This document shows positions 1-64,000 of a stretch of DNA of 64,000 nucleotides, in pieces. Made by a program: the position numbers and the translations under genes. The notes under the pieces are model-generated. The model was not told where the DNA came from. It was given only the letters and a program-made list of their open reading frames with translations, and searched no databases. Source of the stretch: Candidatus Bathyarchaeia archaeon. GTDB taxonomy: Archaea > Thermoproteota > Bathyarchaeia > 40CM-2-53-6. Positions within the stretch are counted from its first letter, which is position 1; each line of letters begins with the position of its first letter. The stretch is taken from NCBI GenBank assembly GCA_050013255.1, contig JBEKFP010000001.1:1343938-1407937 (forward strand), read 5' to 3'.

Positions 1-651
1 ACAGAGATGGTAATGATTCAGCTTATTGTGGCGCCAGGATCCTTGAACTGGAATGCCGATTTTCCACACATCTGTGGGAGCAACTCCTTTTGGTGAATAT
101 CGCTCAGGATACTTCACCCACCAGCTACGAAAGTTGTCCGGGTCGGAGTCCCTAACCGCATCAGTTCGGAGTTCAAGATGGTTTTTTGCAAAAAGAAGAA
201 CATACTCGAATACATTTCTAAGTCCCGCCGTCGACCAAGGCAAATTCTTGTCTTTTTGCCAAATGACAATATCCTTCAGTTTCCACCCTACATCTTTCAT
301 TCTACGAGCCAAGTCGAATGGCAGAGGGACGACTTCGCTATCTACCATGAACGTATTGCAAACTAGCCAAAACGATCCACTCTCAGAAGTGAGGGAATAT
401 ACTAGCTTGAAAATTCCGGTTAAAGTGTCCAGATATTTCTCGTACGTTTTCTCGTGTCCAATTTGGCGGTCGGCTTCATAATCCTTGAGCTTGTAGTATG
501 GTGGAGAGGTTATGGTTGTGGACAGTCCAGGCCATTCAGGATCATTCAAGGCACGTTGAGCGATAGCTTGGAGACCGTGTCTCGCATCCTGATGATGAAA
601 GCCGAAAACTGTCCGGAATTTCGAATGAAGAGCCGATGTCCCGGCTCTCAT
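1..651 (-). CDS. Site-specific DNA methyltransferase (N4-C/N6-A, beta-type order), 3' end outside window
   Basis: Not in ORF track because it runs off the window edge. Manual translation from ATG at 651: MRAGTSALHSKFRTVFGFHHQDARH...TITSPPYYKLKDY...GWKLKDIVIWQKDK...LRNVFEYVLLFAK...PTDVWKI...HYHLC. SPPY motif IV. ATGA overlap with the stop of the upstream DGQHR gene. Confidence 0.85.
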   Translation of the reverse strand, partial: MRAGTSALHSKFRTVFGFHHQDARHGLQAIAQRALNDPEWPGLSTTITSPPYYKLKDYEADRQIGHEKTYEKYLDTLTGIFKLVYSLTSESGSFWLVCNTFMVDSEVVPLPFDLARRMKDVGWKLKDIVIWQKDKNLPWSTAGLRNVFEYVLLFAKNHLELRTDAVRDSDPDNFRSWWVKYPERYSPKGVAPTDVWKIGIPVQGSWRHNKLNHYHLC

Positions 652-2435
652 TTCTTCTTGCCGCCTGATAAGTGTGCGAGTTTGATTTTATTGTGCTGGT
701 TTAGTACATCGATGATCCTGTTAGCCAATCCTCTGAACGCTTGCCATCCGGTGCCGTACTTCGCGATCATGGAACTTGTGAATGACAGTGATGCGACGGG
801 TTTCAAGTATTTCTCTAGGTCACTTAGGATCTTCTCCCTGTCTTCTTTTGATGATCCTAAGATCTGCGTTAAGACCAAGAGCAACGCGTTTACTGCAACA
901 CTTTTCGTCACTCCGTATTTCTTCGAATCATCCCACGCGCCAGGTCTAGCATCTTCCAAGTGTTGTCTTACCAGAGTAAAATAATGCGAAAGCAGATTGA
1001 CTTGCTTTTGTAGGCTCTTCACATTCGATGGATCGTCCACTGACTTGTTTACGTCGAACTTCGCATAGGTATAGAGCGGCCCAACATAGTGTATTTCGCC
1101 CGTCGTTTTGTCAACATGATTTTTCAAGAGTTCAACAGCCAAGGCGAACTTGGCAAATCCCGCCAAGGTAATCGGTCTGTCTTTTTCAATTTCAAGTACT
1201 CTGATCTTATTTTTCCACGGATCGCGAGAACTCAATGACTTAACCACAAGCGAAGGCCAAGTCAGATAGTGTTTGAGATCCTTAGTCAGACTCAGTAGGT
1301 CACAGAGGAGGGTTGGATCTATTCCCACTTGATTGTAGTTAATATCGATGAATGATTTCGCTTGGCTTTCACGACCGATGTTCTTCAATCCCACTACGAT
1401 AAGATCGAATTTCTCTTGGGGCTGCGGCGAGTCAGGTGGTGGTTCCGAGAACTTCGTTCGTGTGAAGCCATATAGTCGATGCTGACCATCTACGATCCAT
1501 GCAGAACAATATTTCTTCGGAATTTGGAGGATGCCTTCGAGTGGATTTGAGGCGCTCTTTGTGAATATGACTTCGCTGGCGATTTCGTCATCAAAAGCGA
1601 TGAGTATTGCATTTGGGATGAGTGCACGACCAGCTAGAAAACGCCCAATCTCTTCTATGCGACGCTCTCGAATCATTCTTTGATATGCAAATTCTGGCTT
1701 GAAACTTCGTCGAAAAACATAGGAAATAGGCAAAAGCTGATGAGGCGCAAGAGTAAATATGTACATTTCTTGGTTGTTACCGATTCCGGGCTGTCTAACC
1801 ATTATCGCCGGCCTGGGAACTGAGCCCCCCTCTTCCTCTCTTTCGATTTCGAAGTCTTTGAAGACGGCATACTTAGTCCACTTACCGAGAGCTTTCACGA
1901 TGTGACCATAGTAATCGAGCGCTGGTCCATTCAGAACTTGTACTTCACGATCCGCGGCATATTTCATCATTTCCTCATTAGGTGCATAGTTGTCTAGTGC
2001 GATAACCATCTTCACCCTCGTTGTCTTATCAAGGACGGTGGCGGTGAACCTCCCGTCTAGACTGGTTTTGATCGTAAGTGTTCCCTTTTCTCTGACGATT
2101 TCATCACGCCAATGACACCATTTGTCCACCAGGTTTTGGAACTTGACGTTGGCCGCTGTTGTGCAGTACGTGATCACAAGAACCTCTTGATGCCAAGCAC
2201 AGACGTCCAGGTCAGTTTCTGAACTGGTCGTTGTCAAAATCTTGACTGCTCTGTCAGTGAGGAAGTCAGATCTCTCAAAAATTGATTTGACTCTATTTAT
2301 GAGGGGAAGATCTTTCTGTCTGTCGCCGTGTGAGTCAGCAGGCATATCTTCCATCCGCCAAGTGCCCTCTATTTGATTCTTATTGTTATGCGACTGTGGC
2401 CTGATTAGGGGTTGCGCAACGCGTATTCTTCGCAT
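648..2435 (-). CDS. DGQHR domain-containing protein (DndB/ParB-like superfamily)
   Basis: AYQRMI...RI..I..FL, IPNAILIAF and AWIVDGQHRLYGF motifs, plus F.DIN..Q. True start may be the ATG at 2354. Confidence 0.9.
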   Translation of the reverse strand: MRRIRVAQPLIRPQSHNNKNQIEGTWRMEDMPADSHGDRQKDLPLINRVKSIFERSDFLTDRAVKILTTTSSETDLDVCAWHQEVLVITYCTTAANVKFQNLVDKWCHWRDEIVREKGTLTIKTSLDGRFTATVLDKTTRVKMVIALDNYAPNEEMMKYAADREVQVLNGPALDYYGHIVKALGKWTKYAVFKDFEIEREEEGGSVPRPAIMVRQPGIGNNQEMYIFTLAPHQLLPISYVFRRSFKPEFAYQRMIRERRIEEIGRFLAGRALIPNAILIAFDDEIASEVIFTKSASNPLEGILQIPKKYCSAWIVDGQHRLYGFTRTKFSEPPPDSPQPQEKFDLIVVGLKNIGRESQAKSFIDINYNQVGIDPTLLCDLLSLTKDLKHYLTWPSLVVKSLSSRDPWKNKIRVLEIEKDRPITLAGFAKFALAVELLKNHVDKTTGEIHYVGPLYTYAKFDVNKSVDDPSNVKSLQKQVNLLSHYFTLVRQHLEDARPGAWDDSKKYGVTKSVAVNALLLVLTQILGSSKEDREKILSDLEKYLKPVASLSFTSSMIAKYGTGWQAFRGLANRIIDVLNQHNKIKLAHLSGGKKK

Positions 2436-2604
2436 CTGTGGAACAAATAAGATTCAGAACTGAAACAGCTTCCTTCCGATCATCCAACACATGCGGCCGG
2501 GTGAGGACAGTGATCCTTGATGGGCCGGATTCCGGGAGTCCGGCTGGATGGATTTGTTAGGGGGCACCTCCCCTAACAGCAAACACCTACACCAACCGTT
2601 TCAA

Positions 2605-2699
2605 AGTGTGTGTGTGTGGGTCTAATGGTGCGAGCGCTCGAATTTGAACCGGTTCATATATACCGGTAAATTGGGGTCAGAATCCCCTGCCCCGCACCA
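2605..2699. repeat. Mosaic intergenic repeat, copy 1 (two back-to-back GCACCA cores)
   Basis: Reverse complement aligns to 8981-9055 (TTCTGACCCCAATTTACCGGTA...GGTTCAAATT...CGCACCA...GACCCACACAC). Confidence 0.9.
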
Positions 2700-2782
2700 C
2701 GTACGAATCCCAGACATTTCAGAAGTTTTGAGTAGTATCAGTCTTGGTCTCTATTCTTTGATCATCCGCTGGGGTCTTGATT

Positions 2783-3520
2783 TTATGGTTCTTGAAGCAT
2801 ATGTTGTTTATTGCCAAACCGGTTATGGTGCATGAAGTCCTTTACGTCGCGGCGCACTCGCAGATAGTCAGCTAGCGCAGAGCGGGGGTAGCCCACTCGG
2901 GCGGCAAAGGCAATCTTCATGTATTCAGGAATATTGAGAATCTTTTTCACCTCTTTCTCGACGGGGATTCCGCTGAAGACGCTCAGTATATGAAAGCCAA
3001 TCCCCAGGGATTGAGCCATGAGCCACATGTTCTCCATAACGCAGCCGAGACTCATAATCCCCAAGACATCTCCCTCCGAAGCAGGCGCCCTTTTCCTGGA
3101 GTCATAGATCACTATCAAAAGCGTTGGGCTGCCCTGAATGCGTTCCTGCAGGGGCCACGGGCCCTCACGAACAGCTTCATCCAACCTAGCAGGATCACTC
3201 CATGACGGGGGGAACATGGCGGCGAGAATTCCAACCTTCTTTTGGAGGAACTCCTTCTTCGAGAACGAGAGTTGTTCATAGTTTTCCCTGATGAACTCCT
3301 CTGATACCTGAGACTTTATGTGCCCTATTTCTTTCAGAATTTCCTCGTCGTCGATGACGAGAACTTCGAAGTTCTGCATGTTGTGGGCCGTGGGCGCCCA
3401 GCGCCCGGCTTCAAGAATTTGCCTCAAATCCTTTTTGGTCACAGAACGCTCCCGATCAAAGAGTCCCCTCGACGAGTGCCTTTCCTCGATGAGCTTCAGG
3501 AGATTAGTCATGATGACCAT
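2783..3520 (-). CDS. Nitroreductase family protein
   Basis: IEERHSSR, ILEAGRWAPTAHNMQ and ENMWLMAQSLGIG motifs. Confidence 0.9.
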   Translation of the reverse strand: MVIMTNLLKLIEERHSSRGLFDRERSVTKKDLRQILEAGRWAPTAHNMQNFEVLVIDDEEILKEIGHIKSQVSEEFIRENYEQLSFSKKEFLQKKVGILAAMFPPSWSDPARLDEAVREGPWPLQERIQGSPTLLIVIYDSRKRAPASEGDVLGIMSLGCVMENMWLMAQSLGIGFHILSVFSGIPVEKEVKKILNIPEYMKIAFAARVGYPRSALADYLRVRRDVKDFMHHNRFGNKQHMLQEP

Positions 3521-3651
3521 CCCACCTTCAGAACCGCCAGAAAATGAACGTTTCCGACAAGTATCACAGGTCCTTCAAGCGCTAGAATCCGGAGAGACTG
3601 TACCTACAATAATACCGTCTACTAGGAATTCTTACACCAACAATGGGAGCC

Positions 3652-3690
3652 TATATGTACCGGTAAATTGGGGTCGGCTGGTGCACACAC
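3652..3690 (-). repeat. Mosaic intergenic repeat, copy 2
   Basis: TATATGTACCGGTAAATTGGGGTCGGCTGGTGCACACAC; shares TACCGGTAAATTGGGGTC with copies 1 and 3. Confidence 0.85.
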
Positions 3691-3723
3691 GAAATGACAT
3701 CCATGTCTTGATTTTGGGTTAAG

Positions 3724-5037
3724 TTACATCGCAACGTAATGGACTCGCCTTAGCTTCTCACCTTCTGGGCGCCACGTAAGCTGCTTGTCTACGCGCAACT
3801 GCATGAAGTTAACGACATTATCAACGACCTTGTTCAGCCTGCTTATGGCTAGGGAGTTGTTCCTAAGCTTCTTCAAATCTTCTTTCGTGTTCTCGCTGAG
3901 GCTTGAGAGGTTGTACCAGATCCCGAAGGGCGGGAGGATGTAACCCAAGTTCTGTAGGACCACGAACACGTCCCAGGCCACTTTGTAAGCGCCGTCCTCG
4001 TGGCCATTCACGAATATGCCGACGGGCCGGCCCGCCCAGTCAACATGTTCAACTTTCAGCCCAATATCCTGCAGGTTCGTCAACCGATCCAAGAATACCT
4101 TAAGCCGGCTGTTCATCCCCTCCCAATTGATCGGCGTAACCACAATCAACGAGCGGGCACGAACGAGTTTCGGGTAGATCTTACGCATGTCATCATGCAT
4201 ATTGTTGCAGGGAAACCTGCAGAAATCATCTTCCAGGGAATAGCAAGCCCAGTTATGCTCAATCTTATGTTTCGCCAAGTCCACCCAATCATACGTCACC
4301 GCCGGGTGCGCCTCTCTAAGCCTCTCGATGATTCTTGGGGCTATGAAGCCGCTGACAATATGTTGCGGGTGGGCGCTGGCGCTTATGATGAGCACGTCGA
4401 TAGGAGGCTGCGCGGCGATGTCACGCCAGAACTCAATTCGCCGATCAAGAAACTCGCTCTTCTGCACGCTTTTCGTTAAGTATTCAGTTACTGCGTCTTC
4501 CTCAATCGGGTACGTCGCCTTATGGGTCAAGAGTTGGGCCGCGAGCTTCTCTTTGGATTTGATTAATTCCCAAGGCGCCTTACACTTTGCACATAACTTG
4601 GGCGGCAACCGGCCGGTGTACTCATCCATGCAGATCAAGCATTTCCAAACAGAATTGTCATTCGCCTGTTCCTCCGGCGGTTCCAGCTTGAACGCAAATT
4701 CGTCCGCTACGGGTTTGCGTGGGGAGGTTGCTTGTCGGGAGATTAGTATTTCGTCGCCTTCCACTTTCACCGCGTAACTTTCCACTTGCTCAGGCGCACC
4801 CTTAGGAGCCTTCCCTGTCTTCGGGTCGTACCTGTACCCATGCCAGGGGCAAACAACGTTTCCATCCTTGTCGAAGGCACCGTCGATTAACGGCCCACCC
4901 ATATGCGCGCAAACGTTCGAAATAGCAAAGTAACCATTATCAATCTGAAAAACCGCAACCGACTTTCCTTCAACCTGGCCTAGGTATCGGTTATTTGAGA
5001 AATCCTTCTTCGAACAAACACGGACAAACGATTCCAT
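3724..5037 (-). CDS. Fusion of Rieske [2Fe-2S] ferredoxin, rubredoxin-like CxxC domain and flavodoxin/NADPH-dependent FMN reductase (iron-sulfur flavoprotein-like)
   Basis: CAH...CPWHG (Rieske), WKCLIC...LCAKC, then C...C..PC...DDM and VTPINW...RLKVFLDRL. Likely start is ATG 5037 (ORF track starts at 5088). Confidence 0.8.
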   Translation of the reverse strand: MESFVRVCSKKDFSNNRYLGQVEGKSVAVFQIDNGYFAISNVCAHMGGPLIDGAFDKDGNVVCPWHGYRYDPKTGKAPKGAPEQVESYAVKVEGDEILISRQATSPRKPVADEFAFKLEPPEEQANDNSVWKCLICMDEYTGRLPPKLCAKCKAPWELIKSKEKLAAQLLTHKATYPIEEDAVTEYLTKSVQKSEFLDRRIEFWRDIAAQPPIDVLIISASAHPQHIVSGFIAPRIIERLREAHPAVTYDWVDLAKHKIEHNWACYSLEDDFCRFPCNNMHDDMRKIYPKLVRARSLIVVTPINWEGMNSRLKVFLDRLTNLQDIGLKVEHVDWAGRPVGIFVNGHEDGAYKVAWDVFVVLQNLGYILPPFGIWYNLSSLSENTKEDLKKLRNNSLAISRLNKVVDNVVNFMQLRVDKQLTWRPEGEKLRRVHYVAM

Positions 5038-5138
5038 AACATTCCATGAGCGTGAGACGTATGAAAACCTAGGCCTACTCAGCCTCAATCAACGGAGAGT
5101 AAATAAGAGAAATTCGCCATCGAGACAAATGAACAAAC

Positions 5139-5534
5139 ATGACAACCGATGAGGAGATCTTAGAAGAATTAAGGAAGATTCGAGAAGCACTTTCACCGAA
5201 ACCTACTCCGCCGCCGCCAAAGCCCAAAGGTATGTGGGCCGAGTTCATAGAATTCATCGGCAAAGCGGGGGTAATCGGGTTGGCTGTAGGCTTCATAATG
5301 GGTACTTACATTGGCAAAGTGGTCTCGGCACTTGTTCAGGACATTATAATGCCCATCCCCGGCGCGCTGTTGCCGGGAGGCGATTGGAGAAAGGCGGTAT
5401 TCACCATCCCAATCGGACAGGGGATGAATTTTGCTGTGGGTGACTTTGTGGGCGTTATGTTTGACTTTCTCATTGTCGCGGTTGTCATCTTCTTCATCGC
5501 CAGATACGCTATGAGAGCTATGGAAAAAAAGTAA
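5139..5534 (+). CDS. mscL: Large-conductance mechanosensitive channel MscL, atypical N-terminal extension
   Basis: EF.EFI...GVIGLAVGFIMG...VVSALVQDIIMP and GDF...FDFLIVAVVIF motifs. Confidence 0.85.
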   Translation: MTTDEEILEELRKIREALSPKPTPPPPKPKGMWAEFIEFIGKAGVIGLAVGFIMGTYIGKVVSALVQDIIMPIPGALLPGGDWRKAVFTIPIGQGMNFAVGDFVGVMFDFLIVAVVIFFIARYAMRAMEKK

Positions 5535-5572
5535 CCCAGGAACAGCCTCGAACCGCCAGCTGCCTGCGAGGT

Positions 5573-6739
5573 TTACTGTATTTCTTCTTCTCCTTCAGTC
5601 ACGGTTATCCCACGTTTTCCAGACGCCAGTTCCTTCAAGAACTCGCTGGGCTCGACGCAAAGCTCAGGGGGCAGGGTGCCTCGTTTAGTTATTCTTCCCG
5701 ATGCAAGCCACTGTGCGATTACGGAAGGGGGTGTTCCTGTGCCGACCGTCCCGCCGCCAATGTTCCACCGTTCGTTTGGAACGCTGACAGCGTCTACCCA
5801 AATCCTGACCCGCTTTCCATCACGCTTACCGAATCCCTCAACCCTTTGGCAGTCAACATCTAATTCTACACTCGTGGGTTTCGGGAGGGAGTCAATGACC
5901 GAAGTTAACACGTCGTAGGGGACGATGTCTTGGCCCCTAACCTTGACGGGCGTCTTCTTAGTCAAACCCAGCTGGGTTAGGAGGACGATTGATTTTGTGA
6001 ATTCGGGTGGGTATGCGACTATGAAATCCATTTCCTTGATCCCTTTTCCTATGTTGAACGGCATCGTGGCTAGCTCAGAATGAATGGTGTAATACCCCTC
6101 CATCCTGCCGATGGGGTCGGGTAGTGTGAAAGATTCCTTTCCAGAAAGCGCCGGAATCTCTTGAATCCTCCCGTCGCGAAGTATGATCGGTGGGATTGTA
6201 AACTCATCCAGGACAGTTCGTATCGCGTAAGGGACCTGGAATCCTCCGCCTCCTTTGACGACCGTGGAGCCGCTGCGCAGTTTCATCACCTCCACCTCAT
6301 CCAACTTTTCAGCGACGTAGGCTCCCATCACATTCATTGTTCCAGGCGTACTGCCCATTCCCAAAACGCAAGTAACATTCGCGTCATTCGCAGCCTTGTC
6401 CAACTCCAGCTGCTTCTTCGTCATGTGGTATAGTCCACCGAGGTCGAGGTAGTGTATGCCCGCTGAGATGGCTGCTTGCATGACCTGCAGGTTCAACTCG
6501 TACCAGGTCGAGTTAACAACCGCATCCCAGTCTCTCATAATCCCGGTTAACTGTGCGTTTTCACGAGCGTCCGCGGACAGTGGGACGGCGCGTTCGTCTC
6601 CTAAACTTCGCGCCGCTGCTTCGGCTCGTTCAAGGCGCAGGTCCGCAACCCCTACTTTCTCTACTTTGCTGTTCCCTAGCATGTTCCTGATTGTGACCTG
6701 AGCCATAGCTCCGGCTCCGCCAAGCACTAAGATTCGCAA
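5573..6739 (-). CDS. Saccharopine dehydrogenase / lysine 6-dehydrogenase-like oxidoreductase
   Basis: RILVLGGAGAMA Rossmann motif, HYLDLGG, GMGSTPG, HSELATMP. Start probably TTG 6739. Confidence 0.85.
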   Translation of the reverse strand: MRILVLGGAGAMAQVTIRNMLGNSKVEKVGVADLRLERAEAAARSLGDERAVPLSADARENAQLTGIMRDWDAVVNSTWYELNLQVMQAAISAGIHYLDLGGLYHMTKKQLELDKAANDANVTCVLGMGSTPGTMNVMGAYVAEKLDEVEVMKLRSGSTVVKGGGGFQVPYAIRTVLDEFTIPPIILRDGRIQEIPALSGKESFTLPDPIGRMEGYYTIHSELATMPFNIGKGIKEMDFIVAYPPEFTKSIVLLTQLGLTKKTPVKVRGQDIVPYDVLTSVIDSLPKPTSVELDVDCQRVEGFGKRDGKRVRIWVDAVSVPNERWNIGGGTVGTGTPPSVIAQWLASGRITKRGTLPPELCVEPSEFLKELASGKRGITVTEGEEEIQ

Positions 6740-6833
6740 ATGAAATCGCCCCTCGTATGTCCTAACGGCATATTCCACCAGGTGGAAATAGCCTTATCAG
6801 ACTTTATCCCGTAGAGCTAAAGGTTGATGAATA

Positions 6834-7433
6834 ATGGGCCTCCTTCGTTCTATCCTTGTCGGCCTGCTCGTTCTTGTCGCCGTTGTTTCAGTTGCTTTCA
6901 TAGGATACAGTGGCCTGAACCCTCACGTAGTAACTGTGACACAACAGCAACTTCTAACAAACACTCAGAGCCTTTTCAGCACACAAACGGTGACCAGCCT
7001 TAGTATGGTAACGAGTTTTCAAACGGTCACAAGCGCAACAACCGCTGGGTTTGGAAATGTTTACACTGGGCCTGGGTACGGGTACAATCCGAATTACCCG
7101 AACTGTTCGTATTATGGATGCTACTACACACCACCCGCCTACGCTTCTATCTCTGATCTCTGCAAGACGACAGGCCAGAATAGTACGGTTCAATGCTCCG
7201 GCTACCTTCACGAAGCCTCGAGCGCGTGCACAGAACTTGCAATTCCCTACTACAACCCGGACATTTTGGAGTCAACGGCCTACCTGTACTTGACGTTGTA
7301 CAATCTGCCGTCAAACCATCCTGCAAGCGGCGCATGGGTGACGGTGACCGGGGAGCTCAACCAAGGCTACTCTCCAGGGTCCTATGGCGTACTTTGCACA
7401 AGTAACTACATCAACGTGGCTTCAATATCATAA
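6834..7433 (+). CDS. Hypothetical membrane-anchored/secreted protein, Thr/Tyr/Cys-rich
   Basis: N-terminal hydrophobic helix, Thr-rich linker, small C-terminal domain. Confidence 0.6.
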   Translation: MGLLRSILVGLLVLVAVVSVAFIGYSGLNPHVVTVTQQQLLTNTQSLFSTQTVTSLSMVTSFQTVTSATTAGFGNVYTGPGYGYNPNYPNCSYYGCYYTPPAYASISDLCKTTGQNSTVQCSGYLHEASSACTELAIPYYNPDILESTAYLYLTLYNLPSNHPASGAWVTVTGELNQGYSPGSYGVLCTSNYINVASIS

Positions 7434-7555
7434 AGAAAAAAGAGTCAGCTGGCCAACTAACAATTATATTCAAGCCATGCTAGGCTGCGCCTACGACTCA
7501 CCTAAAGTGGCTTCATTTTATATTAAACCTCAGCTAATGAAGGGATGATGTCACT

Positions 7556-7933
7556 TTGTTTGAAGGTATCGTCGGCCTAATTATCCAACTAATAATCGCC
7601 GGTATCATCGGCGGCATCTTCGTTTGGTTGGCAGGGAAAGCTCTAGGAGCACCAAGGGCCACCTATTGGCATGGGATTCTAATCGTTGTTTCAGCGATAA
7701 TCCTCAGTGACATCATAGGTTACTTCCTGGGCGGTCTCGGCTGGATTAAGACCATCATAGAAATTATCGTAATCCTTCTGCTGATCAAACACTTCTTCGC
7801 GGTCGGATGGATAAAGGCAATTGTAATTGCAATCTTGGCTGTGATCATAGCGATCATAGTCACCTTTGTCCTTGCCCTGCTCGGGCTTGCCTTCGCCGCC
7901 ACAGCACTGAAGGGCCTAATCCCAGGACTATAA
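7556..7933 (+). CDS. Hypothetical 4-TM membrane protein
   Basis: Highly hydrophobic 125 aa ORF preceded by a TATA-like TTTTATATTAAA. Confidence 0.7.
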   Translation: MFEGIVGLIIQLIIAGIIGGIFVWLAGKALGAPRATYWHGILIVVSAIILSDIIGYFLGGLGWIKTIIEIIVILLLIKHFFAVGWIKAIVIAILAVIIAIIVTFVLALLGLAFAATALKGLIPGL

Positions 7934-8743
7934 TCGTCTCGCCTTACAGGGCGAGACTACGTCCTTATGCTTCGCAGGGGGGACTGATTTGGTAGATTTC
8001 TTATCATTCGGTCTTTTCTTACTCAAGAGCAGTGCGCCGATAAGGCACGTCACCAATGTGACGGGAACAACCTGCGGCAGGATCTCCGGAGTAGGAATGG
8101 CGGGGGCGTAAACTAGGCCCAACACCCCGTTACCCTGCACAGTCACGTCGGTAATGTATGAAGTCTGATTATCCACGGTGATCTGACCTTGAGTGAACCA
8201 TTTTACGAAGGAATCGGACGCGTTACGGGGCGCTGCTTCAGCAACGTAGCTTCCCACTGGCAAAGTGGCATTCTGTCCATCCGTCAAGCAGATGGGGCCG
8301 GAGGCGTTTGCGTAATTTAGGAAGCAAACAAAGCCCCGGGTACCGGTGAAGGTGACGATTCCTTCAGTTTGAGTTGCCGGCAGGAAGACGGCAGCCAGGT
8401 TGCCGTCCCCGTTCACCTCGAGCAGCGTATTATTGCCTTGAATGTCCCTTACTGTGACATTGCCCTGGGTGATCCAGTGGCTGAACGTCGCGGAGCTGGC
8501 ATTGTAAAGGAAGGCTGCGAGCGTATAGTTTCCGAAGTCTAAGGTGAAGTTCTGGCTTTCCGCCAAGCAATAAAGCTTGGTGCTGTTGGAGTCGAATATG
8601 CATGCATACCCTAAGTTGCCGCCTGTGTATCTTATGTTCGCGGCCGTCTGTGAATGCACCGGTGCTACCGATACCATAAAAATCAGAAGCGCTACAATCG
8701 AGAGGGTAAGGAAGAGTTTGTTCAAAGTCTTGAAGCTCCGCAC
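7928..8743 (-). CDS. Secreted surface protein with two tandem beta-rich repeats and PE(F)-CTERM-like sorting tail
   Basis: Signal peptide; repeats F(S/V)(H/K)W.TQG..TV...V.G.G.L; C-terminal PTPEILP + TM helix + KKR. Confidence 0.65.
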   Translation of the reverse strand: MRSFKTLNKLFLTLSIVALLIFMVSVAPVHSQTAANIRYTGGNLGYACIFDSNSTKLYCLAESQNFTLDFGNYTLAAFLYNASSATFSHWITQGNVTVRDIQGNNTLLEVNGDGNLAAVFLPATQTEGIVTFTGTRGFVCFLNYANASGPICLTDGQNATLPVGSYVAEAAPRNASDSFVKWFTQGQITVDNQTSYITDVTVQGNGVLGLVYAPAIPTPEILPQVVPVTLVTCLIGALLLSKKRPNDKKSTKSVPPAKHKDVVSPCKARRL

Positions 8744-8980
8744 AAAGTTGTTTTTCGCAATTTATGGTAACCATGACCATGTGAACTGAACTAAGCGAGT
8801 TAGAGGAAATTGAAAGGAGAGCTCAATTTTAAGGTCGCGATGAATGGATGGCGCAATTAACCATGCCGTCCATACAGAACCATCGGCCCATCAGTTGCCA
8901 GTTCGATCAAATGGCTAACTGCTAACTGGGTGTGGGCTCTTCGAGATTGCCCTCAGGCCTTTTACAAGTTTGAATATGGG

Positions 8981-9106
8981 TTCTGACCCCAATTTACCGG
9001 TACATATAACTCGGTTCAAATTTGCTTGCCCGCACCAGCTGACCCACACACACATCAAACGAACGACGTTCCGATTTTGAACGGCCGCGCCAGTGATATT
9101 ACAGAC
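8981..9106 (+). repeat. Mosaic intergenic repeat, copy 3 (two cores)
   Basis: Cores GCACCA 9032-9037 and GCGCCA 9087-9092; matches copies 1 and 4 in inverted orientation. Confidence 0.9.
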
Positions 9107-9118
9107 TAAGCGAGGCTT

Positions 9119-11212
9119 CTATTTTGTTAGGCCACACTGTTTCCTGAGCTTCTTCACCAGTTCCAGGTATCGGGGGTCGGCCCTTGCCCTGGCGAAGAGG
9201 GGCGAGTACGTCACCGCTGAAACAACTAATGCACGGGCTTCGAGGGCCGTGTTCAAGTACTCGAAGAAGGAGTCGAGGTCTCCGAGAGCATGGTAGACGT
9301 ACGCGATGAAGTTGAAGCCTACTGGACCCGGTTTGGCGTCCTCAATCTTCTTGATCGCGAGGAGCGCCTTCTCGCTGTCGCCCTCCATGGCCGCGATGAA
9401 CCCGCCCATCCAGGTGACCCGAGGATTGGTGGGATCGAGCTTCTCCAATTTCGCAAGGAGCTCCTTAGCCTTCTCTAGGTCCCCTTTGGCTAGGTAGTAC
9501 TCCGTCATACCCCTGTACGCGAACGCCGGCGCCAGCTGCTCACCCTTCTTCCAGAACTCCAACGCCTCCTGCTCCCTCCCAGTCCAGAGATATGCCTCCC
9601 CGACACGGTAGATGAAGTCGGGTCTGATGGGGTCCAGTCGGTAGGCTGTCTCGATCTGTCCAACCATCTCCCCCGGATCTCCTTTGAGTGCCGCCAGCTC
9701 GAACAGGTTCCAGTAGGGGTCTGGAAGGTTAGGGTTGAGTTCCAGCGCCCTTCTGGCCTCCGCCTCTGAACCGACGACGTCGTCCTCGTTGAAGAGCATG
9801 GTCGAGAGCGACGAGTGGGCCTCCGGAAGGTTCGGGTCGAGGTTGAGGGCGCGCTCCAGTAGTCGCCTCACAGTCGCGACGGAGATGTCAACGGGCTCAC
9901 TTCCTTTGTCAGAAAGTAATTGGTGACATTCTGCCTCGCCCACGTACGCTCTCGCGAATCTGGGATCCAGCTCGATGGCCTTCTCGAAGAGAGCTATGGC
10001 CTGCCTAAGTGAAGCCTCGGTCTGCTCCCTCAACAGTTCCCTGCCCCGCAGGAAGCAGGTGTACGCCTCAGTGTTCTCGGTAGGCTTCTTCTCCAGGGTT
10101 CTCTTCTCAGAGTCGAGGAGCTGGGTCTTGAGTTCTCCGGCGACCTTCTCAGCTATCTCGCTTTGGACGGCGAAGATGTCGTCCAGATTCTTGTCGTAGT
10201 GGGAAGACCAGAGGTGTTCTTCTGTTCCGGCGTTGATCAGCTGGACTGTGACCCTGATTCGGTTGCCTGCTTTCCTCACGCTGCCTTCTATCAGAGCCCC
10301 GATATTCAGTTCCTTTCCTACTTCCGAGGCTCCCTTCTGAGAGCCCTTGTACTTCATCACCGACGTTCGAGCTATGACCCTCAGACTCTTCACTTGGGCA
10401 AGCCTGTCAATCAGCTCCTCAGTCATGCCGTCCGCGAAGTACCCATCTTCAGGGTTGGAACTCAGGTTTGCAAAAGGCAGAACTGCAATCCGCCTCTTGT
10501 CCAGGCCCAATCCGGTAGCCTCCTGTCTCTCGGCGGCTAACCCTTCAAGTGGAAACTCTTTCTCCGCGGTTTCGATTCCATGCATCCACTTGATTCGTAG
10601 GTACTTCCGCGTTCCGCCTTCAGATTCCTTCTCGAAGATCTCAACGTTGCCGTCGAAAAGGTCCACGACTGCCTGAACGTCCTCGGCTGAATGCATGTAC
10701 GGGTTGAGGACGGATAGGGTTGTGATACTCTTCGACCGCAGCCGTTCAAGAAGTTCCGTAAGCCATTTCCGTGTCTGCAACGCCTTATGGCGAAGCAGAA
10801 TGTCCGAGAGGATGTTGATAACCAAACGTTTCGGTTGAGTTGAAGCGATAACTTCATTGATTTGTAGGTTTACGTCCGTTAGGTTCTCGATTCCCTTCCC
10901 TGGGATGATGTTTCTTGCTGGTGAGACGGGTTTATCGCTGCAAACCAACGACCTGACATTCTTACCCATATTTTGCGTAATCGTTTCGGCTGAGGAAATC
11001 GTGCGGCATATCAGTAGGGCCTCTTCCTTTGAGGCTCTGAGGAAGTTTGCAACGAGAAGCGGAACCTCATCACTTGCAGCGGCATTCAAAACGATGGAAG
11101 AAGCTGCGAGAAAGCCGCCTTGAAGCGCTTCATCCAGCCTACCGTAACCAGTCGAAACCTTCGTGCTCACAGAACTGGCTGAGACGCCTTCAGAAGTCAT
11201 ATAACTCGCCAT
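9119..11212 (-). CDS. Degenerate KaiC/RAD55-like domain fused to TolB-like N-terminal domain and TPR repeats
   Basis: STGYGRLDEALQGG (RecA-like start, no Walker A); IAVLPFANLS...YFADGMTEELI...VIARTS...EGSVRKAGNRIRVTVQLI; multiple TPRs. Confidence 0.85.
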   Translation of the reverse strand: MASYMTSEGVSASSVSTKVSTGYGRLDEALQGGFLAASSIVLNAAASDEVPLLVANFLRASKEEALLICRTISSAETITQNMGKNVRSLVCSDKPVSPARNIIPGKGIENLTDVNLQINEVIASTQPKRLVINILSDILLRHKALQTRKWLTELLERLRSKSITTLSVLNPYMHSAEDVQAVVDLFDGNVEIFEKESEGGTRKYLRIKWMHGIETAEKEFPLEGLAAERQEATGLGLDKRRIAVLPFANLSSNPEDGYFADGMTEELIDRLAQVKSLRVIARTSVMKYKGSQKGASEVGKELNIGALIEGSVRKAGNRIRVTVQLINAGTEEHLWSSHYDKNLDDIFAVQSEIAEKVAGELKTQLLDSEKRTLEKKPTENTEAYTCFLRGRELLREQTEASLRQAIALFEKAIELDPRFARAYVGEAECHQLLSDKGSEPVDISVATVRRLLERALNLDPNLPEAHSSLSTMLFNEDDVVGSEAEARRALELNPNLPDPYWNLFELAALKGDPGEMVGQIETAYRLDPIRPDFIYRVGEAYLWTGREQEALEFWKKGEQLAPAFAYRGMTEYYLAKGDLEKAKELLAKLEKLDPTNPRVTWMGGFIAAMEGDSEKALLAIKKIEDAKPGPVGFNFIAYVYHALGDLDSFFEYLNTALEARALVVSAVTYSPLFARARADPRYLELVKKLRKQCGLTK

Positions 11213-11390
11213 CAGTCACGACCTGCCAGATATACTAACTCCCGATAAGAGTTCTGCTTCACATCCGCCTCCGCATTCTACACCTTGACGAAGCTTCCCC
11301 AGATAGTTACACAAGGATTGATGTTTGCTGGTGCTTTGGAAACGGCGGTCCTATCACAGACGGACTGTCGATTCTAACCATTGTTCTCTT

Positions 11391-11546
11391 GTGTGTGGTA
11401 TCACTGGTGCGTCCGTTCAAAATCGGAACGTCGTTCGTCTAGTTGTGTGTGTGTGTGCGCGCACCAGCTGACCACACACACACTTTTCCAAACGACGACG
11501 TACGACGGTTCAAATTACGACGCCCGCACCACCAGTACCACACACA
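11391..11546. repeat. Mosaic intergenic repeat, copy 4 (three cores)
   Basis: Cores at 11405-11410 (-), 11461-11466 (+) and 11526-11531 (+). Confidence 0.9.
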
Positions 11547-11549
11547 TTT

Positions 11550-12287
11550 CTACTGAACTATCGTTACTTCGCCGGTCTCTGAAACGTTCAGTCGTTGCCA
11601 TCGTGAGTCGAATTTCTTACCGCGCATTCTTCTGATCCGCACAAGTTGCGTGATCTCTCCCTCTTTATCTTCACATTTGAAGTCGATAATTCCATCGTTA
11701 ATCGTCTCAAACTGAGAGCGAAACGTTTCCGACACTGTTCCCTTCAGGATTGAATAAATGGTTACGTTCTGAAGGGGTCTTGAGAAAGGAATATGTCTCG
11801 TTCGCCAAAAATCCAGCACATTAATCTCGGCATTGTATCTTGTCATAATGGCAGTGTTATCATCGACATGTACCCACCACTTTTCGCCCTCAGGAATTCC
11901 CTTCTCTCTTCCCTTCTTGACGAATTGGGCGTGGTTGATGCTTAGGTCAGGAATCTTCAGTGATTTGGCGACCGGATCCTCCTGCTCAACGGGATTTAGT
12001 CCCCCCATCTGCACAGTAAGACTGTCCACGATCCGGAACAAACCGTCATCTTGAAGCTTGGCAAGGTCTAATCCGAATTTTCTCAGATCGTGTTCTATAT
12101 CGGCCGGAGGGTGCTGGAATGTATGGTACAATGCCTTGTGGTCGTTCCTTAGTGCCTGGGCTGTAATCGTTAGCGAAGCTTCGTACCATGCGGAGTCTGG
12201 CTCGAATTCTACCAGTAAATTGCTGCCAAATTCAACGCCATCTGGAAGAAGTCGTTCAAAGATGGGAATGAACAGATTTGTTAGCAA
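11550..12287 (-). CDS. KaiC/RAD55-like ATPase-domain protein, Walker A degenerate
   Basis: IP....LPDGVEFGSNLLVEFEPDS, DGIIDFK, VRIRRMRG..FDSRW; paralog of the next gene. The ORF-track extension to 12446 runs through a repeat, so TTG 12287 is preferred. Confidence 0.8.
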   Translation of the reverse strand: MLTNLFIPIFERLLPDGVEFGSNLLVEFEPDSAWYEASLTITAQALRNDHKALYHTFQHPPADIEHDLRKFGLDLAKLQDDGLFRIVDSLTVQMGGLNPVEQEDPVAKSLKIPDLSINHAQFVKKGREKGIPEGEKWWVHVDDNTAIMTRYNAEINVLDFWRTRHIPFSRPLQNVTIYSILKGTVSETFRSQFETINDGIIDFKCEDKEGEITQLVRIRRMRGKKFDSRWQRLNVSETGEVTIVQ

Positions 12288-12354
12288 ATCCCTTGTCCAA
12301 TATCTGATAACTCCGAATAGCTTGAATTTCTGTCTTCCGATTACGCGCCCCAGT

Positions 12355-12452
12355 TGTGTGTGCCTACAATGGTGCGAGCATCGAAATTTGAACCGTCGTC
12401 CGTCGTCTTTAGAAAGTGTGTGTGGTATGCTGGTGCGCACACACACAGAAAA
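12355..12452 (-). repeat. Mosaic intergenic repeat, copy 5 (two cores)
   Basis: Reverse complement aligns over ~100 bp with 11444-11546. Confidence 0.9.
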
Positions 12453-12463
12453 TCCTGAGGCCT

Positions 12464-13165
12464 CTACTTGTCGAGGGTGACTTCGAAATTGTCACCGATC
12501 TTGACTTGATGCCAGTGTGAATCGAAGTGCGCGTCCCTCATGCTCCTTATTCGAATCATGGTTCTTGTCTCTTCGGCTACTTCTTCGAGTTTGAAATCTA
12601 TGATCCCGTCAGCAGCTGCTTCCAACTGCTTGTAGACAGAGTCGCTGTGAAAGCCCCTAATCAACCCCGCTAAGTTCGTCGATTTACGCAACTTCTGGGC
12701 TGGAAAGTTTCTTGTGAGCAGATACTCAACCCATGACCGCTCATCGTTGAACCTAGCGAATGTTGAGATGTTGTCGGCGATTCTCAACCAGTTAGGATCA
12801 GGTGGCTCGCGCATGACCTGTCTCGAAAAGACTATGTTTAGATCGGCAGCCTTCAACGATTCCTGCGAATACTTCTCACTTGATTTGAGACCCAGCGTAG
12901 CCGTGTACCAATCCTGAATACGAAGTTTGTCTTCCTTTTCGAGGCTTTCGACACTAACCCCGAGTCTGCTAAGTTTGGAACGAATGTCATCCGGTGTTTG
13001 GGTGAATAAGTTGTAACTGACTTTCCCTCCCTGCTTGAGCCATCCTGCCGCGATCGTCAGAGACGCATTGATCCATTGCGACGCAGGATCAAACTCCACT
13101 AACAGCATGGAACCGCCCGGGACGGGGTCGGTAGTCAAATCCTCTATCATAGGAATCTTGGGCAA
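12464..13165 (-). CDS. KaiC/RAD55-like ATPase-domain protein, Walker A degenerate
   Basis: GSMLLVEFDPASQW, ADGIIDFKLEE and IRIRSMR...FDSHW motifs. Confidence 0.8.
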   Translation of the reverse strand: MPKIPMIEDLTTDPVPGGSMLLVEFDPASQWINASLTIAAGWLKQGGKVSYNLFTQTPDDIRSKLSRLGVSVESLEKEDKLRIQDWYTATLGLKSSEKYSQESLKAADLNIVFSRQVMREPPDPNWLRIADNISTFARFNDERSWVEYLLTRNFPAQKLRKSTNLAGLIRGFHSDSVYKQLEAAADGIIDFKLEEVAEETRTMIRIRSMRDAHFDSHWHQVKIGDNFEVTLDK

Positions 13166-13210
13166 GTTCGGAGCACACAGTGGTCATGTGTCGAGTTTAC
13201 AGATTTGGCG

Positions 13211-13250
13211 TTTTCTGTGTGTGTGCGCACCAGCTGACCCACACACACAG
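13211..13250 (+). repeat. Mosaic intergenic repeat, copy 6 (symmetric form)
   Basis: CTGTGTGTGTG-CGCACCAGCTGACC-CACACACACAG: perfect 11-bp inverted arms around a 14-nt spacer. Confidence 0.9.
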
Positions 13251-13302
13251 ATCCCTCCGTTTGGAGCCAAGAGTTATCATCTAGAGTTAGAGGCTCACAC
13301 GA

Positions 13303-14064
13303 CTAAAGTGCTGAAAAAGTGAGGTAGGCTCCGACTGTAATCAGAACAAGGCCGATAGTTCGCTTCACGTTTGTCTGACTCAGCCTTTGAGACCCAAAAT
13401 AGCTTCCCAGCTGAGCTGACACAAGTAAAACTGGGATAGTCGGAAGGAATACCGGCGACGAGAAGATCAAGCCACCCAGCCGCGGTATTCTAGCCACTAT
13501 GCCTGACACGGAATTGAGAAGAATAAACACTGTCGTAGTTGCCGCCGTCGTCTTAGGCTTAGCCATCCCCGCCAAGATCAGGACAGGGGCCAAATACACA
13601 CCGCCACCAATCCCAGTCAGCCCAGCAACAGCTCCGATGACCATGCCGATCATTATCTTGAACGGCCATTTCAGATCAAAGTGACCTAACGGGAATGTAA
13701 TGAGAATCAAACTAGCTCCACCACAAGTAATCGCCAACCCCATGACGATTTTCAGCAAGACGTCAGGCAGAACAAATAAGCCTGCAAGGAACGCTGCTGG
13801 AACAGAGCCGACAATAAACCACGCGAGGTCGCGTGAGAAATGCACGCGCCATCGAAATATCGAACTGGAGGCAGACACGACATTAAACAACAAACCGCCA
13901 AAAGAGGACTGTGCGGCTGACAATCCGATTAGGAGCAAGATCGCGGTAAACGTCGAGCCACCCGCAAACCCAGCTAACGTGTAGAACAAACTAGCCAACC
14001 CTAACAGAACTACGATAATGACCGCGCCGAAGGCTTCCAATTGAAATCCAGACAGCCAGTTCAC
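13303..14064 (-). CDS. Sulfite exporter TauE/SafE family protein
   Basis: GFAGGS and AGLTGIGGGVYLAP motifs; ~8 TM helices. Confidence 0.85.
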   Translation of the reverse strand: MNWLSGFQLEAFGAVIIVVLLGLASLFYTLAGFAGGSTFTAILLLIGLSAAQSSFGGLLFNVVSASSSIFRWRVHFSRDLAWFIVGSVPAAFLAGLFVLPDVLLKIVMGLAITCGGASLILITFPLGHFDLKWPFKIMIGMVIGAVAGLTGIGGGVYLAPVLILAGMAKPKTTAATTTVFILLNSVSGIVARIPRLGGLIFSSPVFLPTIPVLLVSAQLGSYFGSQRLSQTNVKRTIGLVLITVGAYLTFSAL

Positions 14065-14133
14065 GGCGTCGGCATAAGCCTTGGTAAGCAGAAACGATTA
14101 CATTCGAGCAGAGTTTTGTGCTTATGAAAGTGT

Positions 14134-14553
14134 TTGACTAAGTTCAAGCCGCCAAGCACAATATTGACCCAGAGACAATGGCAAGTCATACGGCTTAGAG
14201 CAACAGGCCTTACGCAAATGCAAGTTGCAAAACGCCTTCACACAAGTCGAGAGAACATCAGCATCATCGAACATCGTGCCTACGAAAACGTGAGGGCGGC
14301 GAAGGCTACCCTTGAGGCACTAGAACAGGTCTCAGACTCCAGAGAATTGATCATACCAAGTGGAACGAGCATCTTCGACGCCACATCCACGGTTCTACGT
14401 AAGGGAGACATGTTGCGAACAAAGCTGAAAATGAACGCTGATTCAATTCTAGCCATGTTACGATCCCGATGTAAACACAAGATACGTGGGCATCATTTGA
14501 CATCAGCAATCCGAATTGAGATCACCGAAGACGGCACTGTCAGAATGAGGTAA
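14134..14553 (+). CDS. Tfx family DNA-binding protein
   Basis: LTQRQWQVIRLR..GLTQ..VA..L.TSRENISIIE.RA.EN...A..TL, then IP.GT. Confidence 0.85.
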   Translation: MTKFKPPSTILTQRQWQVIRLRATGLTQMQVAKRLHTSRENISIIEHRAYENVRAAKATLEALEQVSDSRELIIPSGTSIFDATSTVLRKGDMLRTKLKMNADSILAMLRSRCKHKIRGHHLTSAIRIEITEDGTVRMR

Positions 14554-14590
14554 AATTATTTCGACTCATAACTGGATGTTTCAACGCCGG

Positions 14591-14626
14591 TTTTGTGTGT
14601 GTGCGCACCATTAGACCCACCACCAC
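14591..14626 (+). repeat. Mosaic intergenic repeat, copy 7
   Basis: TTTTGTGTGTGTGCGCACCATTAGACCCAC; CGCACCATTAGACCCAC is identical to the reverse complement of copy 1. Confidence 0.85.
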
Positions 14627-15365
14627 GAAGAACTAGATCTCTAAGTCACGGATGGTGAAGGGGACGGCCGCCGCACCCTCGTCGGCAAAGGCTACCCCAC
14701 ATTTTTCGCACTTGAATGACTGTGGAAGGGGCGCAGGCGGTCCAGACGGTTGGGCGATTTCTGCTGCAGGCTCCAGGCTCGTTTCCGTTGTCGGTTCGGC
14801 GTTGGGGGTACCCGTATTCTCATCTCCACGATCTTTCCATCCAAATCCGTGAAATTCTAGTCATTCGTCATTCGTTCGGCTTGAGGGCTGGTTGTACGGT
14901 CTTTCGGGGTTCGCCATATCGAGAATCACCCTAATTCCTTATATGTTGAAATGTACTACACAACTACAGGTGCCATGAATTGAACTACGACTATGATGGT
15001 TTGAATGAATTGTTCGACAAAGGCGCATATCACAAGGCCGGACCGTTTGGACTGAAGGGCATCATGGCCGCTTTCAGACGACACAATCTCGAGGCGCACA
15101 TACCGCTCATAATCGGATTTCTCTATGCGCTCTCTGGCGATTACATATCCCTACTCCGCCACCTAAGAATGGTCATCTAGACCCTTAGGCCACTAGACTG
15201 GCATCTAGGTTCGTCTAACGGGACACCATTCCAGCCCCGTGGGCTCGTACCCTCGGCTTTCGGTTGCATCAATCACGTGTGGTGACTAGAAGTTTTAGAC
15301 CAACTCTCTGTCTAACCCGGCACGTTTCTTAGTTGTGGTTTTCCCGGCGTCGTAAGAATTACAGT

Positions 15366-16490
15366 TCATCGTTTGTCGATGGGCACGACTTTCCGGTCCC
15401 GCGGCCCAGTGTACTCAGTTTCCGGCCGAATAAGCCGGTTGTTGGCCACTTGTTCGAGGACGTTGGCGGACCATCCGACGCTTCGGCTAGCAGCGAAAGT
15501 TGCCGTGAAAAGGTCCGGTGGTAAGCCAACGGAATCCATCACAACTGCGGAATAGAATTCCACGTTCGTATACAGCTTCTTGCGAGACTTTTCCGTCTGC
15601 AGGATGCGAATGGCTGTTTCCTCAACGCGGCGGGCCAACTCGAAGAATTTCTTGTCCGCTGTTTTGCTTGCTACGTCGCGGAGTATCTCAGCACGTGGAT
15701 CCGTGGTCCTGTATACTCTGTGCCCGAAACCCATCAGCCTTCTCCCGGCCTTCAATTCGTCTCTGATCCAAGGTTCGGCTCGGTCGGGGCTTCCAATGTC
15801 CTTCAGCATTTGCAGAGCCGGTGCTGGAGCGCCACCATGAAGTGGTCCCTTTAGGGCTCCGATGGCGGCCGTTATGGCCGAGTACATATCAGACCATGTG
15901 GACGCCACAATCCTCGCAGTGAAGGTTGAGGAATTCATACCATGGTCCGCGAGAAGAATCAGGTATTTGTTGAGTGCGTCTACCTTGGCCGCTTCAGGTT
16001 CTTTTCCGGTGAGCATGTAAATGTAATTCGCAGCGTGCCCAAGCCCAGGTAGTGGATCCACGGGTTCCTGGCCGCGGCGAAGACGGTCAAACGCAGCGTT
16101 GATAGTCGGCATCTTCGCAGTTATTGCAATTGCGTCCGAGATTTCCGGTTTCTTTAGCGGAATGCCCGTCCCGAGCGTTGAGATGGCGGTTCGAAGCACA
16201 TCCAGGGTGTTCGAGGTGCGGGGTAGGTTACGAATCGTTGCCTTCAGGTCCGCAGGAATCGATCGTTCCATGCTTAGCCGCTTAGTCAGGTCGCCGAGCT
16301 GCGTCCTAGTCGGTAGGTCGTCATTCCAAAGCAGGTAGGCGACTTCTTCGAAGGCGAGGTTCGCGGCTAGGTCGTGAATATCATAACCCCGGTAAATCAG
16401 GCGCCCCGCGTTTCCATCAATCATGCAGATACTGCTATCGTCAATGATTACCCCTTCAAGTCCCTTCGCGATCGCCTTGGCAGCCGTCAA
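15366..16490 (-). CDS. Citrate synthase / 2-methylcitrate synthase
   Basis: KGLEGV, LADHGMNSSTF, LKGPLHGGA, LMGFGHRVY..DPRA and NVEFYS motifs. Confidence 0.95.
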   Translation of the reverse strand: MTAAKAIAKGLEGVIIDDSSICMIDGNAGRLIYRGYDIHDLAANLAFEEVAYLLWNDDLPTRTQLGDLTKRLSMERSIPADLKATIRNLPRTSNTLDVLRTAISTLGTGIPLKKPEISDAIAITAKMPTINAAFDRLRRGQEPVDPLPGLGHAANYIYMLTGKEPEAAKVDALNKYLILLADHGMNSSTFTARIVASTWSDMYSAITAAIGALKGPLHGGAPAPALQMLKDIGSPDRAEPWIRDELKAGRRLMGFGHRVYRTTDPRAEILRDVASKTADKKFFELARRVEETAIRILQTEKSRKKLYTNVEFYSAVVMDSVGLPPDLFTATFAASRSVGWSANVLEQVANNRLIRPETEYTGPRDRKVVPIDKR

Positions 16491-16555
16491 GTGTTAAGTC
16501 TCGCCCACAGCCACGTTCATCTTACTTATTATTCAATCTCGTAACCGTTCGTACC

Positions 16556-17746
16556 CTAGTGGCGTGGGCGTTTCAGCTTGAACAGAACGGCGAGGGCGAC
16601 TGAAATCCCTGCATATACCGGGCTGAGTAGCCAGGGTAGGTATGCGTTCCCGGTAAGCTGCCAGATCGTCCCTCCCAGTAGGGGCGACAGGTTCCCTCCG
16701 ATGTTTAGGAAAAGGTTGAAGGCGCCAACGTACATTCCACGTTCGGCTTCAGGTGCGATTTCGGTTACAAGCGTTTGCGCGATCGGGAAGAACATGTTCT
16801 CCCCCAGCGTCATCACGACCACTGCCAGAAGAAGCCAGTAAAAGGTCGGTGCCAGAGCCAAACCTGTAATACCGGCTGCTAAAATTACCACACCTAGAAT
16901 GTAGCCGGTCTGTTTGGGAATTCTCTCCAGCCAACTCGAAGTGGGAAACTGAAGCGCGACGACTGTCGCCCCCGATATGGAAAATAGTGCTCCAACCTGC
17001 AGAGAGTCCAGGCCCTTCACCTGTGTTGCAAAAATCGGCAGCAGCGAGTAGAACTGTGTGTAGAATAGCATCGTGAACAGCGAGGCAACGCATAGAACCA
17101 GAAGGTCTCGATCACGAAATATCCCGACATTTGGGAGCTTGGGCCTCTCCAAACCTGCTTTGCGTGATTCGGGTACCAGGCCGACGAACGCTAGAAGGCC
17201 AATTAGGCCGATGATAGCAGAGGCTGCGAAGAGCGGCAGAAAGTTTCCCTGCCCCGCCAATATTGCTCCCCCAATGAGGGGGGCAATGATCCATGCGGCA
17301 TTGCCGACTATTCGGCTCACCCCGTATGCCGTATTCCTCTTGCTGTCCTCCACTTGGTCCGCGATGATGGTTGTTTGCGAGGCCCGACTGGCTGAATCCA
17401 TAACGCCTGAGATCGTGAGGATGGGGAAGGCTTGGGTTAGAGTAGTAGTTGTGGCCAACGCAGCGGGAATTAAGACTGCGCTTGAGTTGCCGAAGGCGTA
17501 TATTTTCTTCCGTCCCACCCTGTCGACAAGCCAACCTATCAATAACACTGTCAAGGTTCCTGCTAGGCCGTTTGCGAAGTACAGGAATGAGACGGCTCCC
17601 ACAGAGATGCCGAGCTGCTTGTAAAGGAACACGGGCAGAAACGGGCCGAGCATCGTGGTAGCTACGCCGGTGACGGCGACATTCAGCATGAGGAACCAGA
17701 AATACCTCCCCCTCGGAACGTTGGAAATGTATTTTCTGATACTCAT
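16556..17746 (-). CDS. MFS transporter
   Basis: GWLVDRVGRK motif A; 12 TM helices. Confidence 0.9.
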   Translation of the reverse strand: MSIRKYISNVPRGRYFWFLMLNVAVTGVATTMLGPFLPVFLYKQLGISVGAVSFLYFANGLAGTLTVLLIGWLVDRVGRKKIYAFGNSSAVLIPAALATTTTLTQAFPILTISGVMDSASRASQTTIIADQVEDSKRNTAYGVSRIVGNAAWIIAPLIGGAILAGQGNFLPLFAASAIIGLIGLLAFVGLVPESRKAGLERPKLPNVGIFRDRDLLVLCVASLFTMLFYTQFYSLLPIFATQVKGLDSLQVGALFSISGATVVALQFPTSSWLERIPKQTGYILGVVILAAGITGLALAPTFYWLLLAVVVMTLGENMFFPIAQTLVTEIAPEAERGMYVGAFNLFLNIGGNLSPLLGGTIWQLTGNAYLPWLLSPVYAGISVALAVLFKLKRPRH

Positions 17747-17878
17747 CGTCGAACCCGTTTCGTAGCCTCAGGCCGCGTGATAAATAGCTTGCAGCGTCAA
17801 ACGATAATCGCGGTGCCCTCCAGAACTGTGCAAGATTTCTTAAGGGAATCCGCCTAACGTTATCCTGAGGTTAGGGAC

Positions 17879-18904
17879 TTGACGTATGAGACTGGTGGAC
17901 GTGAGTCGGGGGTTGTTGCGTTTAAGGAAAACGATGAGGTAAGGGTGAACGACGACGCTGTCCTCGCACCGGAAGCTATCCGCGGAGAAGTCGGGACGAT
18001 TGTGACGATCAACCGCTTCTTGAGTGAGCCGACACAACTCTCTGAAAGCATTATAGCAGTCGACCGTTACCAGCAGCTGGTCAAACAGCCACGCGAGACT
18101 GAAATACTCGGCTTCGCCCTACAAGTCTTCTTTCCCAAGATTGGTGACTCGCTCCTCGTAGCTTCAAACGAAGTAACCCTACTTTCGAAATTCAGAGAAA
18201 GGATCGACAAACTCGAAGGCAGGCTCATCGCTCACCTAACCGACCCACAACAATTCACTGTGCTAGGCGACGGCGGGCTGGATGTTCCATTCATCAATCA
18301 GAACTTTGATGCGCAATTCTTCGGCGACTTGGTACGATACGTGCTCAGGCCGAAGCTTGGCAGAAATTCAACCAAGGTCCTATCGCCAGAAGCCTCCGGC
18401 CCACCTTTGGCGGCCGTGTACGCTAGTATGGCCGGCCTCAGCTTTGTGCGCGCGGTGAAAGTGTATGATAAGGCGAGGCCGCAAGTGCCTGGGACTTGGC
18501 GGGGGACTGTGTTGGGGGATGTTAAGGTCCCTTCCGCTACGAAGAAGACCGAGCACTACTTCGCCATACCTGAAGGCTCCATATTCGCCGGGGACCGTGT
18601 GGTCATCTTCGACGACGTCGGTTTCACCGGCCGAACCCGCAACGCCTGCATACAACTAATCGAAAAAGCAGGTGCAAAGGTCTCGGCAATCGTAAATGTC
18701 GTCGAGAAGTTGTACGGTGAGCCTCGAAACCTAACCGTGAACTCAAGAGCTATCCTCGGAATAACCGGCTTCGAACCTGAAACGGATAAGACTTGTAGGC
18801 TGAAGATTAACGAGCTTCTCTTGGAACCTCTGAAAACTCCTCGCATAGTCGGCGGCGTGAATTACGCTCCTAAGAGGTCTCTCTCAACTCTCCGTGAGCA
18901 ATAG
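17879..18904 (+). CDS. Phosphoribosyltransferase (purine PRT/PurR-like) with N-terminal extension
   Basis: PRPP-binding motif RVVIFDDVGFTGRT, plus SPEASG and PFINQ. Confidence 0.75.
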   Translation: MTYETGGRESGVVAFKENDEVRVNDDAVLAPEAIRGEVGTIVTINRFLSEPTQLSESIIAVDRYQQLVKQPRETEILGFALQVFFPKIGDSLLVASNEVTLLSKFRERIDKLEGRLIAHLTDPQQFTVLGDGGLDVPFINQNFDAQFFGDLVRYVLRPKLGRNSTKVLSPEASGPPLAAVYASMAGLSFVRAVKVYDKARPQVPGTWRGTVLGDVKVPSATKKTEHYFAIPEGSIFAGDRVVIFDDVGFTGRTRNACIQLIEKAGAKVSAIVNVVEKLYGEPRNLTVNSRAILGITGFEPETDKTCRLKINELLLEPLKTPRIVGGVNYAPKRSLSTLREQ

Positions 18905-19592
18905 TGCGCCTCAAGGAAGGTGCAAGTTGCAAATAGATCACTGCGATTTTCCGGAAGACGCACTCTACGACATCGACAACAGAGTTTGGGTTAGGCTACA
19001 GAAAGAGAAGATTGCTACAATTGGCATAACTAGCGTTCACTCTGCGCTAGCTGGAAGGCTGAACAAGGTCAACTTCAAGCCCGTCGGCACCTTCTTGCAG
19101 AAAGGGAAGAGCGTCGCAACCATTGAGAGTGTGAAATATTTCGGAGTAGTCCGAACTCCGCTCTCGGGCACACTTATCGAAAGCAACCCTGTTCTAACCA
19201 AACAACCGAAGTTGGCAAATGATTCACCCTATGAATTAGGTTGGTTTGTGAAAGTTGAAGCCGCTTTTCTCTCCGAAGAATTGAAGTCCCTAAGTGATCT
19301 TTCGAGCGCTCGTGAGTCACTGAAATTGCAGATTAGTCAGCTTCGGGTTAGGTGTTTCAAGGCTTATCCGGATTATGAAACGTGGGAGATAGGGGTGGAA
19401 TGCGCCGCCGTTTTGGTTAGATTGAATGAGCTTATCGAGCGGTGCGCCTTGAATGATGTGATTCACGTTGTTTCCGACGATCCAACCGCTGATATCGAAA
19501 TGGAGCGGTGGTCTGATGAAACAGGTCAGTTGGTGCTCGAGTCGAGGAAGGAAGGGAAGCTGATTCACTTTATCGTCAAGAAGGTGAAGTGA
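18894..19592 (+). CDS. Glycine cleavage H-like lipoyl carrier fused to TusA-like sulfur carrier domain
   Basis: ATIGIT...ATIESVK (lipoyl Lys)...PLSG...N.SPY..GW; C-terminal VVSDDPTADIEMERWS..TG...FIVKK (TusA fold). Confidence 0.85.
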   Translation: MSNSAPQGRCKLQIDHCDFPEDALYDIDNRVWVRLQKEKIATIGITSVHSALAGRLNKVNFKPVGTFLQKGKSVATIESVKYFGVVRTPLSGTLIESNPVLTKQPKLANDSPYELGWFVKVEAAFLSEELKSLSDLSSARESLKLQISQLRVRCFKAYPDYETWEIGVECAAVLVRLNELIERCALNDVIHVVSDDPTADIEMERWSDETGQLVLESRKEGKLIHFIVKKVK

Positions 19593-19619
19593 GAAAGTAG
19601 GGGGTTTTTTCCGAAGGTC

Positions 19620-20465
19620 TTACGGTTTCTGGATTGGGTTGCGGACCATGTTTCCCCACTCAGTCCAAGACCCGTCGTAGTTCCTAACCTTCGGGTAGCC
19701 AAGGAGGTATTTCAGAACGAACCATGAAAATGACGACCTCTCTCCGATTCTGCAGTATGTTATGATTTCCTTATCGGGTGTGATGCCTTTGCTTTGGTAT
19801 AGGCTAGCCAGGTCTTCTGCGGTTTTGAAGGTTCCATCCTCCTTCACAGCCTGAGACCAGGGTATGCTTACGGCGCCAGGGATGTGCCCTCCCCGTTGCG
19901 CGTGTTCGTTCGGGTATTCGGGTGGGGCCGTTATTTCTCCAGTAAATTCAGCTGGGCTGCGAACATCGACAAGCGCTTTGTCCTTTTTGCCAAGTGACTT
20001 CTTTACGCCGTCTAGATAGGTCCTGATTTCTTCGTTCGGGCCTGTGGCTTTGTAGACTGCTCGGCTATGTGCTAGTATTTCCTTTGTTACTTCCCCGTCC
20101 TCGGCGAGCCATTTCTTTCGGCCGCCGTTCATCAAAACCACTTTCTCAAAGCCATAGTACTTGAGTATCCAGAAGGCGAAAGCTGCAAACCAGTTGTTGA
20201 AGTCGCCGTAGAGAACAAGGGTCGTGTCTTTGTTTACGCCGGACTTTGAGAGTAAGTCTTCGAGCTGTTTTTGGTTGACTATGTCTCGGGATAGGGGGTC
20301 GTTCATGTCTGCTTTCCAGTCGAAGAGTACTGCGCCGGGTACGTGGCCGAGGTTGTAGTTCGCGATCGGGTCGTAGTCGACTTCGGCTATGCGAACATTG
20401 CTATCTTTGAGGTGTTGGCTTACCCAGTTGCTTTCAACAAGAACTTCAGGATGTTTGTATGACAA
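19620..20465 (-). CDS. Thiosulfate sulfurtransferase (tandem rhodanese)
   Basis: GHVPGA, GHIPGA, active-site YCRIGERS, YDGSWTEW. Confidence 0.95.
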   Translation of the reverse strand: MSYKHPEVLVESNWVSQHLKDSNVRIAEVDYDPIANYNLGHVPGAVLFDWKADMNDPLSRDIVNQKQLEDLLSKSGVNKDTTLVLYGDFNNWFAAFAFWILKYYGFEKVVLMNGGRKKWLAEDGEVTKEILAHSRAVYKATGPNEEIRTYLDGVKKSLGKKDKALVDVRSPAEFTGEITAPPEYPNEHAQRGGHIPGAVSIPWSQAVKEDGTFKTAEDLASLYQSKGITPDKEIITYCRIGERSSFSWFVLKYLLGYPKVRNYDGSWTEWGNMVRNPIQKP

Positions 20466-20692
20466 TTTGTTGCACGGCTGAAAACATGACGTACGGCATA
20501 TTTAACCTCATCCTAACGACACCTAAGCATCCGCGAGAACTTGTGAAGGCCCAGCTAAAGTTTAAATTCGAACGCGAAACTCCGGACCATTAACGGGCAC
20601 ATTATTGACGCCCGGTGAATCAGGGATTTTTCCAAGGGTTACTTGGCGGTTCAAGACGCTGCTCGGTCCCGGTTCGATAAATGGGTGAATGA

Positions 20693-22147
20693 ATGTTGAC
20701 AGAGAAGATTATTGACGGCTTGACCTTCGACGACGTCCTCCTAATCCCGAAGAAGTCCACTGTTCGTTCCCGAAAGGACGTGCACACCAGGACGCGCCTC
20801 TCACGAAATATCGAGTTACGCATCCCGATGGTGAGCGCTCCTATGGACACTGTGACTGAACATTCGATGGCGGCCACAATGGCGCGCGCTGGCGGCATCG
20901 GCATCATACATCGTTTCATGACAATACACCAACAAGTGGATGAAGTTCTGAAAGTGAAGCGCTCCGAGAGCATCGTCATAGAGCAACCCTACAGCCTAAC
21001 GGCTGGTCTGAAGCTCAAGGACGCGAAACGCTTGATGTCCCAGAAAGGAGTATCCGGCCTGCTCGTCCTTGACGAGCGGGGGCACCTGCAGGGGATCCTG
21101 ACGACGCGAGACATTCAATTTGAACGCGACCCGGAGAAAAAAGTCAGTGAAATGATGACTGGAATCAAAGACATGGTCACAGCCTCTGCCGGGATAACAC
21201 TTGAAGAGGCGGAGCGCATTCTGCACAAAAACAAGCTCGAAAAACTTCCATTGACCGACAAGGACGGAAAACTGCGCGGCCTCATAACAAGCCGCGACAT
21301 GCTCAGCCTCGAACAGTATCCCGACGCTTCGAAGGACCAGAAAGGCCGCTTAATGGTCGGCGCAGCCGTTGGTGTGAAGGCAGGTTACCTGGAGAGAGGT
21401 AGGGAGTTGTGTGAAGCTGGTGTTGACGTGCTCGTCCTCGACGTGGCCCACGCCCACTCCGACATCACACTGGAAGCCGTTCGCAACATCAAGAAGTCAC
21501 TGCCAAAAGCTGAGTTGATTGTGGGCAATGTTGCGACCAAGGAGGGAACCGAGGATCTTATCGCGGCTGGAGCGGACGCCGTGAAGGTGGGAATTGGTTC
21601 CGGTTCGATATGTATCACCAGGATCGTGACAGGGGCAGGAGTTCCTCAGCTTACGGCTATCATCGAATGTACCAAGGTGGCCGACGAGAATGGTGTACCA
21701 ATAATTGCTGATGGGGGAATACGCAACTCGGGCGATATTACAAAGGCCATCGCAGCGGGCGCTTCAACCGTGATGGTTGGAAGCCTCCTCGCAGGGGCGG
21801 AGGAGAGCCCGGGGATGACCGTGATGAGGGAGGGCAGGAAATTCAAACTCGTGCGCGGAATGGCTTCAGTAGCTGCCTCCTACGACCGGACAACACGAGA
21901 ATCCGAACAGGCAGAAGAGGACGCGGCAGTCGACCTCTTGGACTACGTACCAGAAGGTGTGGAGGCGTTCGTAGCCTACAAGGGCAACGCCTCAGAGTTA
22001 ATCAGCCAACTGGTCGGGGGACTGCGTTCTGGGATGAGTTACTGCGGAGCAACAGAAATCTCGCAATTCCGCGGTAAAGGTAACTTCGTCAAAATCTCAC
22101 AAGCAGGTTTGAAGGAAAGCTACCCACACGACGTAGAAGTAATGTAA
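20693..22147 (+). CDS. guaB: IMP dehydrogenase
   Basis: [21 protein letters not shown] pair, [13 protein letters not shown]. Confidence 0.97.
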
Positions 22148-22188
22148 ACAGAACAAGCCCTGCTCCTTCAACTAATCGGCGCGGCTCT

Positions 22189-22701
22189 TTGAAAATCTTC
22201 ACAATCGGCCATTCAACCAGAACCTTCCACGAACTCGTACGCTCATTATCGGCTCATGGAGTTAACATCTTAGCTGACGTGCGAGGTTTCCCCCGTTCCT
22301 TCAAAAATCCCCAATTCAACACCGAGGTAATGGAAACCGAACTCCCCGAACACAGCATTCGCTACGTCTGGTTGCAGAAGCTCGGCGGCCGGAGGAAAGG
22401 GTTAGGGCAAGAATCGAAGAACACCTGTTGGAAGAGCAAGTCGTTCAGGAATTATGCGGATTACATGGAGACCTCCGCTTTCACCGATGGCGCCGAGGAA
22501 CTCATCAGGTTGACAGGTGAGGGGATCGTTGCCATAATGTGTGCTGAGGCCGTTTATTGGAGGTGCCACCGGTCAATGATATCCGATTTCCTGAAATCAA
22601 ATGGGCTGCAGGTCACACACATCTCCGATGAGACGCACAGCCGGGAGCATGAATATACTCAATGCGCGAAGGTTGTAGACGGAAAACTAACCTACCATTG
22701 A
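22189..22701 (+). CDS. DUF488 family protein
   Basis: IFTIGHS, DVR.FP.S, LGGRR and MCAEAVYWRCHR motifs. Confidence 0.9.
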   Translation: MKIFTIGHSTRTFHELVRSLSAHGVNILADVRGFPRSFKNPQFNTEVMETELPEHSIRYVWLQKLGGRRKGLGQESKNTCWKSKSFRNYADYMETSAFTDGAEELIRLTGEGIVAIMCAEAVYWRCHRSMISDFLKSNGLQVTHISDETHSREHEYTQCAKVVDGKLTYH

Positions 22702-22747
22702 ATAGAACTAAATCCTGAACCGCAACCTTCCGTCTTTCGCGAGTTTC

Positions 22748-23086
22748 TTACTGTATGTCGACCATTACGTCGTTTCCTTGAATCATGACCTTGTACGATT
22801 TTTCCGGCGGGATGCTATCCGCTGGTTCTTGGTCGGGCCCGATGAGAACTTTACCAGTCGTGATATCGAACTGGGCCCCGTGCTCTGGGCAGGTGACCAC
22901 ATTATTCCTCAGTGCGCCCTCTGAGAGGTTCCCTTGCTCATGCGTACACCAATTATCCATCGCGTAGAAGTTTCCGCTGATATTAGCAAGAACAATGTTC
23001 TTTCCACCAGCGTTGACGAATTTGAGGCGGCCAGGGGGCACGTCGGATTTGCTGCAGGCCTTAACTAGTGGCATTGGCGCATCCAA
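22748..23086 (-). CDS. Rieske-type ferredoxin
   Basis: CTH...CPEHG..FDI.TG motif. Confidence 0.9.
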   Translation of the reverse strand: MDAPMPLVKACSKSDVPPGRLKFVNAGGKNIVLANISGNFYAMDNWCTHEQGNLSEGALRNNVVTCPEHGAQFDITTGKVLIGPDQEPADSIPPEKSYKVMIQGNDVMVDIQ

Positions 23087-23122
23087 ATTTCTGAGGATGT
23101 TCTTCCGGTTTTAAGTCCTTCG

Positions 23123-24970
23123 TCATAGCGGTTTAGGGTTCGCTTTTAATCGGTGCAGCTCCGCGGTCAATAATGGGACGGCAGCAGCGTAGTCGGCTGC
23201 AATGCCATAATCGCAATTGTTGAAGATTAGTGCATTTGGATCTTTGTTGATCGCTACAACTATTCTCGCCCGGCCGATTCCGACCATGTGGTTAAATGCA
23301 CCTCTCACGCCGATCGCTAGATACAGCTTCGGCCCCACGGATCTACCTGTTAGCCCAACCTGAAGCTGCCTGGGCAGCCAGCCCAAGTCCACAACCTTCC
23401 TAGTGGTCGCTATCGGCGCATCCAAGACCTCAGCCAATTCATTGATTACTTTCATATTACTGGGTCCGCCAACGCCAAATCCTACAGATACAACGACGTC
23501 CGCATTGTCTAATCTCAACGCGTCCCGATCTGACTCGAACCTTTCCTCGACCACCCGGCCCATTGCCTTCAGACCCGTTGGGTGTACTTCAACTACACTA
23601 CCCCGTCTGGAAGGGTTTGCTTCGGTTGCGGTCAGCATTCCGGGCCGAACCGTTGCCATCTGTGGAAGCGTACGGCTGATAATGGGTGCTACAATGTTTC
23701 CGCCAAATGCCGGCTTCAATTGAACCAGTTGCCCTTGGTCGTTCACCTCTAGTCCTATGCAGTCGCTTGTCATACCTAGGCCAAGCCGAGCAGCTACCCT
23801 CGGCATGAAATCCCGGCCGAGGGAAGTAGCAGCCGCCACAACGGCGAAGGGCTGGTATCGTAGAATTGTTTCAGCTAGGGCAGCGGCGTAAGCGTCGCTC
23901 GAGTAACCCGACAACTGCTCATGCTTGACCAAGTAGACTCTGTCAGCTCCATGGGCGATGAAATTCTGGACATGCTCCTTGGGGCTATCTCCTAGTACGA
24001 CGACGCACAGTTCGCTCTCCAATTTGGACGCGAGTTCGAGTCCCCGCCCAATTAGTTCGTAGGTTGCGCTCCTCACGCGGCCTTGCACAAGCTCAGCGAA
24101 AACCCAAAAGGGCTTGTTCATTCCTACGGCGCGGGAAACGGGAGGCATAACTTTCTTTTCCTCAACCTCCTTCCATCCCGAGAACAGGCCGCTTGCGGCT
24201 AGGTTCTCTGCAAGTTTCTTCACTTTCTCTTCCAGCGTTGAGCCGTCGACGATTTCGCATTTCCTCTTGGTTTCAATGGAGTAAATCTCGGAAACAGACG
24301 TTGGTGAGCCTTTGGATCCGAACAGTGATGCGTCTTGGCTAAGTTCCGACGCCGTAATGGCCGTGTAGGGTTTTGATTTCGCAGCTTCCCGTTCTTCCTG
24401 GGTTGGGGAGTAGGGTTTGATTAATCGTTCAGCGGACGTTAGGAGGAGTGGTAATGGTGCTTCTATTCGTTGGAACCCGTAGTCCGTTTCGGCTTCGACT
24501 GTAGCTTGATCGTGGCTGGCTGAGAGGTCGACTTTGGTTGCACCGCTCACGTGCGGAATCCCAAGAAGTTCTGCGACCTCAGGGCCGACGTGGCCGGTTT
24601 CCGCGTCCACGCTGTACTTTCCGCAGAGGATGATGTCGAAGGGTTTCTCTCTCTTAATCGCCATTGAGAGGGCACGTGAAGTAGCTAGGGTGTCCGACCC
24701 AGCAAACGCCCTATCTAACAGGTGTAGGGCACGGTCGGCGCCCATCGCCATAGCCTCAGTTAGGGCTTCTTTAGCTTGGGGTGGCCCCATCGTCATAACA
24801 ACCACCTCGCCACCGAACTCTCTCTTAGCGTTGGCAGCGAAGGTTATGGCTCGTCTATCAAACGGGTTAATCTCGTTGTGAACTCCTTCCCGGATAAGCG
24901 TCTTCTTCACGCTGTCAAACTTGAGCTCTGAAACCGCCGGAACTTGCTTGATGCACACAATAAACTTCAT
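23123..24970 (-). CDS. Electron transfer flavoprotein beta-alpha fusion
   Basis: N-terminal VCIKQVP...GSDTLATS (beta); C-terminal RPAFGG-like, QVGLTG..V.PKLY.A.GV.GA..H..G and AINKDP.A.IF (alpha). Confidence 0.92.
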   Translation of the reverse strand: MKFIVCIKQVPAVSELKFDSVKKTLIREGVHNEINPFDRRAITFAANAKREFGGEVVVMTMGPPQAKEALTEAMAMGADRALHLLDRAFAGSDTLATSRALSMAIKREKPFDIILCGKYSVDAETGHVGPEVAELLGIPHVSGATKVDLSASHDQATVEAETDYGFQRIEAPLPLLLTSAERLIKPYSPTQEEREAAKSKPYTAITASELSQDASLFGSKGSPTSVSEIYSIETKRKCEIVDGSTLEEKVKKLAENLAASGLFSGWKEVEEKKVMPPVSRAVGMNKPFWVFAELVQGRVRSATYELIGRGLELASKLESELCVVVLGDSPKEHVQNFIAHGADRVYLVKHEQLSGYSSDAYAAALAETILRYQPFAVVAAATSLGRDFMPRVAARLGLGMTSDCIGLEVNDQGQLVQLKPAFGGNIVAPIISRTLPQMATVRPGMLTATEANPSRRGSVVEVHPTGLKAMGRVVEERFESDRDALRLDNADVVVSVGFGVGGPSNMKVINELAEVLDAPIATTRKVVDLGWLPRQLQVGLTGRSVGPKLYLAIGVRGAFNHMVGIGRARIVVAINKDPNALIFNNCDYGIAADYAAAVPLLTAELHRLKANPKPL

Positions 24971-25061
24971 TGCAGAACCACTCTAACCCAGTCGCTTGGC
25001 GTCACATGGCATTTGGGTGGAAAAGTGGAATCTTCTCCAAATCTAACTATTCTTCCAAACC

Positions 25062-25271
25062 ATGATAAATACCTTGGGTTACCAGAGGCTGCTATCGTTG
25101 GCTTTCGAGATGGGCGTGTACTTCGTTGGCGGTTCACAGGCTGTCCAGCAGCTACCACGTCGTTGCCTATACTGCGAGCAACCATTCAGTGATAGGCGCG
25201 CACTCAACGAACATTACCTATCAGTCCATACGGAAGCATTTTCGGAAGAGGAATTGAACTCGGCCCGCTAA
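25062..25271 (+). CDS. Small C2H2 zinc-finger protein
   Basis: RCLYCEQPF....ALNEHYLSVH; start may be the ATG at 25110. Confidence 0.6.
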   Translation: MINTLGYQRLLSLAFEMGVYFVGGSQAVQQLPRRCLYCEQPFSDRRALNEHYLSVHTEAFSEEELNSAR

Positions 25272-25303
25272 GACGTGCACGCGCAGGGAGATAGCGGGAA
25301 CGG

Positions 25304-25720
25304 TCAGGCTATCTTCTTACCAGTATTAGCACTGAACGCTAAGGATTGTACTTCATCGAGTTTGATGCTTATGATTGCTTTCGGTTTGAAGCCCAGGATC
25401 TCCAAACGGTCAGCGGCTTGTTGAAAGAGTGGGCCGAAGGTTTCCATAATCGCTTTTCCCTTCATCCTGAACCCGATGATGGCTTGGAGGTCGAAGAAAA
25501 CCACCGTAACGTCTGGGGTTTTCTTGATGACATCGCTCAGGGTAGTTGAAAACACGTCCGTGAACTCTAGGTGTTCATCATCCCTTATGCGGAAGTGTTT
25601 TGGTGAGGCGTTTGGCGTCCCATCGCTTCTCAGTGAGGATAGGACTCCGACGCATCCGTTGTATTCTTTATCGAATCGGTCTTCTATGAATTTCTTTACA
25701 GCGTCTGGTAGCATAACCAT
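25304..25720 (-). CDS. Pyridoxamine 5'-phosphate oxidase-like FMN-binding protein
   Basis: LSS...DGTPNASPK and G.RMKG.A motifs. Confidence 0.75.
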   Translation of the reverse strand: MVMLPDAVKKFIEDRFDKEYNGCVGVLSSLRSDGTPNASPKHFRIRDDEHLEFTDVFSTTLSDVIKKTPDVTVVFFDLQAIIGFRMKGKAIMETFGPLFQQAADRLEILGFKPKAIISIKLDEVQSLAFSANTGKKIA

Positions 25721-25956
25721 TAACCTTCAAGCCCTTTCGTGATGGAAGCTGAGAATTGAAGAGCGGTCATGCTATTTCAATATTTAACGTAGCACGAGGC
25801 CCTAGGATTGAACCGAACGACATTGACCTTTTCCGGATGTCCCTATACTTCATGTTCAGTGCCGGTAACTCGCCACCTTCTATAGGAACTACGTGGCGAA
25901 CGGTTAACTCGAATTTCTTCATATCAAGCTCCTACCGGTGAAAGTGAGGTGAAAGA

Positions 25957-26244
25957 ATGAGAAAAGCGAGAATGTTCCCGATGATATTCCTTATCATGGT
26001 TCTAGTCGCAGTGCTCGCATTACCACAAGGATTTGCAGCGACCAAGGCTATCACCAAGAATTTTGGGAATAGGCCGACACCGATCGTCCGTCCCGTCCAT
26101 CAGCAATCACCAACCACACCTCACCAATCAGGCAACGGCTTACTGGTACTAAGTAACAGCCTGCCCAGCAATTACCAAGATGTGCTAGAATTCACGGACG
26201 GCTCTGGCAACGTGGCATTCGCAAGACCACTTCTGAACATGTAG
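25957..26244 (+). CDS. Hypothetical secreted protein
   Basis: Signal peptide; strong SD (GAGGTGA) upstream. Confidence 0.55.
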   Translation: MRKARMFPMIFLIMVLVAVLALPQGFAATKAITKNFGNRPTPIVRPVHQQSPTTPHQSGNGLLVLSNSLPSNYQDVLEFTDGSGNVAFARPLLNM

Positions 26245-26509
26245 GCTCTTCGGCCAACAGCCGCGGAGGTCTCCCTTTATTTTCATCGCTTACGACCGAA
26301 AAAATCCTTGGGTTGATGATCTTCGCACCTTTCCGAGCCCCCAGCGCGTCTTCGGGTTAGCGGTACGCGTCAACGCTGATACCGAACCCGAACTTGAAGG
26401 CCCAGGGTGACGGCTTCGAGAAGCTCGCAAGCGTGCAACTCTGAAAACGATTTCACACACTTCTCCCAGAGTTTAATTACGTCCAGCCGTCAATTCTTCT
26501 TCGAGGCCG

Positions 26510-27064
26510 ATGCAATCGCTCTCTTCCCTTGAATCAAAACTCGGAACCGTAGTGGGTGATTTCCGAAAGAAGTACCCTTCGTTCGATGAGTCTTTCAGCA
26601 CGTACACAGGGCAGTACGGCGAGGGTGCTGTGAAGGTCTATGAGCCCTTCAAGGTCAGCGACACCATCGATCCCGTCGTAATGATTCTCGGTCGAACTAC
26701 GTCCCTTTTCTACAAAGATTCGCGTCGGCTCCTGTCCGGTAGCGTCAACTCGGTCCTTATTGAGAGTGGCAATGTCTATGTGATGGGTAGACGCGAACCT
26801 CCCGATTCGAAACTAATCGTCTGGTCAGCGAAGGAGGAGACCGAGGTTGAACAGTATGACAGTCGCATCCGAATAATTCCTTCGCGAATTCACGCCGCGA
26901 TCTTTGCCTTAGAAGACGGCGCTGTCTTGTTCGCTGATCTGGGCAGCTCCTCGGGGTCGATTTTGGCTGGTGAAACTTCAAAGCCGGAACCATTCATCAC
27001 ACTGTACGCGGCGCCTAGGGTGGACGTTCATAGAGTCCCGATTGAAACAAAGTACGCGCGCTAG
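26510..27064 (+). CDS. FHA domain-containing protein
   Basis: MGRR...PSRIHA.I...FADLGSSSGS pattern. Confidence 0.65.
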   Translation: MQSLSSLESKLGTVVGDFRKKYPSFDESFSTYTGQYGEGAVKVYEPFKVSDTIDPVVMILGRTTSLFYKDSRRLLSGSVNSVLIESGNVYVMGRREPPDSKLIVWSAKEETEVEQYDSRIRIIPSRIHAAIFALEDGAVLFADLGSSSGSILAGETSKPEPFITLYAAPRVDVHRVPIETKYAR

Positions 27065-27283
27065 GGCCCGGGATTAGATCCATGAGGTGACTAACGGGTA
27101 GAACTTTGCTATCATCAATCAACCGCCTCATTCTATATGCTACGGCGCAGACGAAGCTAGTTTGAAAGTCAGCCTCAATCAATTCCGGTAGCCTATCTAG
27201 CTGTAGTTCGCCCCCGAACCTTGGTACGGGATTCGCTAATCGAGAGTTAACCCTAAATTTCCGATTCCTCTGTGCTCGAATGA

Positions 27284-27380
27284 AGGTACCGGGGGAGCTG
27301 GGAAAATCCCGGCTGAGAGGACGGCTCACGTCGCCGTCGACCCCGTGAACCTGATCCGGGTAATGCCGGCGTAGGGAGTG
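27284..27380 (+). ncRNA. TPP riboswitch aptamer
   Basis: GGGGAGC...GGCTGAGAG...GACCCCGTGAACCTGATCCGGGTAATGCCGGCGTAGGGAG matches the TPP consensus; lies upstream of thiT. Confidence 0.95.
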
Positions 27381-27484
27381 TGCTAAGTGAACGCTAGTCG
27401 TGCAACTTTCCGCAATCCATCTAGAGCGTTCCATATCGCTGTCCTCGGTAACCTTCAACCAAAACGTGGAGGTGAAATTGGACA

Positions 27485-28003
27485 GTGAAAATTCAAACAA
27501 AGATACTAACAGAAATCATTGCTATGGTCGCTCTGGCGGGAGTCCTTGAGTACGTTTCCGGATTTCTCCCGTTGCAGATGCCAGAAGGTGGCAGGGTGAC
27601 CCTTGCCGCGATGGTCCCAATCTTCTTCGTTGCCGCACGAAGGGGTCCGCGTATTGGAATCTTGGCGGGGATTGCTTTCGGTTTGGTGGTGCTCGTGGAA
27701 GAACCTTTCATCTACCATCCAGTTCAAGTTCTGCTTGATTATCCACTGGCTTTCGGCGCACTCGGGTTAGCAGGTTTCTTCCGAGACTCACCTTTGCTCG
27801 GCGTCGCGGTCGGCATAGGGGGAAGGTTCCTCTGCCATTTCACTTCAGGGCTCGTTTTCTTCGCAACGTATGCGCCAGCAGGAATGAATCCAGCGCTTTA
27901 TTCCGCAATATACAACGCGTGGTATCTTATTCCAGAACTCATCGTTAGCTCTGTGTTCATGTTCATACTGCAAAAAAGGCATGTACTAGAAATCTACCTC
28001 TGA
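27485..28003 (+). CDS. thiT: ECF thiamine S-component ThiT
   Basis: MPEGG.VTL.AMVPI, HPVQVLLDYPLAF, RFLCHF.SG.VFF..YAP.G, SAIYN; preceded by a TPP riboswitch. Confidence 0.92.
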   Translation: MKIQTKILTEIIAMVALAGVLEYVSGFLPLQMPEGGRVTLAAMVPIFFVAARRGPRIGILAGIAFGLVVLVEEPFIYHPVQVLLDYPLAFGALGLAGFFRDSPLLGVAVGIGGRFLCHFTSGLVFFATYAPAGMNPALYSAIYNAWYLIPELIVSSVFMFILQKRHVLEIYL

Positions 28004-28061
28004 TCCGCCACGTAGAAACGCGAAATAAAGCGATCCTCCCTTTCTTACCGTTGTTCAACCT

Positions 28062-29141
28062 TTGAAGAGAATGGTCAGGCGAAACAGATTGACTGGCTAC
28101 CTTGGAAAAGTCAACCGAAACTACTTGGACAGAGTTATCTATCCTAGGCTCGGTGCCGCACGCCGAGAAATAATCGTTGGCCCAAAATTCGGCGTTGACA
28201 ATGCAGTCGTCAGAGTTGGGGGCGGGAGAGTACTGGTGGCAACAACCGACCCGCTATCCTTCATCCCGAGCCTGCGCCCATCTGAATCGGCATGGCTCTC
28301 AGTCAACCTGCTAGCATCCGATCTGACCACCTGCAGTTGCGCCCCCCAGTACGGAATCTTCGACTTCAATCTGCCACCACAGATGGGTAATCACCAATTT
28401 GCCGAGTACTGGAAAGCTTTCCATGCTGAATGCAAGGAGCTTGGGCTGGCAATCGTGGGGGGCCACACGGGAAAGTACCAAGGTTGCGGCTACTCGATAA
28501 TCGGGGGCGGCGTGATGTATACGGTCTGCCGTGAGGACCGGTACTTGACATCTGAGATGGCCGGCAGTGGAGATGACGTTATTCTCACGAAAGGCGCAGC
28601 TGTCGAAACGACCGCAATTCTTACACGAGCATTCCCACGAAAAATCAAAAGAGTGCTAGGGAGCAGGCTGTTCGAGAAGGCTCGGCGTTACTTGTTCAAA
28701 GTGTCGACTGTAAGAGACGCTCTCACAGCGGCTTCTGTTGGAATTCACCAGAATGGCGTAACAGCCATGCATGACGCAACAGAGGGCGGCGTCATTGCCG
28801 CTGTCTTGGAACTTTCAAACGCATCGGGCCTCGGAGTGGAAATCGACCTCGACATGATTCCGATATCCGAAGAGACCCGGGAGATTTGCAAGTTCTTTCG
28901 AATCAACCCTTTGACATCCCTTAGCGAAGGGACTCTCATAATCGCGTCCCGTCCCAATAAAACTGGAAGAGTCTTGAGGCAACTGAAATCCAAGGGAATC
29001 TCGTCGCACGTGATCGGCCGGTTGACAAAGACCCGATCAGCGCGAGCAACAACACAGGGAGGGCGGGTTCGCCTTACGTATCCTAGTTTTGACCCGTACT
29101 GGAGGGCTTACCGGAAGGGAACAACGAAACGCTGGCAATGA
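28062..29141 (+). CDS. AIR synthase-related (PurM/HypE/ThiL superfamily) protein
   Basis: GVDNAV, TTDPLS, IVGGHTG and AMHDATEGG motifs. Confidence 0.88.
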   Translation: MKRMVRRNRLTGYLGKVNRNYLDRVIYPRLGAARREIIVGPKFGVDNAVVRVGGGRVLVATTDPLSFIPSLRPSESAWLSVNLLASDLTTCSCAPQYGIFDFNLPPQMGNHQFAEYWKAFHAECKELGLAIVGGHTGKYQGCGYSIIGGGVMYTVCREDRYLTSEMAGSGDDVILTKGAAVETTAILTRAFPRKIKRVLGSRLFEKARRYLFKVSTVRDALTAASVGIHQNGVTAMHDATEGGVIAAVLELSNASGLGVEIDLDMIPISEETREICKFFRINPLTSLSEGTLIIASRPNKTGRVLRQLKSKGISSHVIGRLTKTRSARATTQGGRVRLTYPSFDPYWRAYRKGTTKRWQ

Positions 29142-29149
29142 ACTTCGGG

Positions 29150-29443
29150 TCAGGTTGCGGACCTAAACTTGAGGTAGCCGACCTTCTCGATGCAGTTCCT
29201 ACACCAGAACTGGTTACGCTCCAGGGAATACTCAGCGTAAGCGTCCACAACAACCGTTCCGCAGTTCCAGCATCGGAGAAGGAGCATCCGCTTAATCTTA
29301 TGGAACTTCATTTCCATCTGGTGTTCCAGCCAGATAGGGTCGCCATACTCGCAGACGGCGTTGCAAACCTCGCAGAAGAAGAAATTGCCAACCACGGCTA
29401 ACTCCCGTGAATCAAAGCTCGTACGCTCCGTAGTCTGGCTCAT
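29150..29443 (-). CDS. Small Cys-rich zinc-binding hypothetical protein
   Basis: Three CxxC pairs. Confidence 0.55.
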   Translation of the reverse strand: MSQTTERTSFDSRELAVVGNFFFCEVCNAVCEYGDPIWLEHQMEMKFHKIKRMLLLRCWNCGTVVVDAYAEYSLERNQFWCRNCIEKVGYLKFRSAT

Positions 29444-29520
29444 GGCCTTTCAGATCCCGTCAGTTTTCCCACCAGAACCAATTGGACCGTACATATGCCT
29501 TTGGTTTAACCTGCCAAGAA

Positions 29521-30423
29521 TTAGAACGAAGTCGGTTTCCAAAAATCGAGAAGGTATTCGAACGTTGTGCCCATGGTTATGTAGTTGGACGGCCAGCCGA
29601 AGATTCCTACTCTGTTGACTATGTTGGTTCTGTCCCAGATGATTGTGTTCCGAAGCTCGTAACCGGCTTCAACCAGGGCGTGGTACACATGCACATGAAG
29701 CGGGACTCTCATTCCGTGATTATCATTCTTCCACCACATATCTGGCACGTTGATGACCGCATGACCCTTAGGTTTCAGGATTGGAAGAAGGCCTCTGAAA
29801 ATGACTCCCATTTGTTCCGTGTATTTTTCGAAGGCTAGTGTTCCGAGGTCCCTGTCGTCTTGGCTGTATTGTTCTACCTTGAGGTACTGTTTGTTCCGCC
29901 TAAGTTCGCCTCTTCTGCTCTTGTTCGACCTCGGCCTGTTGAGGAGGTTCGCGTAGGGAGGGGAGGTGAAAATCAAACTGACTGTGCCTTCTTCAAGATA
30001 TGCGGGTGTTCTTCGCGCATCGTCGCAGAGTACGATCTGCTGTGTTTCACGTTTCCGACCGGCTATCTCCAGCCTCTGCCTCGCAGCATCGCAATATTGG
30101 GGGTTGATGTCAAAGCCCACCGCATTCCTCTCAATGTCCTGGCAAGCGAGTAGTGTCGTGCCGATTCCATTGAAAGGGTCTAGCACAACCTCGCCCTTGT
30201 GCGTGAATAGCTCCACCACCCTCTTGGCTAGGGCGATGGGCATCACTGCCGGATGTACTTCTTTGTCTCTGATGTCACGTTTCTCATAGAAGCATTTCCA
30301 TACCCCGATCTGTGCTTTGATCCATTCCTTAGCCGACATACAGTTGAGGTGGTTCTCGGGGCAGTTGCATAGTCTAGCTGACGAGATTGAGAGTTTGGCC
30401 GGCGTCTCTAGCATAGTGTTCAA
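29521..30423 (-). CDS. DNA methyltransferase (N4/N6 family), apparently orphan
   Basis: HPAVMP, VLDPFNGIGTT (motif I) and FTSPPY (motif IV). Confidence 0.88.
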   Translation of the reverse strand: MNTMLETPAKLSISSARLCNCPENHLNCMSAKEWIKAQIGVWKCFYEKRDIRDKEVHPAVMPIALAKRVVELFTHKGEVVLDPFNGIGTTLLACQDIERNAVGFDINPQYCDAARQRLEIAGRKRETQQIVLCDDARRTPAYLEEGTVSLIFTSPPYANLLNRPRSNKSRRGELRRNKQYLKVEQYSQDDRDLGTLAFEKYTEQMGVIFRGLLPILKPKGHAVINVPDMWWKNDNHGMRVPLHVHVYHALVEAGYELRNTIIWDRTNIVNRVGIFGWPSNYITMGTTFEYLLDFWKPTSF

Positions 30424-30468
30424 CCTAGGATGGTCGGCTGAAGTAAAAAGCGCTCCTGAAGCTCGCCC

Positions 30469-30897
30469 CTAGATGCCACGCGCACTCCAAGCGACTACGC
30501 TAATCGGTTTGATTTTGATTAACGGCCTGTCTTCAAGTTTCATCTGACGATACTGTTTGTATTTTTCCCGTAGGAGCATAACTGCTCGCTCATGAGCTTC
30601 TCCTTTGTGAACAATTTCTGCGGAGCCACGCACTATTACGTACTTCAGCTCGCTCCAATCTTCTTCGTAATGATCCACGACCAAGCACACGTTGGCGTTC
30701 TCAGCAATATTCAGGACCCGCCGTAACTGAGTTGGCTTTCTTCGCTTGGGCTTCTCGTCGATTGGGGTGTAGAGCGAGGCTCCATCGAGCACGTAACATA
30801 TAGGAACAACGTGTGGTTTACCACGCTTCGTTGAAGTAGCCAAATGTCCTAAGCGGGATTCGATAAGAAGTTCGCGTGCCCAGCCTTCTACTCTCAT
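30469..30897 (-). CDS. PPOX-class probable F420-dependent oxidoreductase
   Basis: LAT....G.PHVVP, IDEKPK, LRRV.NI..N..V.LVVDHY.EDW. Confidence 0.88.
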   Translation of the reverse strand: MRVEGWARELLIESRLGHLATSTKRGKPHVVPICYVLDGASLYTPIDEKPKRRKPTQLRRVLNIAENANVCLVVDHYEEDWSELKYVIVRGSAEIVHKGEAHERAVMLLREKYKQYRQMKLEDRPLIKIKPISVVAWSARGI

Positions 30898-30916
30898 GCC
30901 CGACTCCTTCTCATAG

Positions 30917-31363
30917 ATGGAAAGCTCTTATTCTTCATACGGAGATGTTGGAGGAGAATCAACTTTGCCCATCTTCTTCACTCCTAAGCAGGCTAATGAG
31001 TTCTTACCTCAAGTGAAGGAGACGGTTGAACGATCCATCGCGATCAAGAAGGAAGCTGATGCGTTAAAGGATGAGGCGGAGATGGCGGACGCCATGGAAC
31101 GGCTTGGCGGGGAAATTCAGAAGCTTGAGGAACTCGGCTGCGTCCTAAAGGACCTGAACATCGGGCTACTTGATTTCCCAGCAGTAAGGCTTGGCACACG
31201 CGTTTGGCTCTGCTGGAAATTAGGCGAGGAGAATGTTGCCTTCTGGCATGACCTGCATGAGGGCTACGCCGGAAGGAAAATGGTTAATGAGAAAGAGTTC
31301 TACGAGGACGACCTTGCGATAAAATCGCTAACGGGCGAGGTCATCTCGAAACCGAACACTTAG
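30917..31363 (+). CDS. DUF2203 family protein
   Basis: FT..QAN..LP; LKDL..GLLDFP...WLCWKLGE...WH...GYAGR. Confidence 0.88.
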   Translation: MESSYSSYGDVGGESTLPIFFTPKQANEFLPQVKETVERSIAIKKEADALKDEAEMADAMERLGGEIQKLEELGCVLKDLNIGLLDFPAVRLGTRVWLCWKLGEENVAFWHDLHEGYAGRKMVNEKEFYEDDLAIKSLTGEVISKPNT

Positions 31364-31942
31364 CACCTGGAGTTCCTCAAAGAATAGTGAACGTTTCGCC
31401 GTTACCTCATATTGAAACTCAGGGATTCCCGCAGAGAATAGGGAAGCTGAATCATTCAAACTGCTGACCAATAACAAAGCGGTTCCATCCCTTTCAAGGT
31501 GGCCTGCCAGGCTTCTCAAGAATCGCTTTGACAAGGCCGTGCCATCGGGCCCACCATCAACGGTCCTATCCTCAACTGTTGAACTGGGCAGGTACGGGGG
31601 GTTGAAAATGATTACATTGAACTGCTCTCGAACATTCGAGAACATGTCTGACAATATTGATCGAATGCTCAGCCCCAGCGCTCCAGCAGCCATCTGTGCA
31701 GTTTGTAAGCATAACTCGTTAACATCCGTAGCCGTGACATGTGCTCCACGAGCTGCGCAAAATAGGCTTAGGATACCTGAACCAGTCCCGACATCGAGAA
31801 CTTTCTTTCCTTCGATCGGTATCTTTGCGAGGGCGTCTAGCATTAGGAAAGTGTCGTCGCTCGGGGAATAGACGTTCTTCGGCACATCTCCTATGGCACG
31901 AAGGATTTTTCTGAGAATTTCTTCGTTCTCGGCTTTTTGCAC
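31328..31942 (-). CDS. HemK2/Mtq2-like methyltransferase
   Basis: VYSPSDDTFL, VLDVGTGSG and FNPPYLP motifs. Confidence 0.9.
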   Translation of the reverse strand: MQKAENEEILRKILRAIGDVPKNVYSPSDDTFLMLDALAKIPIEGKKVLDVGTGSGILSLFCAARGAHVTATDVNELCLQTAQMAAGALGLSIRSILSDMFSNVREQFNVIIFNPPYLPSSTVEDRTVDGGPDGTALSKRFLRSLAGHLERDGTALLLVSSLNDSASLFSAGIPEFQYEVTAKRSLFFEELQVLSVRFRDDLAR

Positions 31943-31967
31943 GAGTCTGTTCTCTGCGCCTTTGGGC

Positions 31968-32582
31968 TTATGGTTCAGCCATGAACTTGATGAATTCTTC
32001 CCGTGTGCGTGTTTTCAATGTGTAATTGTTTTTGCGCTCGAACCCAATAGTTGAGGATGTTGTTTTTCCGTAGTCGTGGCCCGGGTAGACCTCTATTGTA
32101 TCCTCCAAGGGTAGGATCTTCTCTACTAGGCTATCGTACAGGTCTCCAGAATTTCCACCAGCCAGGTCTGTTCTGCCGCATTCGCCAACGAACAAAGTGT
32201 CGCCTGTGAGTAGTTTTCCGTCTACGAGTAGGCAGATGTGGTCTGGGCAATGACCAGGTGTGTGGAACACTTTCAGCTTCAACGATCCAATTTCAATGGT
32301 GTCGCCGTCCTTTACCGAAATATCCTTTCGGACGGGGGATTTCTCGTGCATGACGACCTTTGCGCCTGTACGTTTAGCGACCGTTTCGTTCCCTTCGATA
32401 TGGTCATGGTGAGAATGCGTATTGATGACCAAAGTAACCTTCAAACCCAATTCTTCGCATGACGCCAGTAAATTATCAACTTCCCAAGCAGGGTCGACCA
32501 GCGCAGCCGACTTAGTCTTCTCGTCTCCGATAATGTATGAGAAGTTCTGGAAGGTGCCAACGGGTACTTGTTTGAATATCAT
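31968..32582 (-). CDS. MBL-fold metallo-hydrolase (glyoxalase II-like)
   Basis: THSHHDH, HTPGH, TGDTLF and PGHDYG motifs. Confidence 0.92.
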   Translation of the reverse strand: MIFKQVPVGTFQNFSYIIGDEKTKSAALVDPAWEVDNLLASCEELGLKVTLVINTHSHHDHIEGNETVAKRTGAKVVMHEKSPVRKDISVKDGDTIEIGSLKLKVFHTPGHCPDHICLLVDGKLLTGDTLFVGECGRTDLAGGNSGDLYDSLVEKILPLEDTIEVYPGHDYGKTTSSTIGFERKNNYTLKTRTREEFIKFMAEP

Positions 32583-32664
32583 GGCTGCCTCAGGTAGAAA
32601 GCCGGGCGAACTTTAATCAATTTCGTTTTCCTTAGTTGCCGACAGTATAGGCTTCGAGAAGGGC

Positions 32665-33027
32665 TTGATGCAAATGGCTCAACTAATTCTATTCGAGCCC
32701 GACCTTCTCTTCTCATCAAGAATAGAGAGCGCCGCCACGAAGGCTGGCTTCCCCGTAAAGGTTTTCGACAACCTAGATGAATTTCTCAAAGAAGCCAAGC
32801 AATCGACGCCACAAGTCGCCATCGTGAGCCTTGACGCCGCAACGGGAAAATTCGCGGGCCTGGAAGTTCTCGCCCGAAGCCCGTTTTGTAAGGTGGTCGG
32901 GTATTATTCGCATGTGAACAGCAATTTAGCGGAAGAAGCGCAGCGCACTGGAATCAGCGCCGTGTTTCCTCGCGGAGCATTCGCGCACAAACTCGAAGCT
33001 ATGTTGAGACAGTTCTCCTCAGGCTGA
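32665..33027 (+). CDS. Receiver-domain-like hypothetical protein
   Basis: DLLFSSRI...VSLD...VGYYSHV pattern; no clear phosphoacceptor context. Confidence 0.6.
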   Translation: MMQMAQLILFEPDLLFSSRIESAATKAGFPVKVFDNLDEFLKEAKQSTPQVAIVSLDAATGKFAGLEVLARSPFCKVVGYYSHVNSNLAEEAQRTGISAVFPRGAFAHKLEAMLRQFSSG

Positions 33028-33861
33028 CAGTTCCCTTACTTTTCGCATGTTCTCCTTCTCGTCGCCGCGCTCATCGATAGGTGTTTCCATGATGAAGGGG
33101 AGGTTTCGAACCGCCTCATGCTTGAAGAACGCCCTGAAGCCTTGTTCGCCAATGTATCCCAAGCCTATGTGCTCATGCCTGTCCCTGCCCGAACCCAAAC
33201 CGACCTGCGAATCATTCAGATGAACTACCTTCAATATGCTAAAACCCAGAACAGAATTGAATTTCCCGAGAGTGTCGTCGACGCCCCGTGGTGAGTGCAG
33301 GTCGTAGCCGGCTGCGTACGCGTGCGCAGTATCGAAACAGGCCCCCACGCGTTCTCTATCCTCGACTCGATCAAAGATTCTCTTAATGTCTTCGAAAGAA
33401 GAGCCCATACTGTTCTTGGTGCCCGCGGTGTTCTCGAGAAGGAGCATGACATCGTTCGGGTTCTCTGAAAGTGCGCGGTTAATTGCAGCCACGATTTTCT
33501 CCAAGCCAATGTCGGAGCCTTCACCGAGGTGACTACCCAGGTGCGTCACAATGTATGGGATTCCTAGCGTCCCACACCTATCAAGCTCACCACTAAGCGA
33601 TTTTACCGACTTGTTGTAAATCAACTTCTTAGGCGAGGAAAGGTTCGGCAGATACGGCATGTGGGCTACGACGGGAGCTAGGTTGTACGACCCGACCTTC
33701 CGCTTGAATTCTCCAACTTCCCCGCGGTCAAGCTTCTTGTACTTCCACCCCCTGGGATTCCTCGTAAACATTTGAAACGTGTCACAGCCTATTTCGCGGG
33801 CGCGATCGGCCGCTTGATCGATTGTTCCCGAAATTGAAACATGCATCCCAAGCCTGATCAA
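33019..33861 (-). CDS. nfo: Endonuclease IV
   Basis: GMHVSI, HMPYLPNL, LENTAG, CFDTAH, HLNDS...DRHEHIG and METP motifs. Confidence 0.95.
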   Translation of the reverse strand: MIRLGMHVSISGTIDQAADRAREIGCDTFQMFTRNPRGWKYKKLDRGEVGEFKRKVGSYNLAPVVAHMPYLPNLSSPKKLIYNKSVKSLSGELDRCGTLGIPYIVTHLGSHLGEGSDIGLEKIVAAINRALSENPNDVMLLLENTAGTKNSMGSSFEDIKRIFDRVEDRERVGACFDTAHAYAAGYDLHSPRGVDDTLGKFNSVLGFSILKVVHLNDSQVGLGSGRDRHEHIGLGYIGEQGFRAFFKHEAVRNLPFIMETPIDERGDEKENMRKVRELSA

Positions 33862-33996
33862 GAACCATTCTCCACAACGAGCAATGAAATAGGTGTAGAA
33901 AGAAAAGGTGTTCGATGCTCAGCCGGCTCGCATGAACACTCAACTCTGGCAACTTGGAAAAGTTGATATGAGAACAGACCTGGACGGTCTCGCGAT

Positions 33997-34133
33997 GGCC
34001 GCCGTAGCGTAGAGGAGTCCTAAACTCCGCGAAGCTTGGTAGCGTATAGACCCTCCTTGGGGTACAGGGCTGTGGACCCTACGGGGTGGGTTCAAAGCGT
34101 CGCCAAAACGACGTGAAAGTCCCACCGGCGGCC
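33997..34133 (+). tRNA. tRNA-His(GUG) with encoded G-1 and three BHB introns (15/16: 34013-34034; 29/30: 34050-34067; 59/60: 34097-34119)
   Basis: Removing the introns gives G-GCCGCCG TA GCGT AGCTTGGTA GCGT A TAGGG CTGTGGA CCCTA CGGG GTGGG TTCAAAT CCCAC CGGCGGC C; anticodon 34072-34074. Confidence 0.9.
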
Positions 34134-34161
34134 CTCAACAATTCATTTTTGAAGTAGAGGC

Positions 34162-34437
34162 GTGAATTCCTACGATAATCAGGTTGAAGGATGGTGGGTT
34201 AGAATCATCGATCGGATGCTGAGGCGAAGCGGGCCTGGTACGTGTGAAATCTGCGAGAGGAAACCTGCAACAAGGAAGGCGAAGTTTACCGCGCAATCTC
34301 TTCAATCAACCTCTATGCCCTTGTTTGACGAGGAGTCGCTCGTTGCGGGCGAATTTGAGAAGAAGGTATGTGAAGAATGCCTGACCTCCTTGCAGAACGC
34401 AAAGAACGTAACGGAACTCACCTTCGAACGATTGTGA
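34162..34437 (+). CDS. Small zinc-finger hypothetical protein
   Basis: CEIC...VCEEC pairs. Confidence 0.55.
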   Translation: MNSYDNQVEGWWVRIIDRMLRRSGPGTCEICERKPATRKAKFTAQSLQSTSMPLFDEESLVAGEFEKKVCEECLTSLQNAKNVTELTFERL

Positions 34438-34557
34438 GCAAGTTTAACCCAACTTTGAGCATCTTGTTCAGAAATCACTGTGAAAGAATTCTCGCTCATC
34501 TGATCTGCGCGGAGGCGGGAAGGGTTAAAGGTTCGAGTCAGAATCTGTAGAGAAAGT

Positions 34558-34673
34558 GGGCCGGTAGTTCAGCCTGGTATGCCAAGTGTTCGCTGGGCCA
34601 AAGAACGTCCGGTTTGCAAGTTCTTCACCAAGCTTCCGGAAGGTCGCGGGTCCGAATCCCGCCCGGTCCACCA
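34558..34673 (+). tRNA. tRNA-Ala(UGC) with two BHB introns (21/22: 34581-34602; 37/38: 34619-34634), CCA encoded
   Basis: Acceptor GGGCCGG/CCGGTCC with G3:U70; anticodon TGC 34615-34617; cloverleaf restored after intron removal. Confidence 0.92.
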
Positions 34674-35136
34674 AATAAATGTCGATTACCAGAGCCGGCT
34701 AGTGGCGGCCCAGTGAGCGGGAGTGATTCTCTATAGTATCGCTACAGGCGGCGGTGCATACTGCACAGGGATTGGGAACCTGAATCTGACGTTATTTACC
34801 GGATAGAACACTAAAGGCGGTTGAGGCTGGCACTCTATCGGGACCATTATCGGTGCGGCGAAGTAAACGTAATTCATTGTTTCTTACCTTTCGCTTATAA
34901 GCCGCTCAGAGGTCACATAAACGTTTCCGGTCCGCCCTGAATTTGATGAGTGTTCATCTTTACGTTCCCCCTATAAATCAACAGCTTGGTGTCAACGTGT
35001 TTTGACTAACTGGTGCTTGCTTAACCTGCGCCCGGACCGTTACGGCTCCCAATTCAAGCATGTTTTTGCCTACTGAGAATGTGACAATTGTTATGTGATT
35101 CGTTAGCCGAAGTTTAGTGTTTACTGAGGTTTCAAG

Positions 35137-36075
35137 ATGGAACCCGCACCTGTTTTTCTGCCGGCTCCTGCAGTTGTAGAAGACAGATCAAAGCCGGTTG
35201 TTATTCGGCCCCCAGAAGTCAACGGGGCACACGATTACGCTGTGATTGGGTACTTGCTCGTATTTCTCATGACCCTTCCTTGGTTCATAATTGTCCTCAC
35301 GATAGGTGCCTTCGGCTTATTGGCCTCACCCTACCTTCCATTCCCGGTCATACTCCCGCCCGTCTTGCCCGTGTGGTTAGTCAGCATACCGTTGATTGGG
35401 CCGCTTCTGTTAATCCTGACATTCCCTGGCGTAGGGCTTACCCCTAGCTGGTTCGTCTACTTGGGCTTTGGCGCGATAGGCCTTCTAGCCGTCCTGATCT
35501 TCATTGCAATCGTTTACTTCGGAACCGTACGCAACATTAACAAGGGCCGATACGAAAAGGCACGAAGTGCAGCGCTATTTTTTGCGGTTCTCTTCCTAAT
35601 CCCAGTCTTCCTGGTTCTAGTTGCACCGGCGTCCTTCTTCCCCACGGTAGTCTTGCTACTTCCAGCATTCTTCTTCTTCATGACATACGGCCGGCTTGGC
35701 GAAGTTATAGCGAAATATGGCCCCGTCGCAGTTTTGGGTGAAGCAGTCCCGGGTGTAGGTGTAGCCGGTGGTCCTCCAGGGCCTATGTTTGGCGGACCTC
35801 CGCCAATGGGCGGCCCGTTTGCAGGTCCACCAATGGGTGGTCCGTTTGCTGTGGGACCGATGGGTGGCTCAATGCCTGGTGGACCGATGGGTGGCCCAAT
35901 GCCTGGTGGACCGATGGGTCAATTTCCGGGTCAGATGGGCATGCCTGCTCCTTCAGCTCCTGCACCAGCGCCAAAGACACCTTTGTGCCCCACCTGCGGT
36001 AGGGACCTGTACTACTCAGCGAACCACAGGCGATGGTACTGCCAGACGTGCGATGGCTCTTCCACCCACCTCTAA
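35137..36075 (+). CDS. Membrane protein with Gly-Gly-Pro-Met repeat tail and C-terminal zinc ribbon
   Basis: Multiple TM helices; GGPMGG repeats; CPTCG...WYCQTC. Confidence 0.75.
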   Translation: MEPAPVFLPAPAVVEDRSKPVVIRPPEVNGAHDYAVIGYLLVFLMTLPWFIIVLTIGAFGLLASPYLPFPVILPPVLPVWLVSIPLIGPLLLILTFPGVGLTPSWFVYLGFGAIGLLAVLIFIAIVYFGTVRNINKGRYEKARSAALFFAVLFLIPVFLVLVAPASFFPTVVLLLPAFFFFMTYGRLGEVIAKYGPVAVLGEAVPGVGVAGGPPGPMFGGPPPMGGPFAGPPMGGPFAVGPMGGSMPGGPMGGPMPGGPMGQFPGQMGMPAPSAPAPAPKTPLCPTCGRDLYYSANHRRWYCQTCDGSSTHL

Positions 36076-36076
36076 A

Positions 36077-36937
36077 CTACCCGAACTGTCTCAGTTGCTT
36101 AACGTGTCCCAAGTAGGTTCCATCCAGTAGGTGCACCTCTGCATCTTCAACGTCAACTGCACCCGACCTCAGAACGGGCCCAAGGCGTTCGCCCGCATGT
36201 GTTTCTTCAATCCTCCGAGAATTCACTGGACGCCCGCCAAGGAAATCATTGAATGGCGGGACGAAGACGCAACGTGTCGCTGAGAGTCTAACATGAAACC
36301 TTTCTTTGAGAATCTTTTCAAGGTCGCCTTTAGGTTGAATTCCCGCGGCCTTCAAGGTCCCTCGAAGCAGTTTCTTCGGATCGCAAGAAGCCGTAACCCA
36401 TGCTGGTCTGGTCAACCTGTATCCCAAAGCGTCCCGGAGGGTAACCGCTGGATGAAGGTGTCCTAGAATTAGTGTCTCGCATCCCAATATTTCCGGGGAG
36501 GGCCAGGCATGTCCATGCAGCAACCCAAACCGTCCCCAGAGCGCTAGGCCCGTGGGAGAGACAATCTCAAGCTTCGACGGTGTCAGCGGTTCCAAGTTGC
36601 CGTCATGGTTGCCCAAAATAACCGTTACAGAGGGAACTAACTTCAGCAGCGCCTCAAAGAATTCTGGGACATCCCTCCATTCTTCCAACTCCGCGCCGGT
36701 TACGCTATGCTTCACATCGCCTAGCATGATAATGCGTGAGGGGTGTTCCTTCTCAATGATTGCCCTAAGCCTTTGAAGCATTTTGCCGGTTTGCGATGGA
36801 ATGTGGATTCCTTGTTGGGATAGCGTGACCTCCCAGCCAATGTGAAGGTCGCCGACGACGACCACCCTCTCACCGCGTCGCCGCAGCAGCAGGGCGGGTT
36901 CCGATCCGATTGGTTTGAGCGCGTTCAAGGGCGACAC
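36077..36937 (-). CDS. Metallophosphoesterase (calcineurin-like)
   Basis: GDLHIG, LGDVKH, GNHD, HGH and GHLHP motifs. Confidence 0.9.
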   Translation of the reverse strand: MSPLNALKPIGSEPALLLRRRGERVVVVGDLHIGWEVTLSQQGIHIPSQTGKMLQRLRAIIEKEHPSRIIMLGDVKHSVTGAELEEWRDVPEFFEALLKLVPSVTVILGNHDGNLEPLTPSKLEIVSPTGLALWGRFGLLHGHAWPSPEILGCETLILGHLHPAVTLRDALGYRLTRPAWVTASCDPKKLLRGTLKAAGIQPKGDLEKILKERFHVRLSATRCVFVPPFNDFLGGRPVNSRRIEETHAGERLGPVLRSGAVDVEDAEVHLLDGTYLGHVKQLRQFG

Positions 36938-37029
36938 TTCTCGCTAAATTGAGATGTCCACTGGGTTATGTGTTCATCCCCAAGGCGAACAAAAGGTTAG
37001 ATAGTTCGCGTAGATTTTCAGCAGAGCGT

Positions 37030-37144
37030 AGCCCGGTGGTGTAGTGGACAGTTCAAACCCGCAGAAGCATAGAGGGCTTTGGACCCTCCGACGGGAGTTC
37101 GAAAGGCATCAAGAAAATGTCCGAACCTCTCCCCCGGGCTACCA
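37030..37144 (+). tRNA. tRNA-Gln(UUG) with two non-canonical BHB introns (D-loop: 37050-37064; 59/60: 37104-37127), CCA encoded
   Basis: Acceptor AGCCCGG/CCGGGCT; anticodon stem GAGGG/CCCTC; anticodon TTG 37079-37081. Confidence 0.92.
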
Positions 37145-37158
37145 ATTGATTCAGGTCA

Positions 37159-37470
37159 TTACATTTTCAATTCGATTCCGACAGTTCGCTTGATTAATTG
37201 CGCTAGCACATCCGCTTGGGCCTTTGGCCCTCCCTTGGAGGGTATCGTGACGACCAATGGGAATTCCTTCTTGGTTCGTTCGAGAATTGGTTGGATCCAT
37301 TCCATGACGGAGTCCGTGACCATGATAAGTGAGATTGTTTCGTCGGAATGGACTTTTCTGAATACTTTCTCAGCTTCATCCCTATCCTTCACGGCGTAGC
37401 TGTTCTTTATTCCTGTCACTTTGAAGTATGCGGAGGTAGGCTTGTCCGCGAGTAGCGCTATTTTGCCCAA
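37159..37470 (-). CDS. atpF: A/V-type ATP synthase subunit F
   Basis: KIALLAD......FKVTGI, PLVVTIP...G and LIKRTVGIE motifs. Confidence 0.85.
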   Translation of the reverse strand: MGKIALLADKPTSAYFKVTGIKNSYAVKDRDEAEKVFRKVHSDETISLIMVTDSVMEWIQPILERTKKEFPLVVTIPSKGGPKAQADVLAQLIKRTVGIELKM

Positions 37471-37491
37471 TGGTCATGACTCCGTTTTAAC

Positions 37492-37959
37492 TCAGAACTG
37501 TTTGAGGACATCTTCTCGTTCCATAACGTGACCGCAAAATGAGCAGCGCAGGCGGATTGGTTCTCGCCGGTCCACCCCGAACCTTGGTTCCACTGGTTCC
37601 CTAGAATTCGATATACACGAAGGGTTATCGCACTTTATGATTCCTCTAATGCTGGATGGTAATTCAACTACCTTCTTAGAAGATACATCGTAATTCCGAA
37701 CTATGTTAATAGTGGCGTTGGGTGCGATTAATGCGATTTTATCAACCTCGCTGGGTTTCAGTTCCCTATTCTGAATCTTGACAATATCCTTGTGCTGAAG
37801 CTGCTTACTCTCGACGTTCATCGCAACACTTACAACCTCGCCATCCTTCCCATTTATTCCAAGAATTTTCAGAACGTCAAGCGAGTAACCAGGCGTTATA
37901 TGATCGATAACTGTCCCGTTCGTAATCTTCCTAACGTACAGCTCTTGGCGCGTTTGCAA
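37492..37959 (-). CDS. pyrI: Aspartate carbamoyltransferase regulatory subunit
   Basis: KI.NGTVIDHI, KDIVKI, CDNPSCIS...RCSFC. Confidence 0.97.
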   Translation of the reverse strand: MQTRQELYVRKITNGTVIDHITPGYSLDVLKILGINGKDGEVVSVAMNVESKQLQHKDIVKIQNRELKPSEVDKIALIAPNATINIVRNYDVSSKKVVELPSSIRGIIKCDNPSCISNSREPVEPRFGVDRREPIRLRCSFCGHVMEREDVLKQF

Positions 37960-38263
37960 AACCTTTCAACTGCTCCAATGTTTGCCAACCGTTATTTAAC
38001 CCTGAAAAAAGTAGAGTTCAATGCGGGCTTCTAGAAAGAAATGAGAGAACGCTTCTTCAAGGCGTCTCCTCAGCGATCTTCGAACGGCATCCTACAATCC
38101 CGACTTGAAATATAGCTTACGGCCAAATCCTATTCTACAACTATTTCCACATGCCAAGAGGCTAGGCAACGTAACCTACTTCGAACCTGGACGCTGCGTA
38201 TGATAGAACTAGGGAATAGGTGCTTATTAGTCGTGGGAACATTGGGCTTCTGGCGCGTGGCTA

Positions 38264-39184
38264 ATGGAATTTGCGGGAAGAGACATTGTATCAATCAAAG
38301 ACTTCTCTCGTGAAGAGATTGACTACATTCTGAAAACAACTGATTCCTTAGAGCCGATGGCGAGGAAGGGATCCCATGGTCTAGACGGGAGGATCATGGC
38401 CACGTTGTTCTTTGAACCTTCTACTAGGACCAGGCTAAGCTTCGAATCAGCAATGTACCGGCATGGTGGAAATTGCATTGGTTTCGCGGAACCGAAAATT
38501 TCCTCAGTTGAAAAAGGGGAGAACCTAGCAGACACGGTCCGAGTCGTGGAAAGTTACGCTGACATCCTCGTAATACGTCACCCACTGGAAGGGGCTGCTC
38601 GGCTCGCGGCCGATTTCGCATCCGTCCCAGTCATCAACGCCGGTACCGGTGCAGAAGAACACCCCACTCAAGCCATGCTTGACCTGTACACAATTCGCAG
38701 GGAGCTTGGGAAGATTGACGGGCTGAACATCGCTCTCGCGGGCGACTTGAGGTACGGCCGCACCGTTCACTCTCTAGCCTACGCCCTGTCTCTTTACAAT
38801 ATCAACCTCTACCTAGTGTCCCCTCCCTTGTTGAGGCTGCGTAAAGAAGTCCTAGAGGAGGTAAGTGGACGTGTCAAAGTGCAGGAGTTCGAGGAACTCT
38901 CTAAAGTAATGCCCCAAGTTGACGCACTCTACATGACCCGGATCCAGAAGGAGAGGTTCGGCTCCCTGGAAGATTATGAAAAAGTGCGCGGCTCTTACAG
39001 GCTCAGCGCGGCCGACCTGACCCGGGCTAAACCGAAGATGATCATAATGCATCCGCTCCCCAGGGTCGACGAAATCGAGTACAGCGTTGACAATACGCCA
39101 CATGCGAAATACTTCAAACAGGTATGGTACGGATTACTAGTTCGAATGAGCTTAATTGGGCTGGTTCTTGGCGCGCTAAAGTAG
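38264..39184 (+). CDS. pyrB: Aspartate carbamoyltransferase catalytic subunit
   Basis: FFEPSTRTRLSF, HPTQ, GDLRYGRTVHS and MHPLPR motifs. Confidence 0.98.
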   Translation: MEFAGRDIVSIKDFSREEIDYILKTTDSLEPMARKGSHGLDGRIMATLFFEPSTRTRLSFESAMYRHGGNCIGFAEPKISSVEKGENLADTVRVVESYADILVIRHPLEGAARLAADFASVPVINAGTGAEEHPTQAMLDLYTIRRELGKIDGLNIALAGDLRYGRTVHSLAYALSLYNINLYLVSPPLLRLRKEVLEEVSGRVKVQEFEELSKVMPQVDALYMTRIQKERFGSLEDYEKVRGSYRLSAADLTRAKPKMIIMHPLPRVDEIEYSVDNTPHAKYFKQVWYGLLVRMSLIGLVLGALK

Positions 39185-39247
39185 GCATGGTGTTACCTAA
39201 GGTAACGCTTATATGAGGACTTTCCTCAACATATTACCAGACCGGAG

Positions 39248-40000
39248 ATGCGATTAGAAGTACTCCCATCCTCGCGAAAACGCCGAGTTCTGCCCATGCA
39301 CGTAGTGAACTACACGGCGTTTCGAGAAGACTTCCGCACAGATGAGGACGAGAGTGAACTACATCTCTTAGAGGAGTTTCACGCCGCCCGAGTTCTTTCC
39401 CAGAGCGGTGACGTGGATACCTTTGTCGGACCAATTCTTTACGACCCCGAGAAGCATTCGCATCGGTTCACCCCTGACCTGGCCGGAGTCGAAGGGGGCA
39501 CTGTAACTGCAGTTTTCTGTGAAACAAGAGCGCCTGACGAAGCGCTACTGAAAGACTTGGGAGTAATAGACGAGGCCGAGAACTCGAAAGCTGTCGTAGT
39601 CTACCCGTCTAGGGTAAACTCCAACCCTATAGATTCCAGGTTCCCCGACGCGGTTGACTCAGGCAAGTTCGTAATCGAACATCTGAATTGGCGAGACCGA
39701 GGGCTAGAAAGGGCTTTTCGGGAAGCACTAGAACTCATGGACCTGTTATGTAATGAAACACGAGTGAAAATGCTCCTCCCACTGCTTGAGGCCCCTCAGG
39801 GCAAGAAGAATTTCAGGGAAGGAATAAACCCTAAACTCATCTACGAAAACGTCCCCCTTCTGAGAGCACACAAACTAATCGCCGAGCTATCAGACGACCT
39901 GTACGACCTTACTCCAATTGGCAAGACAATCCTCGGCGAATACTTGGCATTCGTTGAGAAAGTTAGGGGTCTGCTCGAAAAAGCAGACAAGGAAGAATAG
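39248..40000 (+). CDS. Hypothetical protein with C-terminal winged-helix domain
   Basis: L.NETRVKML..L...Y.LTPIG pattern. Confidence 0.6.
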   Translation: MRLEVLPSSRKRRVLPMHVVNYTAFREDFRTDEDESELHLLEEFHAARVLSQSGDVDTFVGPILYDPEKHSHRFTPDLAGVEGGTVTAVFCETRAPDEALLKDLGVIDEAENSKAVVVYPSRVNSNPIDSRFPDAVDSGKFVIEHLNWRDRGLERAFREALELMDLLCNETRVKMLLPLLEAPQGKKNFREGINPKLIYENVPLLRAHKLIAELSDDLYDLTPIGKTILGEYLAFVEKVRGLLEKADKEE

Positions 40001-40016
40001 CTCGGGGTTGAACAAG

Positions 40017-40505
40017 ATGAGTACAATGATCGAACGTTTGGACTCTTCTCGTGACTTTAGTGACGTCTTCGAACTCGTCAAGAAATCAGCAGAACGCTCG
40101 CTAGGGCGACGTAGAGCTGGGCTGATGCTCTATCTGGCCAAGCTCCCAAAGCACATCGGCGGATACCACACTATGGGAACGAATGGCATCGTAATGAACA
40201 GGACAATTCTTGAAACGGTGACGCATGGCGCACGCTCTCTCCGTGAAATAAACTCATACGTCTATTCAATTCTGCTCCACGAGTATTTGCATTCACTCGG
40301 ATATGTGGAAGAGGGGGATGTGCGAAGGCTAGTGTACGACGTATCACTGGAAACATTCGGCCCAAACCATCCGGCTACTCAAATAGCTTCGAAGGGTCCG
40401 GGTGTCATGTTCCCCGAAATCTCACTTCACGATGTCCCAACGGAGTCGCCAGATGTTGAAGTGATTCCGGATTTGGAGAGAAGTAGCCAACGTTACATTA
40501 GTTAG
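40017..40505 (+). CDS. Zincin-like metallopeptidase domain protein
   Basis: LLHEYLHSLG motif. Confidence 0.75.
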   Translation: MSTMIERLDSSRDFSDVFELVKKSAERSLGRRRAGLMLYLAKLPKHIGGYHTMGTNGIVMNRTILETVTHGARSLREINSYVYSILLHEYLHSLGYVEEGDVRRLVYDVSLETFGPNHPATQIASKGPGVMFPEISLHDVPTESPDVEVIPDLERSSQRYIS

Positions 40506-42813
40506 ATACCGTGTAGGATACCCGCCTTTCCACACTTCTCTTCTTTGCCTCAGGCCAGAGGCTGAATGGTAGCAGACCGTAAGAAGATCTGCCAAGATGC
40601 GTGATCTTGTCTGACTCGCAGTTGCTGCATTTCGGAGTTATTCCTGGATCAGTGTGGTTGCAGACACTGCACGCTGAATAGTTTGATGTATAAACCAAAA
40701 ACTTGCAACCAGAATCAAATGCCTTCGCTGTAAGTCTCATGAGTGCGGGCGCCGTCGAATCAGGCGAGATGCAGACTAAGCTGAGGTGGCCGCCAGGCGT
40801 CGCGGATTGAAATCTCGACTCCAAATCAAGCCTGCTATCGATAGTCATTTTGGTTGTCAGCGGGATGGTCGGTAAGTCGGTGTAGTAGAATAGCCCTCGA
40901 GACCCGTCCGCTACGATCGCTGCCCTACCATATTGCTCAATGTCCAACTCCGCAAGCCTTCCCGCGGCTTCGTCTCCGGGCCTTTGTGAAGCGGAGATAC
41001 GCATTTCTGATTCCTCCGAAGCAGACTTTAGCAGGCTCGAAACTTCTTGCAATATCTTTAACCCGAAGTCTGCCGCCGCCCCATCTCGTTCCATCTTAAG
41101 TCCCGTGTGGGCTTCAACGGCTTCACTCAGGCCAATGAATGAGAGATTGTAGGACGAATTCTTCTCGTAGAAGTAAGGTGCGGTCCCACTCTCTCCAGCC
41201 AATAGGTGCAGAAGTGGTTGTTTCATGCGTTCGCTGATGAATTTTTTCTTGACTTTGAAACCTTCAACAGTGAGCGAGACCGTCTCCCTGAGTTGTGCTG
41301 AGAATTTTCCATCGTTCTTCTTCGCCTGGTAGGCGATCCTAGGTAGATTCAAGAAAATGGTGTCCATGCTACCTGTTCTGACGCAATCAGCGTCCCAGTG
41401 ATTAGTCCATTCATCGCCCAGCCTGAGCCCCGTGCCGGAGTAACTGCTCTTCTCTCCATCCTCACTAAGCTGAAACACGGGTATGCTTCGTTGGGCCGCT
41501 AGTTCGTGCGCTTTCTCAAGCATGGCTCTAGCCCGCTCATCACTCAACGCCTTACGCCCAACCCTTACTACCAGGTGGGGGAGAATGGGGGGCCTCGATT
41601 GCGACATCTTCTGAAACGCTTCGATTGTCGCACCCGCCAACAGGCGGCTTTCCTCACCATAGTCTGAATACTTGCTTGCCGCTTTACCCCCTGGCCCAAT
41701 CGCATCCTCCTGCGAAATGAATTCGGGGGTGATCAAGTCAATTGAGATTGAAATGCCAGCTTGGGGGCTACTCGAAGGGATATCCCTCCGCATTGAAGTG
41801 AGAAAATAATACAGACCATTTGAAATGTCCCCCGCCGTTCTTCCCCGGACGTATGGAGATAGGAAGGTGTTGAAGAACTCAACTGTCTGCTCCCCCGAAA
41901 CCTCACCCGCTCCAATTTCTAACACTTGACGGACTAGGGCAAGCGCCGCCTCAAATGAATCAGGTGGCAACATTCCGAATAGACTGTTTCTGAGGAAGTA
42001 GCGAATGTCGTGGATTATCTCATTTGGAGTGAGAATCCAATTTTCCAAATTTGCTATGTGAATTTCGCCTGATAGGTGGGCGTCCGCCAGTTTGTGGGGA
42101 AGGCAGTTAAGCAAAACATATTCCGATAGAACTGACCTTGCGGAGGAACGTTGCACATACTCCGCGCTAAGCTGTTTATCGCCCGCAGTTTTGATGAGTT
42201 GGGCAACATCGTAAACTGGCATACCGAGCCTTGTGAGCTTGTGGCGGTACTCTTCCAACTTCTTTTCAATTAAGATCGCATTAACGAACTCACGGATCAG
42301 GGGTGCGGTAAGATACGCCGTCTTCAACCTGATCAGCCTATCCTCAGCCTCAGCAGCTATCTCATCCGCAATCTCTTGTGGGACACCCGCCTCGACAACC
42401 AGTGATTTTGCGATCTTGTTCCTGTGAAATTCCTCTATGGCAAGCCTGGAAGATCTGACGTATAGTTTTCCGCGCTTTACATTCACATATTCATCCAAAT
42501 CTCTGGAGAAGGAAACAATCATTCGACCGAGTTCAGTGACCTCATATCGTTTCGTCTTCTTCTCAAGCGTGACTAGGCCGGTGTCCGTTAGGCTTCGGAG
42601 ATGGTAAACAAACTTCCCAGCGTCGCGCACAGGGTCGAGTTTGAGCTGGAACATTATCTCCGTGTACTGTAGAGAGCCCTTCGTTGAGAGAAGTCGCAAA
42701 ATCTGTAGTCGGACCGGGGCAGACGCGGCATTGAAGATGCCCGCACCAACTCTCTCCGATGAACGAAACAAACAATTACCGCCCAGAAGATGGCTCGCAA
42801 CCACTATAGGCAT
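40498..42813 (-). CDS. ArsR-type HTH + ATP-cone + class III ribonucleotide reductase (NrdD)-like protein, catalytic motifs degenerate
   Basis: R..IL..L...YHL..L...GLV HTH; ATP-cone LTAPLIREFVN..L; ADAHLSGEIHI, NLPRIA, IGLSEAV, GGH, CxxC...CxxC; C-terminal RSSYG in place of RxxGY. Confidence 0.85.
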   Translation of the reverse strand: MPIVVASHLLGGNCLFRSSERVGAGIFNAASAPVRLQILRLLSTKGSLQYTEIMFQLKLDPVRDAGKFVYHLRSLTDTGLVTLEKKTKRYEVTELGRMIVSFSRDLDEYVNVKRGKLYVRSSRLAIEEFHRNKIAKSLVVEAGVPQEIADEIAAEAEDRLIRLKTAYLTAPLIREFVNAILIEKKLEEYRHKLTRLGMPVYDVAQLIKTAGDKQLSAEYVQRSSARSVLSEYVLLNCLPHKLADAHLSGEIHIANLENWILTPNEIIHDIRYFLRNSLFGMLPPDSFEAALALVRQVLEIGAGEVSGEQTVEFFNTFLSPYVRGRTAGDISNGLYYFLTSMRRDIPSSSPQAGISISIDLITPEFISQEDAIGPGGKAASKYSDYGEESRLLAGATIEAFQKMSQSRPPILPHLVVRVGRKALSDERARAMLEKAHELAAQRSIPVFQLSEDGEKSSYSGTGLRLGDEWTNHWDADCVRTGSMDTIFLNLPRIAYQAKKNDGKFSAQLRETVSLTVEGFKVKKKFISERMKQPLLHLLAGESGTAPYFYEKNSSYNLSFIGLSEAVEAHTGLKMERDGAAADFGLKILQEVSSLLKSASEESEMRISASQRPGDEAAGRLAELDIEQYGRAAIVADGSRGLFYYTDLPTIPLTTKMTIDSRLDLESRFQSATPGGHLSLVCISPDSTAPALMRLTAKAFDSGCKFLVYTSNYSACSVCNHTDPGITPKCSNCESDKITHLGRSSYGLLPFSLWPEAKKRSVERRVSYTVSN

Positions 42814-42949
42814 GAATCGATGTTTAAAAAATTGTAGTTGCAGTCATTCCTTCGTCAAGGAACGCGAAATCTCCGCAGTTACCATCATTGAGAATCTTTA
42901 TCTTTACTCAGCATGCGAGGGGCTTCTATCCAGCACAGGTTGGTTGGAA

Positions 42950-43465
42950 ATGGATGAAATGCGAATGCGGGACGACGATTACAAAACGCTAGCGAAATTG
43001 GAAGAAGCGTTCGAAAGAAAGGATCTTTCATACTTCAAATCTTTTCTCCAAAACTCGAAGGGGCTCCCTCTCTTATTGCGTGTTCACTCAGTCTGTATGC
43101 TTGAGCACATTGGAAGCGAGGAAATGGTGGAGTCTTTGTGTGTGGTCCTCGCAGAAGATGCAAGCCCGCTTACAAGGCATGAGGCTGCGTTCACCCTGGG
43201 CCAGTTAGGTTACCGTTCTGCTGTACCCGCGTTGGTTGAGGCAATGCTTCATGACGAGAGCCCAATCGTCCGACACGAATCGGCTGTAGCACTGAGTTCC
43301 ATAGGCGACGATGGAGTGGTTCCAGATCTGAAGAAAGCGATTGAAGATGAAGATGAGGACGTGCGCAATTCGGCGTTAATCGCCTTCGAATACCTGGGTT
43401 ACATCCGCCGGAAAAGGGAAAGCGCTGGCGACAAGTTTGCGGTTAAACCGAAGATCAGGCTGTGA
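42950..43465 (+). CDS. HEAT-repeat (PBS lyase/DOHH-like) protein
   Basis: RHEAAFTLGQ and VRHESAVALSSIG repeats; ATG 42950 preferred over the ORF-track start. Confidence 0.85.
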   Translation: MDEMRMRDDDYKTLAKLEEAFERKDLSYFKSFLQNSKGLPLLLRVHSVCMLEHIGSEEMVESLCVVLAEDASPLTRHEAAFTLGQLGYRSAVPALVEAMLHDESPIVRHESAVALSSIGDDGVVPDLKKAIEDEDEDVRNSALIAFEYLGYIRRKRESAGDKFAVKPKIRL

Positions 43466-43501
43466 AGCATTTAAGCGAGTAGCCTGTCCCTACTTGGCCT
43501 A

Positions 43502-43677
43502 GGGGCGGTGGTCCAGGCCACGAGTCTACCCATCGTGGGGACAACTTGGTCTAAGATAGCGAAAACCAGTTCGCCTTGAAACCGGTCTCGGGACCAAAAA
43601 TACTGAACAGCGAGTACACCGGTGATCGAGGGTTCAAAATGGCCGGGAAGGTCATGATATTCCCTCCCGCCCCACCA
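43502..43677 (+). tRNA. tRNA-Pro(CGG) with four BHB introns (15/16: 43517-43544; 25/26: 43558-43580; 37/38: 43593-43616; 59/60: 43639-43660), CCA encoded
   Basis: Spliced 79-nt product GGGGCGG TG GTCC AGCTTGGTCTA AGAT A CCGGT CTCGGGC ACCGG TGATC GAGGG TTCAAAT CCCTC CCGCCCC ACCA; TATA-like TTTAAG at 43470. Confidence 0.92.
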
Positions 43678-43696
43678 ACGTTTTCACTTGGCGGGG

Positions 43697-44443
43697 TCAC
43701 ATCTCATATCCCGCATGCATGAATGTATGGGGTGCACCAAACGATGGGATGAAGACATCTTCATATTTCACATTCGAGAGGAACTGTCTACTCACCCTAT
43801 CTGCCAAGCTCCTCATTCGCGGGCTGTAAGCTAGCTCCACTGACGATCCGACGTACTGACTGCAACGACCTTTGCATCTCTCTTTGATATCCGCGTACAA
43901 TCGTTTCAGTGTGGCCGAATTGTTCCGGAAACCAAAAGGCCTCTCGGTAAGATCGATGATAGCAGCATCAAATCCATCGTCCGTGGAATGAAGATACTTG
44001 AAAGCATCACTGATCAAGATTCTAACCCTCGGGTCTCTGAACGCCCGATCTGCCCCCTTGATGTACTTCCTGCAAGATTCGACAAGCAATGCGTCAATCT
44101 CAACGACCTGGACACGCTTGATTGAGGGTGATTTAAGCAGTGTCAGTACCGTCTGCCCGCTACCGCCCCCTAGCACAACCACGCGTGCCACTCGATTTCT
44201 TCTAGCAGTACTGCAGAGGGCTTCGTTGAAAGTCCGCGAATCGTACGCCGTATGCTGGAGATTATTGTCGAGAAATAACATTCTACCATAAGCATCGTTA
44301 TCGATTATGTCTATTTTCTGATATCTCGACTGTTCCGAAAAACAGAGCCTCATAGCATGATAGGCCAAATGCAATCCAAGATAAGGTTCGTATACGATGT
44401 ATTCCGCTGCCGGGAAGCATACCTTACGGATACTTCTTGACAT
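43697..44443 (-). CDS. Spermidine synthase-like aminopropyltransferase
   Basis: S.YQKI.I......YGRMLFLD, VLGGGSG, VEID, DA..YL and IIDLTE motifs. Confidence 0.8.
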   Translation of the reverse strand: MSRSIRKVCFPAAEYIVYEPYLGLHLAYHAMRLCFSEQSRYQKIDIIDNDAYGRMLFLDNNLQHTAYDSRTFNEALCSTARRNRVARVVVLGGGSGQTVLTLLKSPSIKRVQVVEIDALLVESCRKYIKGADRAFRDPRVRILISDAFKYLHSTDDGFDAAIIDLTERPFGFRNNSATLKRLYADIKERCKGRCSQYVGSSVELAYSPRMRSLADRVSRQFLSNVKYEDVFIPSFGAPHTFMHAGYEM

Positions 44444-44504
44444 ACACTTCGACGGGCAGCCATAGGAACAATCTATATTAGAACTCCTCCGCGCATCCGA
44501 GCTA

Positions 44505-45287
44505 ATGCATCGTCCCCTTTACAACCAGCTCGTTGCTTACTACGAATCCATAGAAGGCCGGGATTGGCAGGGCGAAATTAAGCTCATCACTTCTTTCTTG
44601 AGGAATCATGGATCAAAATCTGTAGTGGACTTAGGCTGCGGGACTGGGTACCACGTGAGGGCGCTAGCGAAATTAGGGTTTGAGGCTGCTGGAATTGATA
44701 TTTCGAAACAGAATATTCGGTTTGCCAGAAGAAGGGCCAAGCACGAGAAGGTTCACCCGCGCTTTGTTGTGGGTAGCTACTATGAATGTTGTCCCGACGG
44801 AATCTTTGATGCGGCTCTCTGTTTAAACTGGTCTATTCCTGTGAAAGACGACGAGGTGAAACGATTTCTGGATAACACGTACTCCTTACTTCGACCGGAA
44901 GGGTTGCTGATTTTTGATTATGAGCGAGTCTCCCAAATTGTATGGAGCGACCTTGGAAAGGCAATCACAGAATCGTGGGATCTGGGTGGCAAGCTGATCG
45001 TAAGAGTTTCTGTTGGGCAGGTGGTGTCAAACGTGCTATATTCAAAAGACATCTACATTATCTACTCAAAGTCTTCCAAGCTGTCGGCACCGAGTGAACC
45101 GTCAAGGTACCAAGCCCCTAAAGGCACCCACGTTCAAACGTATGTTGATAGTTCCTATGTGCGCTTCTTTTCAGTGTCAGAAATAAGAGACTTCGCACAA
45201 CACTCCGGATTCAAAATGATTGCCACCTTCATGATACCGAGGAAGAAATACAGGCGTCACTATGCTGTCCTTATGAAGACCGCTTGA
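44505..45287 (+). CDS. Class I SAM-dependent methyltransferase
   Basis: VVDLGCGTG, GIDIS and LRPEG motifs. Confidence 0.88.
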   Translation: MHRPLYNQLVAYYESIEGRDWQGEIKLITSFLRNHGSKSVVDLGCGTGYHVRALAKLGFEAAGIDISKQNIRFARRRAKHEKVHPRFVVGSYYECCPDGIFDAALCLNWSIPVKDDEVKRFLDNTYSLLRPEGLLIFDYERVSQIVWSDLGKAITESWDLGGKLIVRVSVGQVVSNVLYSKDIYIIYSKSSKLSAPSEPSRYQAPKGTHVQTYVDSSYVRFFSVSEIRDFAQHSGFKMIATFMIPRKKYRRHYAVLMKTA

Positions 45288-45437
45288 ATGGAACTTTCAG
45301 TTGGATGTCGATCGTTCGCATTATAATTGCGACAAACTCAGCAATTTCCCTGCTAAAGCACAGCTCAATTTTGCAGTCACGGTGAATAACAGTTTTGTCC
45401 TCGGCACATTTGAAACCAAAGAAAGGTATGTGGGTTC

Positions 45438-46208
45438 ATGAAACGACTCATCGCCATCTTGATACTGTTGATGCTCTCGGTTCCGATGGGGGTTAACGCT
45501 CTTCCTCCGCGGTATGCTATTCCCAAAGGCCAAGCCCTGATTTTGTCCTCTCTGAACGAAACAAATCCTATGGGTCAATACGGCAAGAATGCTGTCTGGT
45601 ACTTGACGCATGCAGGATACAACGTAACATACCTAACCGATGGCCAAGTGACCGTCGATTTACTCCTAACCCGGATGAAGAACTACAACGTCGTGATCTG
45701 GCGAACTGACAGCTTCACCTGGAAGCACGTCACCTACTGGTGGGTTGGAGAAAAAGTGAACGATGGAGTACAGGACGAATACCCAGCCGATTTCGCACAA
45801 GGCTGGCTAAATGCCAACACTGGTATTGTTGGAATAAGTTCGGAGTTCTTCACAAATCACCTCGGGCCAAAAACTCTGACCGGTGTCTCGCTACTGATGT
45901 TCCTCTCGAGTGATGGCAATGCGGTTGCACCCATGTTTGTTACAGCGGGAGCTTCGTCAGTAATTTACTGCAACGGGTCGATTTCCCTTGAATTTGGCTT
46001 AATAGATGATCTCTCTATCCAAATGGTTGCATACCTAACCCAAGGAGAGAGCGTCTACTCCGCCGTGTACGCTACAGTGTCTCCATTCAACCAGGGACAG
46101 CAACCGAAAGACCCCCTTGACAATACATATGCCCCACCATTCTGGTACATCGGCGACGGTTCGGTAATAATTGCTTCAAGCATCCGTGCAACTCCTCACA
46201 TATCCTGA
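45438..46208 (+). CDS. Hypothetical secreted protein
   Basis: Signal peptide followed by an alpha/beta domain. Confidence 0.65.
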   Translation: MKRLIAILILLMLSVPMGVNALPPRYAIPKGQALILSSLNETNPMGQYGKNAVWYLTHAGYNVTYLTDGQVTVDLLLTRMKNYNVVIWRTDSFTWKHVTYWWVGEKVNDGVQDEYPADFAQGWLNANTGIVGISSEFFTNHLGPKTLTGVSLLMFLSSDGNAVAPMFVTAGASSVIYCNGSISLEFGLIDDLSIQMVAYLTQGESVYSAVYATVSPFNQGQQPKDPLDNTYAPPFWYIGDGSVIIASSIRATPHIS

Positions 46209-46495
46209 ACAATCCGTCGCTTCACGCAGCCGGTAGGGTATAGCATATCTTTGCGGTGAATTCGAACAACCCTACGAACGGTTAGATTCTGCGCCTAGTA
46301 TGCCACAGAACTTCCGATGTTTCGCAAGTACTGCAATCATGCCATGATTTTGAGATTCGAGAGTTTCGATTTCCACAGGGATGTGCCGGTGGCACCCCCA
46401 ACTGCTCTCAATACACAGGAGCAAACGGTTCGAGGCGATAAGCTGCCGCCCGTTCGAATCAAGGTGTCTAGTGAAATCTGACTAAGTGCAGCTGT

Positions 46496-47158
46496 TTATC
46501 GAAGGCGATTCCCGCAACTGTCACAGAAGTTTGCAGCGGGATGGTTAGGAGCACCGCAGTAAGAACAGGCGATTGTTGCCCAGGGCGTTGACTGGGGATA
46601 TACTTCTTGCTGTCGATAGTACGCTTGCTGAGGAGGAGGTTGGGTGTAGGTTGGCTGAGTTTGCGGCATGTATGGTGGGCCTCCTGGCGCCGGGACCATT
46701 TGCCGGCCGAAGGCGATTCCTCCGGCACGTCCGAAGAAGGCTCGAACATTGCGAGTGCTCAAGTACACAAGTATGAGTAGGTACAGGATGATTGGTACTA
46801 GGTCTGCGATATTCTCCAGCGTCAATCCTCCAGAAACTAAACTTGACACCAGACTTAGCACTCCAAAGATGAGTCCAATGATTGCCCCTACTATGCTAAG
46901 GCCCCACGCCCATCCTTTCCCGGCCCAAAGGCCGTACGCTAGCGCGAACGAAAGAATTCCAAGGCCGAATGCGACAAAACCGAGCAACAGGAGCGCCGTG
47001 GCAAGGAAGCCTCCACCTACGAGGGCCGTAGACACAACATAGGCGAAGATAAGTAGAATTCCGAGCCCTATGTCTCCAATCCCGCTAATGACTTGCAGTA
47101 TTGTGAGGATTGTTACACCAATGGGTCTTCCGGGACGTGGCATGTAAGGTGTGTACAA
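46496..47158 (-). CDS. Membrane protein with C-terminal double zinc ribbon
   Basis: RPIGVTIL; four TM helices; CSYCG....ANFCDSCG. Confidence 0.75.
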   Translation of the reverse strand: MYTPYMPRPGRPIGVTILTILQVISGIGDIGLGILLIFAYVVSTALVGGGFLATALLLLGFVAFGLGILSFALAYGLWAGKGWAWGLSIVGAIIGLIFGVLSLVSSLVSGGLTLENIADLVPIILYLLILVYLSTRNVRAFFGRAGGIAFGRQMVPAPGGPPYMPQTQPTYTQPPPQQAYYRQQEVYPQSTPWATIACSYCGAPNHPAANFCDSCGNRLR

Positions 47159-47272
47159 TTAACTCAGCTAACCTGTTACTCTAGGTTAAGGGGATAATGA
47201 AACCTCCGGAACGGCATATTTCAGTCTTCGCAATGATCTGATTAGTTCGAATTGGTGGAAACGAATTATGGT

Positions 47273-47419
47273 TGGTAGCGGGGGGTGGATGTTCGGGCGC
47301 GTGGCCTTTCGAACCACCGCTTGAGGAGTCTTTCAACTCAATCTCAGGGTTTCTCGCCAGGATATGAGCCCACCGCACGGGAAGGTTCTGCGGGTTAAAC
47401 CTGGCTACCCCACCCCGCT
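47273..47419 (-). tRNA. Initiator tRNA-Met(CAU) with four BHB introns (29/30: 47387-47371; 37/38: 47362-47351; 47/48: 47340-47320; 59/60: 47307-47290), CCA encoded
   Basis: Spliced product AGCGGGG TG GGGT AGCCAGGTTTA ACCC G CAGGG CTCATAA CCCTG AGATC GGTGG TTCGAAT CCACC CCCCGCT ACCA; A1:U72 and three G:C pairs in the anticodon stem mark it as initiator. Confidence 0.92.
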
Positions 47420-47526
47420 AGTGAGAAATCAAAAAGACTTGCGTGCTTTTTGTGGGTTTTGGTTGCCCTGACGAAGGGGTTTTTCCAGATAAGTCCGACC
47501 ACGAAGCCAACAGTTGCAGCCCATAG

Positions 47527-47760
47527 ATGATAGTCTGCGAGCGATACGAAAGGAAAGGTCTTCTGAGAAAGTTGGATCGGGACTCGAAACGAAATCAGCT
47601 TCACCCACACTGCGTCCGGAAATTTCTTCAGCAAACTCATCGACTCAGGCGTCGACCGCGGCGTTGCCTACTTGATGCGCCACAGATTCGGGACAACACA
47701 CACTTACAGTTGGGAGAAGGCAGGATTCACGAGAAATACCTCATGGTTCTAACGGTCCAG
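47527..47760 (+). pseudogene. Tyrosine recombinase/integrase C-terminal fragment, frameshifted
   Basis: LHPHCVRKF (HxxR motif), then in a shifted frame FFSKLIDSGVDRGVAYLMRHRFG (LMGH-like box II). Confidence 0.65.
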
Positions 47761-47941
47761 GGAGAATCCACAGACACGATAAGCCGCCTCGTAAGTTGGG
47801 ACGACGATAAGCAATGACAGGAGAATATACTCCACTGTGCGAGGTAAGACAAGACTAATCCGCTTGAAGGAATATGCCAGCTTGTCCAACAGAGAAAGTC
47901 CTAATTGAAGAGACGTTGACATTCAGGCCGAGGAATCTCAT

Positions 47942-48298
47942 TTGTTAACCCCTGACGAAGTCTTCCGATTGCATCCAAAGATTCGATGGGCGGCACTGTC
48001 TACAGAATCTGAGTCTGTTGTTTTCTCCCAGATGCGGCTGGGCGTGAAGAGTCACACAGCCAACTCTGAGGATCGGGCATTCATGAAGTTAGGCCCACTC
48101 TTCATGACCGGCATGGCAGAACGGTTGACGCCGGAAGGCAAGGCGGGGAAGCTGGAATGCGTTATTGCATGTTTCGAGAAGGATTACGTCCTCGTGGCTA
48201 AAGTGGGGAACGGCCACTTAGCCATCTCAGTTGACAAAAGTGATGCACTGGCCGTATTCCAGGAGATTATTCCCCAGGTAATCAAACTAACTGCTTGA
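47942..48298 (+). CDS. Hypothetical protein, roadblock/profilin-like small domain
   Basis: HPKIRWAAL......V...MR.GV.S pattern typical of small TACK proteins; fold is inferred. Confidence 0.55.
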   Translation: MLTPDEVFRLHPKIRWAALSTESESVVFSQMRLGVKSHTANSEDRAFMKLGPLFMTGMAERLTPEGKAGKLECVIACFEKDYVLVAKVGNGHLAISVDKSDALAVFQEIIPQVIKLTA

Positions 48299-49475
48299 CT
48301 GGTTACCAAGGAAGGGAATCGAAAAGAAAAGGTTGCTTCCTTGCACGTGAGCCTATGGGGCTACATATTCTGGGACCTTGCTGCCTTTCACTGAGGCTTG
48401 AAACAAAGATACGGCGTTTTCCCCGTGAGTGGGAGCATATTGCCGGCATAAGGCTTCATGACAGCTCGACAGCCGGATGCGCTAAGATCGGTTCGCGACG
48501 ATTCATCGTTTATGCAACGAGATTCCAGGAGGCAATGACATGGTTGTAATATTACGGATCAAGAACTATGTTGCAAGCCCAGCGCAATTATTGGTGGCAT
48601 TTCTCCTGTGCAGTCTACTCGAGGCGATCTCCATTTTCTTTCTTCCATCCCGTTTCCGAATGCTGCCACGGAAATGTTCATGGAGATTAGCAGCTCTCGC
48701 AATCGGCTGAGCTTGCCACTGGTTTTGATGGTTAAGATTTTAGGTCTTAATAGGGTGAAACGCCGGTGAATCAACCACTTTACGTCACATATGAACAATA
48801 TTGAGTAGCATCATGCCCAACGCCTGAAAATGTGCTGAACAGGAAGTTTAAGGTAGGAAATTGGTTGCTGTACCATGAATAACTGAAAAAAATGCAGAAA
48901 ATTGGCCTGCAAATTCGCAAATACCCTAGGTTTTGCCGAAGCTAAAGGCTAGGCATCCCATAAGCGGAAGGCAAATATCCTCCTCACAGGCCTGTCTTCG
49001 TGTCCTTTCTGGCAATAGAATCAAGTGAGGTGAACAAAAACGGGAGTTGGCACTGGCGGACACGGCGGCGATTAATAATGATGCTCCAAAGTTCGGGACA
49101 GGTTCCACGTAGAAACTCCTGAGTTTTCGGAGTTTCAGTGGGTTAGGATAGACATGTCTCTGTCTATCTGGTGGTAGTGGTAACTATGTTTTTTACCAAA
49201 TTTCTAGTGGCACTGTGTAGAACCTTTTATCCCGCCCCGACGCGAACGGCTCTTCGGAGAAGAGATCAGTCGTGTGTGAACATTGTTCCGCCATGGAAAA
49301 AGTGCTGACCGATTTAGTCGGAGAGAAAGTCTCACGTGTCATAATGAAGAGAGTTGCAATGGAACTGCACGGGCAAGCAATAACGTCCTTCCTTCAAGTG
49401 CCAGCCCTCCATGTTGGCGTTGAACAAGTACCGGCCTTACGAAGCAGTACGTGCTACGAGTCTAGTTGAACAGAT

Positions 49476-50651
49476 TTGTTGAGAACTGAGTCGGTCAGCC
49501 TTGATAATGAATACGAATACGAATACGCGAAGAAACATTACAGCAGGATTGCCAAGTACTTAGATCCGACAAACATACGAATATTCTCGGCCATGTGGAA
49601 ATATGGACCGAGAAACCTTCTTGAAGTCGCGCGTCGGATAGAGATGCCGTTTACCTCCGTTTACCATCGAATCTCAAAATTGGAATCCAGTTTTCATGAG
49701 GTAGCTTGGCTGATTCCGCAGGTCTCCAAATTAGGACTGGTTAGAGTAGCCGTACTAGTGGCAGCTTCGCCAGGATGTGAAGAGGAGGTAACCCGAGCAT
49801 TGAAAGCCCCCAACCTATGGCGGTCAATAGGCTTCTGCGAAGGAAACTTTACGCATCGCTCAATTCAGCTAGTCCCTGTAAAGCACCTAAGAGATTTCAG
49901 AGCCTATGTCCAACAACTCGTTAACAGAAACCTGGCAACGAATTTCAACATAATTTACACGGGCGAACACATTCCCAACTTCCCTGACTTCGACTACTAC
50001 GATCCGAAGACTAACACATGGAAATTCGATTGGGAAGAATGGTTCGTTTCTCTAGCTGAAGAATCCCAATCCGTCTCCTTTGACGACCCGGAAAGTTACT
50101 CGTCAACCTTCGACAAGAAGGACATGATGATAATAAGAGAATTGGAAACGGATGGGCGCAAGAGCTTCGCCGACATCGCTGGGGCTACAGGAATGACAGC
50201 GCAGTGTGTGAAGTACCATTTCGATCACAAGTTAGTTCCCTCGGGCGTGGCTAACTATTTCCTATTCAAGGTTTACCCGTTTCCCACCGAGGTGTCCGCT
50301 TATCACGAGATCATGCTTGAGTTCAATAACAAGAAGGACCTAGACAAGTTCTTCTCGCTAATCCCTCGATTATTCTTCGTGCTCGGTGCAGCTAAGGTTC
50401 TACGTCAGAACACGCTAATGGTTCAGACGTGGATGTTGACATCGCAGTTACCTAAACTATTTGCCTTCTTCTCTCACATGGCCAAAGACGGCCTCTTGAA
50501 GTCCTATTCTTCGGTCCGAATGGATTGGGCAAGCAGGCAGACTCAGTCAATCTCAGACGAACTCTATGACGACGAGAAGGGTTGGAAAGTAGATTTCGAG
50601 AAATGCTCTGCTGAGCTGTCCATTACAGAAAGGGTCGCATTTAACTCTTAG
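49476..50651 (+). CDS. Lrp/AsnC-like regulator with two winged-helix domains
   Basis: LDPTNIRIF..M...GPRNL.EVARRI and DKKDMMIIRELE.DGRKSFADIA. Confidence 0.8.
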   Translation: MLRTESVSLDNEYEYEYAKKHYSRIAKYLDPTNIRIFSAMWKYGPRNLLEVARRIEMPFTSVYHRISKLESSFHEVAWLIPQVSKLGLVRVAVLVAASPGCEEEVTRALKAPNLWRSIGFCEGNFTHRSIQLVPVKHLRDFRAYVQQLVNRNLATNFNIIYTGEHIPNFPDFDYYDPKTNTWKFDWEEWFVSLAEESQSVSFDDPESYSSTFDKKDMMIIRELETDGRKSFADIAGATGMTAQCVKYHFDHKLVPSGVANYFLFKVYPFPTEVSAYHEIMLEFNNKKDLDKFFSLIPRLFFVLGAAKVLRQNTLMVQTWMLTSQLPKLFAFFSHMAKDGLLKSYSSVRMDWASRQTQSISDELYDDEKGWKVDFEKCSAELSITERVAFNS

Positions 50652-51904
50652 GAAACTATTGGTCCTGCAGGGATATCCCGCAACGACACCACGGGCGGGA
50701 ACGATATCCAGACCATTGCTAGTATCGAGATTAGTGCCCCTATGATCAGGGCCCACACGATTCCGAGATGATCACCGATGATTCCTCCTATAAATGAACC
50801 GGCTGGCAAAGTTCCCCAGACGAACGTGCGCATTGTTGCATTCATTCGTCCTTGAAGGCGGTCTGGGACGATCGCTTGCCTCAGGCTTATTTGATTGATA
50901 TTGTAAACCGGAATTAGCACATTCGAAAAGAACCAGAGCGCGATCAGAATTGGTATGGCCGGCCCATACAACGCAATAGGGACCGCAAGCAATCCAACTC
51001 CGCTAACGAAAATAGAAACGACTAGAGTTCGCCCCAACCCTAATGTCCTAGCGATCCTGGAGGCACTGACAGCCCCCAACACAAATCCGACGCTCCCAAA
51101 GGCCAAAATAAACCCAACAATTTCGGGTGAGAGTCTTAGTTGTTCATACGCGAAAAGAAGAAAAACCGCGAAAAATATGCCGCTGCCGAAATTCAATGTG
51201 GCAGTGCAAGCAGCAATTCTGCTTAGTATGGCGTTTCCGAAGACGGCCCTCGCTCCTTCCTTAATTTCGAGAATGAAATTCCGCTTCAGGTTGGTTTCAG
51301 GAGCCGGCTCGTGTTTCCCTATCGAGAAAATCAGTATGGCCGATGCTAGGTACGCGAGAGCATCTGCAGCTATTGCCGTCGCTGCCCCAGCTAATTGAAT
51401 TAGAAAACCAGCGATAGCTGGTCCGGCAACACGTGCCCCTGATTGACTTGTTTCGAGCTTCGAGTTGCCTTCGACCAGATCCGACCTTTCAATTAGAGTT
51501 GGGAGGTATGACTGATAGGATATGTCGAAGAAAACCGTGAACAGTCCCGCACAAAAGGCGACCAAGTACAACATGTACAAGTGGAGCACCGCAAATAGAA
51601 ATGCCAGCGGAACTGATCCCATTGCTATCATTCGCCCAACATTCGCAGCTATCATAATCGGCCGTCGGCGCTTCCTATCCGCCCAGACCCCTATGAAGAG
51701 GCCAAAAATCGGGAAGGCAAGGTCTTCGAGGGCGTTCAATGATCCCATTTGGAATGGGCCAGCGTTCAGCAGACGTATTGCTACTGTTGGCAAAGCGAGA
51801 GCCGTAACCTGCCGCCCGAAGGCACCGATTGTTTCACTCGTCCAGAGACGCATGAAATCCTTATGACTCCACAACCGGCCCCATGAGAAAAGCCTCCGTA
51901 CCAT
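50648..51904 (-). CDS. MFS transporter (DHA3-like)
   Basis: DFMRLW, GVWADR.RRR and VPDRLQGRMNA motifs. Confidence 0.9.
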   Translation of the reverse strand: MVRRLFSWGRLWSHKDFMRLWTSETIGAFGRQVTALALPTVAIRLLNAGPFQMGSLNALEDLAFPIFGLFIGVWADRKRRRPIMIAANVGRMIAMGSVPLAFLFAVLHLYMLYLVAFCAGLFTVFFDISYQSYLPTLIERSDLVEGNSKLETSQSGARVAGPAIAGFLIQLAGAATAIAADALAYLASAILIFSIGKHEPAPETNLKRNFILEIKEGARAVFGNAILSRIAACTATLNFGSGIFFAVFLLFAYEQLRLSPEIVGFILAFGSVGFVLGAVSASRIARTLGLGRTLVVSIFVSGVGLLAVPIALYGPAIPILIALWFFSNVLIPVYNINQISLRQAIVPDRLQGRMNATMRTFVWGTLPAGSFIGGIIGDHLGIVWALIIGALISILAMVWISFPPVVSLRDIPAGPIVS

Positions 51905-52179
51905 TGCAACGCACGCCAGGGGGAGGGTCAGCTATACCGTCTGTCTGTATATCAAAGTATAATCCGGAAGAGTTGATGTTCGCGCGGACCCTCGTCAAAG
52001 CACCGCATGCAAGTCATCACAACTTGTGACATCCATCGCTGACCGTTCTGCGGAGGTAATGAGCTTAGAGAAGTCATCCTCATGAAAGATCTTGGTTACA
52101 TGTATCTATCTAAAGAAATAAAGAATAAAGAAATTCTTGGCTCTATGACAACTTCTTTTGGCGAGGGGGGGTGGGTGGT

Positions 52180-52382
52180 GTAGTTTTGTGGGGAGAACAT
52201 GTTACTTTGCTTGGGTTTACGGCTCGCCCAGCGCGATTGAAGCAGAAGCTAAAGAACGCATTGAAACAGTCGGTAGGGAGGGGGACCTCGTTATAGCTCC
52301 AGCCTATGATCTGGAACCCAAAGTAAAGTGGGAAAATGTCCTAGAACTCGTGAAAGCCGCGCGCAAAGAGGCCTGGAGATAG
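52180..52382 (+). pseudogene. Uroporphyrinogen decarboxylase-family C-terminal fragment
   Basis: GSP..IEAE.KERIE.VG..G..VIAPAYDL.P.V.WENV matches only the last ~60 aa of the family. Confidence 0.6.
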
Positions 52383-52387
52383 AACGT

Positions 52388-52744
52388 TCACCAGAATCCG
52401 CGATATCCGCCGAATCCGCCATATCGGCCATATCCGCCGTATCCGCCTAATCCGCCATATGCGCCATATCCACCAGATTCACCGACCCTAACGGCCGGAG
52501 GCTGATAGGCGTATGCCTGGGCCGGAGCCTGCTGGAAGTAGTACTCGGGCGGAGGCTGGTAGACCTGGGCCGGGGGTTGATAGGCGTGCATCGTGGCAGG
52601 AGGCTGATAGCAGTAGTACTGAGGCGGGGGTTGATAGAAGACCTCCGGAGGCTGGGGGGCTAAACGTTGCTCAGCCGTGTAGCATTGCTGCGGTACGTAG
52701 ACAGTGTATGGAACCGGCGGTCTCGGAACATAATAGTACGACAT
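52388..52744 (-). CDS. Tyr/Gln/Pro-repeat low-complexity protein with GGYG tail
   Basis: Repeated YQPP units and GGYGGY repeats. Confidence 0.7.
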   Translation of the reverse strand: MSYYYVPRPPVPYTVYVPQQCYTAEQRLAPQPPEVFYQPPPQYYCYQPPATMHAYQPPAQVYQPPPEYYFQQAPAQAYAYQPPAVRVGESGGYGAYGGLGGYGGYGRYGGFGGYRGFW

Positions 52745-53138
52745 TTCTGATTCACTTATGCAACGAGACCTCGCGACATCGCGAATAAACCTTGCGCGTC
52801 ATATACCACTGACTATGACAAACTCGTCCCTAGGGCGGTATGGATTTCGCAGGAGACTGTACATGCCTTTGTACATGCCGGCATGTAGAGTAGTAGCCTC
52901 CAACCGGTGATTATTCTCAGAATGTGAAGCTTGAAGATGACTAAGAGATTATTTCGCAGCCGTTGTATCGAGTATGCTCAAAGTCCTGCAGCTGAATCCT
53001 CCCAGCGTCTATTAGAGCCCTAACTTGGGGGAGCGCCTCATACAGGGCGTCTATCATGTTCCTGACGGTGCCGCAGACCTGGCTGAATCCTTCGTCCCCC
53101 TCAGAGCTTAGTAGCGTTGGCGTAGAGAGAGACCCCCG

Positions 53139-53315
53139 TTGAGTGCCTCTGCCACCTGCTACGTCCCTACTCAATGTATGATTCCGCAACCTCCGAAGGT
53201 CTACTACCAAGCCCCGCCACAAGCCTACGCATATCAACCTCCGCCAGTCATATACTCGTACCTACCCACGCCAAAGCACTATTGTTACCAGCCATCCCCA
53301 GTCAGGGTCCAATAA
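53139..53315 (+). CDS. Short paralog of the YQPP-repeat protein (58 aa, below ORF-track cutoff)
   Basis: TTG start; MSASATCYVPTQCMIPQPPKVYYQAPPQAYAYQPPPVIYSYLPTPKHYCYQPSPVRVQ*; followed by a T-tract. Confidence 0.6.
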   Translation: MSASATCYVPTQCMIPQPPKVYYQAPPQAYAYQPPPVIYSYLPTPKHYCYQPSPVRVQ

Positions 53316-53455
53316 TCCCCCTTTTTTTCATACGGCTGAGTCTTCAACCGATTCTGGACCCAGAGACCTCGGCATTAGTTCACTTACGACCATTTTCCCA
53401 CTTTGCAAATGGAGTCGACACCGGTCGTCGACTTCGGTACAGTGCTTTAGTCGTC

Positions 53456-54781
53456 TTACGGGTCGTGCCATTTGCCAACAGGAGGACCATTGCTCTGCGT
53501 TTTCTTTTCCAATCCATAACGTGACAGCGGTTTGGTCAGATGCCTTTGGGCCTTCCTGTCGGGAACGTAGAGGCCTGCTTCTAAGGACCGATGATTGCGG
53601 GTCGAGGTCTTCTTAGCGTTTGGTGCTTTGAACGAGCACTTGGTACATTCGAAGCCTTGCCCTTTTCCGGATGATTTCAAATGTTTGTTACAGCGTGGGC
53701 AAGTTGGGTTCTCAATTCTGATATCCTCTTGCAAGCGGTGGATCTGAAGTTTTTCCAAGTTCAGTGCGATCGGGAAGCCAGCATGTTTTCTTAAGCCTCC
53801 TAAGACAGTGACTTGATCTCCTGGAATCAGTTTCGCCACGATTTCCCGAAATCTGCCCGTGGGTTCGAAGGCTGCACAGCGAACTCTCAACTCGTCGCAC
53901 TTGAGCGTGAAGAATACGTGGCCTCCCGTGATACGTTCGGGTTTGTCAACGACGGTTCCCTTCAGAACGGCAGTCATAAAGGGTCTAATTTGACCGTTCA
54001 ACCGTGTAGCGTTGAAATGCGCGTCGGTTCCATGGTTTGTTCTAAACACAACCCATCGTTCGACTGGTTCTCGAATTCTCACCATGCGAAGCGCGTTCAC
54101 AACGGCGCGCGGGCTTTCTCCTCGAATACCTAGAAGCACTGGGTCCGGGCCATGTGGCGTAATTAGCGTTCGTTCATTATCAAAATCATAACTATTGAAC
54201 GTTCGAGGTGCGGTAAGCCGATCCATTCTCTTCACCGACATCTGGTCGACGCGCCTTGGCGTCCCCCAGTTCTTTTTCTCCCTGTAGGCAACCAGCTCGA
54301 ACGTATGGTCGCCATCGAGTTCTTGGCCGATCGCGGACAAGGCGCCAACCAAGCCTAGACGAGAACCGTATGTGACCGCCGTCACGTGGTAGCGGGTGAG
54401 CGCTTCCTGCGCCTCCTGCACGCTAACAACATCTATCAGAGCTTTACGGGACAGGTTCCTAATTTTGACGGGTGGTCTGCCTTTAAGGAAGACGATTGCC
54501 GGATCAGTCCCCACTCTCCCTAACCAACTGTTTTCCTCTACCTCTTCGATAGTCTCCTCTTGAACTGAATCGTAGAGTTCGTCTGGAATATTGAGCCGTA
54601 AGGATACTGCTGCGTTCCCACGTGTCTTGTAGGGGATGTTCGGGTTTAGGCGAATGATGTTGGGGTAGTCTGTGAACTTGGCACCGATCTTAGACAGTCT
54701 TTCGACGAGTCGAGCTGCGATATATGTGGTGCAACCGCCTCGCGTAGAATCTGTATCATCAATTCCAATGTGCAGTTTCAC
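53456..54781 (-). CDS. tiaS: tRNA(Ile2) 2-agmatinylcytidine synthetase
   Basis: IGIDDTDS..GGCTTY, RLNPNIPYKTRGN, PHGPDPVL.GIRG, TNHGTD.H; Zn ribbon. Confidence 0.97.
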   Translation of the reverse strand: MKLHIGIDDTDSTRGGCTTYIAARLVERLSKIGAKFTDYPNIIRLNPNIPYKTRGNAAVSLRLNIPDELYDSVQEETIEEVEENSWLGRVGTDPAIVFLKGRPPVKIRNLSRKALIDVVSVQEAQEALTRYHVTAVTYGSRLGLVGALSAIGQELDGDHTFELVAYREKKNWGTPRRVDQMSVKRMDRLTAPRTFNSYDFDNERTLITPHGPDPVLLGIRGESPRAVVNALRMVRIREPVERWVVFRTNHGTDAHFNATRLNGQIRPFMTAVLKGTVVDKPERITGGHVFFTLKCDELRVRCAAFEPTGRFREIVAKLIPGDQVTVLGGLRKHAGFPIALNLEKLQIHRLQEDIRIENPTCPRCNKHLKSSGKGQGFECTKCSFKAPNAKKTSTRNHRSLEAGLYVPDRKAQRHLTKPLSRYGLEKKTQSNGPPVGKWHDP

Positions 54782-54831
54782 AAGTAGAAACCCAGTCGGT
54801 ATTTCGCCGGGACCGACTCTTGTCTAAGAGT

Positions 54832-55068
54832 TTAGGTTCCTTCTACAACAATCATTGTGAGTGTCGAGCGGACCTTTTCGAGCCTGCGTATCTTCCAAGT
54901 AACAATTTCCTTTAGCTTGTCCATGGAGTCAGCTTCGACTTTCGCAACAATATCGTAGACGCCGTAGACGACGTACGATTCCTTCACATTGCTTAGCTTG
55001 CGCATTTCTCCGGCTACTTCGTCTTCCGAGCCTATTTCAGCATTAATCAGGACGAAAGCTAGCGGCAT
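54832..55068 (-). CDS. Lrp/AsnC ligand-binding domain protein
   Basis: AFVLIN...G, VYGVYDIVAKV and V.STLTMI motifs. Confidence 0.9.
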   Translation of the reverse strand: MPLAFVLINAEIGSEDEVAGEMRKLSNVKESYVVYGVYDIVAKVEADSMDKLKEIVTWKIRRLEKVRSTLTMIVVEGT

Positions 55069-55323
55069 AACAGAACCTCGTGAAGGCTTGATGGTAAAGG
55101 TACCGCTAAAAACATTTGCCTAACTCGTTGCCGGCATCAATCAAGAGAACGGCCCTGCTGGTTCAGATTCGCCGTCTGGAGGAAATCAACGAAATCAGCA
55201 ATCACAATCGTTTCAACGTCAAGGCCACGTTGGAAAAACAAGTTGCCGTGTTGGATTCAAGGAGCCAGCTTTCTGTCCCAACACATTTACCAGACCGCTT
55301 GGAGTGACCATCCAGGACAGGTT

Positions 55324-56862
55324 TTGACCACGCCAAACCCCGCGATCACATCCCTCGAAGCAACCATTCTCGACAGGAATTCAGAGTACTTAGGGGTGTC
55401 TACACTACAATTAATGGAGAATGCAGGGCGTTCTGTGGCTGACGAAATCGTCGCCCGGTTTGGGGCTGGTAGCTCCGTTGTAATCTATGGTGGCACCGGT
55501 AGAAATGGGGGCGACGGAATGGTTATCGCGCGGCACCTCGCTGGAAGAGGCCTCCGCATATCATTCAAGCTCGTGGGTAGCGAGGAATCAATCTCAGATC
55601 CCGCAGTCCTTCAGAACTGGCGCGCCCTCAAATCGATGTCCACAACCGTCAAGATAGACCAGTATCGTGACTCCTCATCATTATCCGAATCGGACTCGGA
55701 CGTAGTTGTTGATGCACTTCTCGGGACCGGTGTCAGAGGGAAACTGCGTCAACCCGTTCTCAAAGCTGTTGAGGTAATCAATGAGTCTCGTGGCTACAAA
55801 ATCGCCGTAGATGTCCCAACCGGGATTGAATCTGATACGGGTGAGGTGTTGGGCGATGCTGTGCGTGCCAATCTTACAGTCACTCTTCATGCAATCAAGA
55901 AGGGATTTTCGACGGCAAAAGAGTTCTGTGGCGAAATCAAAGCTGCAGACATAGGAATACCTCCGGAGGCCGCTGTCTTTGCCGGACCAGGAGATGTTGA
56001 TGTCGCAGTAGTTAGAAGGTCTCCTGAAGCGCACAAGGGTCAATTCGGACGTTTATTGGTAATAGGTGGGAGCGAAATATTTACCGGAGCCCCTGCACTC
56101 GTGGGGCTGGCCGCTTATCGAACAGGCACCGATCTAGTATTCGTAGCGGCACCGGAAAGAACAGCCCAAGCAATTTCGTCAATCTCTCCAAATCTGATCA
56201 CAATCAAACTCCCCGGCGCAAATCTCAAGCCCACGCACGTACGCATCCTTCGAGAGCAATTGGAGAAGGCGAATGCAATAGCAATAGGCCCAGGCCTAGG
56301 CTTGGATAAGCAAACGATTTCCGCGGCTCGCAAAATCATCCAACTCGTGCAACAGCTCAAGAAACCGCTCCTGTTGGACGCTGATGGTTTGAAGGCACTC
56401 GGTGTAGTCAAGAAGAAGGTTTTCGATAACTCGACAGTTATGACCCCACACGCAGGTGAATTTCAAGCGGTCTTCGGAAAGCCTCCATCCCGAGATTTGA
56501 AGGTTCGTTCCAGCGAGGTGAGAGCTTTCGCTACGAGAAGTGGTGCCGTTGTACTTCTCAAGGGCCACACTGACGTAATTTCGGATGGAGTCAGTGTGAA
56601 GTTGAATGATACAGGTAACCCTGGCATGACCGTGGGTGGAACAGGGGACGTTCTCTCAGGAATAGTTGCTGGATTAATGGCGCAGGGCGTCGGAGGGTTC
56701 AGAGCGGCAGTCGCGGGAGCCTTCGTAAACGGTGCGGCGGGCGACCTCGCCGAAGAAGAATACGGCTATCATCTTACACCAACCGATCTTCTCGATCACA
56801 TACCAAAGGTTCTAGACGATCCGATGTGCCACAAAGCAATACGCGAAAGGAGATTGCTGTAG
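55324..56862 (+). CDS. nnr: Bifunctional NAD(P)H-hydrate epimerase/dehydratase
   Basis: LMENAG, G.GRNGGDG, DALLGTG, HKG.FG, DADGL, TPHAGEF, GGTGDVLSG; start approximate. Confidence 0.95.
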   Translation: MTTPNPAITSLEATILDRNSEYLGVSTLQLMENAGRSVADEIVARFGAGSSVVIYGGTGRNGGDGMVIARHLAGRGLRISFKLVGSEESISDPAVLQNWRALKSMSTTVKIDQYRDSSSLSESDSDVVVDALLGTGVRGKLRQPVLKAVEVINESRGYKIAVDVPTGIESDTGEVLGDAVRANLTVTLHAIKKGFSTAKEFCGEIKAADIGIPPEAAVFAGPGDVDVAVVRRSPEAHKGQFGRLLVIGGSEIFTGAPALVGLAAYRTGTDLVFVAAPERTAQAISSISPNLITIKLPGANLKPTHVRILREQLEKANAIAIGPGLGLDKQTISAARKIIQLVQQLKKPLLLDADGLKALGVVKKKVFDNSTVMTPHAGEFQAVFGKPPSRDLKVRSSEVRAFATRSGAVVLLKGHTDVISDGVSVKLNDTGNPGMTVGGTGDVLSGIVAGLMAQGVGGFRAAVAGAFVNGAAGDLAEEEYGYHLTPTDLLDHIPKVLDDPMCHKAIRERRLL

Positions 56863-56881
56863 CAGCAAGCCTGCGCGAGAT

Positions 56882-57409
56882 TTGCGCGACCATTCGAGCT
56901 CCTCGGCCCCAAGGACATACGTGCTCCTTTTGAAGCAGGACGACCCAAGGAAATGCACCGCAGCGAAGCTAGCAAGATTCGGCTACTCAACACCCTTGCA
57001 CCGGCTACGGCAAATCCCAAGCAAGTCTCTTGTCCTGAATCCTTTCGCTAGCCAATGCCTGCTTCCGGGAGACCGAGTCGAAGCTGTTCTTTACGGTTTA
57101 GTTGCGGTTGACTGTTCCTGGGAAAAAGTTCGATTTACTTTCTCGGCTCGCTTGCCCGGTTTAAGCAGGCGGCTCCCAACGTTGCTTGCATCGAACCCGG
57201 TCAACTACGCAAAACCACACAAGTTATCCTCAATCGAGGCTCTTGCTGCCGGCCTCTACATAATGGGTTTCAGCGAGAGAGCGAATCAATTGCTCTCGCT
57301 TTTCAAGTGGGGTCAAACTCTTCTAAGTCTCAACGCGGAGCCACTCGAAGCATATTCATTGGCCAGTAGCGACGAGGAGATGAGAAAAGCAGAAGCCGAG
57401 TTCTTCTAA
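56882..57409 (+). CDS. tsr3: 16S rRNA aminocarboxypropyltransferase Tsr3
   Basis: QDDPRKCTA.KL, DCSW, RRLP.L.A.NPVNY, LSS.EA and FKWG..L.LN motifs. Confidence 0.95.
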   Translation: MRDHSSSSAPRTYVLLLKQDDPRKCTAAKLARFGYSTPLHRLRQIPSKSLVLNPFASQCLLPGDRVEAVLYGLVAVDCSWEKVRFTFSARLPGLSRRLPTLLASNPVNYAKPHKLSSIEALAAGLYIMGFSERANQLLSLFKWGQTLLSLNAEPLEAYSLASSDEEMRKAEAEFF

Positions 57410-57434
57410 TCCTCTGAGGGCCTTACTTCTAGGC

Positions 57435-58238
57435 TTAATGAACAACAGAACGCAAAATCGTACCAAATATAGGGTCGCCGAATACTAGAACAATTATCAA
57501 GCCGATCACGATGAAGAGAAGCATTGGCAGTCCAGGTGTCACCCACACCGTTTCATTGACTCCTAGAGTCTTAGCAGCGTCGATGAATTGAGATACAAGT
57601 TGGCCGTGATCGGTTTCAATGTCTGCGAAGAACTTGAAATGTCTCTCACCTGGATGGCTGGCACTTGCCGGGGTCACTTCTTCGAGTGGGTACAAGTAGA
57701 ACGTGGATTGTAGGTTAGCAATTCTGGTCGGGTAACCTGAAGCAAATGCAAGCGCCTTTCTTGACATACTTTCATGCTCGAATCCACTAAACATTCTGCC
57801 TTTCAATCTTGCGTAGGACACTGTGTTCCTCACGCAAAACCATAGAGCCATGGATCCAGAAGATATGAAACTCATGATTACAACGACTAGCGGGAAGAAT
57901 GGGTGGACAAATCCTATCAAAGGATGCCAACTGCTTGGAGGCAGCGGCAACGTTAACCCGAGGCAGATGATTGCCTTGGCGTCCGCTCCGCCGGTTAAGC
58001 CAAAGTAGAACAGGCCCATCGAGATAATGAACGCGATTGCGAATGAAATGCCTACCAACACGAAGAGTGACGGGTCAAGAACGACTCTGACTGCGGTTAA
58101 CACTACCCCCAAGGGACCGTAAAACAGCCAGACCTTGTCGTCAACCTCTCTAGTTTTGAGGTCCGAGATCGACCCCACAACAAGAAAAAACAGGCTTACC
58201 AAGACGGCCGCGGTATCAATTATCGGCATCAGATTCAT
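57435..58238 (-). CDS. Prepilin/preflagellin peptidase (A24)
   Basis: SDLKTREV.D, GGADAKA and WVTPGLP motifs. Confidence 0.92.
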   Translation of the reverse strand: MNLMPIIDTAAVLVSLFFLVVGSISDLKTREVDDKVWLFYGPLGVVLTAVRVVLDPSLFVLVGISFAIAFIISMGLFYFGLTGGADAKAIICLGLTLPLPPSSWHPLIGFVHPFFPLVVVIMSFISSGSMALWFCVRNTVSYARLKGRMFSGFEHESMSRKALAFASGYPTRIANLQSTFYLYPLEEVTPASASHPGERHFKFFADIETDHGQLVSQFIDAAKTLGVNETVWVTPGLPMLLFIVIGLIIVLVFGDPIFGTILRSVVH

Positions 58239-58406
58239 GGGTACGTCAGTAGTCCAGCGCGATGAACCTTGGAGTAATACATTATTGTTTCAAAAGCTTT
58301 CCGCGAAGAGCTCCCGAATGATGTTCGGTATGTAGATGCCACTAGACGCCTTTTTCTTTACGAATACAAGGGTCCACATTATTGGCCATGGTCTGGGAAA
58401 TGCACT

Positions 58407-59234
58407 TTGGCGGAAGAAGCAGAAATAGCGGCGATAAGGCGTCTCGGCCTGACAGAGTACGAGGCACGCATATACCTAAATCTGATCAGGATGGGCCCCA
58501 TCAAGGCAAGCGAACTCAGCTTTTTCGCCCAGGTTCCCAGAACGAAGACGTACGGTGCCGTCAAGCTACTAGTCCAAAAAAACCTCGTACGAATAATACC
58601 TGGCAAGCCTGATCTCTATGCTGCCCAATCTCCGATTGAGGGTCTTGCTCCACTTGTCACGAAGCTCGCGCGCGATGTGACGGACTCTGAGGCGATGGTG
58701 AGAGATCTTTCGATAGCCTACGAGTCGGGCAGATTCGTGAAACGGGACATTCCAAAGACTGCTGACGAGTTTTGGCAAATTGAGGGCAGACAGAATGTCA
58801 TCAACAAACTGAATCAGATGTTCATGGACGCGAGGAAGGTTGGCTACTGTACGTCTGCAGCGGGATTGATCCGAGTCTACAAAACCCACTCAGAAGCTTT
58901 GGAAAAGGCAAGGAAAAGAGGCGCTGTAGTACGGATATTAGCGCCGATTTCTCAAGAGAACGCACGTGTAGCAAGTGAGATTTCAAATGTCATTGAACTA
59001 AGAAACTTGAAGAAGCCGGCAGGAGTTACCGTCGTTACAGTGGACAGTGAGCAACTCGTGGTTATCGATAGCAGGCCTGACGACGCAAGGACTGATCGCG
59101 GCTTTGACTTGGCTATTTGGACCACAAACAGGCTGCTCGTGGGAGTTTACGAAAGGTATTTCGACTGGATGTGGGACGAGTCCCGGATCATAGAAGCGGC
59201 GCGTCACCGCCAAGTCCAGAGAGCAGAAATATAA
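58407..59234 (+). CDS. TrmB family transcriptional regulator
   Basis: LGLTEYEARIY..L...VPRTKTY HTH plus PLD-like C-terminal domain. Confidence 0.9.
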   Translation: MAEEAEIAAIRRLGLTEYEARIYLNLIRMGPIKASELSFFAQVPRTKTYGAVKLLVQKNLVRIIPGKPDLYAAQSPIEGLAPLVTKLARDVTDSEAMVRDLSIAYESGRFVKRDIPKTADEFWQIEGRQNVINKLNQMFMDARKVGYCTSAAGLIRVYKTHSEALEKARKRGAVVRILAPISQENARVASEISNVIELRNLKKPAGVTVVTVDSEQLVVIDSRPDDARTDRGFDLAIWTTNRLLVGVYERYFDWMWDESRIIEAARHRQVQRAEI

Positions 59235-59474
59235 TCATAATACTCCCCTCGTAGCGTACTTTGTCCGCTAATCTCCGGCGCAAGATCGTAGAGCAGGCGT
59301 CTGTACCTCAGGAAACCCTGAGTTAGCCCATTCACGAAAGGAATCCGTTGGAAACAGAATAGGGCACTCGACAATACAAATCGATCCATGGAAGTGCCAA
59401 GAGATTACTTGCGTTTCAGGTGCTACTTCGGCACGACGATATGGAAAAGTACATCACTCCATGAGTTGAATAGG

Positions 59475-59782
59475 GGGTTGTGCGTGTTGGCCGTAACCCA
59501 CCTTCTGTTTTAGGCGACATTCATCTAATCGGGATACCCGCGCCTCAGGCGGCTTTCACGGGCGCCTATTATCCCTTTCACAGCGTGTGTAGGCATTTCA
59601 CCCTTACCGCCAGCCTCCTCAACGCAAGCGCATCATAGTCCACGGCTAGCGGAGGTATTTTTCTGCGCCTTAACCCAACCTCTCGGCTGGCACCTCACAG
59701 TGCCACGCGTCCGCCATGTGGGTGGAGTTTCCTCAGGCCCATTACACACAGGGCCCGGAGTCGCTCACCAACTCGCCAACCC
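59475..59782 (-). ncRNA. rnpB: Archaeal RNase P RNA
   Basis: Minus strand has GAGGAAACTCCACCC and AACAGAAGGTGGGTTA (the two P4 strands); terminal GGGTTG/CAACCC helix. Confidence 0.93.
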
Positions 59783-59880
59783 ACTAATTCTAATTGTCCT
59801 CGCAGTACAGAAGTATTTCGGATTCCCTTGCGAGCGCGAAAACCCACTTAAATAAGATGCCCAGCCAATCGAGTTCAACC

Positions 59881-60507
59881 TTGAACTTCGTTGGTTACGG
59901 TCCCGATTATGGGAGACGAGGAAGTTTCTTCTCGTCCCCGACATTTGTCCTGATAATTCTCAACCTTCTGGTTTTCATCCTGATGCTGATCAGCGGAGAC
60001 GCGGGAGATTGCTCCTCCTCAACTTGTCAGCTGTTGGCGCAGGAGAACGACTTGGTGTTGGGGGGTTTCTATTGGCAGTTGTTTACTTCAATGTTTGTTC
60101 ACTTTGGCTTCACTCATATAATCTTCAACATGTTCGCCCTATACTATTTCGGGCGGCTCAATGAAACCACTTTCACAGCCCCGAAGTTTCTAACAATTTA
60201 CTTTACGTCCGGCCTGCTAGGTAGCGTCATGACATTGGTTTTGTTGCCCGCGGCAACGCTTTCGGGAGGGGCTTCCGGCGCGATCTTCGGCCTCGTAGGC
60301 TCTTATGTGGCCGTGGCAAGGAGAGCACAGCACATGGGATTCGCTTTGGTATACGCCGTGTTACTCTTCGTTCAAAGTAGCCTGCTGCCCGGCGTGAACA
60401 TCTTCGCCCATCTGTTCGGGCTGATAGGCGGCCTCGTACTCGGCTTAGTCCTCTCAGCTGGGGGTGCGTCACACGGCTACACTGTCAACTACACTTATCC
60501 AACTTGA
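59881..60507 (+). CDS. Rhomboid family intramembrane serine protease
   Basis: WQLFTSMFVH...HI.FNM, GASGAIFG and AHLFG motifs; start uncertain (59857 or 59881). Confidence 0.92.
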   Translation: MNFVGYGPDYGRRGSFFSSPTFVLIILNLLVFILMLISGDAGDCSSSTCQLLAQENDLVLGGFYWQLFTSMFVHFGFTHIIFNMFALYYFGRLNETTFTAPKFLTIYFTSGLLGSVMTLVLLPAATLSGGASGAIFGLVGSYVAVARRAQHMGFALVYAVLLFVQSSLLPGVNIFAHLFGLIGGLVLGLVLSAGGASHGYTVNYTYPT

Positions 60508-60518
60508 CAGGCGCGGCT

Positions 60519-62177
60519 TCACTTCAGCATTGGCATCCTAATCCTCTTCTCGCGCGCCACCTTGATAGCGGACTCGTATCCCGCGTCAGCATGCCTCACA
60601 ACGCCCAAACCTGGGTCAGTAGTTAGAACACGTTCAGCGCGCTTCTCAATTTCCTTCGTCCCATCCAAGACCAGGCACATTCCTGCATGGATACTGTACC
60701 CGATGCCGACGCCACCTCCGTGGTGGACGGAAACCCATGTCGCGCCTGCAACGGCATTCAGCAGCGCATTTAGGATTGGCCAGTCAGCCACCGCATCCGA
60801 CCCGTCTTTCATGTTCTCGGTTTCCCTTCGGGGAGACGCTACACTCCCGGTGTCCAAATGGTCCCGGCCAACCCATATTGGGCCAGAAAGTTTTCCGGAA
60901 GCGACCATGTCGTTGACGATCTTGCCAAACCTTGCTCTTTCCCCATAACCCAACCAGCAGACCCTAGCCGGCAACCCTTGGAATTTCACTTGGCTGCGAG
61001 CTTTATCGATCCATCTTACAAGTTCCTTATTGTAACCGAACTCTTTCTTGAGCATATCATCAATTGTGAAAATATCATCCTCTACACCGACTAGCGAAGC
61101 CCACCGAAATGGGCCCCTACCTCCACAGAACATGGGTCGAATGTACTCGGGTACGAATCCGGAGAAAGCAAACGCTTCCTTGAAACCGGCATCGTAGGCT
61201 TGCTGCCTTATGTTGTTGCCGTACTCGAAGGCGATGGCACCTCGCTGCATCATCGCAACCATTGCCTCCACATGCACCTTCATGCTCTGCTTAGCCCTGC
61301 TAAGGTACTCTTCACGGTTAGTTTTCCGAAGTTCATCAGCTTCCTCTTTACTCAAGCCGGCGGGGTAGTATCCGTTCAAAGGGTCATGAGCAGATGTCTG
61401 ATCCGTAACAATGTCTGGAATGGTCCCACGCTTCACCAATTCCGGAAGAACATCAGCTGCGTTACCTAGTAATCCGACGCTCAGGCTCTTCTTAGATTCC
61501 TTCGCAGCCCTAACCATCTGTATGGCTTCGTCGATATCGTCAGTCCATTCCTCTAGGAAGCCAAGCTTGAGCCGCCGATCAATCGCGGCTTTGTTCACCT
61601 CAACCACCAGCGCAATGCCATCATTCATTGTAACAGCTAGGGGCTGTGCTCCCCCCATCTCTCCAAGCCCCGCGGTTAGGACAAAGCGTCCTCTGAGGGA
61701 TCCGTCGAAATGCTTCTTCGCTACAGATGATAATGTCTCGTAGGTACCCTGGAGAATTCCCTGCGTCCCAATGTACGCCCAGGATCCTGCAGTCATCTGT
61801 CCGTACATTATCAGGCCCTTCTGTTCCAACTCGTAGAAGTAGTCCCAAGTGGCCCACTTTGGTACGAGCATAGCATTAGATATGAGAACGCGCGGAGCCC
61901 ACTCGTGTGTTTCAAAAACTGCGACAGGTTTGCCGCTCTGAATCAACAGCGTTTCGTTCGGCTCTAGCCCCAGGAGAGTTTCAGTTATCTTCTCAAAGCA
62001 TTCCCAGGAGCGCGCGGCCTTCCCAGTTCCTCCGTAGACAATGAGCTTGTCGGGGTCCTTCGCAACTTCTGGGTCGAGAACATTGTGAATCATTCTGTAG
62101 GGCCCTTCGATCTGCCAATTCTTGCAGTGTAGGCGCGTCCCCGTAACGTCTGCAACTGAAGGCTTTAGTTTCAACAA
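60519..62177 (-). CDS. hutU: Urocanate hydratase
   Basis: [35 protein letters not shown] and HHGGGVG motifs. Confidence 0.98.
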
Positions 62178-62230
62178 ATTCCGTCACCTAAAGCTCCTTA
62201 GTATGGCGATTTTAAGTTTCATCATCAATT

Positions 62231-63502
62231 TCAAGCGAGGTGGCCGCCACGCACCACGGTTTTTCCATCTATTAGCACTGTATCGACTAGGTTCATGCCG
62301 AGCCGATAGCCGAGAAAACGGAAATCAGGGGCGCTTAGGATTAGCATGTTCGCTCTCTTTCCGGCTTCGATGCTTCCTATTTCGTTAGCTTTCATGATCG
62401 AGTGTGCGGCGTTAATTGTCGCCCCGGTGAGTGCTTCTGCCGGTGTCATCCTTAGTTTGTAGCATGCGAGCTGGATGACTAATTGGAAGTTCTCTAGCCA
62501 ACAGCTCGGGCTGAGGTCGCTGCCCAAGGCTACCGGAATTTCCTGGGAAATTATTCGCCTCGCATCAGCATACTCGTTCACCATAAGCGTCAACGGGGCG
62601 GCCGGCAACAATGTTGCGATGACTCCGCTAGCTCTCATACGCGTCAGTCCTGCCGTCGAAACGTGGAGCAGGTGGTCCGCGGAGACAGCTCCAACTTCGG
62701 CTGCGAGTTCTGCGCCTCCGAGCGGGTAGAATTCGTCCGCGTGAATTCTTGGCACGAGGCCGTGGCGTTTTCCCGCTAAGAGGATTCTCCTCGAATCTTC
62801 TATCTCAAAAACGTCTTTCTCGCAGAAGACGTCGCAGAAGGAGGCGAGCTTGCGTTTCGCGATTTCAGGTATCCAGCTTTCGCAGATGAGGGTGGCGTAT
62901 TCTCCGGTTTTCCCTTGGTACTCTGGTGGAATTGCGTGTGCGCCGAGAAAAGTGGGAACGAGGTTCGTTGGTCCCTCCCGGTCCAATTGCATAATGACTT
63001 CAAGTGATTTGATTTCATCATCTAGGGTCAGGCCGTAGCCGCTTTTTGCTTCGATCGTTGTCGTTCCATGGAGCATCAGGTTGTTGCAGCGTTCCCTGCA
63101 AATTTGAAGTAGGTCTTCTTTGGTTGCTCTGCGTGTGTCGCGAACGGTGCTGAGAATTCCTCCTCCTTCCTGCAGGATTTTCATGTATCCTGCACCCTTA
63201 ATTTTCAACTCGAGCTCACGCTCACGTGATCCCGCGAAAACCAAGTGCGTGTGAGCGTCGACAAACCCTGGCATGACAACTCTGCCGGTTGCGTCGATTC
63301 TTTCAGCGGCGTTGTAATCGCCTAGGACTTCGTTCGATTTCCCAACCGCCATGATTTTACCGTTCGAGACGGCTACGGCGCCGTCTTCAACAATTCCTAG
63401 GTCTTCCATTTCAGTGCCTATGGCAGGGCGGGCTCGGTGCCCCTTGGCTGTGATGAGCTGCTTTGCGTGTTCGATGATGAGGTCGGCTTCTTTCTTCCCC
63501 AA
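62231..63502 (-). CDS. hutI: Imidazolonepropionase
   Basis: PGFVDAHTHLVFAG.R..E, GGGI.STV..TR, E.KSGYGL, HADE and SADHL motifs. Confidence 0.97.
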   Translation of the reverse strand: MGKKEADLIIEHAKQLITAKGHRARPAIGTEMEDLGIVEDGAVAVSNGKIMAVGKSNEVLGDYNAAERIDATGRVVMPGFVDAHTHLVFAGSRERELELKIKGAGYMKILQEGGGILSTVRDTRRATKEDLLQICRERCNNLMLHGTTTIEAKSGYGLTLDDEIKSLEVIMQLDREGPTNLVPTFLGAHAIPPEYQGKTGEYATLICESWIPEIAKRKLASFCDVFCEKDVFEIEDSRRILLAGKRHGLVPRIHADEFYPLGGAELAAEVGAVSADHLLHVSTAGLTRMRASGVIATLLPAAPLTLMVNEYADARRIISQEIPVALGSDLSPSCWLENFQLVIQLACYKLRMTPAEALTGATINAAHSIMKANEIGSIEAGKRANMLILSAPDFRFLGYRLGMNLVDTVLIDGKTVVRGGHLA

Positions 63503-63910
63503 AGAGCCACCACATTTTTCTTAGGAGCTGGAGTGTCGGCCGGTTTGTTCTATGCCTTTCGATTCAATGATTTGGAACGTATTCTCATTTCTTTAACATC
63601 GGCATGCTTATATTAACGCCGAAGGCCTACCTATAATTTGTCAACTCATCCTTTCGATGAGTCGACTTCCCGCGATTAACCCGGCGGCGGCGTCAACTCG
63701 ACTTAGCAGGGCTAGAGCCCTTGGATGAAATGTTGACCTCCAATTGCGGGAACAGAGATGAAGGCCTAAACAAACTTGGGTTCCTCACGGCTCCCATGAA
63801 AGTTTGGGTCCAAGATTGGCTTGCAGTCATTCTGCTAAATTCCAGTCCGTTCAATTTCTTTAAACGGCTGTTATTCCAAAAAATCGTCCTAGCTAATCGG
63901 TCAGCTTGCC

Positions 63911-64000
63911 AACTCCGCTTGATCCTGGCGGACCCAACTGCTATCGGGGTGGGACTAAGCCATGCGAGTTGTGCGTCTCCTAGCCACGGTGGAGGCGCAG
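63911..64000 (+). rRNA. 16S rRNA, 5' end (partial)
   Basis: AACTCCGCTTGATCCTGGCGGACCCAACTGCTATCGGGGTGGGACTAAGCCATGCGAGT matches the archaeal 16S 5' terminus. Confidence 0.95.

Follow-up and report, generated by a model that had tools for sequence, protein, structure and literature searches.

Organization of the locus

The window, a stretch of 64,000 nucleotides of Bathyarchaeia DNA, opens inside an element of 16,283 bp (G000:C1:1330273-1346555), which starts 13.7 kb upstream of the window and whose right-hand 2.6 kb occupy positions 1..2618. This part carries as cargo a DNA methylase gene (1-651, minus strand) and a DndB-like gene (648-2435, minus strand), both identified with Pfam, and ends in a terminal inverted repeat (TIR; 2487..2618, minus strand) with a (TG)n tip at 2606-2618. 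The first repeat locus of the window is the right end of the element; this TIR is ~130 nt long and has 82 % identity with the inverted left end (C1:1330273-1330405). [quoted passage not shown] The pseudo-tRNA 'leader' of this occupied target (2633..2660, minus strand) reads CCGGTTCAAATTCGAGCGCT on the minus strand and continues into the duplication, with the spacing TTCAAAT+5+7+A+CCA that is found in the real tRNA genes of this genome. A contig of 16,293 nt with its end at window position 2609 is present in three metagenomes.

A segment with a nitroreductase gene (2673..3675) follows; its first 27 nt (2673-2699) copy the 3' end of a real tRNA, and direct repeats of 23 bp (2656-2678 and 3653-3675) flank it. 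No recognisable tips were found on it. The segment is 96 % identical to one in the relative G004 (contig C42), which there adjoins the 3' side of a complete tRNA gene with an intron and has a decayed second copy of the tRNA 3' end at its far end. Beside it in the window is a solo reversed target with a short (CA)3 tip, GGCTGGTGC-ACACAC (3676..3690, minus strand), at the edge of a conserved core block; synteny with G004 picks up again at 3698.

Positions 9012-14617 hold an array in the order leader, duplication, E1, duplication, E2, duplication, E3 and a last target copy, with three identical copies of CGCACCAGCTGACC between the units and a single leader in front. The array head (8978..9030, plus strand) consists of a linker and a pseudo-tRNA leader (CGGTTCAAATTTGCTTGCC, 9012-9030), and matches 2609-2685 in inverted orientation over 77 nt, with 83 % identity. 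The first CGCACCAGCTGACC copy (9031..9044, plus strand) precedes E1, a mini-element of 2.4 kb (9045..11459) with ~60-nt TIRs, tips and a 14/14 TSD, the sole gene of which encodes a KaiC-ATPase/TPR protein (9119-11212, minus strand; Pfam). Related copies with the same end were found as a paralogue in this genome (C3:237122) and in the genomes G011 and G021; gene and end repeat travel together. The second copy (11460..11473, plus strand) forms a junction which is spanned by contigs of 100 % identity from three metagenomes.

E2 (11474..13225) is a composite unit of 1.75 kb with two KaiC-like genes and outer flanks that are identical at 14/14 positions. Its internal repeat locus (12355-12452) contains tips as well as a leader and targets in reversed orientation, and a 55-nt inverted repeat pairs 11477-11531 with 12370-12424. 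After the third CGCACCAGCTGACC copy (13226..13239, plus strand) comes E3 (13240..14603), a unit of 1.36 kb with genes for a TauE-type exporter (minus strand) and a TFX-type regulator (plus strand), in which inverted repeats are limited to the ~10-nt tips; G004 (C13) has both genes at 93 % identity in a different context. The array closes with the target copy CGCACCATTAGACC, which matches the other three at 11/14 positions, and the decayed tip CACCACCAC (14604..14626, plus strand).

The DNA around the array is variable. Window positions 7933-14890 are missing from the relatives G004 and G014, and the cassette genes are 93-96 % identical in other contexts, compared with 76-85 % for core genes. 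No recognisable tip was found at 7933, the left edge of this 7-kb variable block. The array was identical across metagenome contigs sampled from 2017 to 2025, and none of the metagenome contigs showed a polymorphic junction of this organism.

Repeat motifs and their distribution

The motifs which a sequence-only reading had described at seven intergenic loci were present at each of them. All 12 GC(A/G)CCA cores were found again (2626-, 2694+, 3679-, 9032+, 9087+ (GCGCCA), 11405-, 11461+, 11526+, 12370-, 12431-, 13227+ and 14605+), as was the exact recurrence of three reusable linkers. What that reading called the simplest form, CTGTGTGTGTG-CGCACCAGCTGACC-CACACACACAG with perfect 11-bp hairpin arms, lies at 13214-13250, its loop being the third target copy of the array. 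The remaining ~49 kb were likewise free of copies, none being found past window position 14635. The distance of each locus from a stop codon (within ~85 bp) says little in a genome which is ~88 % coding.

The pattern GCACCA-N7-CACACA occurs six times in the window, compared with 0.02 expected from 100 shuffles, and genome-wide 34 of the 39 two-feature cores are intergenic. Outside the window, a genome scan identified ~13 clusters and single copies. The pattern was present in all of the genomes of the genus that were searched (22/22), with a reversed-pattern control of ~0. Copies are clustered rather than dispersed and are confined to variable islands, with none in core regions; several of the clusters are sited a short way downstream of tRNA genes, and orientation relative to genes is mixed. 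No match to the repeats was found in Rfam.

The tRNA-like leader

The GGTTCAAAT...GCCC module resembles a tRNA 3' end, a likeness overlooked in the sequence-only reading. The resemblance is in the DNA only, and no RNA fold accompanies it: T-stem pairing reached at most 4/5 pairs in 67 of 68 leader copies (median 2-3), and RNAalifold gave no structure for the 68 copies (mean z-score -0.2). A tRNA-like RNA element was rejected as an explanation, no conserved acceptor/T-arm fold being present in the 68 copies. Since the leader keeps tRNA spacing with neither T-stem pairing nor a conserved fold, the constraint is on the DNA sequence. The leaders are not copied from any single tRNA. In a relative (L056), a real tRNA ending in ...GGCCGCACCA is followed directly by CTAGACC-CACACACAC-TTTTCAAACGACGAACGACGG, which is an occupied tRNA target. 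The conservation of the leader suggests that insertion may depend on it.

Target duplications

Perfect 14-bp direct repeats flank the Cas1 element, E1 and E2, as well as five or more further units; several units are without them. Genome-wide, duplications were perfect (14/14) in 9 of 79 tip pairs with the correct geometry within 20 kb, compared with 46 of 1892 unlinked pairs (2.4 % background) and 2 of 63 pairs in reversed geometry; for nearest tip pairs the figure was only 4/34. Because few positions of the target vary, some of the matches are expected by chance, at the 2.4 % background. Some of the perfect matches use the rare variants CGCACCATTAGAGC and GTATCAATGGTGCG. In most mini-units the shared ends consist only of the 9-13-nt (CA)n tip, a simple sequence. 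Inverted flanks (X'...X), which a single insertion cannot yield, were found on several cassettes, including E2b and the second Cas1 element (contig C3), and were assumed to result from later inversion or composite mobilisation.

Cas1 proteins and other enzymes

As the sequence-only reading had stated, the window itself contains no recombinase gene. The genome has two intact Cas1 open reading frames, of 407 amino acids (C1) and 404 amino acids (C3), with Pfam Cas_Cas1 E values of 7e-49 and 1e-52, respectively. The closest match of the C1 protein was the Methanosarcina mazei casposase (PDB 6OPM), with a full-length alignment (E 3.9e-74), compared with E 5.9e-24 for the best CRISPR Cas1. The catalytic E/H/E residues, numbered according to PMC6977970, are kept, and the C-terminal HTH region aligns with that of 6OPM. 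The second Cas1 gene adjoins an HNH nuclease gene. No Cas2 gene was found in the genome, and no polymerase domain among the Pfam-scanned ORFs of either Cas1 element. Protein-primed PolB (PF03175) had no match in G000, G014, G002 or G004, its only match being in G017, ~11 kb from a divergent Cas1 fragment.

Searches for a Y1/RAYT transposase (PF01797) gave no matches in this 100 %-complete genome. Three tyrosine recombinases (PF00589) are encoded, all away from the repeat clusters, and two integrases adjoin other tRNA genes. In relatives, Cas1 genes or fragments lie within repeat islands: each of the eight 20-kb Cas1 loci contained typed ends (1-10 per locus, where the density across the genome would predict ~0.8). 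Nine of the 22 congeners with repeats gave no casposase homologue, two of these nine being 96-98 % complete.

Discussion

The repeats most probably represent three parts of Cas1-driven transposons, namely their end tips, their 14-bp target duplications and the tRNA-like sites where they land; these transposons would have stacked small accessory-gene cassettes into an array in this soil archaeon. This interpretation draws on the anatomy of the elements, the intact lone Cas1 and its resemblance to a casposase of solved structure, the tRNA-like geometry of the targets and the variable accessory context. No paper describing the repeats in this way was found in the literature. The elements are regarded as a casposon-like family without the usual DNA polymerase gene and are filed as a polymerase-less variant rather than as canonical members.

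Part of the sequence-only reading is borne out, namely that the repeats mark site-specific insertions which bound single- or few-gene cassettes in variable accessory DNA, the block absent from G004 and G014 being an example. Its proposed mechanism, integron- or shufflon-like cassettes with a site-specific recombinase crossing over at GCACCA, is very unlikely, even though single-gene units between repeats, variable accessory content and apparent module swaps at the core are what it would predict. Neither an integron-type integrase, nor a family of folded attI/attC-like sites, nor a uniform site orientation is present, and none of the tyrosine recombinases is linked to the clusters. The supposed crossover core, C-GCACCA-N3-GACC, is the 14-bp duplicated target around elements with inverted tips, the CACACAC arms are transposon tips, and the apparent swapping of modules stems from different elements that adjoin one and the same duplicated target. 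A REP/BIME- or MITE-like selfish repeat, spread in trans by an HUH/RAYT or other transposase and building up in intergenic DNA that tolerates it while the intervening genes stay in place, has an equally slim chance of being correct. Mosaic, palindromic, intergenic repeats in both orientations throughout the genus would suit it, but the genome is without a Y1/RAYT gene, the copies are clustered, and the 14-bp duplications flank gene-carrying segments rather than a hairpin, the gene moving with its end repeat.

Tyrosine-integrase elements that target tRNA genes (tycheposon-type), each insertion rebuilding the tRNA 3' end and leaving a partial tRNA copy, with the GCACCA modules as att remnants between blocks of cargo, are an improbable source of the repeats, if somewhat less so. 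In its favour, the geometry of the modules is exactly that of a tRNA 3' end, 2673-2699 truly copies such an end, the corresponding G004 segment lies beside a full tRNA with a decayed far copy, several repeat clusters lie downstream of tRNA genes, and two integrases are found next to other tRNA genes; for the nitroreductase segment alone, this model may apply. The repeated unit, however, is a 14-bp direct duplication between inverted (CA)n tips and TIRs rather than an att segment of 25-50 bp, the leaders are copied from no single tRNA and have no T stem, the clusters have no integrase within or next to them, and the Cas1 element has exactly such ends. Least credible is a conserved regulatory function for the host, as terminators, mRNA-stability hairpins or protein-binding sites. 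Repeats do lie downstream of stop codons, and the hairpin form is stable and placed between T and A runs, but their orientation to genes is mixed, the tRNA-like type has no conserved fold, Rfam gave no match, and they occur only in variable islands and not in core regions.

The casposon-like interpretation is best compared with the family 2 casposons (MetMaz, AciBoo-C1; casposase 6OPM), in which the TSD is 14 bp long, starts with CGCA and lies at a tRNA gene's 3' end, and which require ~30 bp of the tRNA sequence upstream (PMC4779613, PMC6977970). Common to both are the Cas1-family integrase with a C-terminal HTH and E/H/E site, TIRs, a 14-bp TSD starting with CGCA at a tRNA 3' end, upstream tRNA sequence as 'leader', tandem stacking with only the duplication between elements, an HNH gene beside Cas1 in one copy, and solo TIRs. 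In contrast to family 2, both Cas1 elements here are without a family B polymerase, the tRNA genes encode CCA, which gives a duplication of the form CGCACCA..., the tips consist of (CA)n, natural mini-elements of 0.6-5 kb with ordinary accessory genes and no Cas1 make up most of the units, the elements bring their own pseudo-tRNA landing sites, and the host belongs to the Bathyarchaeia.

CRISPR arrays share a Cas1-type enzyme, a leader beside the site of insertion, a short repeat that is duplicated with each insertion, and leader-proximal growth, and the order at 9012-14617, leader-X-insert-X-insert-X-insert-X, is CRISPR-like. Here, however, what is inserted is a gene cassette of kilobase size with inverted tips instead of a ~35-bp spacer, the repeat is 14 bp, orientations are mixed, and there is no Cas2, crRNA processing or interference gene. 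Integron arrays also have small, mostly single-gene cassettes at a hotspot, short sites between them and an enzyme acting in trans, but use a tyrosine recombinase rather than Cas1, attC sites rather than a duplication with inverted tips, an attI/Pc platform and a uniform orientation. The tycheposon islands of Prochlorococcus (10.1101/2020.12.28.424599) and Tn7-type attTn7 islands resemble the present ones in the accumulation of site-specific elements at tRNA genes or other fixed sites, which builds variable islands with partial tRNA-like repeats scattered among them; they differ in their enzymes, which are of the tyrosine or DDE type, and in their Tn7 ends or att identity segments.

By analogy with the casposases of M. 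mazei and Aciduliprofundum boonei, the enzyme would recognise ~30 bp (the leader, ...ACGACGGTTCAAAT-N5-NGCCC) that imitate a tRNA gene in its T-loop and acceptor 3' strand, and would make cuts with a 14-bp stagger in the adjoining CGCACCA-N3-GACC, in which the final three acceptor bases of the tRNA are followed by the discriminator A, the encoded CCA and 7 more bp. The 3' ends of the element (tips CACACAC.../...GTGTGTG) would then be joined to the target, and gap repair would duplicate the 14 bp. Reuse of the leader-proximal copy would lead to stacking, leader-X-E-X-E-X, and every junction between stacked elements would consequently be (TG)n-X-(CA)n, the simplest form mentioned above. We infer that the C1 Cas1 performs these insertions and that the mixed orientations reflect later inversions or composite mobilisation. 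As most of the units (0.6-5 kb, with one to three accessory genes) have no Cas1, their movement would have to be in trans. The in vivo movement of an engineered mini-casposon in M. mazei (PMC10359463) makes units without a polymerase plausible. Many elements hold a leader-plus-target copy just inside their ends, so that insertions would add landing sites and elements would nest.

Occurrence and anatomy of the repeat family

The seven intergenic loci and 12 GC(A/G)CCA cores reported in the sequence-only reading were all present as first described, and the rest of the window (~49 kb) was free of the repeat, as had been stated, the last copy lying before 14635. The window contains six occurrences of the pattern GCACCA-N7-CACACA, compared with 0.02 expected. 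In the archaeal source genome (G000; 2.46 Mb in three contigs) ~39 cores carrying both features are grouped in ~13 clusters, and intergenic DNA accounts for 34 of the 39. An even genome-wide spread, named earlier as a sign of a terminator or REP role, was not seen. The family is present in 22/22 congeneric genomes and extends to a few further genera of the same order, with ~0 matches to a reversed-pattern control.

Alignment of 245 copies on GCACCA revealed a constant right half, C-GCACCA-N3-GACC-(CA)4-6, the first 14 bp of which are read as a target-site duplication, and a left half of three kinds: (TG)n, which yields the hairpin form, a tRNA-like sequence (...ACGACGGTTCAAAT-N5-NGCCC) and, more rarely, a G-rich run. 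The (CA)n and (TG)n runs are read as element ends, hereafter called tips. The spacing of the tRNA-like kind, the leader, whose bases include GGTTCAAAT and GCCC, is exactly that of the T-loop, the T-stem 3' strand, the acceptor 3' strand, the discriminator A and the encoded CCA of a tRNA gene, and an encoded CCA is present in the real tRNA genes of G000. In 68 tRNA-like copies, RNAalifold and a count of T-stem pairing showed an unpaired T stem and no consensus fold, and the constraint therefore acts on the DNA sequence rather than on an RNA.

The array between 9012 and 14617

Within the window, a leader (9012-9030) is followed by a first copy of the duplication, CGCACCAGCTGACC (9031-9044), unit E1 with a KaiC/TPR gene and terminal inverted repeats (TIRs) of ~60 nt (9045-11459), the same 14 bp again (11460-11473), unit E2 with two KaiC-like genes (11474-13225), a third identical copy (13226-13239) and unit E3 with TauE and TFX genes (13240-14603). 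The last target copy, CGCACCATTAGACC (14604-14617), leaves the right flank of E3 mismatched at three positions. What had been described as the simplest form of the repeat, inverted arms around a spacer, is the E2/E3 junction, i.e. right tip, duplication and left tip, and the reusable linkers correspond to the inner parts of element ends, often with a further leader-plus-target copy. Because element ends carry these extra copies, nesting (11474-11546) and a mosaic appearance result.

Most units in the genome are without Cas1, are 0.6-5 kb long and have only the tips in common. Genome-wide, 9 of 79 tip pairs with the correct geometry and <20 kb apart share a perfect 14-mer, against a background of 46 of 1892 unlinked pairs and 2 of 63 pairs with reversed geometry. 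Some of the perfect matches involve rare target variants, and among nearest tip pairs only 4 of 34 have a perfect duplication.

Cas1 genes and the elements that carry them

G000 has no Cas2, and its two Cas1 genes stand alone. The first (C1:1333417-1334640), which lies ~9.3 kb before the window begins, encodes a protein that aligns end to end with the Methanosarcina mazei casposase, a Cas1-family transposon integrase (PDB 6OPM; E 3.9e-74), the best match to a CRISPR Cas1 being 5.9e-24, and it keeps the catalytic E/H/E and the C-terminal HTH region (residues according to PMC6977970). The segment bearing it, 16,283 bp in length, starts with (CA)7 at C1:1330273, ends with (TG)6 at window position 2618, has TIRs of 130 nt (82 % identity) and is flanked on both sides by the identical 14 bp GGTCTAATGGTGCG. 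The tips, the TIRs and the shared 14 bp make window 1-2618 the right arm of a Cas1 element, with its target duplication at 2619-2632 beside a reversed tRNA-like leader at 2633-2660. A 16,293-nt contig stopping at window position 2609 was assembled in three metagenomes. The cargo of the element (G000:C1:1330273-1346555) resembles a defence island, with an AIPR (abortive-infection) protein, a DndB-like protein, an N6/N4 DNA methylase, a 750-aa HATPase_c_3 protein and several ORFs without a family.

The second Cas1 element (G000:C3:228079-237121; L135:9079-18121 in the extracted locus) has G-rich tips (CCGCCCCCGCCGCC.../...GGCGGCGGGGGCGG), and its Cas1 gene is adjoined by genes for an HNH nuclease, as in described casposons, and for a TIR-domain protein. 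This G-rich tip also adjoins reversed targets in the relative G014 (L018:~1000) and at C3:~239030. The 14-mers flanking the C3 element are inverted relative to each other, as are the targets flanking a part of E2 (E2b, 12438-13225), an arrangement that a single insertion cannot produce; inversion across tips or TIRs, which fits E2, or mobilisation of a composite unit would explain it.

Full-length casposase homologues were found in five congeners and fragments in eight, and none was found in nine that still bear the repeats. Apart from Cas1, the only recurrent genes of the element are two small ORFs of 122 and 121 aa without a Pfam family, found at 3 of 8 Cas1 loci. Under a strict tip rule, no spanning duplication better than 12/14 was found around the Cas1 genes of relatives.

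Comparison with known casposons

In M. mazei, casposons make 14-bp duplications with a conserved CGCA start that overlap the last 4 bp of tRNA-Leu, targeting requires the duplication plus ~30 bp of the tRNA, and tandem copies occur with only the shared duplication between them, solo TIRs being left (PMC4779613, PMC6977970). An engineered mini-casposon has been shown to excise and integrate in the same species (PMC10359463). The duplication in the present repeats likewise starts with CGCA and then runs into an encoded CCA. Unlike described casposons, both Cas1 elements lack a family B polymerase, and no PF03175 match was found in G000; by the published definition they are consequently not canonical casposons, and they are filed here as a polymerase-less variant. 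The sole match to protein-primed PolB (PF03175) in five genomes, G017:C4:956660-957331, is separated by ~11 kb from a Cas1 fragment that shares 45 % identity with the casposase next to the window. This region may represent a classical casposon of the genus, polymerase included.

Nitroreductase segment and tRNA genes

No tips bound the nitroreductase segment (2673-3675), which carries 23-bp direct repeats and a genuine tRNA 3' end; it may be a captured flank or have come in by a different route. In another species (G004:C42, locus L015) a nitroreductase gene 96 % identical to that at window 2656-3690 lies directly 3' of a complete intron-bearing tRNA gene, of which the window keeps the last 27 nt only. 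In four peat/wetland metagenomes this gene had 5-15x the depth of core genes with ~6 % differences, indicating that more abundant relatives also carry it. At one locus of a relative (L056) a real tRNA is occupied in the manner of the present repeats, with the duplication at its 3' end. Many tRNA genes of G000 are intron-bearing, the CCA is encoded in all seen, and a near-identical 3' end, ...GGGGTTCGAATCCCCT(C/T)CCCCGCACCA, is common to C1:211590, 310426 and 524981.

Alternative explanations

An RNA element was considered and rejected: the only Rfam matches in the window at gathering thresholds are RNase P RNA, a TPP riboswitch and a single tRNA, all outside the repeats, ARAGORN gave no match in the window, and RNAalifold with the T-stem count gave no structure for 68 units. 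The archaeal RNase P RNA (59482-59776, 175 bits) and the TPP riboswitch (27281-27395, 71 bits) are ordinary; the tRNA gene (34558-34670, 46 bits) contains an intron and was missed by ARAGORN. Remnants of tRNA-targeting att sites, considered at first in this analysis, are regarded as unlikely beside the casposon reading.

Linkage to a tyrosine recombinase or RAYT transposase, which had been suggested as a check, was absent at the clusters: the genome has no Y1 transposase, and the two TnpB genes and the three integrases each lie well away from them. Few paralogues were shared between islands in an all-against-all BLASTP of island proteins, and the repeats were not regarded as parts of duplicated segments. 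The earlier idea of cassettes delimited by recombination sites is partly supported, as regards the delimited cassettes; as the mechanism, we consider a Cas1 casposase that acts at tRNA-like targets to be likely instead.

Variable context, cargo and population data

The repeats lie in variable DNA. In the relatives G004 and G014, collinearity covers window 3698-7933 and resumes at 14890, the intervening 7 kb being absent; no element end was found at the left edge of this block. Cassette genes are found elsewhere at 93-96 % identity, the adjoining core genes at 76-85 %, and the KaiC/TPR gene is accompanied by its end repeat both in a paralogue and in two further species. The TauE/TFX pair in G004 (L012, G004:C13:20105-24376), 93 % identical to window 13297-14569, is flanked by apparent transposase gene fragments, not by repeats.

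Genes next to the repeats are diverse cargo. At 80 repeat-anchored loci of other genomes the commonest of these neighbours are KaiC-like ATPases, a luciferase-like oxidoreductase, peroxiredoxin, GYD and DoxX, and Cas1 fragments are the only recurrent enzyme. Counting the islands of G000 itself together with loci L019-L098, small KaiC-like ATPases (~230-300 aa) and KaiC/TPR fusions are the most frequent neighbours (15 members, 11 loci); these genes may serve the elements in some way or be preferred cargo. A few repeat contigs filed under bacterial MAGs (Acidoferrum, Methylomirabilota, Terriglobia; L031, L046, L055, L069, L087) are most likely mis-binned Bathyarchaeia.

Among 20 listed samples that contain this strain there was no RNA data set. 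Contigs from four peat/wetland metagenome runs were compared with window 1-16000. Contigs of this organism, 100 % identical, span the E1/E2 junction and the 12355-12452 locus; no cassette-removing joint with long flanks and no mobility was seen, the junctions being the same in contigs from samples of 2017-2025. Many joints with short sides (20-39 nt) occurred at 5-15x higher depth; other loci or relatives of higher abundance are their most likely source, and they were left out of the evidence.

Discussion

Casposons are the supposed ancestors of the CRISPR adaptation machinery, and those described are rare, large and polymerase-bearing. The present data lead us to propose, tentatively and at somewhat less than even odds, that soil Bathyarchaeia harbour a living lineage of casposons without a polymerase, in which Cas1 would move natural mini-casposons in trans and which would be a main route by which co-occurring Bathyarchaeia exchange genes. 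Each mini-casposon would be a single accessory gene bounded solely by its ~10-nt tips and stacked behind an element-borne tRNA-like leader. A full-text literature search found no paper joining casposons with Bathyarchaeia or on natural mini-casposons, which does not prove that there is none.

In genome annotation, the repeats should be labelled as junctions of mobile elements rather than as regulatory or RNA features. A casposon-type enzyme and its target logic appear here to build arrays of small cassettes from a leader and a duplicated 14-bp repeat, and casposase-type transposition could proceed without a dedicated polymerase. If the proposal is true, the system would in effect be a Cas1-driven 'integron' with a leader-repeat-insert architecture and a natural analogue of the proposed step from casposon to CRISPR array, a scenario that becomes testable in a natural system. 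It would also identify a route by which accessory genes for redox enzymes, KaiC-like ATPases, channels and defence move among uncultured archaea of soil and peat.

Follow-up and report, generated by a model that had tools for sequence, protein, structure and literature searches.

The repeats with a tRNA-like half in the window (the whole 64,000-nt stretch of DNA analysed here, from an uncultured bathyarchaeon of peat) are very probably target sites of casposases of the family-2 type, that is, of transposases of the Cas1 family. This conclusion, drawn from sequence, builds on the anatomy of the sites, the duplications that flank the inserted elements, the homology of the enzymes, the occupancy of real tRNA genes and conservation among relatives. 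In particular, the idea of a preliminary description that the array derives from a tRNA-targeting integrase is upheld, with a different enzyme in the leading role.

In the proposed mechanism, a leader copies the T-loop and the 3′ strand of the acceptor stem of a tRNA, and the casposase would read the T-loop box together with CGCA, cut a 14-bp segment with a 14-bp stagger and leave this segment duplicated on either side of the insertion. The original target in the lineage would have been a real tRNA-Gly(GCC) gene; most copies, however, are non-tRNA decoys, about half of them a few tens of bp within the end of a mobile cassette, and the decoys would still serve as targets. Repeated insertion beside a leader, followed by inversions between similar element ends, may then have given rise to stacked arrays of Cas1-less gene cassettes with 14-mers between them. 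What appears to be new is the large number of non-tRNA decoy targets that lack a T-stem, often inside element ends and in Cas1-less arrays.

Repeat cores and their likeness to tRNA 3′ ends

The window contains exactly four copies of the pattern GGTTCAAAT-N12-ACCA, located at 2626–2650 (minus strand), 9013–9037 (plus), 11507–11531 (plus) and 12370–12394 (minus), as previously described (cores 1–4 below); the mean in shuffled windows is 0.06, and four copies were reached in 0 of 100 shuffles. The fifth core, with the variant GGGGTCAGAATCCCCTGCCCCGCACCA, is likewise present at 2673–2699. The tRNA spacing is conserved in a larger set of copies: GTTCAA[AT]-N11-GCACCA has 32 matches in the whole 2.46-Mb genome, with at most two for each other spacing from 0 to 39, and a search with a free gap (2–20) over 45 genomes of the family gave >200 matches in 24 genomes of related Bathyarchaeia, ~97% of them with the identical gap; a reversed control pattern gave no match.

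The half-site is indeed modelled on a tRNA 3′ end, and real tRNA-Gly genes in the lineage end in ...GGCCGC-ACCA, in agreement with the CGC-ACCA ending formerly attributed to archaeal tRNA-Gly. In T-loop sequence, spacing and CGC-ACCA end the cores mimic a tRNA, but they do not mimic a foldable T-arm, since the 5-nt "stem" makes 1–4 of 5 pairs with the 5 nt before the loop in the repeat copies (5 of 5 in real tRNAs) and the best real tRNA 3′ ends are identical to cores 1–4 at 19–21 of 28 positions. Core 5 is closer, matching the ends of real tRNAs (C1:211617, 310399 and 525008; C1–C3 denote contigs) at 24 of 28 positions. ARAGORN found no tRNA in the window, Rfam gave no match at the first locus (2400–2900) even at E 10, and the cores show neither a cloverleaf or T-arm fold nor detection by tRNA models.

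It is most improbable that the cores act as RNA, with a tRNA-like 3′ structure for transcript processing, CCA addition or stability. CCA is encoded at the core ends, and the 74-nt segment 2626–2699, in which core 1 and the fifth core form a head-to-head pair bounded by TGGTGCG...CGCACCA, folds above shuffles (z −2.6 and −3.7), driven by its terminal inverted 7-mers; typical copies, however, do not fold (z +0.5 to +2.0), their T-stem pairing is at chance, Rfam is silent at this locus, and orientation to adjacent genes is inconsistent, core 2 being antisense to both neighbours.

Structure of the sites

Each site consists of a T-loop-like leader of 18 bp (G-TTCAAWT-T-N4-YGCC) and, directly after it, a target-site duplication (TSD) of 14 bp that begins CGCA(CCA). 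Mapped on a tRNA, the leader corresponds to G53-TTCAAWT-T61, four free positions and YGCC, and CGCA(CCA) to positions 70–76. The tip of the terminal inverted repeat (TIR) of the inserted element makes up the CA-rich arm: the genome has 311 occurrences of CGCACCA, and in 51 of these the first CACAC stands exactly 14 nt past the motif's C, no other offset having more than 4. About 70 sites fit the order leader or element tip, CGCACCA-N7 and element tip, and five tip families are used. Besides (CA)n, four further, unrelated tips, CACACCTATG, GGGGATATTACAT, CGCCCCCGCC and CCTCCTCGCT, stand at +14 after the tRNA-like half, and we therefore assign the (CA)n to the neighbouring element.

This assignment goes against the alternative, raised in the preliminary description, of a SINE-like repeat of tRNA origin that brings its own (CA)n tail, and equally against a MITE-like one. 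Such an element would account for a tRNA-like segment beside a simple repeat in ~70 intergenic copies, but it is very unlikely: what follows the tRNA-like half on the right comes from any of five tip families, the (CA)n runs on into the long inverted repeats of gene-carrying units, no counterpart of a tRNA 5′ part accompanies the cores (ARAGORN in the window, Rfam at the first locus), upstream sequences are unrelated among copies, and repeat and tail do not form a whole mobile unit with a TSD of its own. The symmetric TG/CA copies, once read as attP-like, are junctions at which one duplication is common to two elements, in the order right tip, 14-bp duplication and left tip of the next element.

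N7 sequences are shared inside clusters more than in shuffles (14 vs 6.2, P ~0.012), and identity between strictly adjacent sites is not significant (4/47, P 0.13). In 33 decoys G-TTCAAWT-T and YGCC are conserved and positions 62–65 are free, in agreement with the published target map. For the upstream 18–30 bp (T-loop region), on which site-specific integration depends at casposon targets of family 2, what is shown here is this conservation and the fixed spacing in >200 copies.

Cas1 genes and the elements that carry them

Pfam searches identified two Cas1/casposase genes, at C1:1333420-1334640 and C3:231179-232381, both inside repeat clusters. The first, ~10 kb left of the window, encodes a full-length homologue of the Methanosarcina mazei casposase 6OPM (residues 4–402 vs 21–412, E 3.9e-74), the alignment extending into the C-terminal region, so that one element at a site of this kind does encode a Cas1-solo casposase with a C-terminal (HTH) region. 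This element (16.3 kb; G000:C1:1330273-1346555) has core 1 as its target and is bounded by TIRs of 132 bp with 82% identity and, on both sides, by the identical 14-mer GGTCTAATGGTGCG (14/14); because TTAGACC is very frequent as N7 (13 of 70 sites), this perfect duplication is weaker evidence than it appears. An unrelated element at C1:716105-721311, with TIRs of 74 nt (99%) and the tip GGGGATATTACAT, occupies a leader site and has a duplication that matches at 13 of 14 positions. Elements bounded by TIRs and flanked by a TSD in the 14–15 bp range are thus present, and a 14-bp duplication with TIRs is the grammar of a transposon, not of attL/attR.

The right-hand 2.6 kb of the Cas1-bearing, polymerase-less, casposon-like element occupies positions 1–2618 of the window, with a DNA methylase gene, a DndB-like gene and the right TIR, which ends in (TG)n at 2618. 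There follow, on the minus strand, the 14-bp TSD D0 (2619–2632, CGCACCATTAGACC in the minus-strand reading) and the 18-bp T-loop-like leader U0 (2633–2650, GGTTCAAATTCGAGCGCT), which together with the first 7 bp of D0 makes up core 1. The fifth core (2673–2699, plus), a fragment similar to a class-II (Leu-like) tRNA 3′ end, faces right and is unoccupied, with no tip at +14.

The Cas1 elements here are not textbook casposons in the strict sense, because neither carries a family-B polymerase (PF00136 matches all lie on contig C2, and PF03175 has none); Pfam scans of the element ORFs found no polymerase. No Cas2 was found in the genome. The residues R191/R192, with which the M. mazei enzyme reads CGCA, align with S-H-(Q/N) in both casposases here, so recognition of CGCA must differ in detail.

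The repeats had originally been described as hybrid att sites of a tRNA-targeting tyrosine integrase, with the symmetric copies as the attP-like form. They do appear to be sites of a tRNA-targeting integrase, and their likeness to tRNA 3′ ends is genuine, but the enzyme is almost certainly not a tyrosine recombinase; a casposase of the Cas1 type fits instead. The three tyrosine integrase genes (C3:28755, C3:131514 and C2:259232) lie outside all clusters, beside tRNAs that end in CCCACCA/CCCGCCA, and none was found within or adjoining a repeat cluster, whereas Cas1 genes lie within two of them. Furthermore, the duplication is only 14 bp, with no longer attL/attR, the leader has no repeat on the far side, and the inserted units have TIRs of up to 132 bp. 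On contig C3, 2.2 kb away from the tRNA-Gly(TCC) gene, there is a separate 27-nt copy of the 3′ end of that gene, which could be an att remnant of the integrase type.

The cassette array

Core 2 is the head of an array of four cassettes, E1–E4. The module GGTTCTGACCCCAATTTACCGGTACATATAACTC (8979–9012, plus), an inverted copy of 2651–2685 with a partial third copy at 3652–3675, precedes the 18-bp leader U1 (GGTTCAAATTTGCTTGCC, 9013–9030, plus), which is followed by D1 (CGCACCAGCTGACC, 9031–9044, plus). E1 (9045–11459) is a Cas1-less cassette with a KaiC-ATPase/TPR gene (9119–11212, minus; Pfam), (CA)n tips and the inverted repeat I3 (48 nt, 90%); each of its ~60-nt inverted ends holds a degenerate internal site, and it is flanked by identical D1 and D2, the latter (11460–11473, plus) being a symmetric TG/CA junction. 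A paralogue of E1, 79% identical, stands in the C3 array beside a different N7.

The KaiC-like cassette E2 (11474–12423; inverted repeat I2, 55 nt, 84%) contains two internal sites, on the left the leader U2 (11507–11524) followed by CGCACCACCAGTAC (11525–11538; core 3) and on the right, on the minus strand, CGCACCATTGTAGG (12363–12376) and the leader U3 (12377–12394; core 4). D3 (CGCACCAGCATACC, 12424–12437, minus) is inverted with respect to D2 and D4. The remainder of the array comprises the KaiC-like cassette E3 (12438–13225; CACACACACAGAAAA tips, inverted repeat I8), D4 (13226–13239, plus; identical to D1 and D2), the cassette E4 (13240–14603), with a TauE/SafE exporter gene and a TFX-type regulator gene, and the array tail D5 (CGCACCATTAGACC, 14604–14617, plus), after which there is no element tip. 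The pair E2+E3 is again flanked by CGCACCAGCTGACC, as is E1. Around several cassettes the 14-mers stand in inverted, not direct, orientation (D2/D3, and also the two sites inside E2); simple transposition predicts otherwise, and this counts against our explanation.

At the orthologous locus of two congeners (G281 and G260) the entire block 8979–14664 is absent, leader included, so U1 is not a resident chromosomal target and came with the block; no 14-bp duplication was seen at the block borders at this locus.

These features bear on the status of the internal array copies (cores 3 and 4 and about half of the decoys), which may, though we think this less likely, not be used as targets but belong to the inverted ends of the cassettes. 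They would then be either subterminal sites for casposase binding or remnants of former junctions, carried along with composite units. Consistent with this, cores 3 and 4 lie inside the 55-nt, 84% inverted repeat that forms both E2 ends, and a (CA)n run stands 6–26 nt upstream in 16 of 33 decoys in this genome and 7–39 nt upstream in 15 of 33 decoys at relatives' loci. Subterminal repeats of the ACGACGG type are also present both in the TIR of the Cas1 element on C3 and immediately 5′ of TTCAAAT here, and the non-resident array head U1 points the same way. Against it, each internal site has a further element tip at exactly +14, as if it had been hit, and the N7s of the two E2 internal sites have 0 of 7 positions in common despite their 84% identical flanking repeat, which suggests separate events. 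For the array heads such a role of the internal copies is compatible with our main explanation, that the tRNA-like halves are casposase targets.

Occupied tRNA genes and occurrence in relatives

Real multi-intron tRNA-Gly(GCC) genes are followed by N7 and CACAC, a (CA)n element tip, in four relatives (L119, G305, G236 and G275), and in the present genome the tRNA-Gly(GCC) gene has a decayed TIR downstream. The TSD begins with 5′-CGCA at the tRNA end, CGCA being positions 70–73 of tRNA-Gly(GCC). Among 301 Bathyarchaeia genomes the leader-site-tip pattern occurs in 32 (control 0) and casposase homologues in 13, of which 9 have the sites.

Comparison with known systems

The casposon target of Aciduliprofundum boonei comprises the duplicated segment and exactly 18 bp upstream, which code for the T-psi-C loop in the 3′-terminal part of a tRNA gene, and downstream sequence is dispensable (Beguin et al. 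2016, PMC5137440); its authors foresaw repeated insertion at a single site and suspected that the T-arm palindrome may be relevant. The target here has the same two parts, an 18-bp T-loop leader and a duplicated segment. In A. boonei, however, one real tRNA-Pro gene is used with a TSD of 15 bp. The sites described here have a TSD of 14 bp and are modelled on tRNA-Gly or a Leu-like tRNA, and the majority of targets are non-tRNA decoys that lack this palindrome.

In the family-2 casposons of M. mazei at tRNA-Leu, the 14-bp TSD starts from 5′-CGCA, the final 4 bp of tRNA-Leu, and integration requires CGCA, the 4 bp 5′ of it, an upstream block and the HTH domain (Krupovic et al. 2016, PMC4779613; Hickman et al. 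2020, PMC6977970, structure 6OPM). Intergenic sites with similar TSDs, solo TIRs and tandem pairs with one TSD are also known in that family (PMC4779613, PMC6977970). The 14-bp TSD, 5′-CGCA at tRNA positions 70–73 and the C-terminal HTH region of the casposase are common to both. The M. mazei elements have PolB, reported arrays of two, ...CCC tips and R191/R192, whereas those described here lack PolB, form arrays of up to 9 sites and have (CA)n tips, R191/R192 are not conserved, and most units are without Cas1 and carry one or two ordinary genes.

As at a CRISPR leader-repeat junction, a leader would guide a Cas1-family integrase to an adjoining short segment, which is duplicated with each insertion to give repeats with inserts between them. 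The sites are not CRISPR arrays, which have ~30-bp spacers, Cas2 and repeats of 24–47 bp; here the inserts are 0.8–16 kb long with inverted ends, the repeats are 14 bp, Cas2 is missing from the genome and orientation flips within arrays. Att sites of tyrosine integrases also use the tRNA gene 3′ end as landing place, but with another enzyme, a longer duplicated att core and elements without TIRs. Integron (attC) arrays likewise have single-gene cassettes with short imperfect palindromes between them; here there is neither IntI nor an attC R/L-box, and the palindromes are two element tips around a target duplication.

Implications

The CRISPR spacer integrase presumably descends from casposases, and the central question of that origin is how a leader and a short duplicated segment came to steer repeated insertions. 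Here the same 14-bp segment appears to be reused for stacking gene cassettes that have no enzyme of their own. One possibility, which we put forward tentatively and as the less likely case, is that Cas1-less cassettes carry decoy tRNA ends in their own ends as portable landing pads, each insertion adding a leader and a site to a self-extending array. If so, the arrays would be a Cas1-driven gene-capture platform with an integron-like outcome and a leader-and-repeat-like mechanism, and a living example of the proposed intermediate between casposons and CRISPR arrays.

The decoys would then also be a natural mutational scan: in hundreds of natural target variants T-loop positions 53–61 and positions 66–76 are fixed while positions 62–65 and T-stem pairing drift, as if the casposase reads T-loop sequence and CGCA and not the T-arm palindrome. 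These predictions on target recognition can be tested biochemically, and the arrays are a candidate natural example of gene capture by Cas1. For annotation, a puzzling intergenic repeat family of peat and wetland Bathyarchaeia would be accounted for.

Occurrence and spacing of the tRNA-like cores

All four 25-nt cores of the preliminary description are confirmed, with the positions and strands given there: 2626-2650 (minus strand), 9013-9037 (plus), 11507-11531 (plus) and 12370-12394 (minus). The fifth, at 2673-2699, is confirmed likewise. The pattern GGTTCAAAT-N12-ACCA has 4 matches in the window, where shuffles predict 0.06. The tRNA-like spacing claimed for these cores is also conserved in a larger set of copies: across the whole genome the gap from GTTCAA[AT] to GCACCA is 11 nt in 32 cases and any other gap from 0 to 39 occurs at most twice, and in a free-gap search of 45 genomes of the family ~97% of >200 matches (in 24 genomes) have the identical gap, with none in a reversed-pattern control.

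The resemblance of the cores to tRNA is limited. In the five positions before and after the loop, the repeat copies form 1-4 of the 5 T-stem pairs and real tRNAs all 5, RNA folding of typical cores showed no gain over shuffles, and cores 1-4 match the best real tRNA ends at 19-21 of 28 positions; core 5 reaches 24/28 with class-II, Leu-like tRNA ends. ARAGORN found no tRNA in the window (with introns allowed over the whole genome its calls were unreliable and included implausible introns of 1-2 kb), and Rfam gave zero matches at E 10 over 2400-2900. At gathering thresholds Rfam matched a TPP riboswitch (27281-27395, plus strand), an intron-containing tRNA of 113 nt (34558-34670, plus) and archaeal RNase P RNA (59482-59776, minus) in the window, and nothing further. 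Two target-like sites lie head-on at 2626-2699, in a 74-nt segment bounded by TGGTGCG...CGCACCA; this segment folds into a three-way, cloverleaf-like form (z -2.6 and -3.7) and is not recognized as a tRNA. In the consensus of 33 copies that are not tRNAs, here called decoys, G-TTCAAWT-T and YGCC are conserved, positions 62-65 (tRNA numbering) are free and the end of N7 (the seven variable bases after CGCACCA) is weakly conserved.

Structure of the sites and of the element tips

Every CGCACCA in the genome was listed with its neighbours, and a strict pattern emerged at ~70 sites. On the left stands either an 18-bp T-loop-like block (the leader) or the (TG)n with which a neighbouring unit ends; CGCACCA and seven variable bases (N7) follow, and the next unit starts precisely 14 nt from the first C. 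The first CACAC is found at +14 in 51 of the 311 genomic CGCACCA and at any other offset in at most 4. The unit after the site usually starts with (CA)n, the alternatives being CACACCTATG, GGGGATATTACAT, CGCCCCCGCC and CCTCCTCGCT; because these starts vary, the CA-rich arm is not part of the tRNA-like half. Identity of N7 between strictly adjacent sites (4/47, P 0.13) is not significant; a same-cluster test was used in its place, and sharing of N7 within clusters is 14 versus 6.2 in shuffles (P about 0.012). Logan contigs assembled from four runs of peat and wetland samples break at the repeats, and the short side of every joint is 20-39 nt, too little to serve as evidence of cassettes gained or lost.

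Independent support for this reading of the site comes from a 5.2-kb element at C1:716105-721311 (locus L136, 206-5412), which has unrelated, near-perfect 74-nt inverted ends (99%), occupies a leader site and is flanked by a duplication that matches at 13/14 positions. No casposase (Cas1-family transposase) matching its GGGGA tip was found in this genome. It encodes a 1134-aa protein without a Pfam match and a protein weakly matching MauJ.

A module (T)ATAT(A/G)TACCGGTAAATTGGGGTC is also associated with the arrays (window 2656-2678, 3652-3675 and 8985-9008; contig C1 of this genome at 1245948, 1323340 and 198054). Its copy at 3652-3690 abuts a degenerate TGGTGC + ACACAC junction, and the module may be the tip of another element family.

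Cas1 genes and their elements

Cas1 is encoded twice in the genome and Cas2 not at all. One Cas1 gene lies ~10 kb left of the window within a 16.3-kb unit (C1:1330273-1346555), whose ends are 132-bp inverted repeats with 82% identity and a (CA)n start, and which has the identical 14-mer GGTCTAATGGTGCG (the reverse complement of CGCACCATTAGACC) on both sides. The right end of the unit is at window position 2618, and core 1 (2626-2650) therefore consists of the leader and the adjoining first 7 bp of the unit's duplication. This Cas1 aligns over its whole length, reaching the C-terminal region, with the Methanosarcina mazei casposase of structure 6OPM (E 3.9e-74). The cargo of the element (window 1-2435 and C1:1330273-1343937, locus L137) is of a defence type, with an AIPR protein, an N6/N4 DNA methylase and DndB-like, HATPase_c_3 and DUF2130 proteins.

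In the region C3:229850-233566 (locus L120), the second casposase gene has an HNH endonuclease gene before it and a TIR-domain (Thoeris ThsB-like) gene directly after it. Its element has the tip CGCCCCCGCC and a subterminal region full of ACGACGGTAGGAAC-type repeats. BLAST of the presumed ends found no long inverted repeat beyond the common CGCCCCCGCC tip, so that the limits of this element are uncertain.

All three tyrosine integrases of the genome are located outside these units, beside tRNAs with other 3′ ends, and it is Cas1 that is found in the element. In reading the sites as tRNA mimics that serve an integrase with a tRNA target, the preliminary description was right in kind, but a tyrosine integrase is the wrong class of enzyme, and the roles given to the two halves of the site do not stand.

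The cassette array of the window

The array is headed by leader U1 (9013-9030), which is followed by the first 14-bp segment, D1 (9031-9044, CGCACCAGCTGACC), and cassette E1 (9045-11459) with a KaiC/TPR gene. D2 (11460-11473), of the same sequence as D1, precedes E2 (11474-12423), which has a KaiC-like gene; then come the inverted D3 (12424-12437, CGCACCAGCATACC), E3 (12438-13225), again with a KaiC-like gene, and D4 (13226-13239), which repeats the D1 sequence. E4 (13240-14603) carries genes for a TauE exporter and a TFX regulator, and D5 (14604-14617) reads CGCACCATTAGACC. Since D1, D2 and D4 are the same, there is a perfect direct duplication around E1 and likewise around the E2+E3 pair. 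The order D2 > E2 < D3 E3 D4 > is the one that would be expected if two neighbouring elements had undergone an inversion between their outer ends. E1-E3 (9119-13165) are three cassettes in a row that each encode a KaiC-like ATPase, in one case fused to TPR repeats; the array on contig C3 holds a 79% paralogue of E1, and a weak paralogue of E3 lies beside the Cas1 element.

Cores 3 and 4 are internal to E2, in the two arms of a 55-nt, 84% inverted repeat that forms its ends. About half of the decoys, these two among them, lie inside a (CA)n tip, at a distance from it that ranges from a few to a few tens of nt (in this genome, 6-26 nt). Such internal decoys may act as landing pads that travel with the cassette ends or as end-binding sites, or may be what is left of old junctions.

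The block 8979-14664, leader U1 included, is absent at the orthologous place in two congeners (G281 and G260), and no 14-bp duplication was found at its borders; thus the array, or its head, was gained or lost by another route. At the place orthologous to window 7970-14890, where this genome has the cassette array, congener G260 (contig C9, 10402-12015; locus L134) has a single gene, which encodes a surface-type protein that is rich in repeats and has a zinc-ribbon-like motif at its end.

Real tRNA-Gly genes

The tRNA-Gly(GCC) gene at C1:1132371-1132501 (40.7 bits) has the 3′ end GGGTTCAAATCCCGGCGGCCGCACCA, and seven bases past it the inverted repeat of the Cas1 element recurs in decayed form. 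In relatives (locus L119 and genomes G305, G236 and G275), orthologous multi-intron tRNA-Gly(GCC) genes have N7 and then a clean CACAC tip behind them; G305 has a short array there, and the same string occurs in further genomes too. In this genus the gene has two or three introns at non-canonical positions (C1:1132371-1132501; L119, 1117-1272; L138; L139; L140). Rfam at gathering thresholds missed the relatives' copies, which were therefore read by eye against that of this genome.

The tRNA-Gly(TCC) gene on contig C3 likewise ends in CGCACCA. Its 3′ end recurs as a 27-nt duplicate some 2.2 kb away, ~40 bp upstream of the leader at which the second Cas1 element sits. This direct repeat, GAATCCCGGCGGCCGCACCAA.CTCTC (C3:239078-239104 and C3:241310-241336), brackets ~2.2 kb at the head of the C3 array, and the pair may be an att-type relic of some other integrated element.

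Comparison with known casposons and distribution

In M. mazei the duplication is 14 bp and starts with 5′-CGCA, the last 4 bp of tRNA-Leu; its casposase, whose HTH domain is essential, needs CGCA, the preceding four bases and a block of the tRNA upstream, and a tandem pair with one common duplication, solo terminal inverted repeats and intergenic sites with similar duplications have been described (PMC4779613, PMC6977970). Sequence downstream of the casposon target of Aciduliprofundum boonei is dispensable (PMC5137440). The conserved and free positions of the 33 decoys fit the M. mazei target map. There are also differences: neither Cas1 element here has a polymerase gene, the tips are (CA)n, and S-H-(Q/N) stands at the positions of the CGCA-reading R191/R192 of the M. 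mazei enzyme. Further differences are targets that are not tRNAs and have no T-arm palindrome, and arrays that reach up to nine sites with mostly Cas1-less units of one or two genes. In the limited literature searched, casposons in Bathyarchaeia and non-autonomous casposon derivatives receive passing mentions only.

The assembly of this genome, in which the window is C1:1343938-1407937, is 2.46 Mb with 50% GC, and related contigs identify it as a Bathyarchaeia MAG of peat or wetland origin. Of 301 Bathyarchaeia genomes sampled, 32 have the leader-site-tip pattern, which is concentrated in three genera, all of one order (11/13, 6/8 and 4/7). Casposase homologues (E <= 1e-40) were detected in 13 of the 301, nine of which have sites too; this co-occurrence is an association and not a statistical test, since relatives are not independent samples and many of the genomes are incomplete. 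In a pattern scan of genome contigs, most of the matches listed were chance ones in bacteria, and the full grammar was confined, among those listed, to Bathyarchaeia loci. The decoys of one genus keep CGGCCGC, the true tRNA-Gly acceptor strand, and those of this genome's genus have YGC(C/T)CGC. The mechanism is of a known kind, that of a family-2 casposase target; what appears new is that so many decoys stand as targets in arrays whose cassettes lack Cas1.

Follow-up and report, generated by a model that had tools for sequence, protein, structure and literature searches.

Five tRNA genes lying between positions 33997 and 47419 of the window (the whole 64,000-nucleotide stretch of DNA analysed here) are very probably functional single-copy genes, whose transcripts would each carry two to four short bulge-helix-bulge (BHB) introns spliced by an (αβ)2 EndA endonuclease together with RtcB. 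The genes encode tRNA-His(GUG), tRNA-Ala(UGC), tRNA-Gln(UUG), tRNA-Pro(CGG) and initiator tRNA-Met(CAU), with three, two, two, four and four introns, respectively (15 in total, all 12-28 nt long). Only three introns occupy the canonical position 37/38 (Ala, Pro and initiator Met), while the other 12 are non-canonical. Position 59/60 is used four times (His, Gln, Pro and initiator Met) by introns that share just 45-58% pairwise identity. All of these counts, and the unrelatedness of the four 59/60 introns, agree with the original prediction made from this DNA.

Standard gene finders largely overlook these genes. ARAGORN called no tRNAs in the window, missing all five, and the Rfam model RF00005 matched the window only at Ala (34558-34670, 46.3 bits), with two large insertions, of 29 and 18 nt, relative to the model. 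Our scanner, which combines a graph of BHB jumps with a cloverleaf check, assigned raw scores of 26 out of a maximum of 26 to His, Gln and initiator Met, 25-26 to Pro and 25 to Ala. The refined scores of the five genes are 28.8-30.4; in a chance control, in which the same pipeline was applied to the reversed, non-complemented 2.46-Mb genome, the top refined score was 25.6 and none reached 26. Once spliced, all five genes fold into perfect or nearly perfect cloverleaves that carry the appropriate identity features, including G-1/C73 in His and A1:U72 with three anticodon-stem G-C pairs in initiator Met. No split or permuted arrangement was found, as the exons are collinear within 112-176 nt and distant fragments are absent, and no additional tRNAs were found in the window by any of the methods tried. 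Genome-wide, only 18 loci pass the cut-off of the Rfam tRNA model, compared with about 36 tRNA genes that we resolved at roughly 2.1-2.3 introns each; tRNA-Trp appears to contain five. These figures bear out the earlier proposal of an extreme tRNA-fragmentation lineage that standard scans would under-annotate. The genome bin has an estimated contamination of 8.55%; the window sits on a 1.4-Mb contig, and identical gene architectures recur across many relatives.

In all 15 introns, two 3-nt bulges flank a 4-bp helix on opposite strands and contain the splice sites, with each junction following the second base of a bulge adjoining the helix. The central helix (H) has all four pairs in 12 introns and three of four in the remaining three. 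Six introns have the strict hBHBh' form (H 4/4 plus an h and an h' of 2 bp or more each), and nine have relaxed forms (HBh', hBH or 3/4 central pairs). The outer helix h is reduced to 0-1 bp in His intron 1, Ala intron 1, Gln intron 1, Pro introns 1 and 2 and initiator intron 1. Known (αβ)2 enzymes accept relaxed BHB forms (PMC4090602, PMC4033280), and these six introns would depend on relaxed HBh' recognition by the host enzyme.

Such relaxed criteria are satisfied at approximately 0.6 sites per nucleotide, and a random (start, end) pair passes them about 1.4% of the time (808,846 jumps over 1.41 Mb × 42 lengths). A permissive search could thus have inflated the count, so that the 15 would include at least one misplaced intron or retained expansion, with fewer introns or other boundaries in reality. 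In line with this concern, the scanner yields spurious 'tRNAs' with four to five introns at raw scores of 23-24, offers a false five-intron solution for Pro and admits alternative registers for His intron 1 and Ala intron 1. Inflation nonetheless seems improbable, because, in a comparison set of 61 related genomes, 12 of the 15 introns have at least one relative that lacks precisely the segment in question, which defines these positions independently. The exceptions are His intron 1, Ala intron 1 and Ala intron 2. Retention of these three would produce D-loops or anticodon loops of 23-32 nt, and Rfam itself treats both Ala segments as insertions. The scanner admits only jumps that satisfy the BHB criteria, so classing the relatives' introns as BHB is partly circular; the evidence from presence or absence and from exon conservation is free of this circularity.

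The tRNA-His gene (33997..34133, plus strand) starts with G-1 at 33997 and ends with C73 at 34133, without an encoded CCA, and conservation of its mature sequence extends to about 27 distinct relatives. Intron 1 (34013..34034, 22 nt) interrupts the D-loop at 15/16 with H 3/4 and a 5-bp h'; it has an alternative register at 34014-34033 and is present, with a covarying h', in all relatives searched, none of which has an ortholog lacking it. Intron 2 (34050..34067, 18 nt) lies in the anticodon stem at 29/30 (H 4/4, h 5, h' 3), is missing from several relatives (for example L082-L084 and L086), and shows h' covariation as CCC/GGG, CCA/TGG, CCG/CGG and CTC/GAG. Intron 3 (34097..34119, 23 nt), at T-loop position 59/60, forms a full hBHBh' (H 4/4, h 5, h' 5) and is missing from L072, L086-L088 and L094. 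The tRNA-Ala gene (34558..34673, plus strand) encodes its CCA and contains two introns, both found throughout the relatives. The first (34581..34602, 22 nt) lies at the 3' end of the D-loop, at about 21/22, and takes the relaxed HBh' form (H 4/4, h 0, h' 3). Its register is uncertain by ±1 nt, and the relatives searched all carry it in the same place, at 17-30 nt, with no intron-less ortholog among them. The second (34619..34634, 16 nt) is canonical at 37/38 (H 4/4, h 5, h' 2) and ranges from 15 to 32 nt.

The tRNA-Gln gene (37030..37144, plus strand), also with an encoded CCA, has fully intron-less orthologs in two genomes (G043 and G051) whose mature sequence is identical. Its intron 1 (37050..37064, 15 nt) follows the seventh base of the D-loop, at about 20/20a (H 4/4, h 0, h' 2). 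An alternative placement at 37045-37060 was rejected on the basis of the intron-less orthologs, which have the D-loop AGYGGACAA, and of G017, which lacks intron 1. Intron 2 (37104..37127, 24 nt) occupies T-loop position 59/60 (H 4/4, h 5, h' 5) and is missing from L113, L114, L117 and L124. The tRNA-Pro gene (43502..43677, plus strand, encoded CCA) has a C13-A22 mismatch in its four-intron solution, and over 15 congeneric genomes share this architecture and mature sequence. Intron 1 (43517..43544, 28 nt) is in the D-loop at 15/16, with H 4/4 (GTCC/GGAC) and h' 6, and is missing from L056, L057 and L061. Intron 2 (43558..43580, 23 nt) is at 25/26 (H 4/4, h' 5), is missing from L056-L059 and L061, and has an h' that covaries as GCGAA/TTCGC, GCGAG/CTCGC and others. 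The canonical intron 3 (43593..43616, 24 nt), at 37/38 with H 4/4 (CTCG/CGAG) and h 5, varies from 14 to 25 nt within the genus. It is missing from L058, L059 and L064, as is intron 4 (43639..43660, 22 nt), which is located at T-loop position 59/60 (H 3/4, h 5, h' 5) and whose h' covaries as TGGCC/GGTCA, TGACT/AGTCA, TGATC/GATCA and TGGCT/AGCCA.

The initiator tRNA-Met gene (47273..47419, minus strand) has position 1 at 47419, position 72 at 47277, A73 at 47276 and an encoded CCA at 47275-47273. With its introns removed, ARAGORN calls a tRNA-Met on the complement strand, and the spliced molecule has the A1:U72 pair and G29-G31:C39-C41. The 22 initiator genes resolved in the relatives all give this mature sequence, except that one genome differs at a single T-loop base and two differ at position 72. 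Intron 1 (47371..47387, 17 nt), in the anticodon stem at 29/30 (H 4/4, h 1, h' 2), is confined to genus g1 and missing from all other genera searched. Intron 2 (47351..47362, 12 nt), at canonical 37/38 (H 3/4, h 3), is missing from L022, L023 and L025-L030, while intron 3 (47320..47340, 21 nt), in the variable loop at 47/48 (H 4/4, h 2, h' 5), is missing from L032 and L033 and shows compensated changes in h'. Intron 4 (47290..47307, 18 nt), at T-loop position 59/60 (H 4/4, h 5, h' 3), is found in every relative at 15-25 nt with differing h' sequences.

The rejection of the five genes by standard finders could also be expected of decaying pseudogenes, in which the insertions are junk that stays in the transcripts while other copies serve translation. 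A search of the genome returned no second or partial copies, nor any of the intron-less copies that the original prediction had asked about; the genome has no other gene for His, the initiator, Gln-UUG, Pro-CGG or Ala-UGC, and each of the five is the sole gene for its anticodon. Furthermore, spliced sequences are identical or nearly so across the 61 related genomes, with exons invariant between species, while the introns drift in sequence, length and presence. The inner intron helices show compensatory changes across relatives, and this covariation indicates selection for splicing. Decay is thus a most improbable account of these genes.

The genome encodes RtcB and two EndA paralogs (PF01974), a catalytic α subunit (G000:C2:171513-172085) and a non-catalytic β subunit (G000:C1:301907-302470). 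The α subunit keeps the catalytic residues, and among solved structures it best matches crenarchaeal α subunits (3P1Z_B, 1.5e-38); in the β subunit, the catalytic His is missing. A loop in the α subunit aligns with the crenarchaeal-specific loop of EndA from A. pernix, and the loop lysine may be functionally equivalent. Judged from these sequences, the host endonuclease is of the broad-specificity (αβ)2 type, which answers the question of enzyme type that accompanied the original prediction. In the functional-gene reading that we favour, each pre-tRNA would be transcribed from its own promoter, and the heterotetrameric (αβ)2 endonuclease would recognise every strict or relaxed BHB and cleave each 3-nt bulge between its second and third bases. 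The exons would then be joined by the RtcB ligase, and two to four such rounds per molecule would yield a normal cloverleaf of 73-77 nt. Cleavage and ligation are predicted here from gene structure, conservation, covariation, gene uniqueness and the presence of the enzymes.

The distribution of introns suggests that they were gained and lost repeatedly within the order, as illustrated by the genus-restricted 29/30 intron of the initiator. Among 68 introns, no pair from different genes reaches 80% identity, the level used to define shared intron families, and four cross-gene pairs fall at 70-75% identity versus none in a shuffle. One selective explanation holds that the disruption of integrase attachment (att) sites in tRNA genes favours the retention of introns, above all of T-loop introns, a hypothesis published by Randau and Soll (as cited in PMC4090602). 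Each of the genome's three Phage_integrase genes has, within 0.5 kb, a tRNA or tRNA fragment with an intron-free 3' half: Arg-CCG (C2:260004-260077), the only intron-less gene among those resolved, Val-UAC (C3:28267-28360) and a 3' fragment (C3:131049-131072). These are only three cases, and most introns lie in the D-arm or anticodon arm, outside the usual att region. In addition, the closest relative (G014) has a 1-kb insertion directly at tRNA-His despite the T-loop intron of the lineage there. The original prediction had linked T-loop introns to tRNA-like att repeats and an integrase relic in the window, a link that found no support there: neither a Phage_integrase match nor an att-like tRNA copy occurs in the window, partial copies of the five genes are absent, and the neighbours checked are housekeeping genes. 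Defence of att sites is therefore an unlikely reason for the retention of these introns.

The consequences extend to annotation, as routinely annotated genomes of this kind seem to lack tRNA-His, the initiator tRNA and others. For a group that is abundant worldwide in soils and sediments, such apparent tRNA loss skews estimates of completeness and inferences about codon usage. Orthologs with zero to four introns and invariant exons form an unusually clean set of variants and provide dated, position-resolved gains and losses, the data needed to test BHB intron acquisition, which an Asgard census left open (preprint 10.64898/2026.10.13.758758). For enzymology, the introns with minimal outer helices offer natural substrates for probing how (αβ)2 enzymes relax the BHB rule.

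Reviews give three introns per gene as the maximum (PMC4033280, PMC8450103), as the original prediction also stated, but this figure is superseded by the Asgard census, in which genes average 2.2 intervening sequences and reach a maximum of five. The four-intron genes of the window set no record, and they belong to a kind of system already known. Thaumarchaeota, for which tRNAscan-SE 2.0 has a clade-specific BHB model, resemble our case in belonging to TACK and in having an (αβ)2-type EndA and non-canonical BHB introns; however, their intron load is far lower, and four-intron genes are not reported (PMC8450103). Thermoproteales (Pyrobaculum, Thermofilum and Caldivirga; Sugahara et al. 2007/2008, as cited in PMC4033280 and PMC8450103) likewise have multi-intron tRNAs: individual genes contain several short introns of the BHB or relaxed-BHB type, many non-canonical positions are used, the endonuclease is an (αβ)2 enzyme, and standard finders miss the genes. 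In these hyperthermophilic crenarchaea, the maximum stated in the cited accounts is three per gene and the load averages 1.54 (71 introns in the 46 genes of P. calidifontis), in contrast to four per gene in the window, apparently five in Trp and about 2.1-2.3 per resolved gene in this uncultured peat/soil Bathyarchaeia archaeon. Thermoproteales introns also form families across tRNA types, with 28% at ≥80% identity (10.64898/2026.10.13.758758), unlike the introns described here.

A close parallel is with the Asgard archaea, in which nearly all tRNA genes are interrupted, by about 2.2 introns on average and at most five, with D-arm introns missed by annotators, repeated lineage-specific gains, an absence of shared intron families and a wetland or soil habitat. 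Our host belongs to the Bathyarchaeia (TACK/Thermoproteota), a different phylum-level lineage, and its tRNA fragmentation looks like an independent case; our literature search found no paper describing such fragmentation in Bathyarchaeia. There is perhaps an even chance that this peat/soil genus represents a third independent hyper-interrupted lineage after Thermoproteales and Asgard, with a load at or above the Asgard record (at least 2.2, and up to five, per gene) and genus-level gains still ongoing. If so, it would provide a natural system for how BHB introns arrive in genes.

Applied to the window, a scanner that treats each BHB-like site pair as an optional jump and tests the leftover bases for a cloverleaf (raw score at most 26, from 21 stem pairs and 5 T-loop bases) returned exactly the five interrupted tRNA genes of the original prediction. 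Over whole regions, the search under relaxed BHB criteria was anchored first on the T arm and acceptor stem. The genes are tRNA-His(GUG) at 33997-34133 with three introns, tRNA-Ala(UGC) at 34558-34673 with two, tRNA-Gln(UUG) at 37030-37144 with two and tRNA-Pro(CGG) at 43502-43677 with four, all on the plus strand, and initiator tRNA-Met (iMet), running from 47419 to 47273 on the minus strand, with four. A search for iMet on the plus strand gave no solution; ARAGORN called tRNA-Met on the complement of spliced candidates, which placed the gene on the minus strand. Introns in the five genes are 12-28 nt long; three lie at the canonical 37/38 site, four in the T loop at 59/60 and the remainder in the D loop, in the variable loop, at 25/26 and, within the anticodon stem of His as well as iMet, at 29/30. 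The central helix is fully paired in twelve and paired at three of four positions in three. tRNA-His is the sole gene of the five that lacks an encoded CCA, with CTC following instead (34133-34137), as in nearly all resolved orthologues from relatives; CCA is encoded by the other four and by most resolved tRNAs of the genome.

Relaxed BHB criteria are very permissive, allowing approximately 0.6 candidate jumps per nucleotide, and the scanner produced spurious 'tRNAs' with four or five introns at raw scores of 23-24. A refined score was therefore introduced that takes account of Watson-Crick content, encoded CCA and BHB quality and charges a penalty for each intron. An identical pipeline run on the reversed, non-complemented genome peaked at a refined score of 25.6, with no locus at 26 or above. 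In the real genome, 33 loci score at least 26.1; for the five genes of the window the range is 28.8-30.4.

Phylogenetic comparison provides a further line of evidence. The window is archaeal, with approximately 51% G+C and an archaeal RNase P RNA (59482-59776, minus strand; full-length match, 175 bits), and lies on a 1.4 Mb contig of a 2.46 Mb genome in three contigs; a TPP riboswitch match (RF00059; 27281-27395, plus strand; 71 bits, above the gathering score) is also found in this archaeal genome. Close relatives of its proteins occur in MAGs that carry the name Candidatus Bathyarchaeia and come from peat (SPRUCE) and from soils in Denmark. Four gene sequences each served as a query against 61 genomes of relatives in 19 genera, and the matches were spliced by the same solver. 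The spliced iMet is identical in all 22 resolved initiator genes of relatives, barring a single T-loop difference in one genome and changes at position 72 in two, and these orthologues bear two, three or four introns. Among the relatives searched, the iMet 29/30 intron is confined to this genus, the 37/38 and variable-loop 47/48 introns are each absent from some genera, and a D-loop intron occurs in other genera and is missing from the iMet of the source genome. Within the genus, over 15 genomes have a Pro-CGG gene with these four introns (24-28, 18-25, 14-25 and 21-28 nt), and other genera have one or two; a five-intron solution with the top refined score was ruled out by this shared architecture. 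The number of His introns is three across the genus, except for one genome (G015) with four, and one to three elsewhere; Ala has the same two in every relative. Gln-UUG lacks any intron in two relatives (G043 and G051), where its sequence is exactly the predicted mature form; this pins the D-loop intron to 37050-37064 and rules out the equally scoring register 37045-37060.

In total, 12 of the 15 intron positions are delimited by some relative missing precisely that segment. Pairing in the inner intron helices is maintained via compensatory changes across relatives, with the variants CCC/GGG, CCA/TGG, CCG/CGG and CTC/GAG at His 29/30 and TGGCC/GGTCA, TGACT/AGTCA and TGATC/GATCA at Pro 59/60. 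MAFFT alignments gave identities of 0.90-0.99 for exons and 0.62-0.72 for introns, an exon value that understates conservation because short exons misalign, and the spliced sequences are the better evidence. Judged from these comparisons, invariant exons combined with drifting, structurally constrained introns are the signature expected of spliced, functional genes.

Nor does the genome hold intron-less copies of the same isoacceptors, of the kind expected if the interrupted genes were pseudogenes. When the complete genome was searched by BLAST with the five genes, only self matches came back, except that Ala also matched other Ala isoacceptors, and an Rfam scan together with our own census found one gene each for His, the initiator, Gln-UUG, Pro-CGG and Ala-UGC.

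The expectation that standard scans under-annotate such genes was borne out. ARAGORN reported zero tRNAs in the window and the Rfam model one, Ala (34558-34670), with two insertions tolerated; genome-wide, just 18 loci pass the Rfam cut-off versus approximately 36 genes resolved by our solver. The best 32 genes contain 68 introns (2.1 per gene), or approximately 2.3 per gene with four weaker solutions, and Arg-CCG is the sole intron-less gene among those resolved. Low-scoring census solutions at C1:310035, C1:755912 and C1:855328 are unreliable. Approximately 20 further tRNA-like 3' ends have no solver solution, and the intron load is therefore probably a lower bound. Solver counts reach three for Asn and four each for Leu-CAG and Pro-GGG, and tRNA-Trp(CCA) (C2:632656-632880, plus strand) reads as a five-intron gene (approximately 28, 19, 61, 19 and 25 nt), of which the solver missed the 61-nt intron; its orthologue in the relative G029 (locus L054) has a clean five-intron solution at 26/26. 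Elongator tRNA-Met (C2:730137-730243, plus strand) was solved solely with a 21-nt 'variable arm', which is probably a further intron outside the solver's BHB rules.

The proposed link between introns, an integrase relic and att repeats is unsupported in the window, where no Phage_integrase match was obtained and the neighbours checked are housekeeping genes (pyrB, pyrI, anaerobic ribonucleotide reductase and spermidine synthase). Elsewhere in the genome, each of the three Phage_integrase genes has, no more than 0.5 kb away, a tRNA (in one case Arg-CCG) or a tRNA 3' fragment without a 3'-half intron; the regions holding the integrase and the tRNA or fragment are C2:259232-260077, C3:28267-29228 and C3:131049-131945. 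Such intron-free 3' halves beside integrases, in three cases only, are compatible with the published hypothesis of Randau and Soll. Repeated tRNA-like 3' ends (T arm, acceptor and CCA, resembling Pro-GGG) cluster at C3:122293-138186, near the integrase at C3:131514, and recur at C2:295579; serial integration may have left them behind as att-type repeats. In the closest relative, G014 (L072, C9 1514-2694), the T arm of tRNA-His contains no intron and its stem differs. Next to it comes an ORF of 314 aa on the minus strand, which has no Pfam match but, by eye, two LAGLIDADG-like motifs; what is left of the former 3' part, T-loop intron included, lies approximately 1 kb downstream. An insertion thus seems to have taken the place of the gene's 3' end.

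Two EndA-family genes are encoded in the genome. The first (C2:171513-172085; 190 aa) keeps the catalytic region, and its best solved matches are catalytic α subunits of the Aeropyrum, Sulfolobus and Pyrobaculum heterotetramers (1.5e-38 to 2.4e-28), with one loop aligning with the crenarchaeal-specific loop; the second, the predicted β subunit (C1:301907-302470; 187 aa), lacks the catalytic histidine. From these paralogues, the endonuclease type, which the original prediction had named as a check, is predicted to be (αβ)2, an arrangement tied in the literature to relaxed BHB recognition (PMC4090602, PMC4033280). RtcB is also encoded, as one 1039-aa open frame (C1:110968-113778, minus strand; L003/L004) whose Pfam match falls in two pieces (positions 1-60 and 49-426) approximately 1.4 kb apart, interrupted by what looks like a large intein. 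We infer with high confidence that the mechanism would be the usual BHB splicing of archaea, carried out by an (αβ)2 endonuclease together with RtcB.

According to reviews, archaeal tRNA genes have at most three introns, and the richest genome is that of P. calidifontis, where 46 genes contain 71 introns (PMC4033280, PMC8450103). That maximum, against which the genes described here seemed novel, has been superseded: a 2026 Asgard preprint (10.64898/2026.10.13.758758) describes a mean of 2.2 intervening sequences for each gene, with as many as five in a single gene, and Valentin-Alvarado et al. 2024 reported that in three Asgard genomes 92-95% of the tRNA genes are interrupted. No pair of introns from different genes in the present genome shares at least 80% identity, a likeness to the Asgard archaea and a difference from the Thermoproteales. 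Our literature search found no paper describing heavy tRNA interruption in Bathyarchaeia. The intron count sets no record, and these Bathyarchaeia add a new lineage to a phenomenon already known.

Follow-up and report, generated by a model that had tools for sequence, protein, structure and literature searches.

BirA, PutA and NadR each join an enzyme scaffold to a DNA-binding domain and retain their catalytic activity; with such an arrangement, the status of a metabolite could be read directly at a promoter. To our knowledge, it is not known for most archaea how transcription of the ribonucleotide reductase (RNR) genes is controlled. The bacterial RNR-specific repressor is NrdR, which consists of a Zn ribbon and an ATP-cone and is mainly confined to bacteria (PMC9110341), where it uses a pair of boxes (PMC12176259). 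Among the class III RNRs themselves, it was reported for the NrdD of P. copri that the phosphates of the nucleotide are bound by the cone residues Lys7, Arg8, Arg87, and Arg91, and that the NxN flap of active NrdD closes over the substrate (PMC11226230). The fusion protein described here combines a winged helix-turn-helix (wHTH), an ATP-cone-like domain and an NrdD body. It has its fold, the Zn ribbon, and the NLPRIA and GGH motifs in common with the archaeal double-Cys (QCCR) NrdD proteins, which carry one or two ATP-cones, and it shares the degenerate inner cone (VRTSR...YTRLGMPVYDV) with the intact NrdD paralogues encoded next door. In contrast to the double-Cys NrdD, however, it has no catalytic Cys pair, no radical Gly, no NxN flap and no activase. 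The ArsR/SmtB repressors have the same wHTH fold and a recognition helix of the same HL..L...GLV pattern (Pfam, NCBIfam, and Foldseek), but the fusion protein has a 650-aa RNR-derived body attached, it scores below the ArsR family cut-offs with the archaeal DUF7347 as the best match, and its wHTH gives no sign of metal-sensing sites of the ArsR/SmtB type. The likeness to NrdR lies in the proposed role, i.e., a nucleotide-responsive regulator of RNR genes using an RNR-derived module, as well as in the cone fold and in conserved boxes before RNR genes of different classes. On the other hand, the DNA-binding part is not homologous (wHTH instead of Zn ribbon), the domain order is wHTH, cone, and NrdD body, the protein is five times larger than NrdR and includes an entire dead catalytic subunit, its cone is without the canonical Lys-Arg pair, and the candidate box is one ACA-N16-TGT dyad and not a pair. 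Compared with BirA, PutA, and NadR, the joining of enzyme and DNA-binding domain is the same, and the difference is that the fusion protein appears to be a pseudoenzyme. We found no description in the literature of this fusion, of dead NrdD regulators, or of any regulator made from an RNR catalytic subunit.

Domain organization and start codon

The fusion gene is located in a 64,000-nt stretch of DNA (the window) from Candidatus Bathyarchaeia archaeon (GCA_050013255.1, contig JBEKFP010000001.1, positions 1,343,938 to 1,407,937). The sequencing runs listed for this locus are all of peat and wetland DNA, with none of RNA. The ORF is real and, when read from its first ATG, occupies 40498..42813 on the minus strand and encodes 771 aa (P0001). 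The original prediction placed the start at this ATG; however, in 12 aligned upstream regions from the genus the ATG is not kept, while a TTG at 42771 is (GTG in one of them). The TTG is preceded by the Shine-Dalgarno-like sequence GGCGGTAA, and it is most likely the conserved start codon. The probable true CDS would then be 40498..42771 (minus strand) with 757 aa, and many homologues have a length of 754-757 aa.

Residues 26-101 (42511..42738, minus strand) form an ArsR-type wHTH recognized by the Pfam families DUF7347, HTH_5, and HTH_20. The DUF7347 match reached 35.2 bits against a cut-off of 27.6, and ArsR HTH_5 (20.7 bits), HTH_20 and HTH_45 were slightly below their cut-offs. The Foldseek search placed the fold next to ArsR, CadC, SmtB, and NolR with an rmsd of 2-3 Å, so that a winged helix-turn-helix with a recognition helix was identified by both Pfam and Foldseek. 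The recognition helix RDAGKFVYHL shows no variation across the order in the alignment columns. The second domain, residues 118-189 (42247..42462, minus strand), had been called an ATP-cone. A cone-like domain is probably present, but it is degenerate and reads VRSSR in place of the KRDG-type motif. The ATP-cone family PF03477 gave 22.7 bits with hmmscan (cut-off 25.8) and 26.8 bits when the genome was searched in six frames. A stand-alone model of this region had pLDDT values of 65-89, and it was similar to the NrdR ATP-cones 9a6n_B and 7p37_A (rmsd 2.5 Å over 79 columns, with weak E-values). In the alignment, the N-terminal Lys-Arg pair is changed to Ser/Thr-Ser, Arg120 and Arg123 are invariant, and the C-terminal EYRHK..R is retained. 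It was originally suggested from the sequence that the protein senses (d)NTPs, and it may do so; the cone without the phosphate-contacting Lys-Arg pair known from P. copri NrdD argues against nucleotide sensing, and canonical nucleotide binding is not assured because the substrate-closing flap is lost as well. Identity within the genus is 89-98% over the wHTH and cone, against 66-94% over the whole protein.

The NrdD-like barrel and C-terminal domain comprise residues 216-767 (40513..42168, minus strand; Pfam NRDD 222 bits). The score for NrdD TIGR02487 was 238 bits, which is below the equivalog cut-off of 326. The AF2 model of the body has pLDDT >90, and its fold is similar to the NrdD proteins of P. 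copri, T. maritima, S. thermophilus, and T4 (Foldseek E-values from 1e-26 to 1e-19, TM 0.74-0.76). Both the ten-stranded barrel and the C-terminal Zn ribbon were present according to AF2, Foldseek and the alignment, the latter with the invariant cysteines C715, C718, C729, and C732 (40618..40671, minus strand). The wHTH, the NrdD body and the Zn-ribbon cysteines of the original prediction are thus borne out by Pfam, alignment and Foldseek.

Catalytic residues, distribution and ancestry

The catalytic positions were located by phmmer against T4 NrdD, by MAFFT with E. coli NrdD, and by the family profile. Where active NrdD has its first catalytic Cys, on the first barrel strand (C175 in E. coli, C79 in T4), the fusion protein has Glu265 within PNEIIHD (42019..42021, minus strand), a Glu conserved in the family. 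The Cys that carries the thiyl radical on the finger loop (C384 in E. coli, C290 in T4) corresponds to Leu463 within SGTGLR (41425..41427, minus strand), where the family has Leu or Phe. The glycyl-radical motif RxxGY is expected at R742-S-S-Y-G746 (40576..40590, minus strand). According to MAFFT and the family profile, the radical Gly is replaced by Tyr745, and other members of the family have Y, A or S there; the single-sequence phmmer alignment gives Ser744 instead. In no alignment register does RSSYG give a Gly followed by an aromatic residue. Furthermore, the NxN flap site, which is ENAN in active NrdD and in the intact paralogues, reads KTAGDKQ (42172..42192, minus strand; MAFFT with E. 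coli and intact archaeal NrdDs), so the flap is lost in addition to the radical-chemistry residues that were originally reported as missing. The catalytic residues were absent in three independent alignments and in all 84 rows of the wHTH clade (84/84). E265, H268, D269, and R464 are invariant. From the lost residues and flap, together with the lack of an activase and the presence of a class II NrdJ (see below), it is well supported that the fusion protein is a pseudoenzyme that has lost the radical chemistry.

The degeneration is not peculiar to this genome. The N-terminal module was found in 96 of the 105 genomes of the order and in 25 of 25 genera, mostly as a single copy, and the dN/dS values lie between 0.01 and 0.13 (about 0.02 for the wHTH, about 0.012 for the cone, about 0.065 for the body, and 0.13 for the Zn ribbon and C-terminus). 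Judged by these values, the fusion is a functional, order-wide gene under strong purifying selection and not a gene in decay. At E ≤ 1e-30, the homologues formed 365 clusters (50% identity); some of the relatives are labelled Nitrososphaerota. In the tree, the wHTH-bearing forms are a single old clade, sister to a mixed clade which contains the intact double-Cys NrdDs, and two further groups of dead NrdD carry no HTH. By this phylogeny, the fusion descends from the archaeal double-Cys class III RNR lineage, and the winged helix occupies the place of the first ATP-cone in the closest active relatives.

RNR genes, gene neighborhood and the RNR box

The absence of nrdG, noticed at first only in the window, extends to the whole genome: there is no match to the activase at the cut-off, and the best scores were 40 bits for TIGR02495 and 28 bits for TIGR02491 (cut-offs 131 and 126, respectively). 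NrdG was also not found in genome G018 (best match about 40 bits, cut-off 131), while the relatives with an intact nrdD do have it (172-221 bits). Besides the fusion gene, no second NrdD-like gene is present in the genome. The separate RNR sought there is the class II NrdJ (TIGR02504, 681 bits), which covers the dNTP supply. There is no NrdR match (TIGR00244) anywhere in the genome, nor was another obvious RNR regulator found in it. The fusion gene belongs to a conserved block of pyrI, pyrB, either an intact nrdD or two unknown ORFs, and the fusion gene itself. The catalytic chain of aspartate carbamoyltransferase (pyrB, 38264..39184, plus strand; Pfam) is a convergent neighbor whose position is conserved within the genus as well as in five further families, and the regulatory chain (pyrI, 37492..37959, minus strand) is divergent from pyrB. 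In some families the intact nrdD is directly downstream of the fusion gene, as in G027, G032, and G040. On the other side, a HEAT-repeat (PBS-lyase-like) gene (42950..43465, plus strand) is divergent from the fusion gene and is kept as its neighbor in the genus. The ORFs at 39248-40000, 39918-40505, and 45438-46208 have no Pfam or NCBIfam match, and the same was true of the ORFs near a duplicated promoter on contig C3.

By comparative genomics, a 38-nt dyad element with the core ACA-N16-TGT, gTACAnTaTTTTATAcAanncTGTCnAAAAcTntTAaa, was identified upstream of two RNR classes, i.e., nrdJ and the intact nrdD, and it is described here for the first time. The strict pattern of this RNR box had 28 matches in 25 genomes, compared with one match for the reversed control, and 24 of the 28 share the strand of an nrdJ or intact nrdD gene and precede it by 60-140 nt. 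Across the order, the box overlaps the BRE/TATA region of both genes, and a relaxed PWM found it before nrdJ in two additional families. In this genome (G000), the box scored 52 and 47 bits at two sites, with 10.5 for the next best; the box of nrdJ is located at positions 538580-538618 of contig C1. The RNR box thus exists and is RNR-specific.

The fusion gene's own promoter contains the BRE/TATA-like element AACTACAATTTTTTAAAC (42822..42839, minus strand), which is invariant in the genus and resembles the left arm and center of the RNR box; TTTTTTAAAC of this element is retained across the order. The left 15 nt, TACAAT[AT]TTTTA[AT]AC, occur in this genome only at the promoters of nrdJ and the fusion gene. 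However, only the left half and not the full box is present at the latter, so autoregulation via the full box was rejected. The 18-mer of this promoter was also rejected as a shared operator, being unique in the genome. The shared TACAAT-TTTTA element was considered as proof of a regulon, but this was weakened by the tRNA promoters, which have RCAAN plus T-rich boxes and so show that this is a general BRE/TATA form; the promoter of tRNA-Thr is also similar to the pyr element. The left half of the box would by itself make a good BRE plus TATA box and may thus mirror core-promoter similarity and not an operator. A relaxed motif chosen post hoc, AC[AC][AG]T[AT][AT]TTTA[AT], had five matches: nrdJ, pyrI/pyrB, the fusion gene, the PolD large-subunit gene, and one intragenic site.

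Proposed regulatory function and alternatives

We hypothesize, with somewhat more confidence than doubt, that the fusion protein acts as a dimer which binds DNA and regulates transcription for the supply of deoxynucleotides. A role as regulator is partly supported in that it fits the constrained wHTH, the linkage with pyrB/pyrI and nrdD, and the promoter element of the RNR genes. The NrdD scaffold would supply the dimerization and a ligand-sensing surface, located in the cone-like domain, in the former allosteric or active-site pockets, or in both, and the pair of wHTH domains would recognize a dyad operator. The RNR box is the best candidate for this operator; we infer its binding by the fusion protein, and likewise the sign of the regulation and the nucleotide signal. 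A more specific version, which we put forward only tentatively, is that archaea have in this family their missing counterpart of NrdR: the dead-NrdD dimer would sit on the ACA-N16-TGT box of class II and class III RNR genes, and the inherited allosteric nucleotide sites would couple transcription to the dNTP pools. In this version, a transcription factor would have been made from the enzyme that it regulates. If the regulator hypothesis is true, it would mean that an RNR-derived regulator is a core gene of a widespread archaeal order of sediment and peat. It would also clearly exemplify how a radical enzyme can be retained in its entirety, over hundreds of millions of years, to sense or to scaffold. 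Archaeal RNR regulation would then be directly testable, since both the protein and a 38-bp candidate operator have been specified.

A regulator with targets or a signal other than RNR genes and dNTPs seems unlikely, although several observations point in this direction. The targets would in this case be pyrB/pyrI or, more widely, DNA-replication genes, and the box would be read by another factor or represent a specialized core promoter. The linkage with pyrB/pyrI is order-wide, one strict box match sits in the intergenic region of pyrB and pyrI (G080), and the pyrI/pyrB promoter element is almost identical to the element upstream of the PolD large-subunit gene. Moreover, and this counts against the main hypothesis as well, box and gene appear to occur separately in some genomes: genome G016 (96% complete, 3 contigs) has kept the box at nrdJ, and the fusion gene and pyrB block were not found in it, while in a subgroup of the genus (G002, G005, and G009) the gene is present and its recognition helix identical, but the region before nrdJ is different and lacks the box. 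Against this, the protein is derived from RNR, its gene can be directly upstream of an intact nrdD with the box between them, and neither NrdR nor another obvious candidate for the control of RNR was found in this genome.

It is less likely still that the fusion protein is a non-catalytic protein partner of RNR or of another nucleotide enzyme, for example in a heterodimer with intact NrdD, with the winged helix used for protein contacts or nucleic-acid tethering. The purifying selection acting on a dead body, the retention of numerous NrdD surface motifs together with the Zn ribbon, and the intact paralogue adjoining the fusion gene in some genomes would all agree with such a partner. In addition, the two dead NrdD groups without any HTH indicate that catalytic loss needs no DNA-binding role. 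However, neither this genome nor most others of its genus contain an NrdD that could serve as the partner, the wHTH is among the most conserved parts and has an ArsR-type recognition helix, and a single-copy core gene suits the regulator proposed above. Finally, it is very improbable that the protein is still an enzyme, either an RNR with a displaced radical Gly (RSSYG) or one with new non-radical chemistry via Glu265, His268, and Asp269, because Gly746, albeit only one residue past the expected position, is not conserved (relatives read SSATY, SSSTY or SSYSL), the thiyl Cys is Leu or Phe throughout the clade, the activase is absent and the NxN flap lost, and, although E265, H268, D269, and R464 never vary and the barrel is predicted at high confidence, the HD pair came down from the intact paralogues, which read FCQEHD, and so is not a new site. 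Nearly all members of the family are annotated in public databases as anaerobic ribonucleoside-triphosphate reductase, and metabolic reconstructions based on this annotation assign these genomes a class III RNR in error.

Domain structure and loss of catalytic residues

The wHTH-nrdD gene was originally described as a fusion of a wHTH, an ATP-cone and an NrdD-like body, and this architecture was confirmed by Pfam domains, AF2/Foldseek comparison and alignments. The uninterrupted ORF of 771 aa (40498-42813, minus strand) carries, at residues 26-101, a winged helix of archaeal ArsR-like type (DUF7347; Pfam 35.2 bits, over the cut-off), with HTH_5, HTH_20 and HTH_45 scoring marginally under their own cut-offs. 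An ATP-cone-like domain follows at residues 118-189 (22.7 bits with a cut-off of 25.8, and 26.8 bits when searched in six frames), and then NRDD at residues 216-767 (Pfam 222 bits). The NCBIfam NrdD equivalog model gave 238 bits, far below its cut-off of 326. In the AF2 model, built from 36 family members, the body had a pLDDT >90, and the best Foldseek matches were all solved NrdDs (E 1e-26 to 1e-19, target TM 0.74-0.76). Residues 20-200, modelled separately, matched NrdR ATP-cones and the ArsR, CadC, SmtB and NolR repressors. Alignment of 12 upstream regions showed that the TTG at 42771, with GGCGGTAA ahead of it, is the conserved start, and the ATG at 42813 showed no conservation.

The claim of a dead RNR is firmly supported. 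Residue loss was evident in the phmmer alignment to T4 NrdD and in a MAFFT alignment that included the E. coli enzyme and intact archaeal NrdDs, and the two agreed: Glu265 (PNEIIHD) aligns with C79/C175, Leu463 (SGTGLR) with the thiyl C290/C384, and RSSYG stands where NrdD has RxxGY. The family profile gave the same register. The NrdD of P. copri has an NxN flap, with the motif ENAN, which closes over the substrate (PMC11226230). At this place wHTH-nrdD reads KTAGDKQ and the flap is gone; intact paralogues retain ENAN. The Lys-Arg pair is absent from the cone, and the four Zn-ribbon cysteines are invariant. The source genome (2.46 Mb, marker completeness 100%) yielded, genome-wide, no second NrdD, no NrdG above the cut-off and no NrdR. 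The separate RNR that had been sought in it is present as a single class II NrdJ, which has a strong ATP-cone. NrdG scored 172-221 bits in relatives retaining an intact nrdD, and none was found in G018, a relative whose only form is the dead one.

Conservation and origin of the family

The wHTH-nrdD gene is not a decaying gene. Its N-terminal module occurs in 96 of the 105 genomes of the order (25/25 genera, 31/33 high-quality genomes), almost always in single copy, and the full protein retains 41-100% identity over ten families. Purifying selection on the fusion was strong throughout: Nei-Gojobori dN/dS (source genome vs G018/G021; dS about 1.3, near saturation) was 0.02 in the wHTH, 0.012 across the cone and linker, 0.065 over the body and 0.13 in the Zn/C-terminal part. 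Within the genus, residues 20-200 are 89-98% identical, compared with 66-94% for the whole protein. An exhaustive profile-free search returned 1807 representative clusters at E <= 1e-3, of which 365 reached E <= 1e-30. Among the aligned representatives, the full-length ones carrying the wHTH are without the Cys/Cys/Gly set, and CCCC is kept in nearly all. Family members mostly bear the source name "anaerobic ribonucleoside-triphosphate reductase", and are labelled Bathyarchaeia or, for a divergent 632-aa group, Nitrososphaerota; a literature search found no published description of the family. The copy in relative G023 (L033:3351-5654) has a Cys at the thiyl position and a Gly at the radical position (KYAGR), but neither the first Cys nor the surrounding RxxGY motif. 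It was treated as an outlier, which could reflect partial reversion, coincidence or an alignment artefact.

Throughout the genus the gene lies in a block of divergent pyrI, pyrB, convergent wHTH-nrdD and a divergent HEAT-repeat gene, and the pyrB linkage is kept in five other families. Two unknown plus-strand ORFs without family match (39248-40000, 250 aa; 39918-40505, 195 aa) lie genus-wide between pyrB and wHTH-nrdD, at the site of intact nrdD in other families. ARAGORN found no tRNA genes in 33000-48000. In G027, G032 and G040, an intact nrdD (FCQEHD, QCCR, RITGYY, CCCC) lies directly downstream on the same strand. Its identity to wHTH-nrdD is 32%, and the two have in common an unusual inner cone with its linker, VRTS[KR]...SAPLIRELV...YTRLGMPVYDV. 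Since the closest active representatives have two ATP-cones, the wHTH stands, within one NrdD lineage, at the place of their first cone, with the degenerate inner cone retained. In a FastTree tree of body columns only, all wHTH forms fall into a single clade (84 rows; SH-like support, 99), whose sister includes intact double-Cys NrdDs and two more dead groups with two ATP-cones and no HTH. Proteins P0180, P0192, P0226, P0235 and P0239, encoded outside the window, belong to such further NrdD-like groups with two ATP-cones, without wHTH and catalytic Cys/Gly. Given these extra dead groups, this archaeal NrdD lineage seems to have lost radical chemistry at least three times.

The RNR box as a candidate operator

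The best reading is that wHTH-nrdD would be a transcription factor for nucleotide supply, with the RNR box as candidate operator. A 40-nt block is conserved upstream of nrdJ and also precedes the intact nrdD of G032 and G040, with a looser version in G027; this gene is non-homologous to nrdJ and belongs to other families. The strict pattern TTTTATAYWNNNNTGTNNAAAA gave 28 matches in 25 of the 105 genomes, against one for the reversed control. Twenty-four of them lie 60-140 nt upstream of a co-oriented RNR gene (nrdJ in four genera, intact nrdD in two); the others are a duplicate of the nrdJ promoter in the source genome (contig 3), a pyrB/pyrI intergenic site in G080 that adjoins the wHTH-nrdD gene, and two unexplained matches. 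Looser copies were found by PWM before nrdJ in two further families, so that the RNR genes of seven of the ten families carry the box. The two boxes of the source genome score 52 and 47 bits, against 10.5 for the next best site. By inspection, the consensus gTACAnTaTTTTATAcAanncTGTCnAAAAcTntTAaa forms an imperfect ACA-N16-TGT dyad whose centre is A/T-rich, and the 3' part of the consensus lies over the BRE/TATA position, some 55 nt ahead of the start codon.

The original prediction of a (d)NTP-sensing transcription factor gains a defined candidate operator for its regulatory part; (d)NTP sensing itself is something we infer, in a protein whose cone has no Lys-Arg pair and whose NxN flap is gone. 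Mismatch cases also occur. In G016 (96% complete) the box precedes nrdJ, and neither wHTH-nrdD nor the whole pyrI/pyrB block was found in this genome; its contig C1 has a different, fused pyrB/pyrI-like gene (L099:1489-2592; 368 aa), whose C-terminal piece resembles pyrI and which shares about 50% identity with pyrB of the window. G002, G005 and G009 have wHTH-nrdD with the same recognition helix, yet the sequence upstream of their nrdJ differs.

The further nrdJ promoter copy on contig 3 of the source genome, outside the window at C3:39323-39361 (L096:1492-1530), is nearly identical to the first. It spans the box, TATA region and 5' UTR to the SD; behind it come only a 10-codon ORF and unknown genes. 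The copy may represent promoter duplication or capture, or the sequence of a contaminating relative (contamination 8.55%).

Promoter elements of the wHTH-nrdD and pyr genes

The promoter of wHTH-nrdD itself contains AACTACAATTTTTTAAAC, invariant in the genus, of which TTTTTTAAAC is retained across the order; TTTTTAAA has only five occurrences in the source genome. The left 15 nt of the RNR box match this promoter, and TACAAT[AT]TTTTA[AT]AC occurs in the source genome only at the nrdJ and wHTH-nrdD promoters. The common left half may reflect core-promoter similarity, since tRNA promoters show RCAAN plus a T-rich box as the general promoter form. The pyrI/pyrB intergenic element AACCGTTATTTAACCCTGA (37988-38006) has its closest genome-wide match, with 2 mismatches in 19, at C1:698290-698308 (L069 about 2791-2809), a short way upstream of the gene for the large subunit of DNA polymerase D. 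It may be a control element common to DNA-synthesis genes, or a strong core promoter. Across the whole source genome TTTAAA, TTATAA and TATATA are strongly depleted (TTTAAA: 85 per strand vs about 580 expected), and (GT)n/(CA)n and words resembling GTGCGCAC are over-represented in its intergenic DNA.
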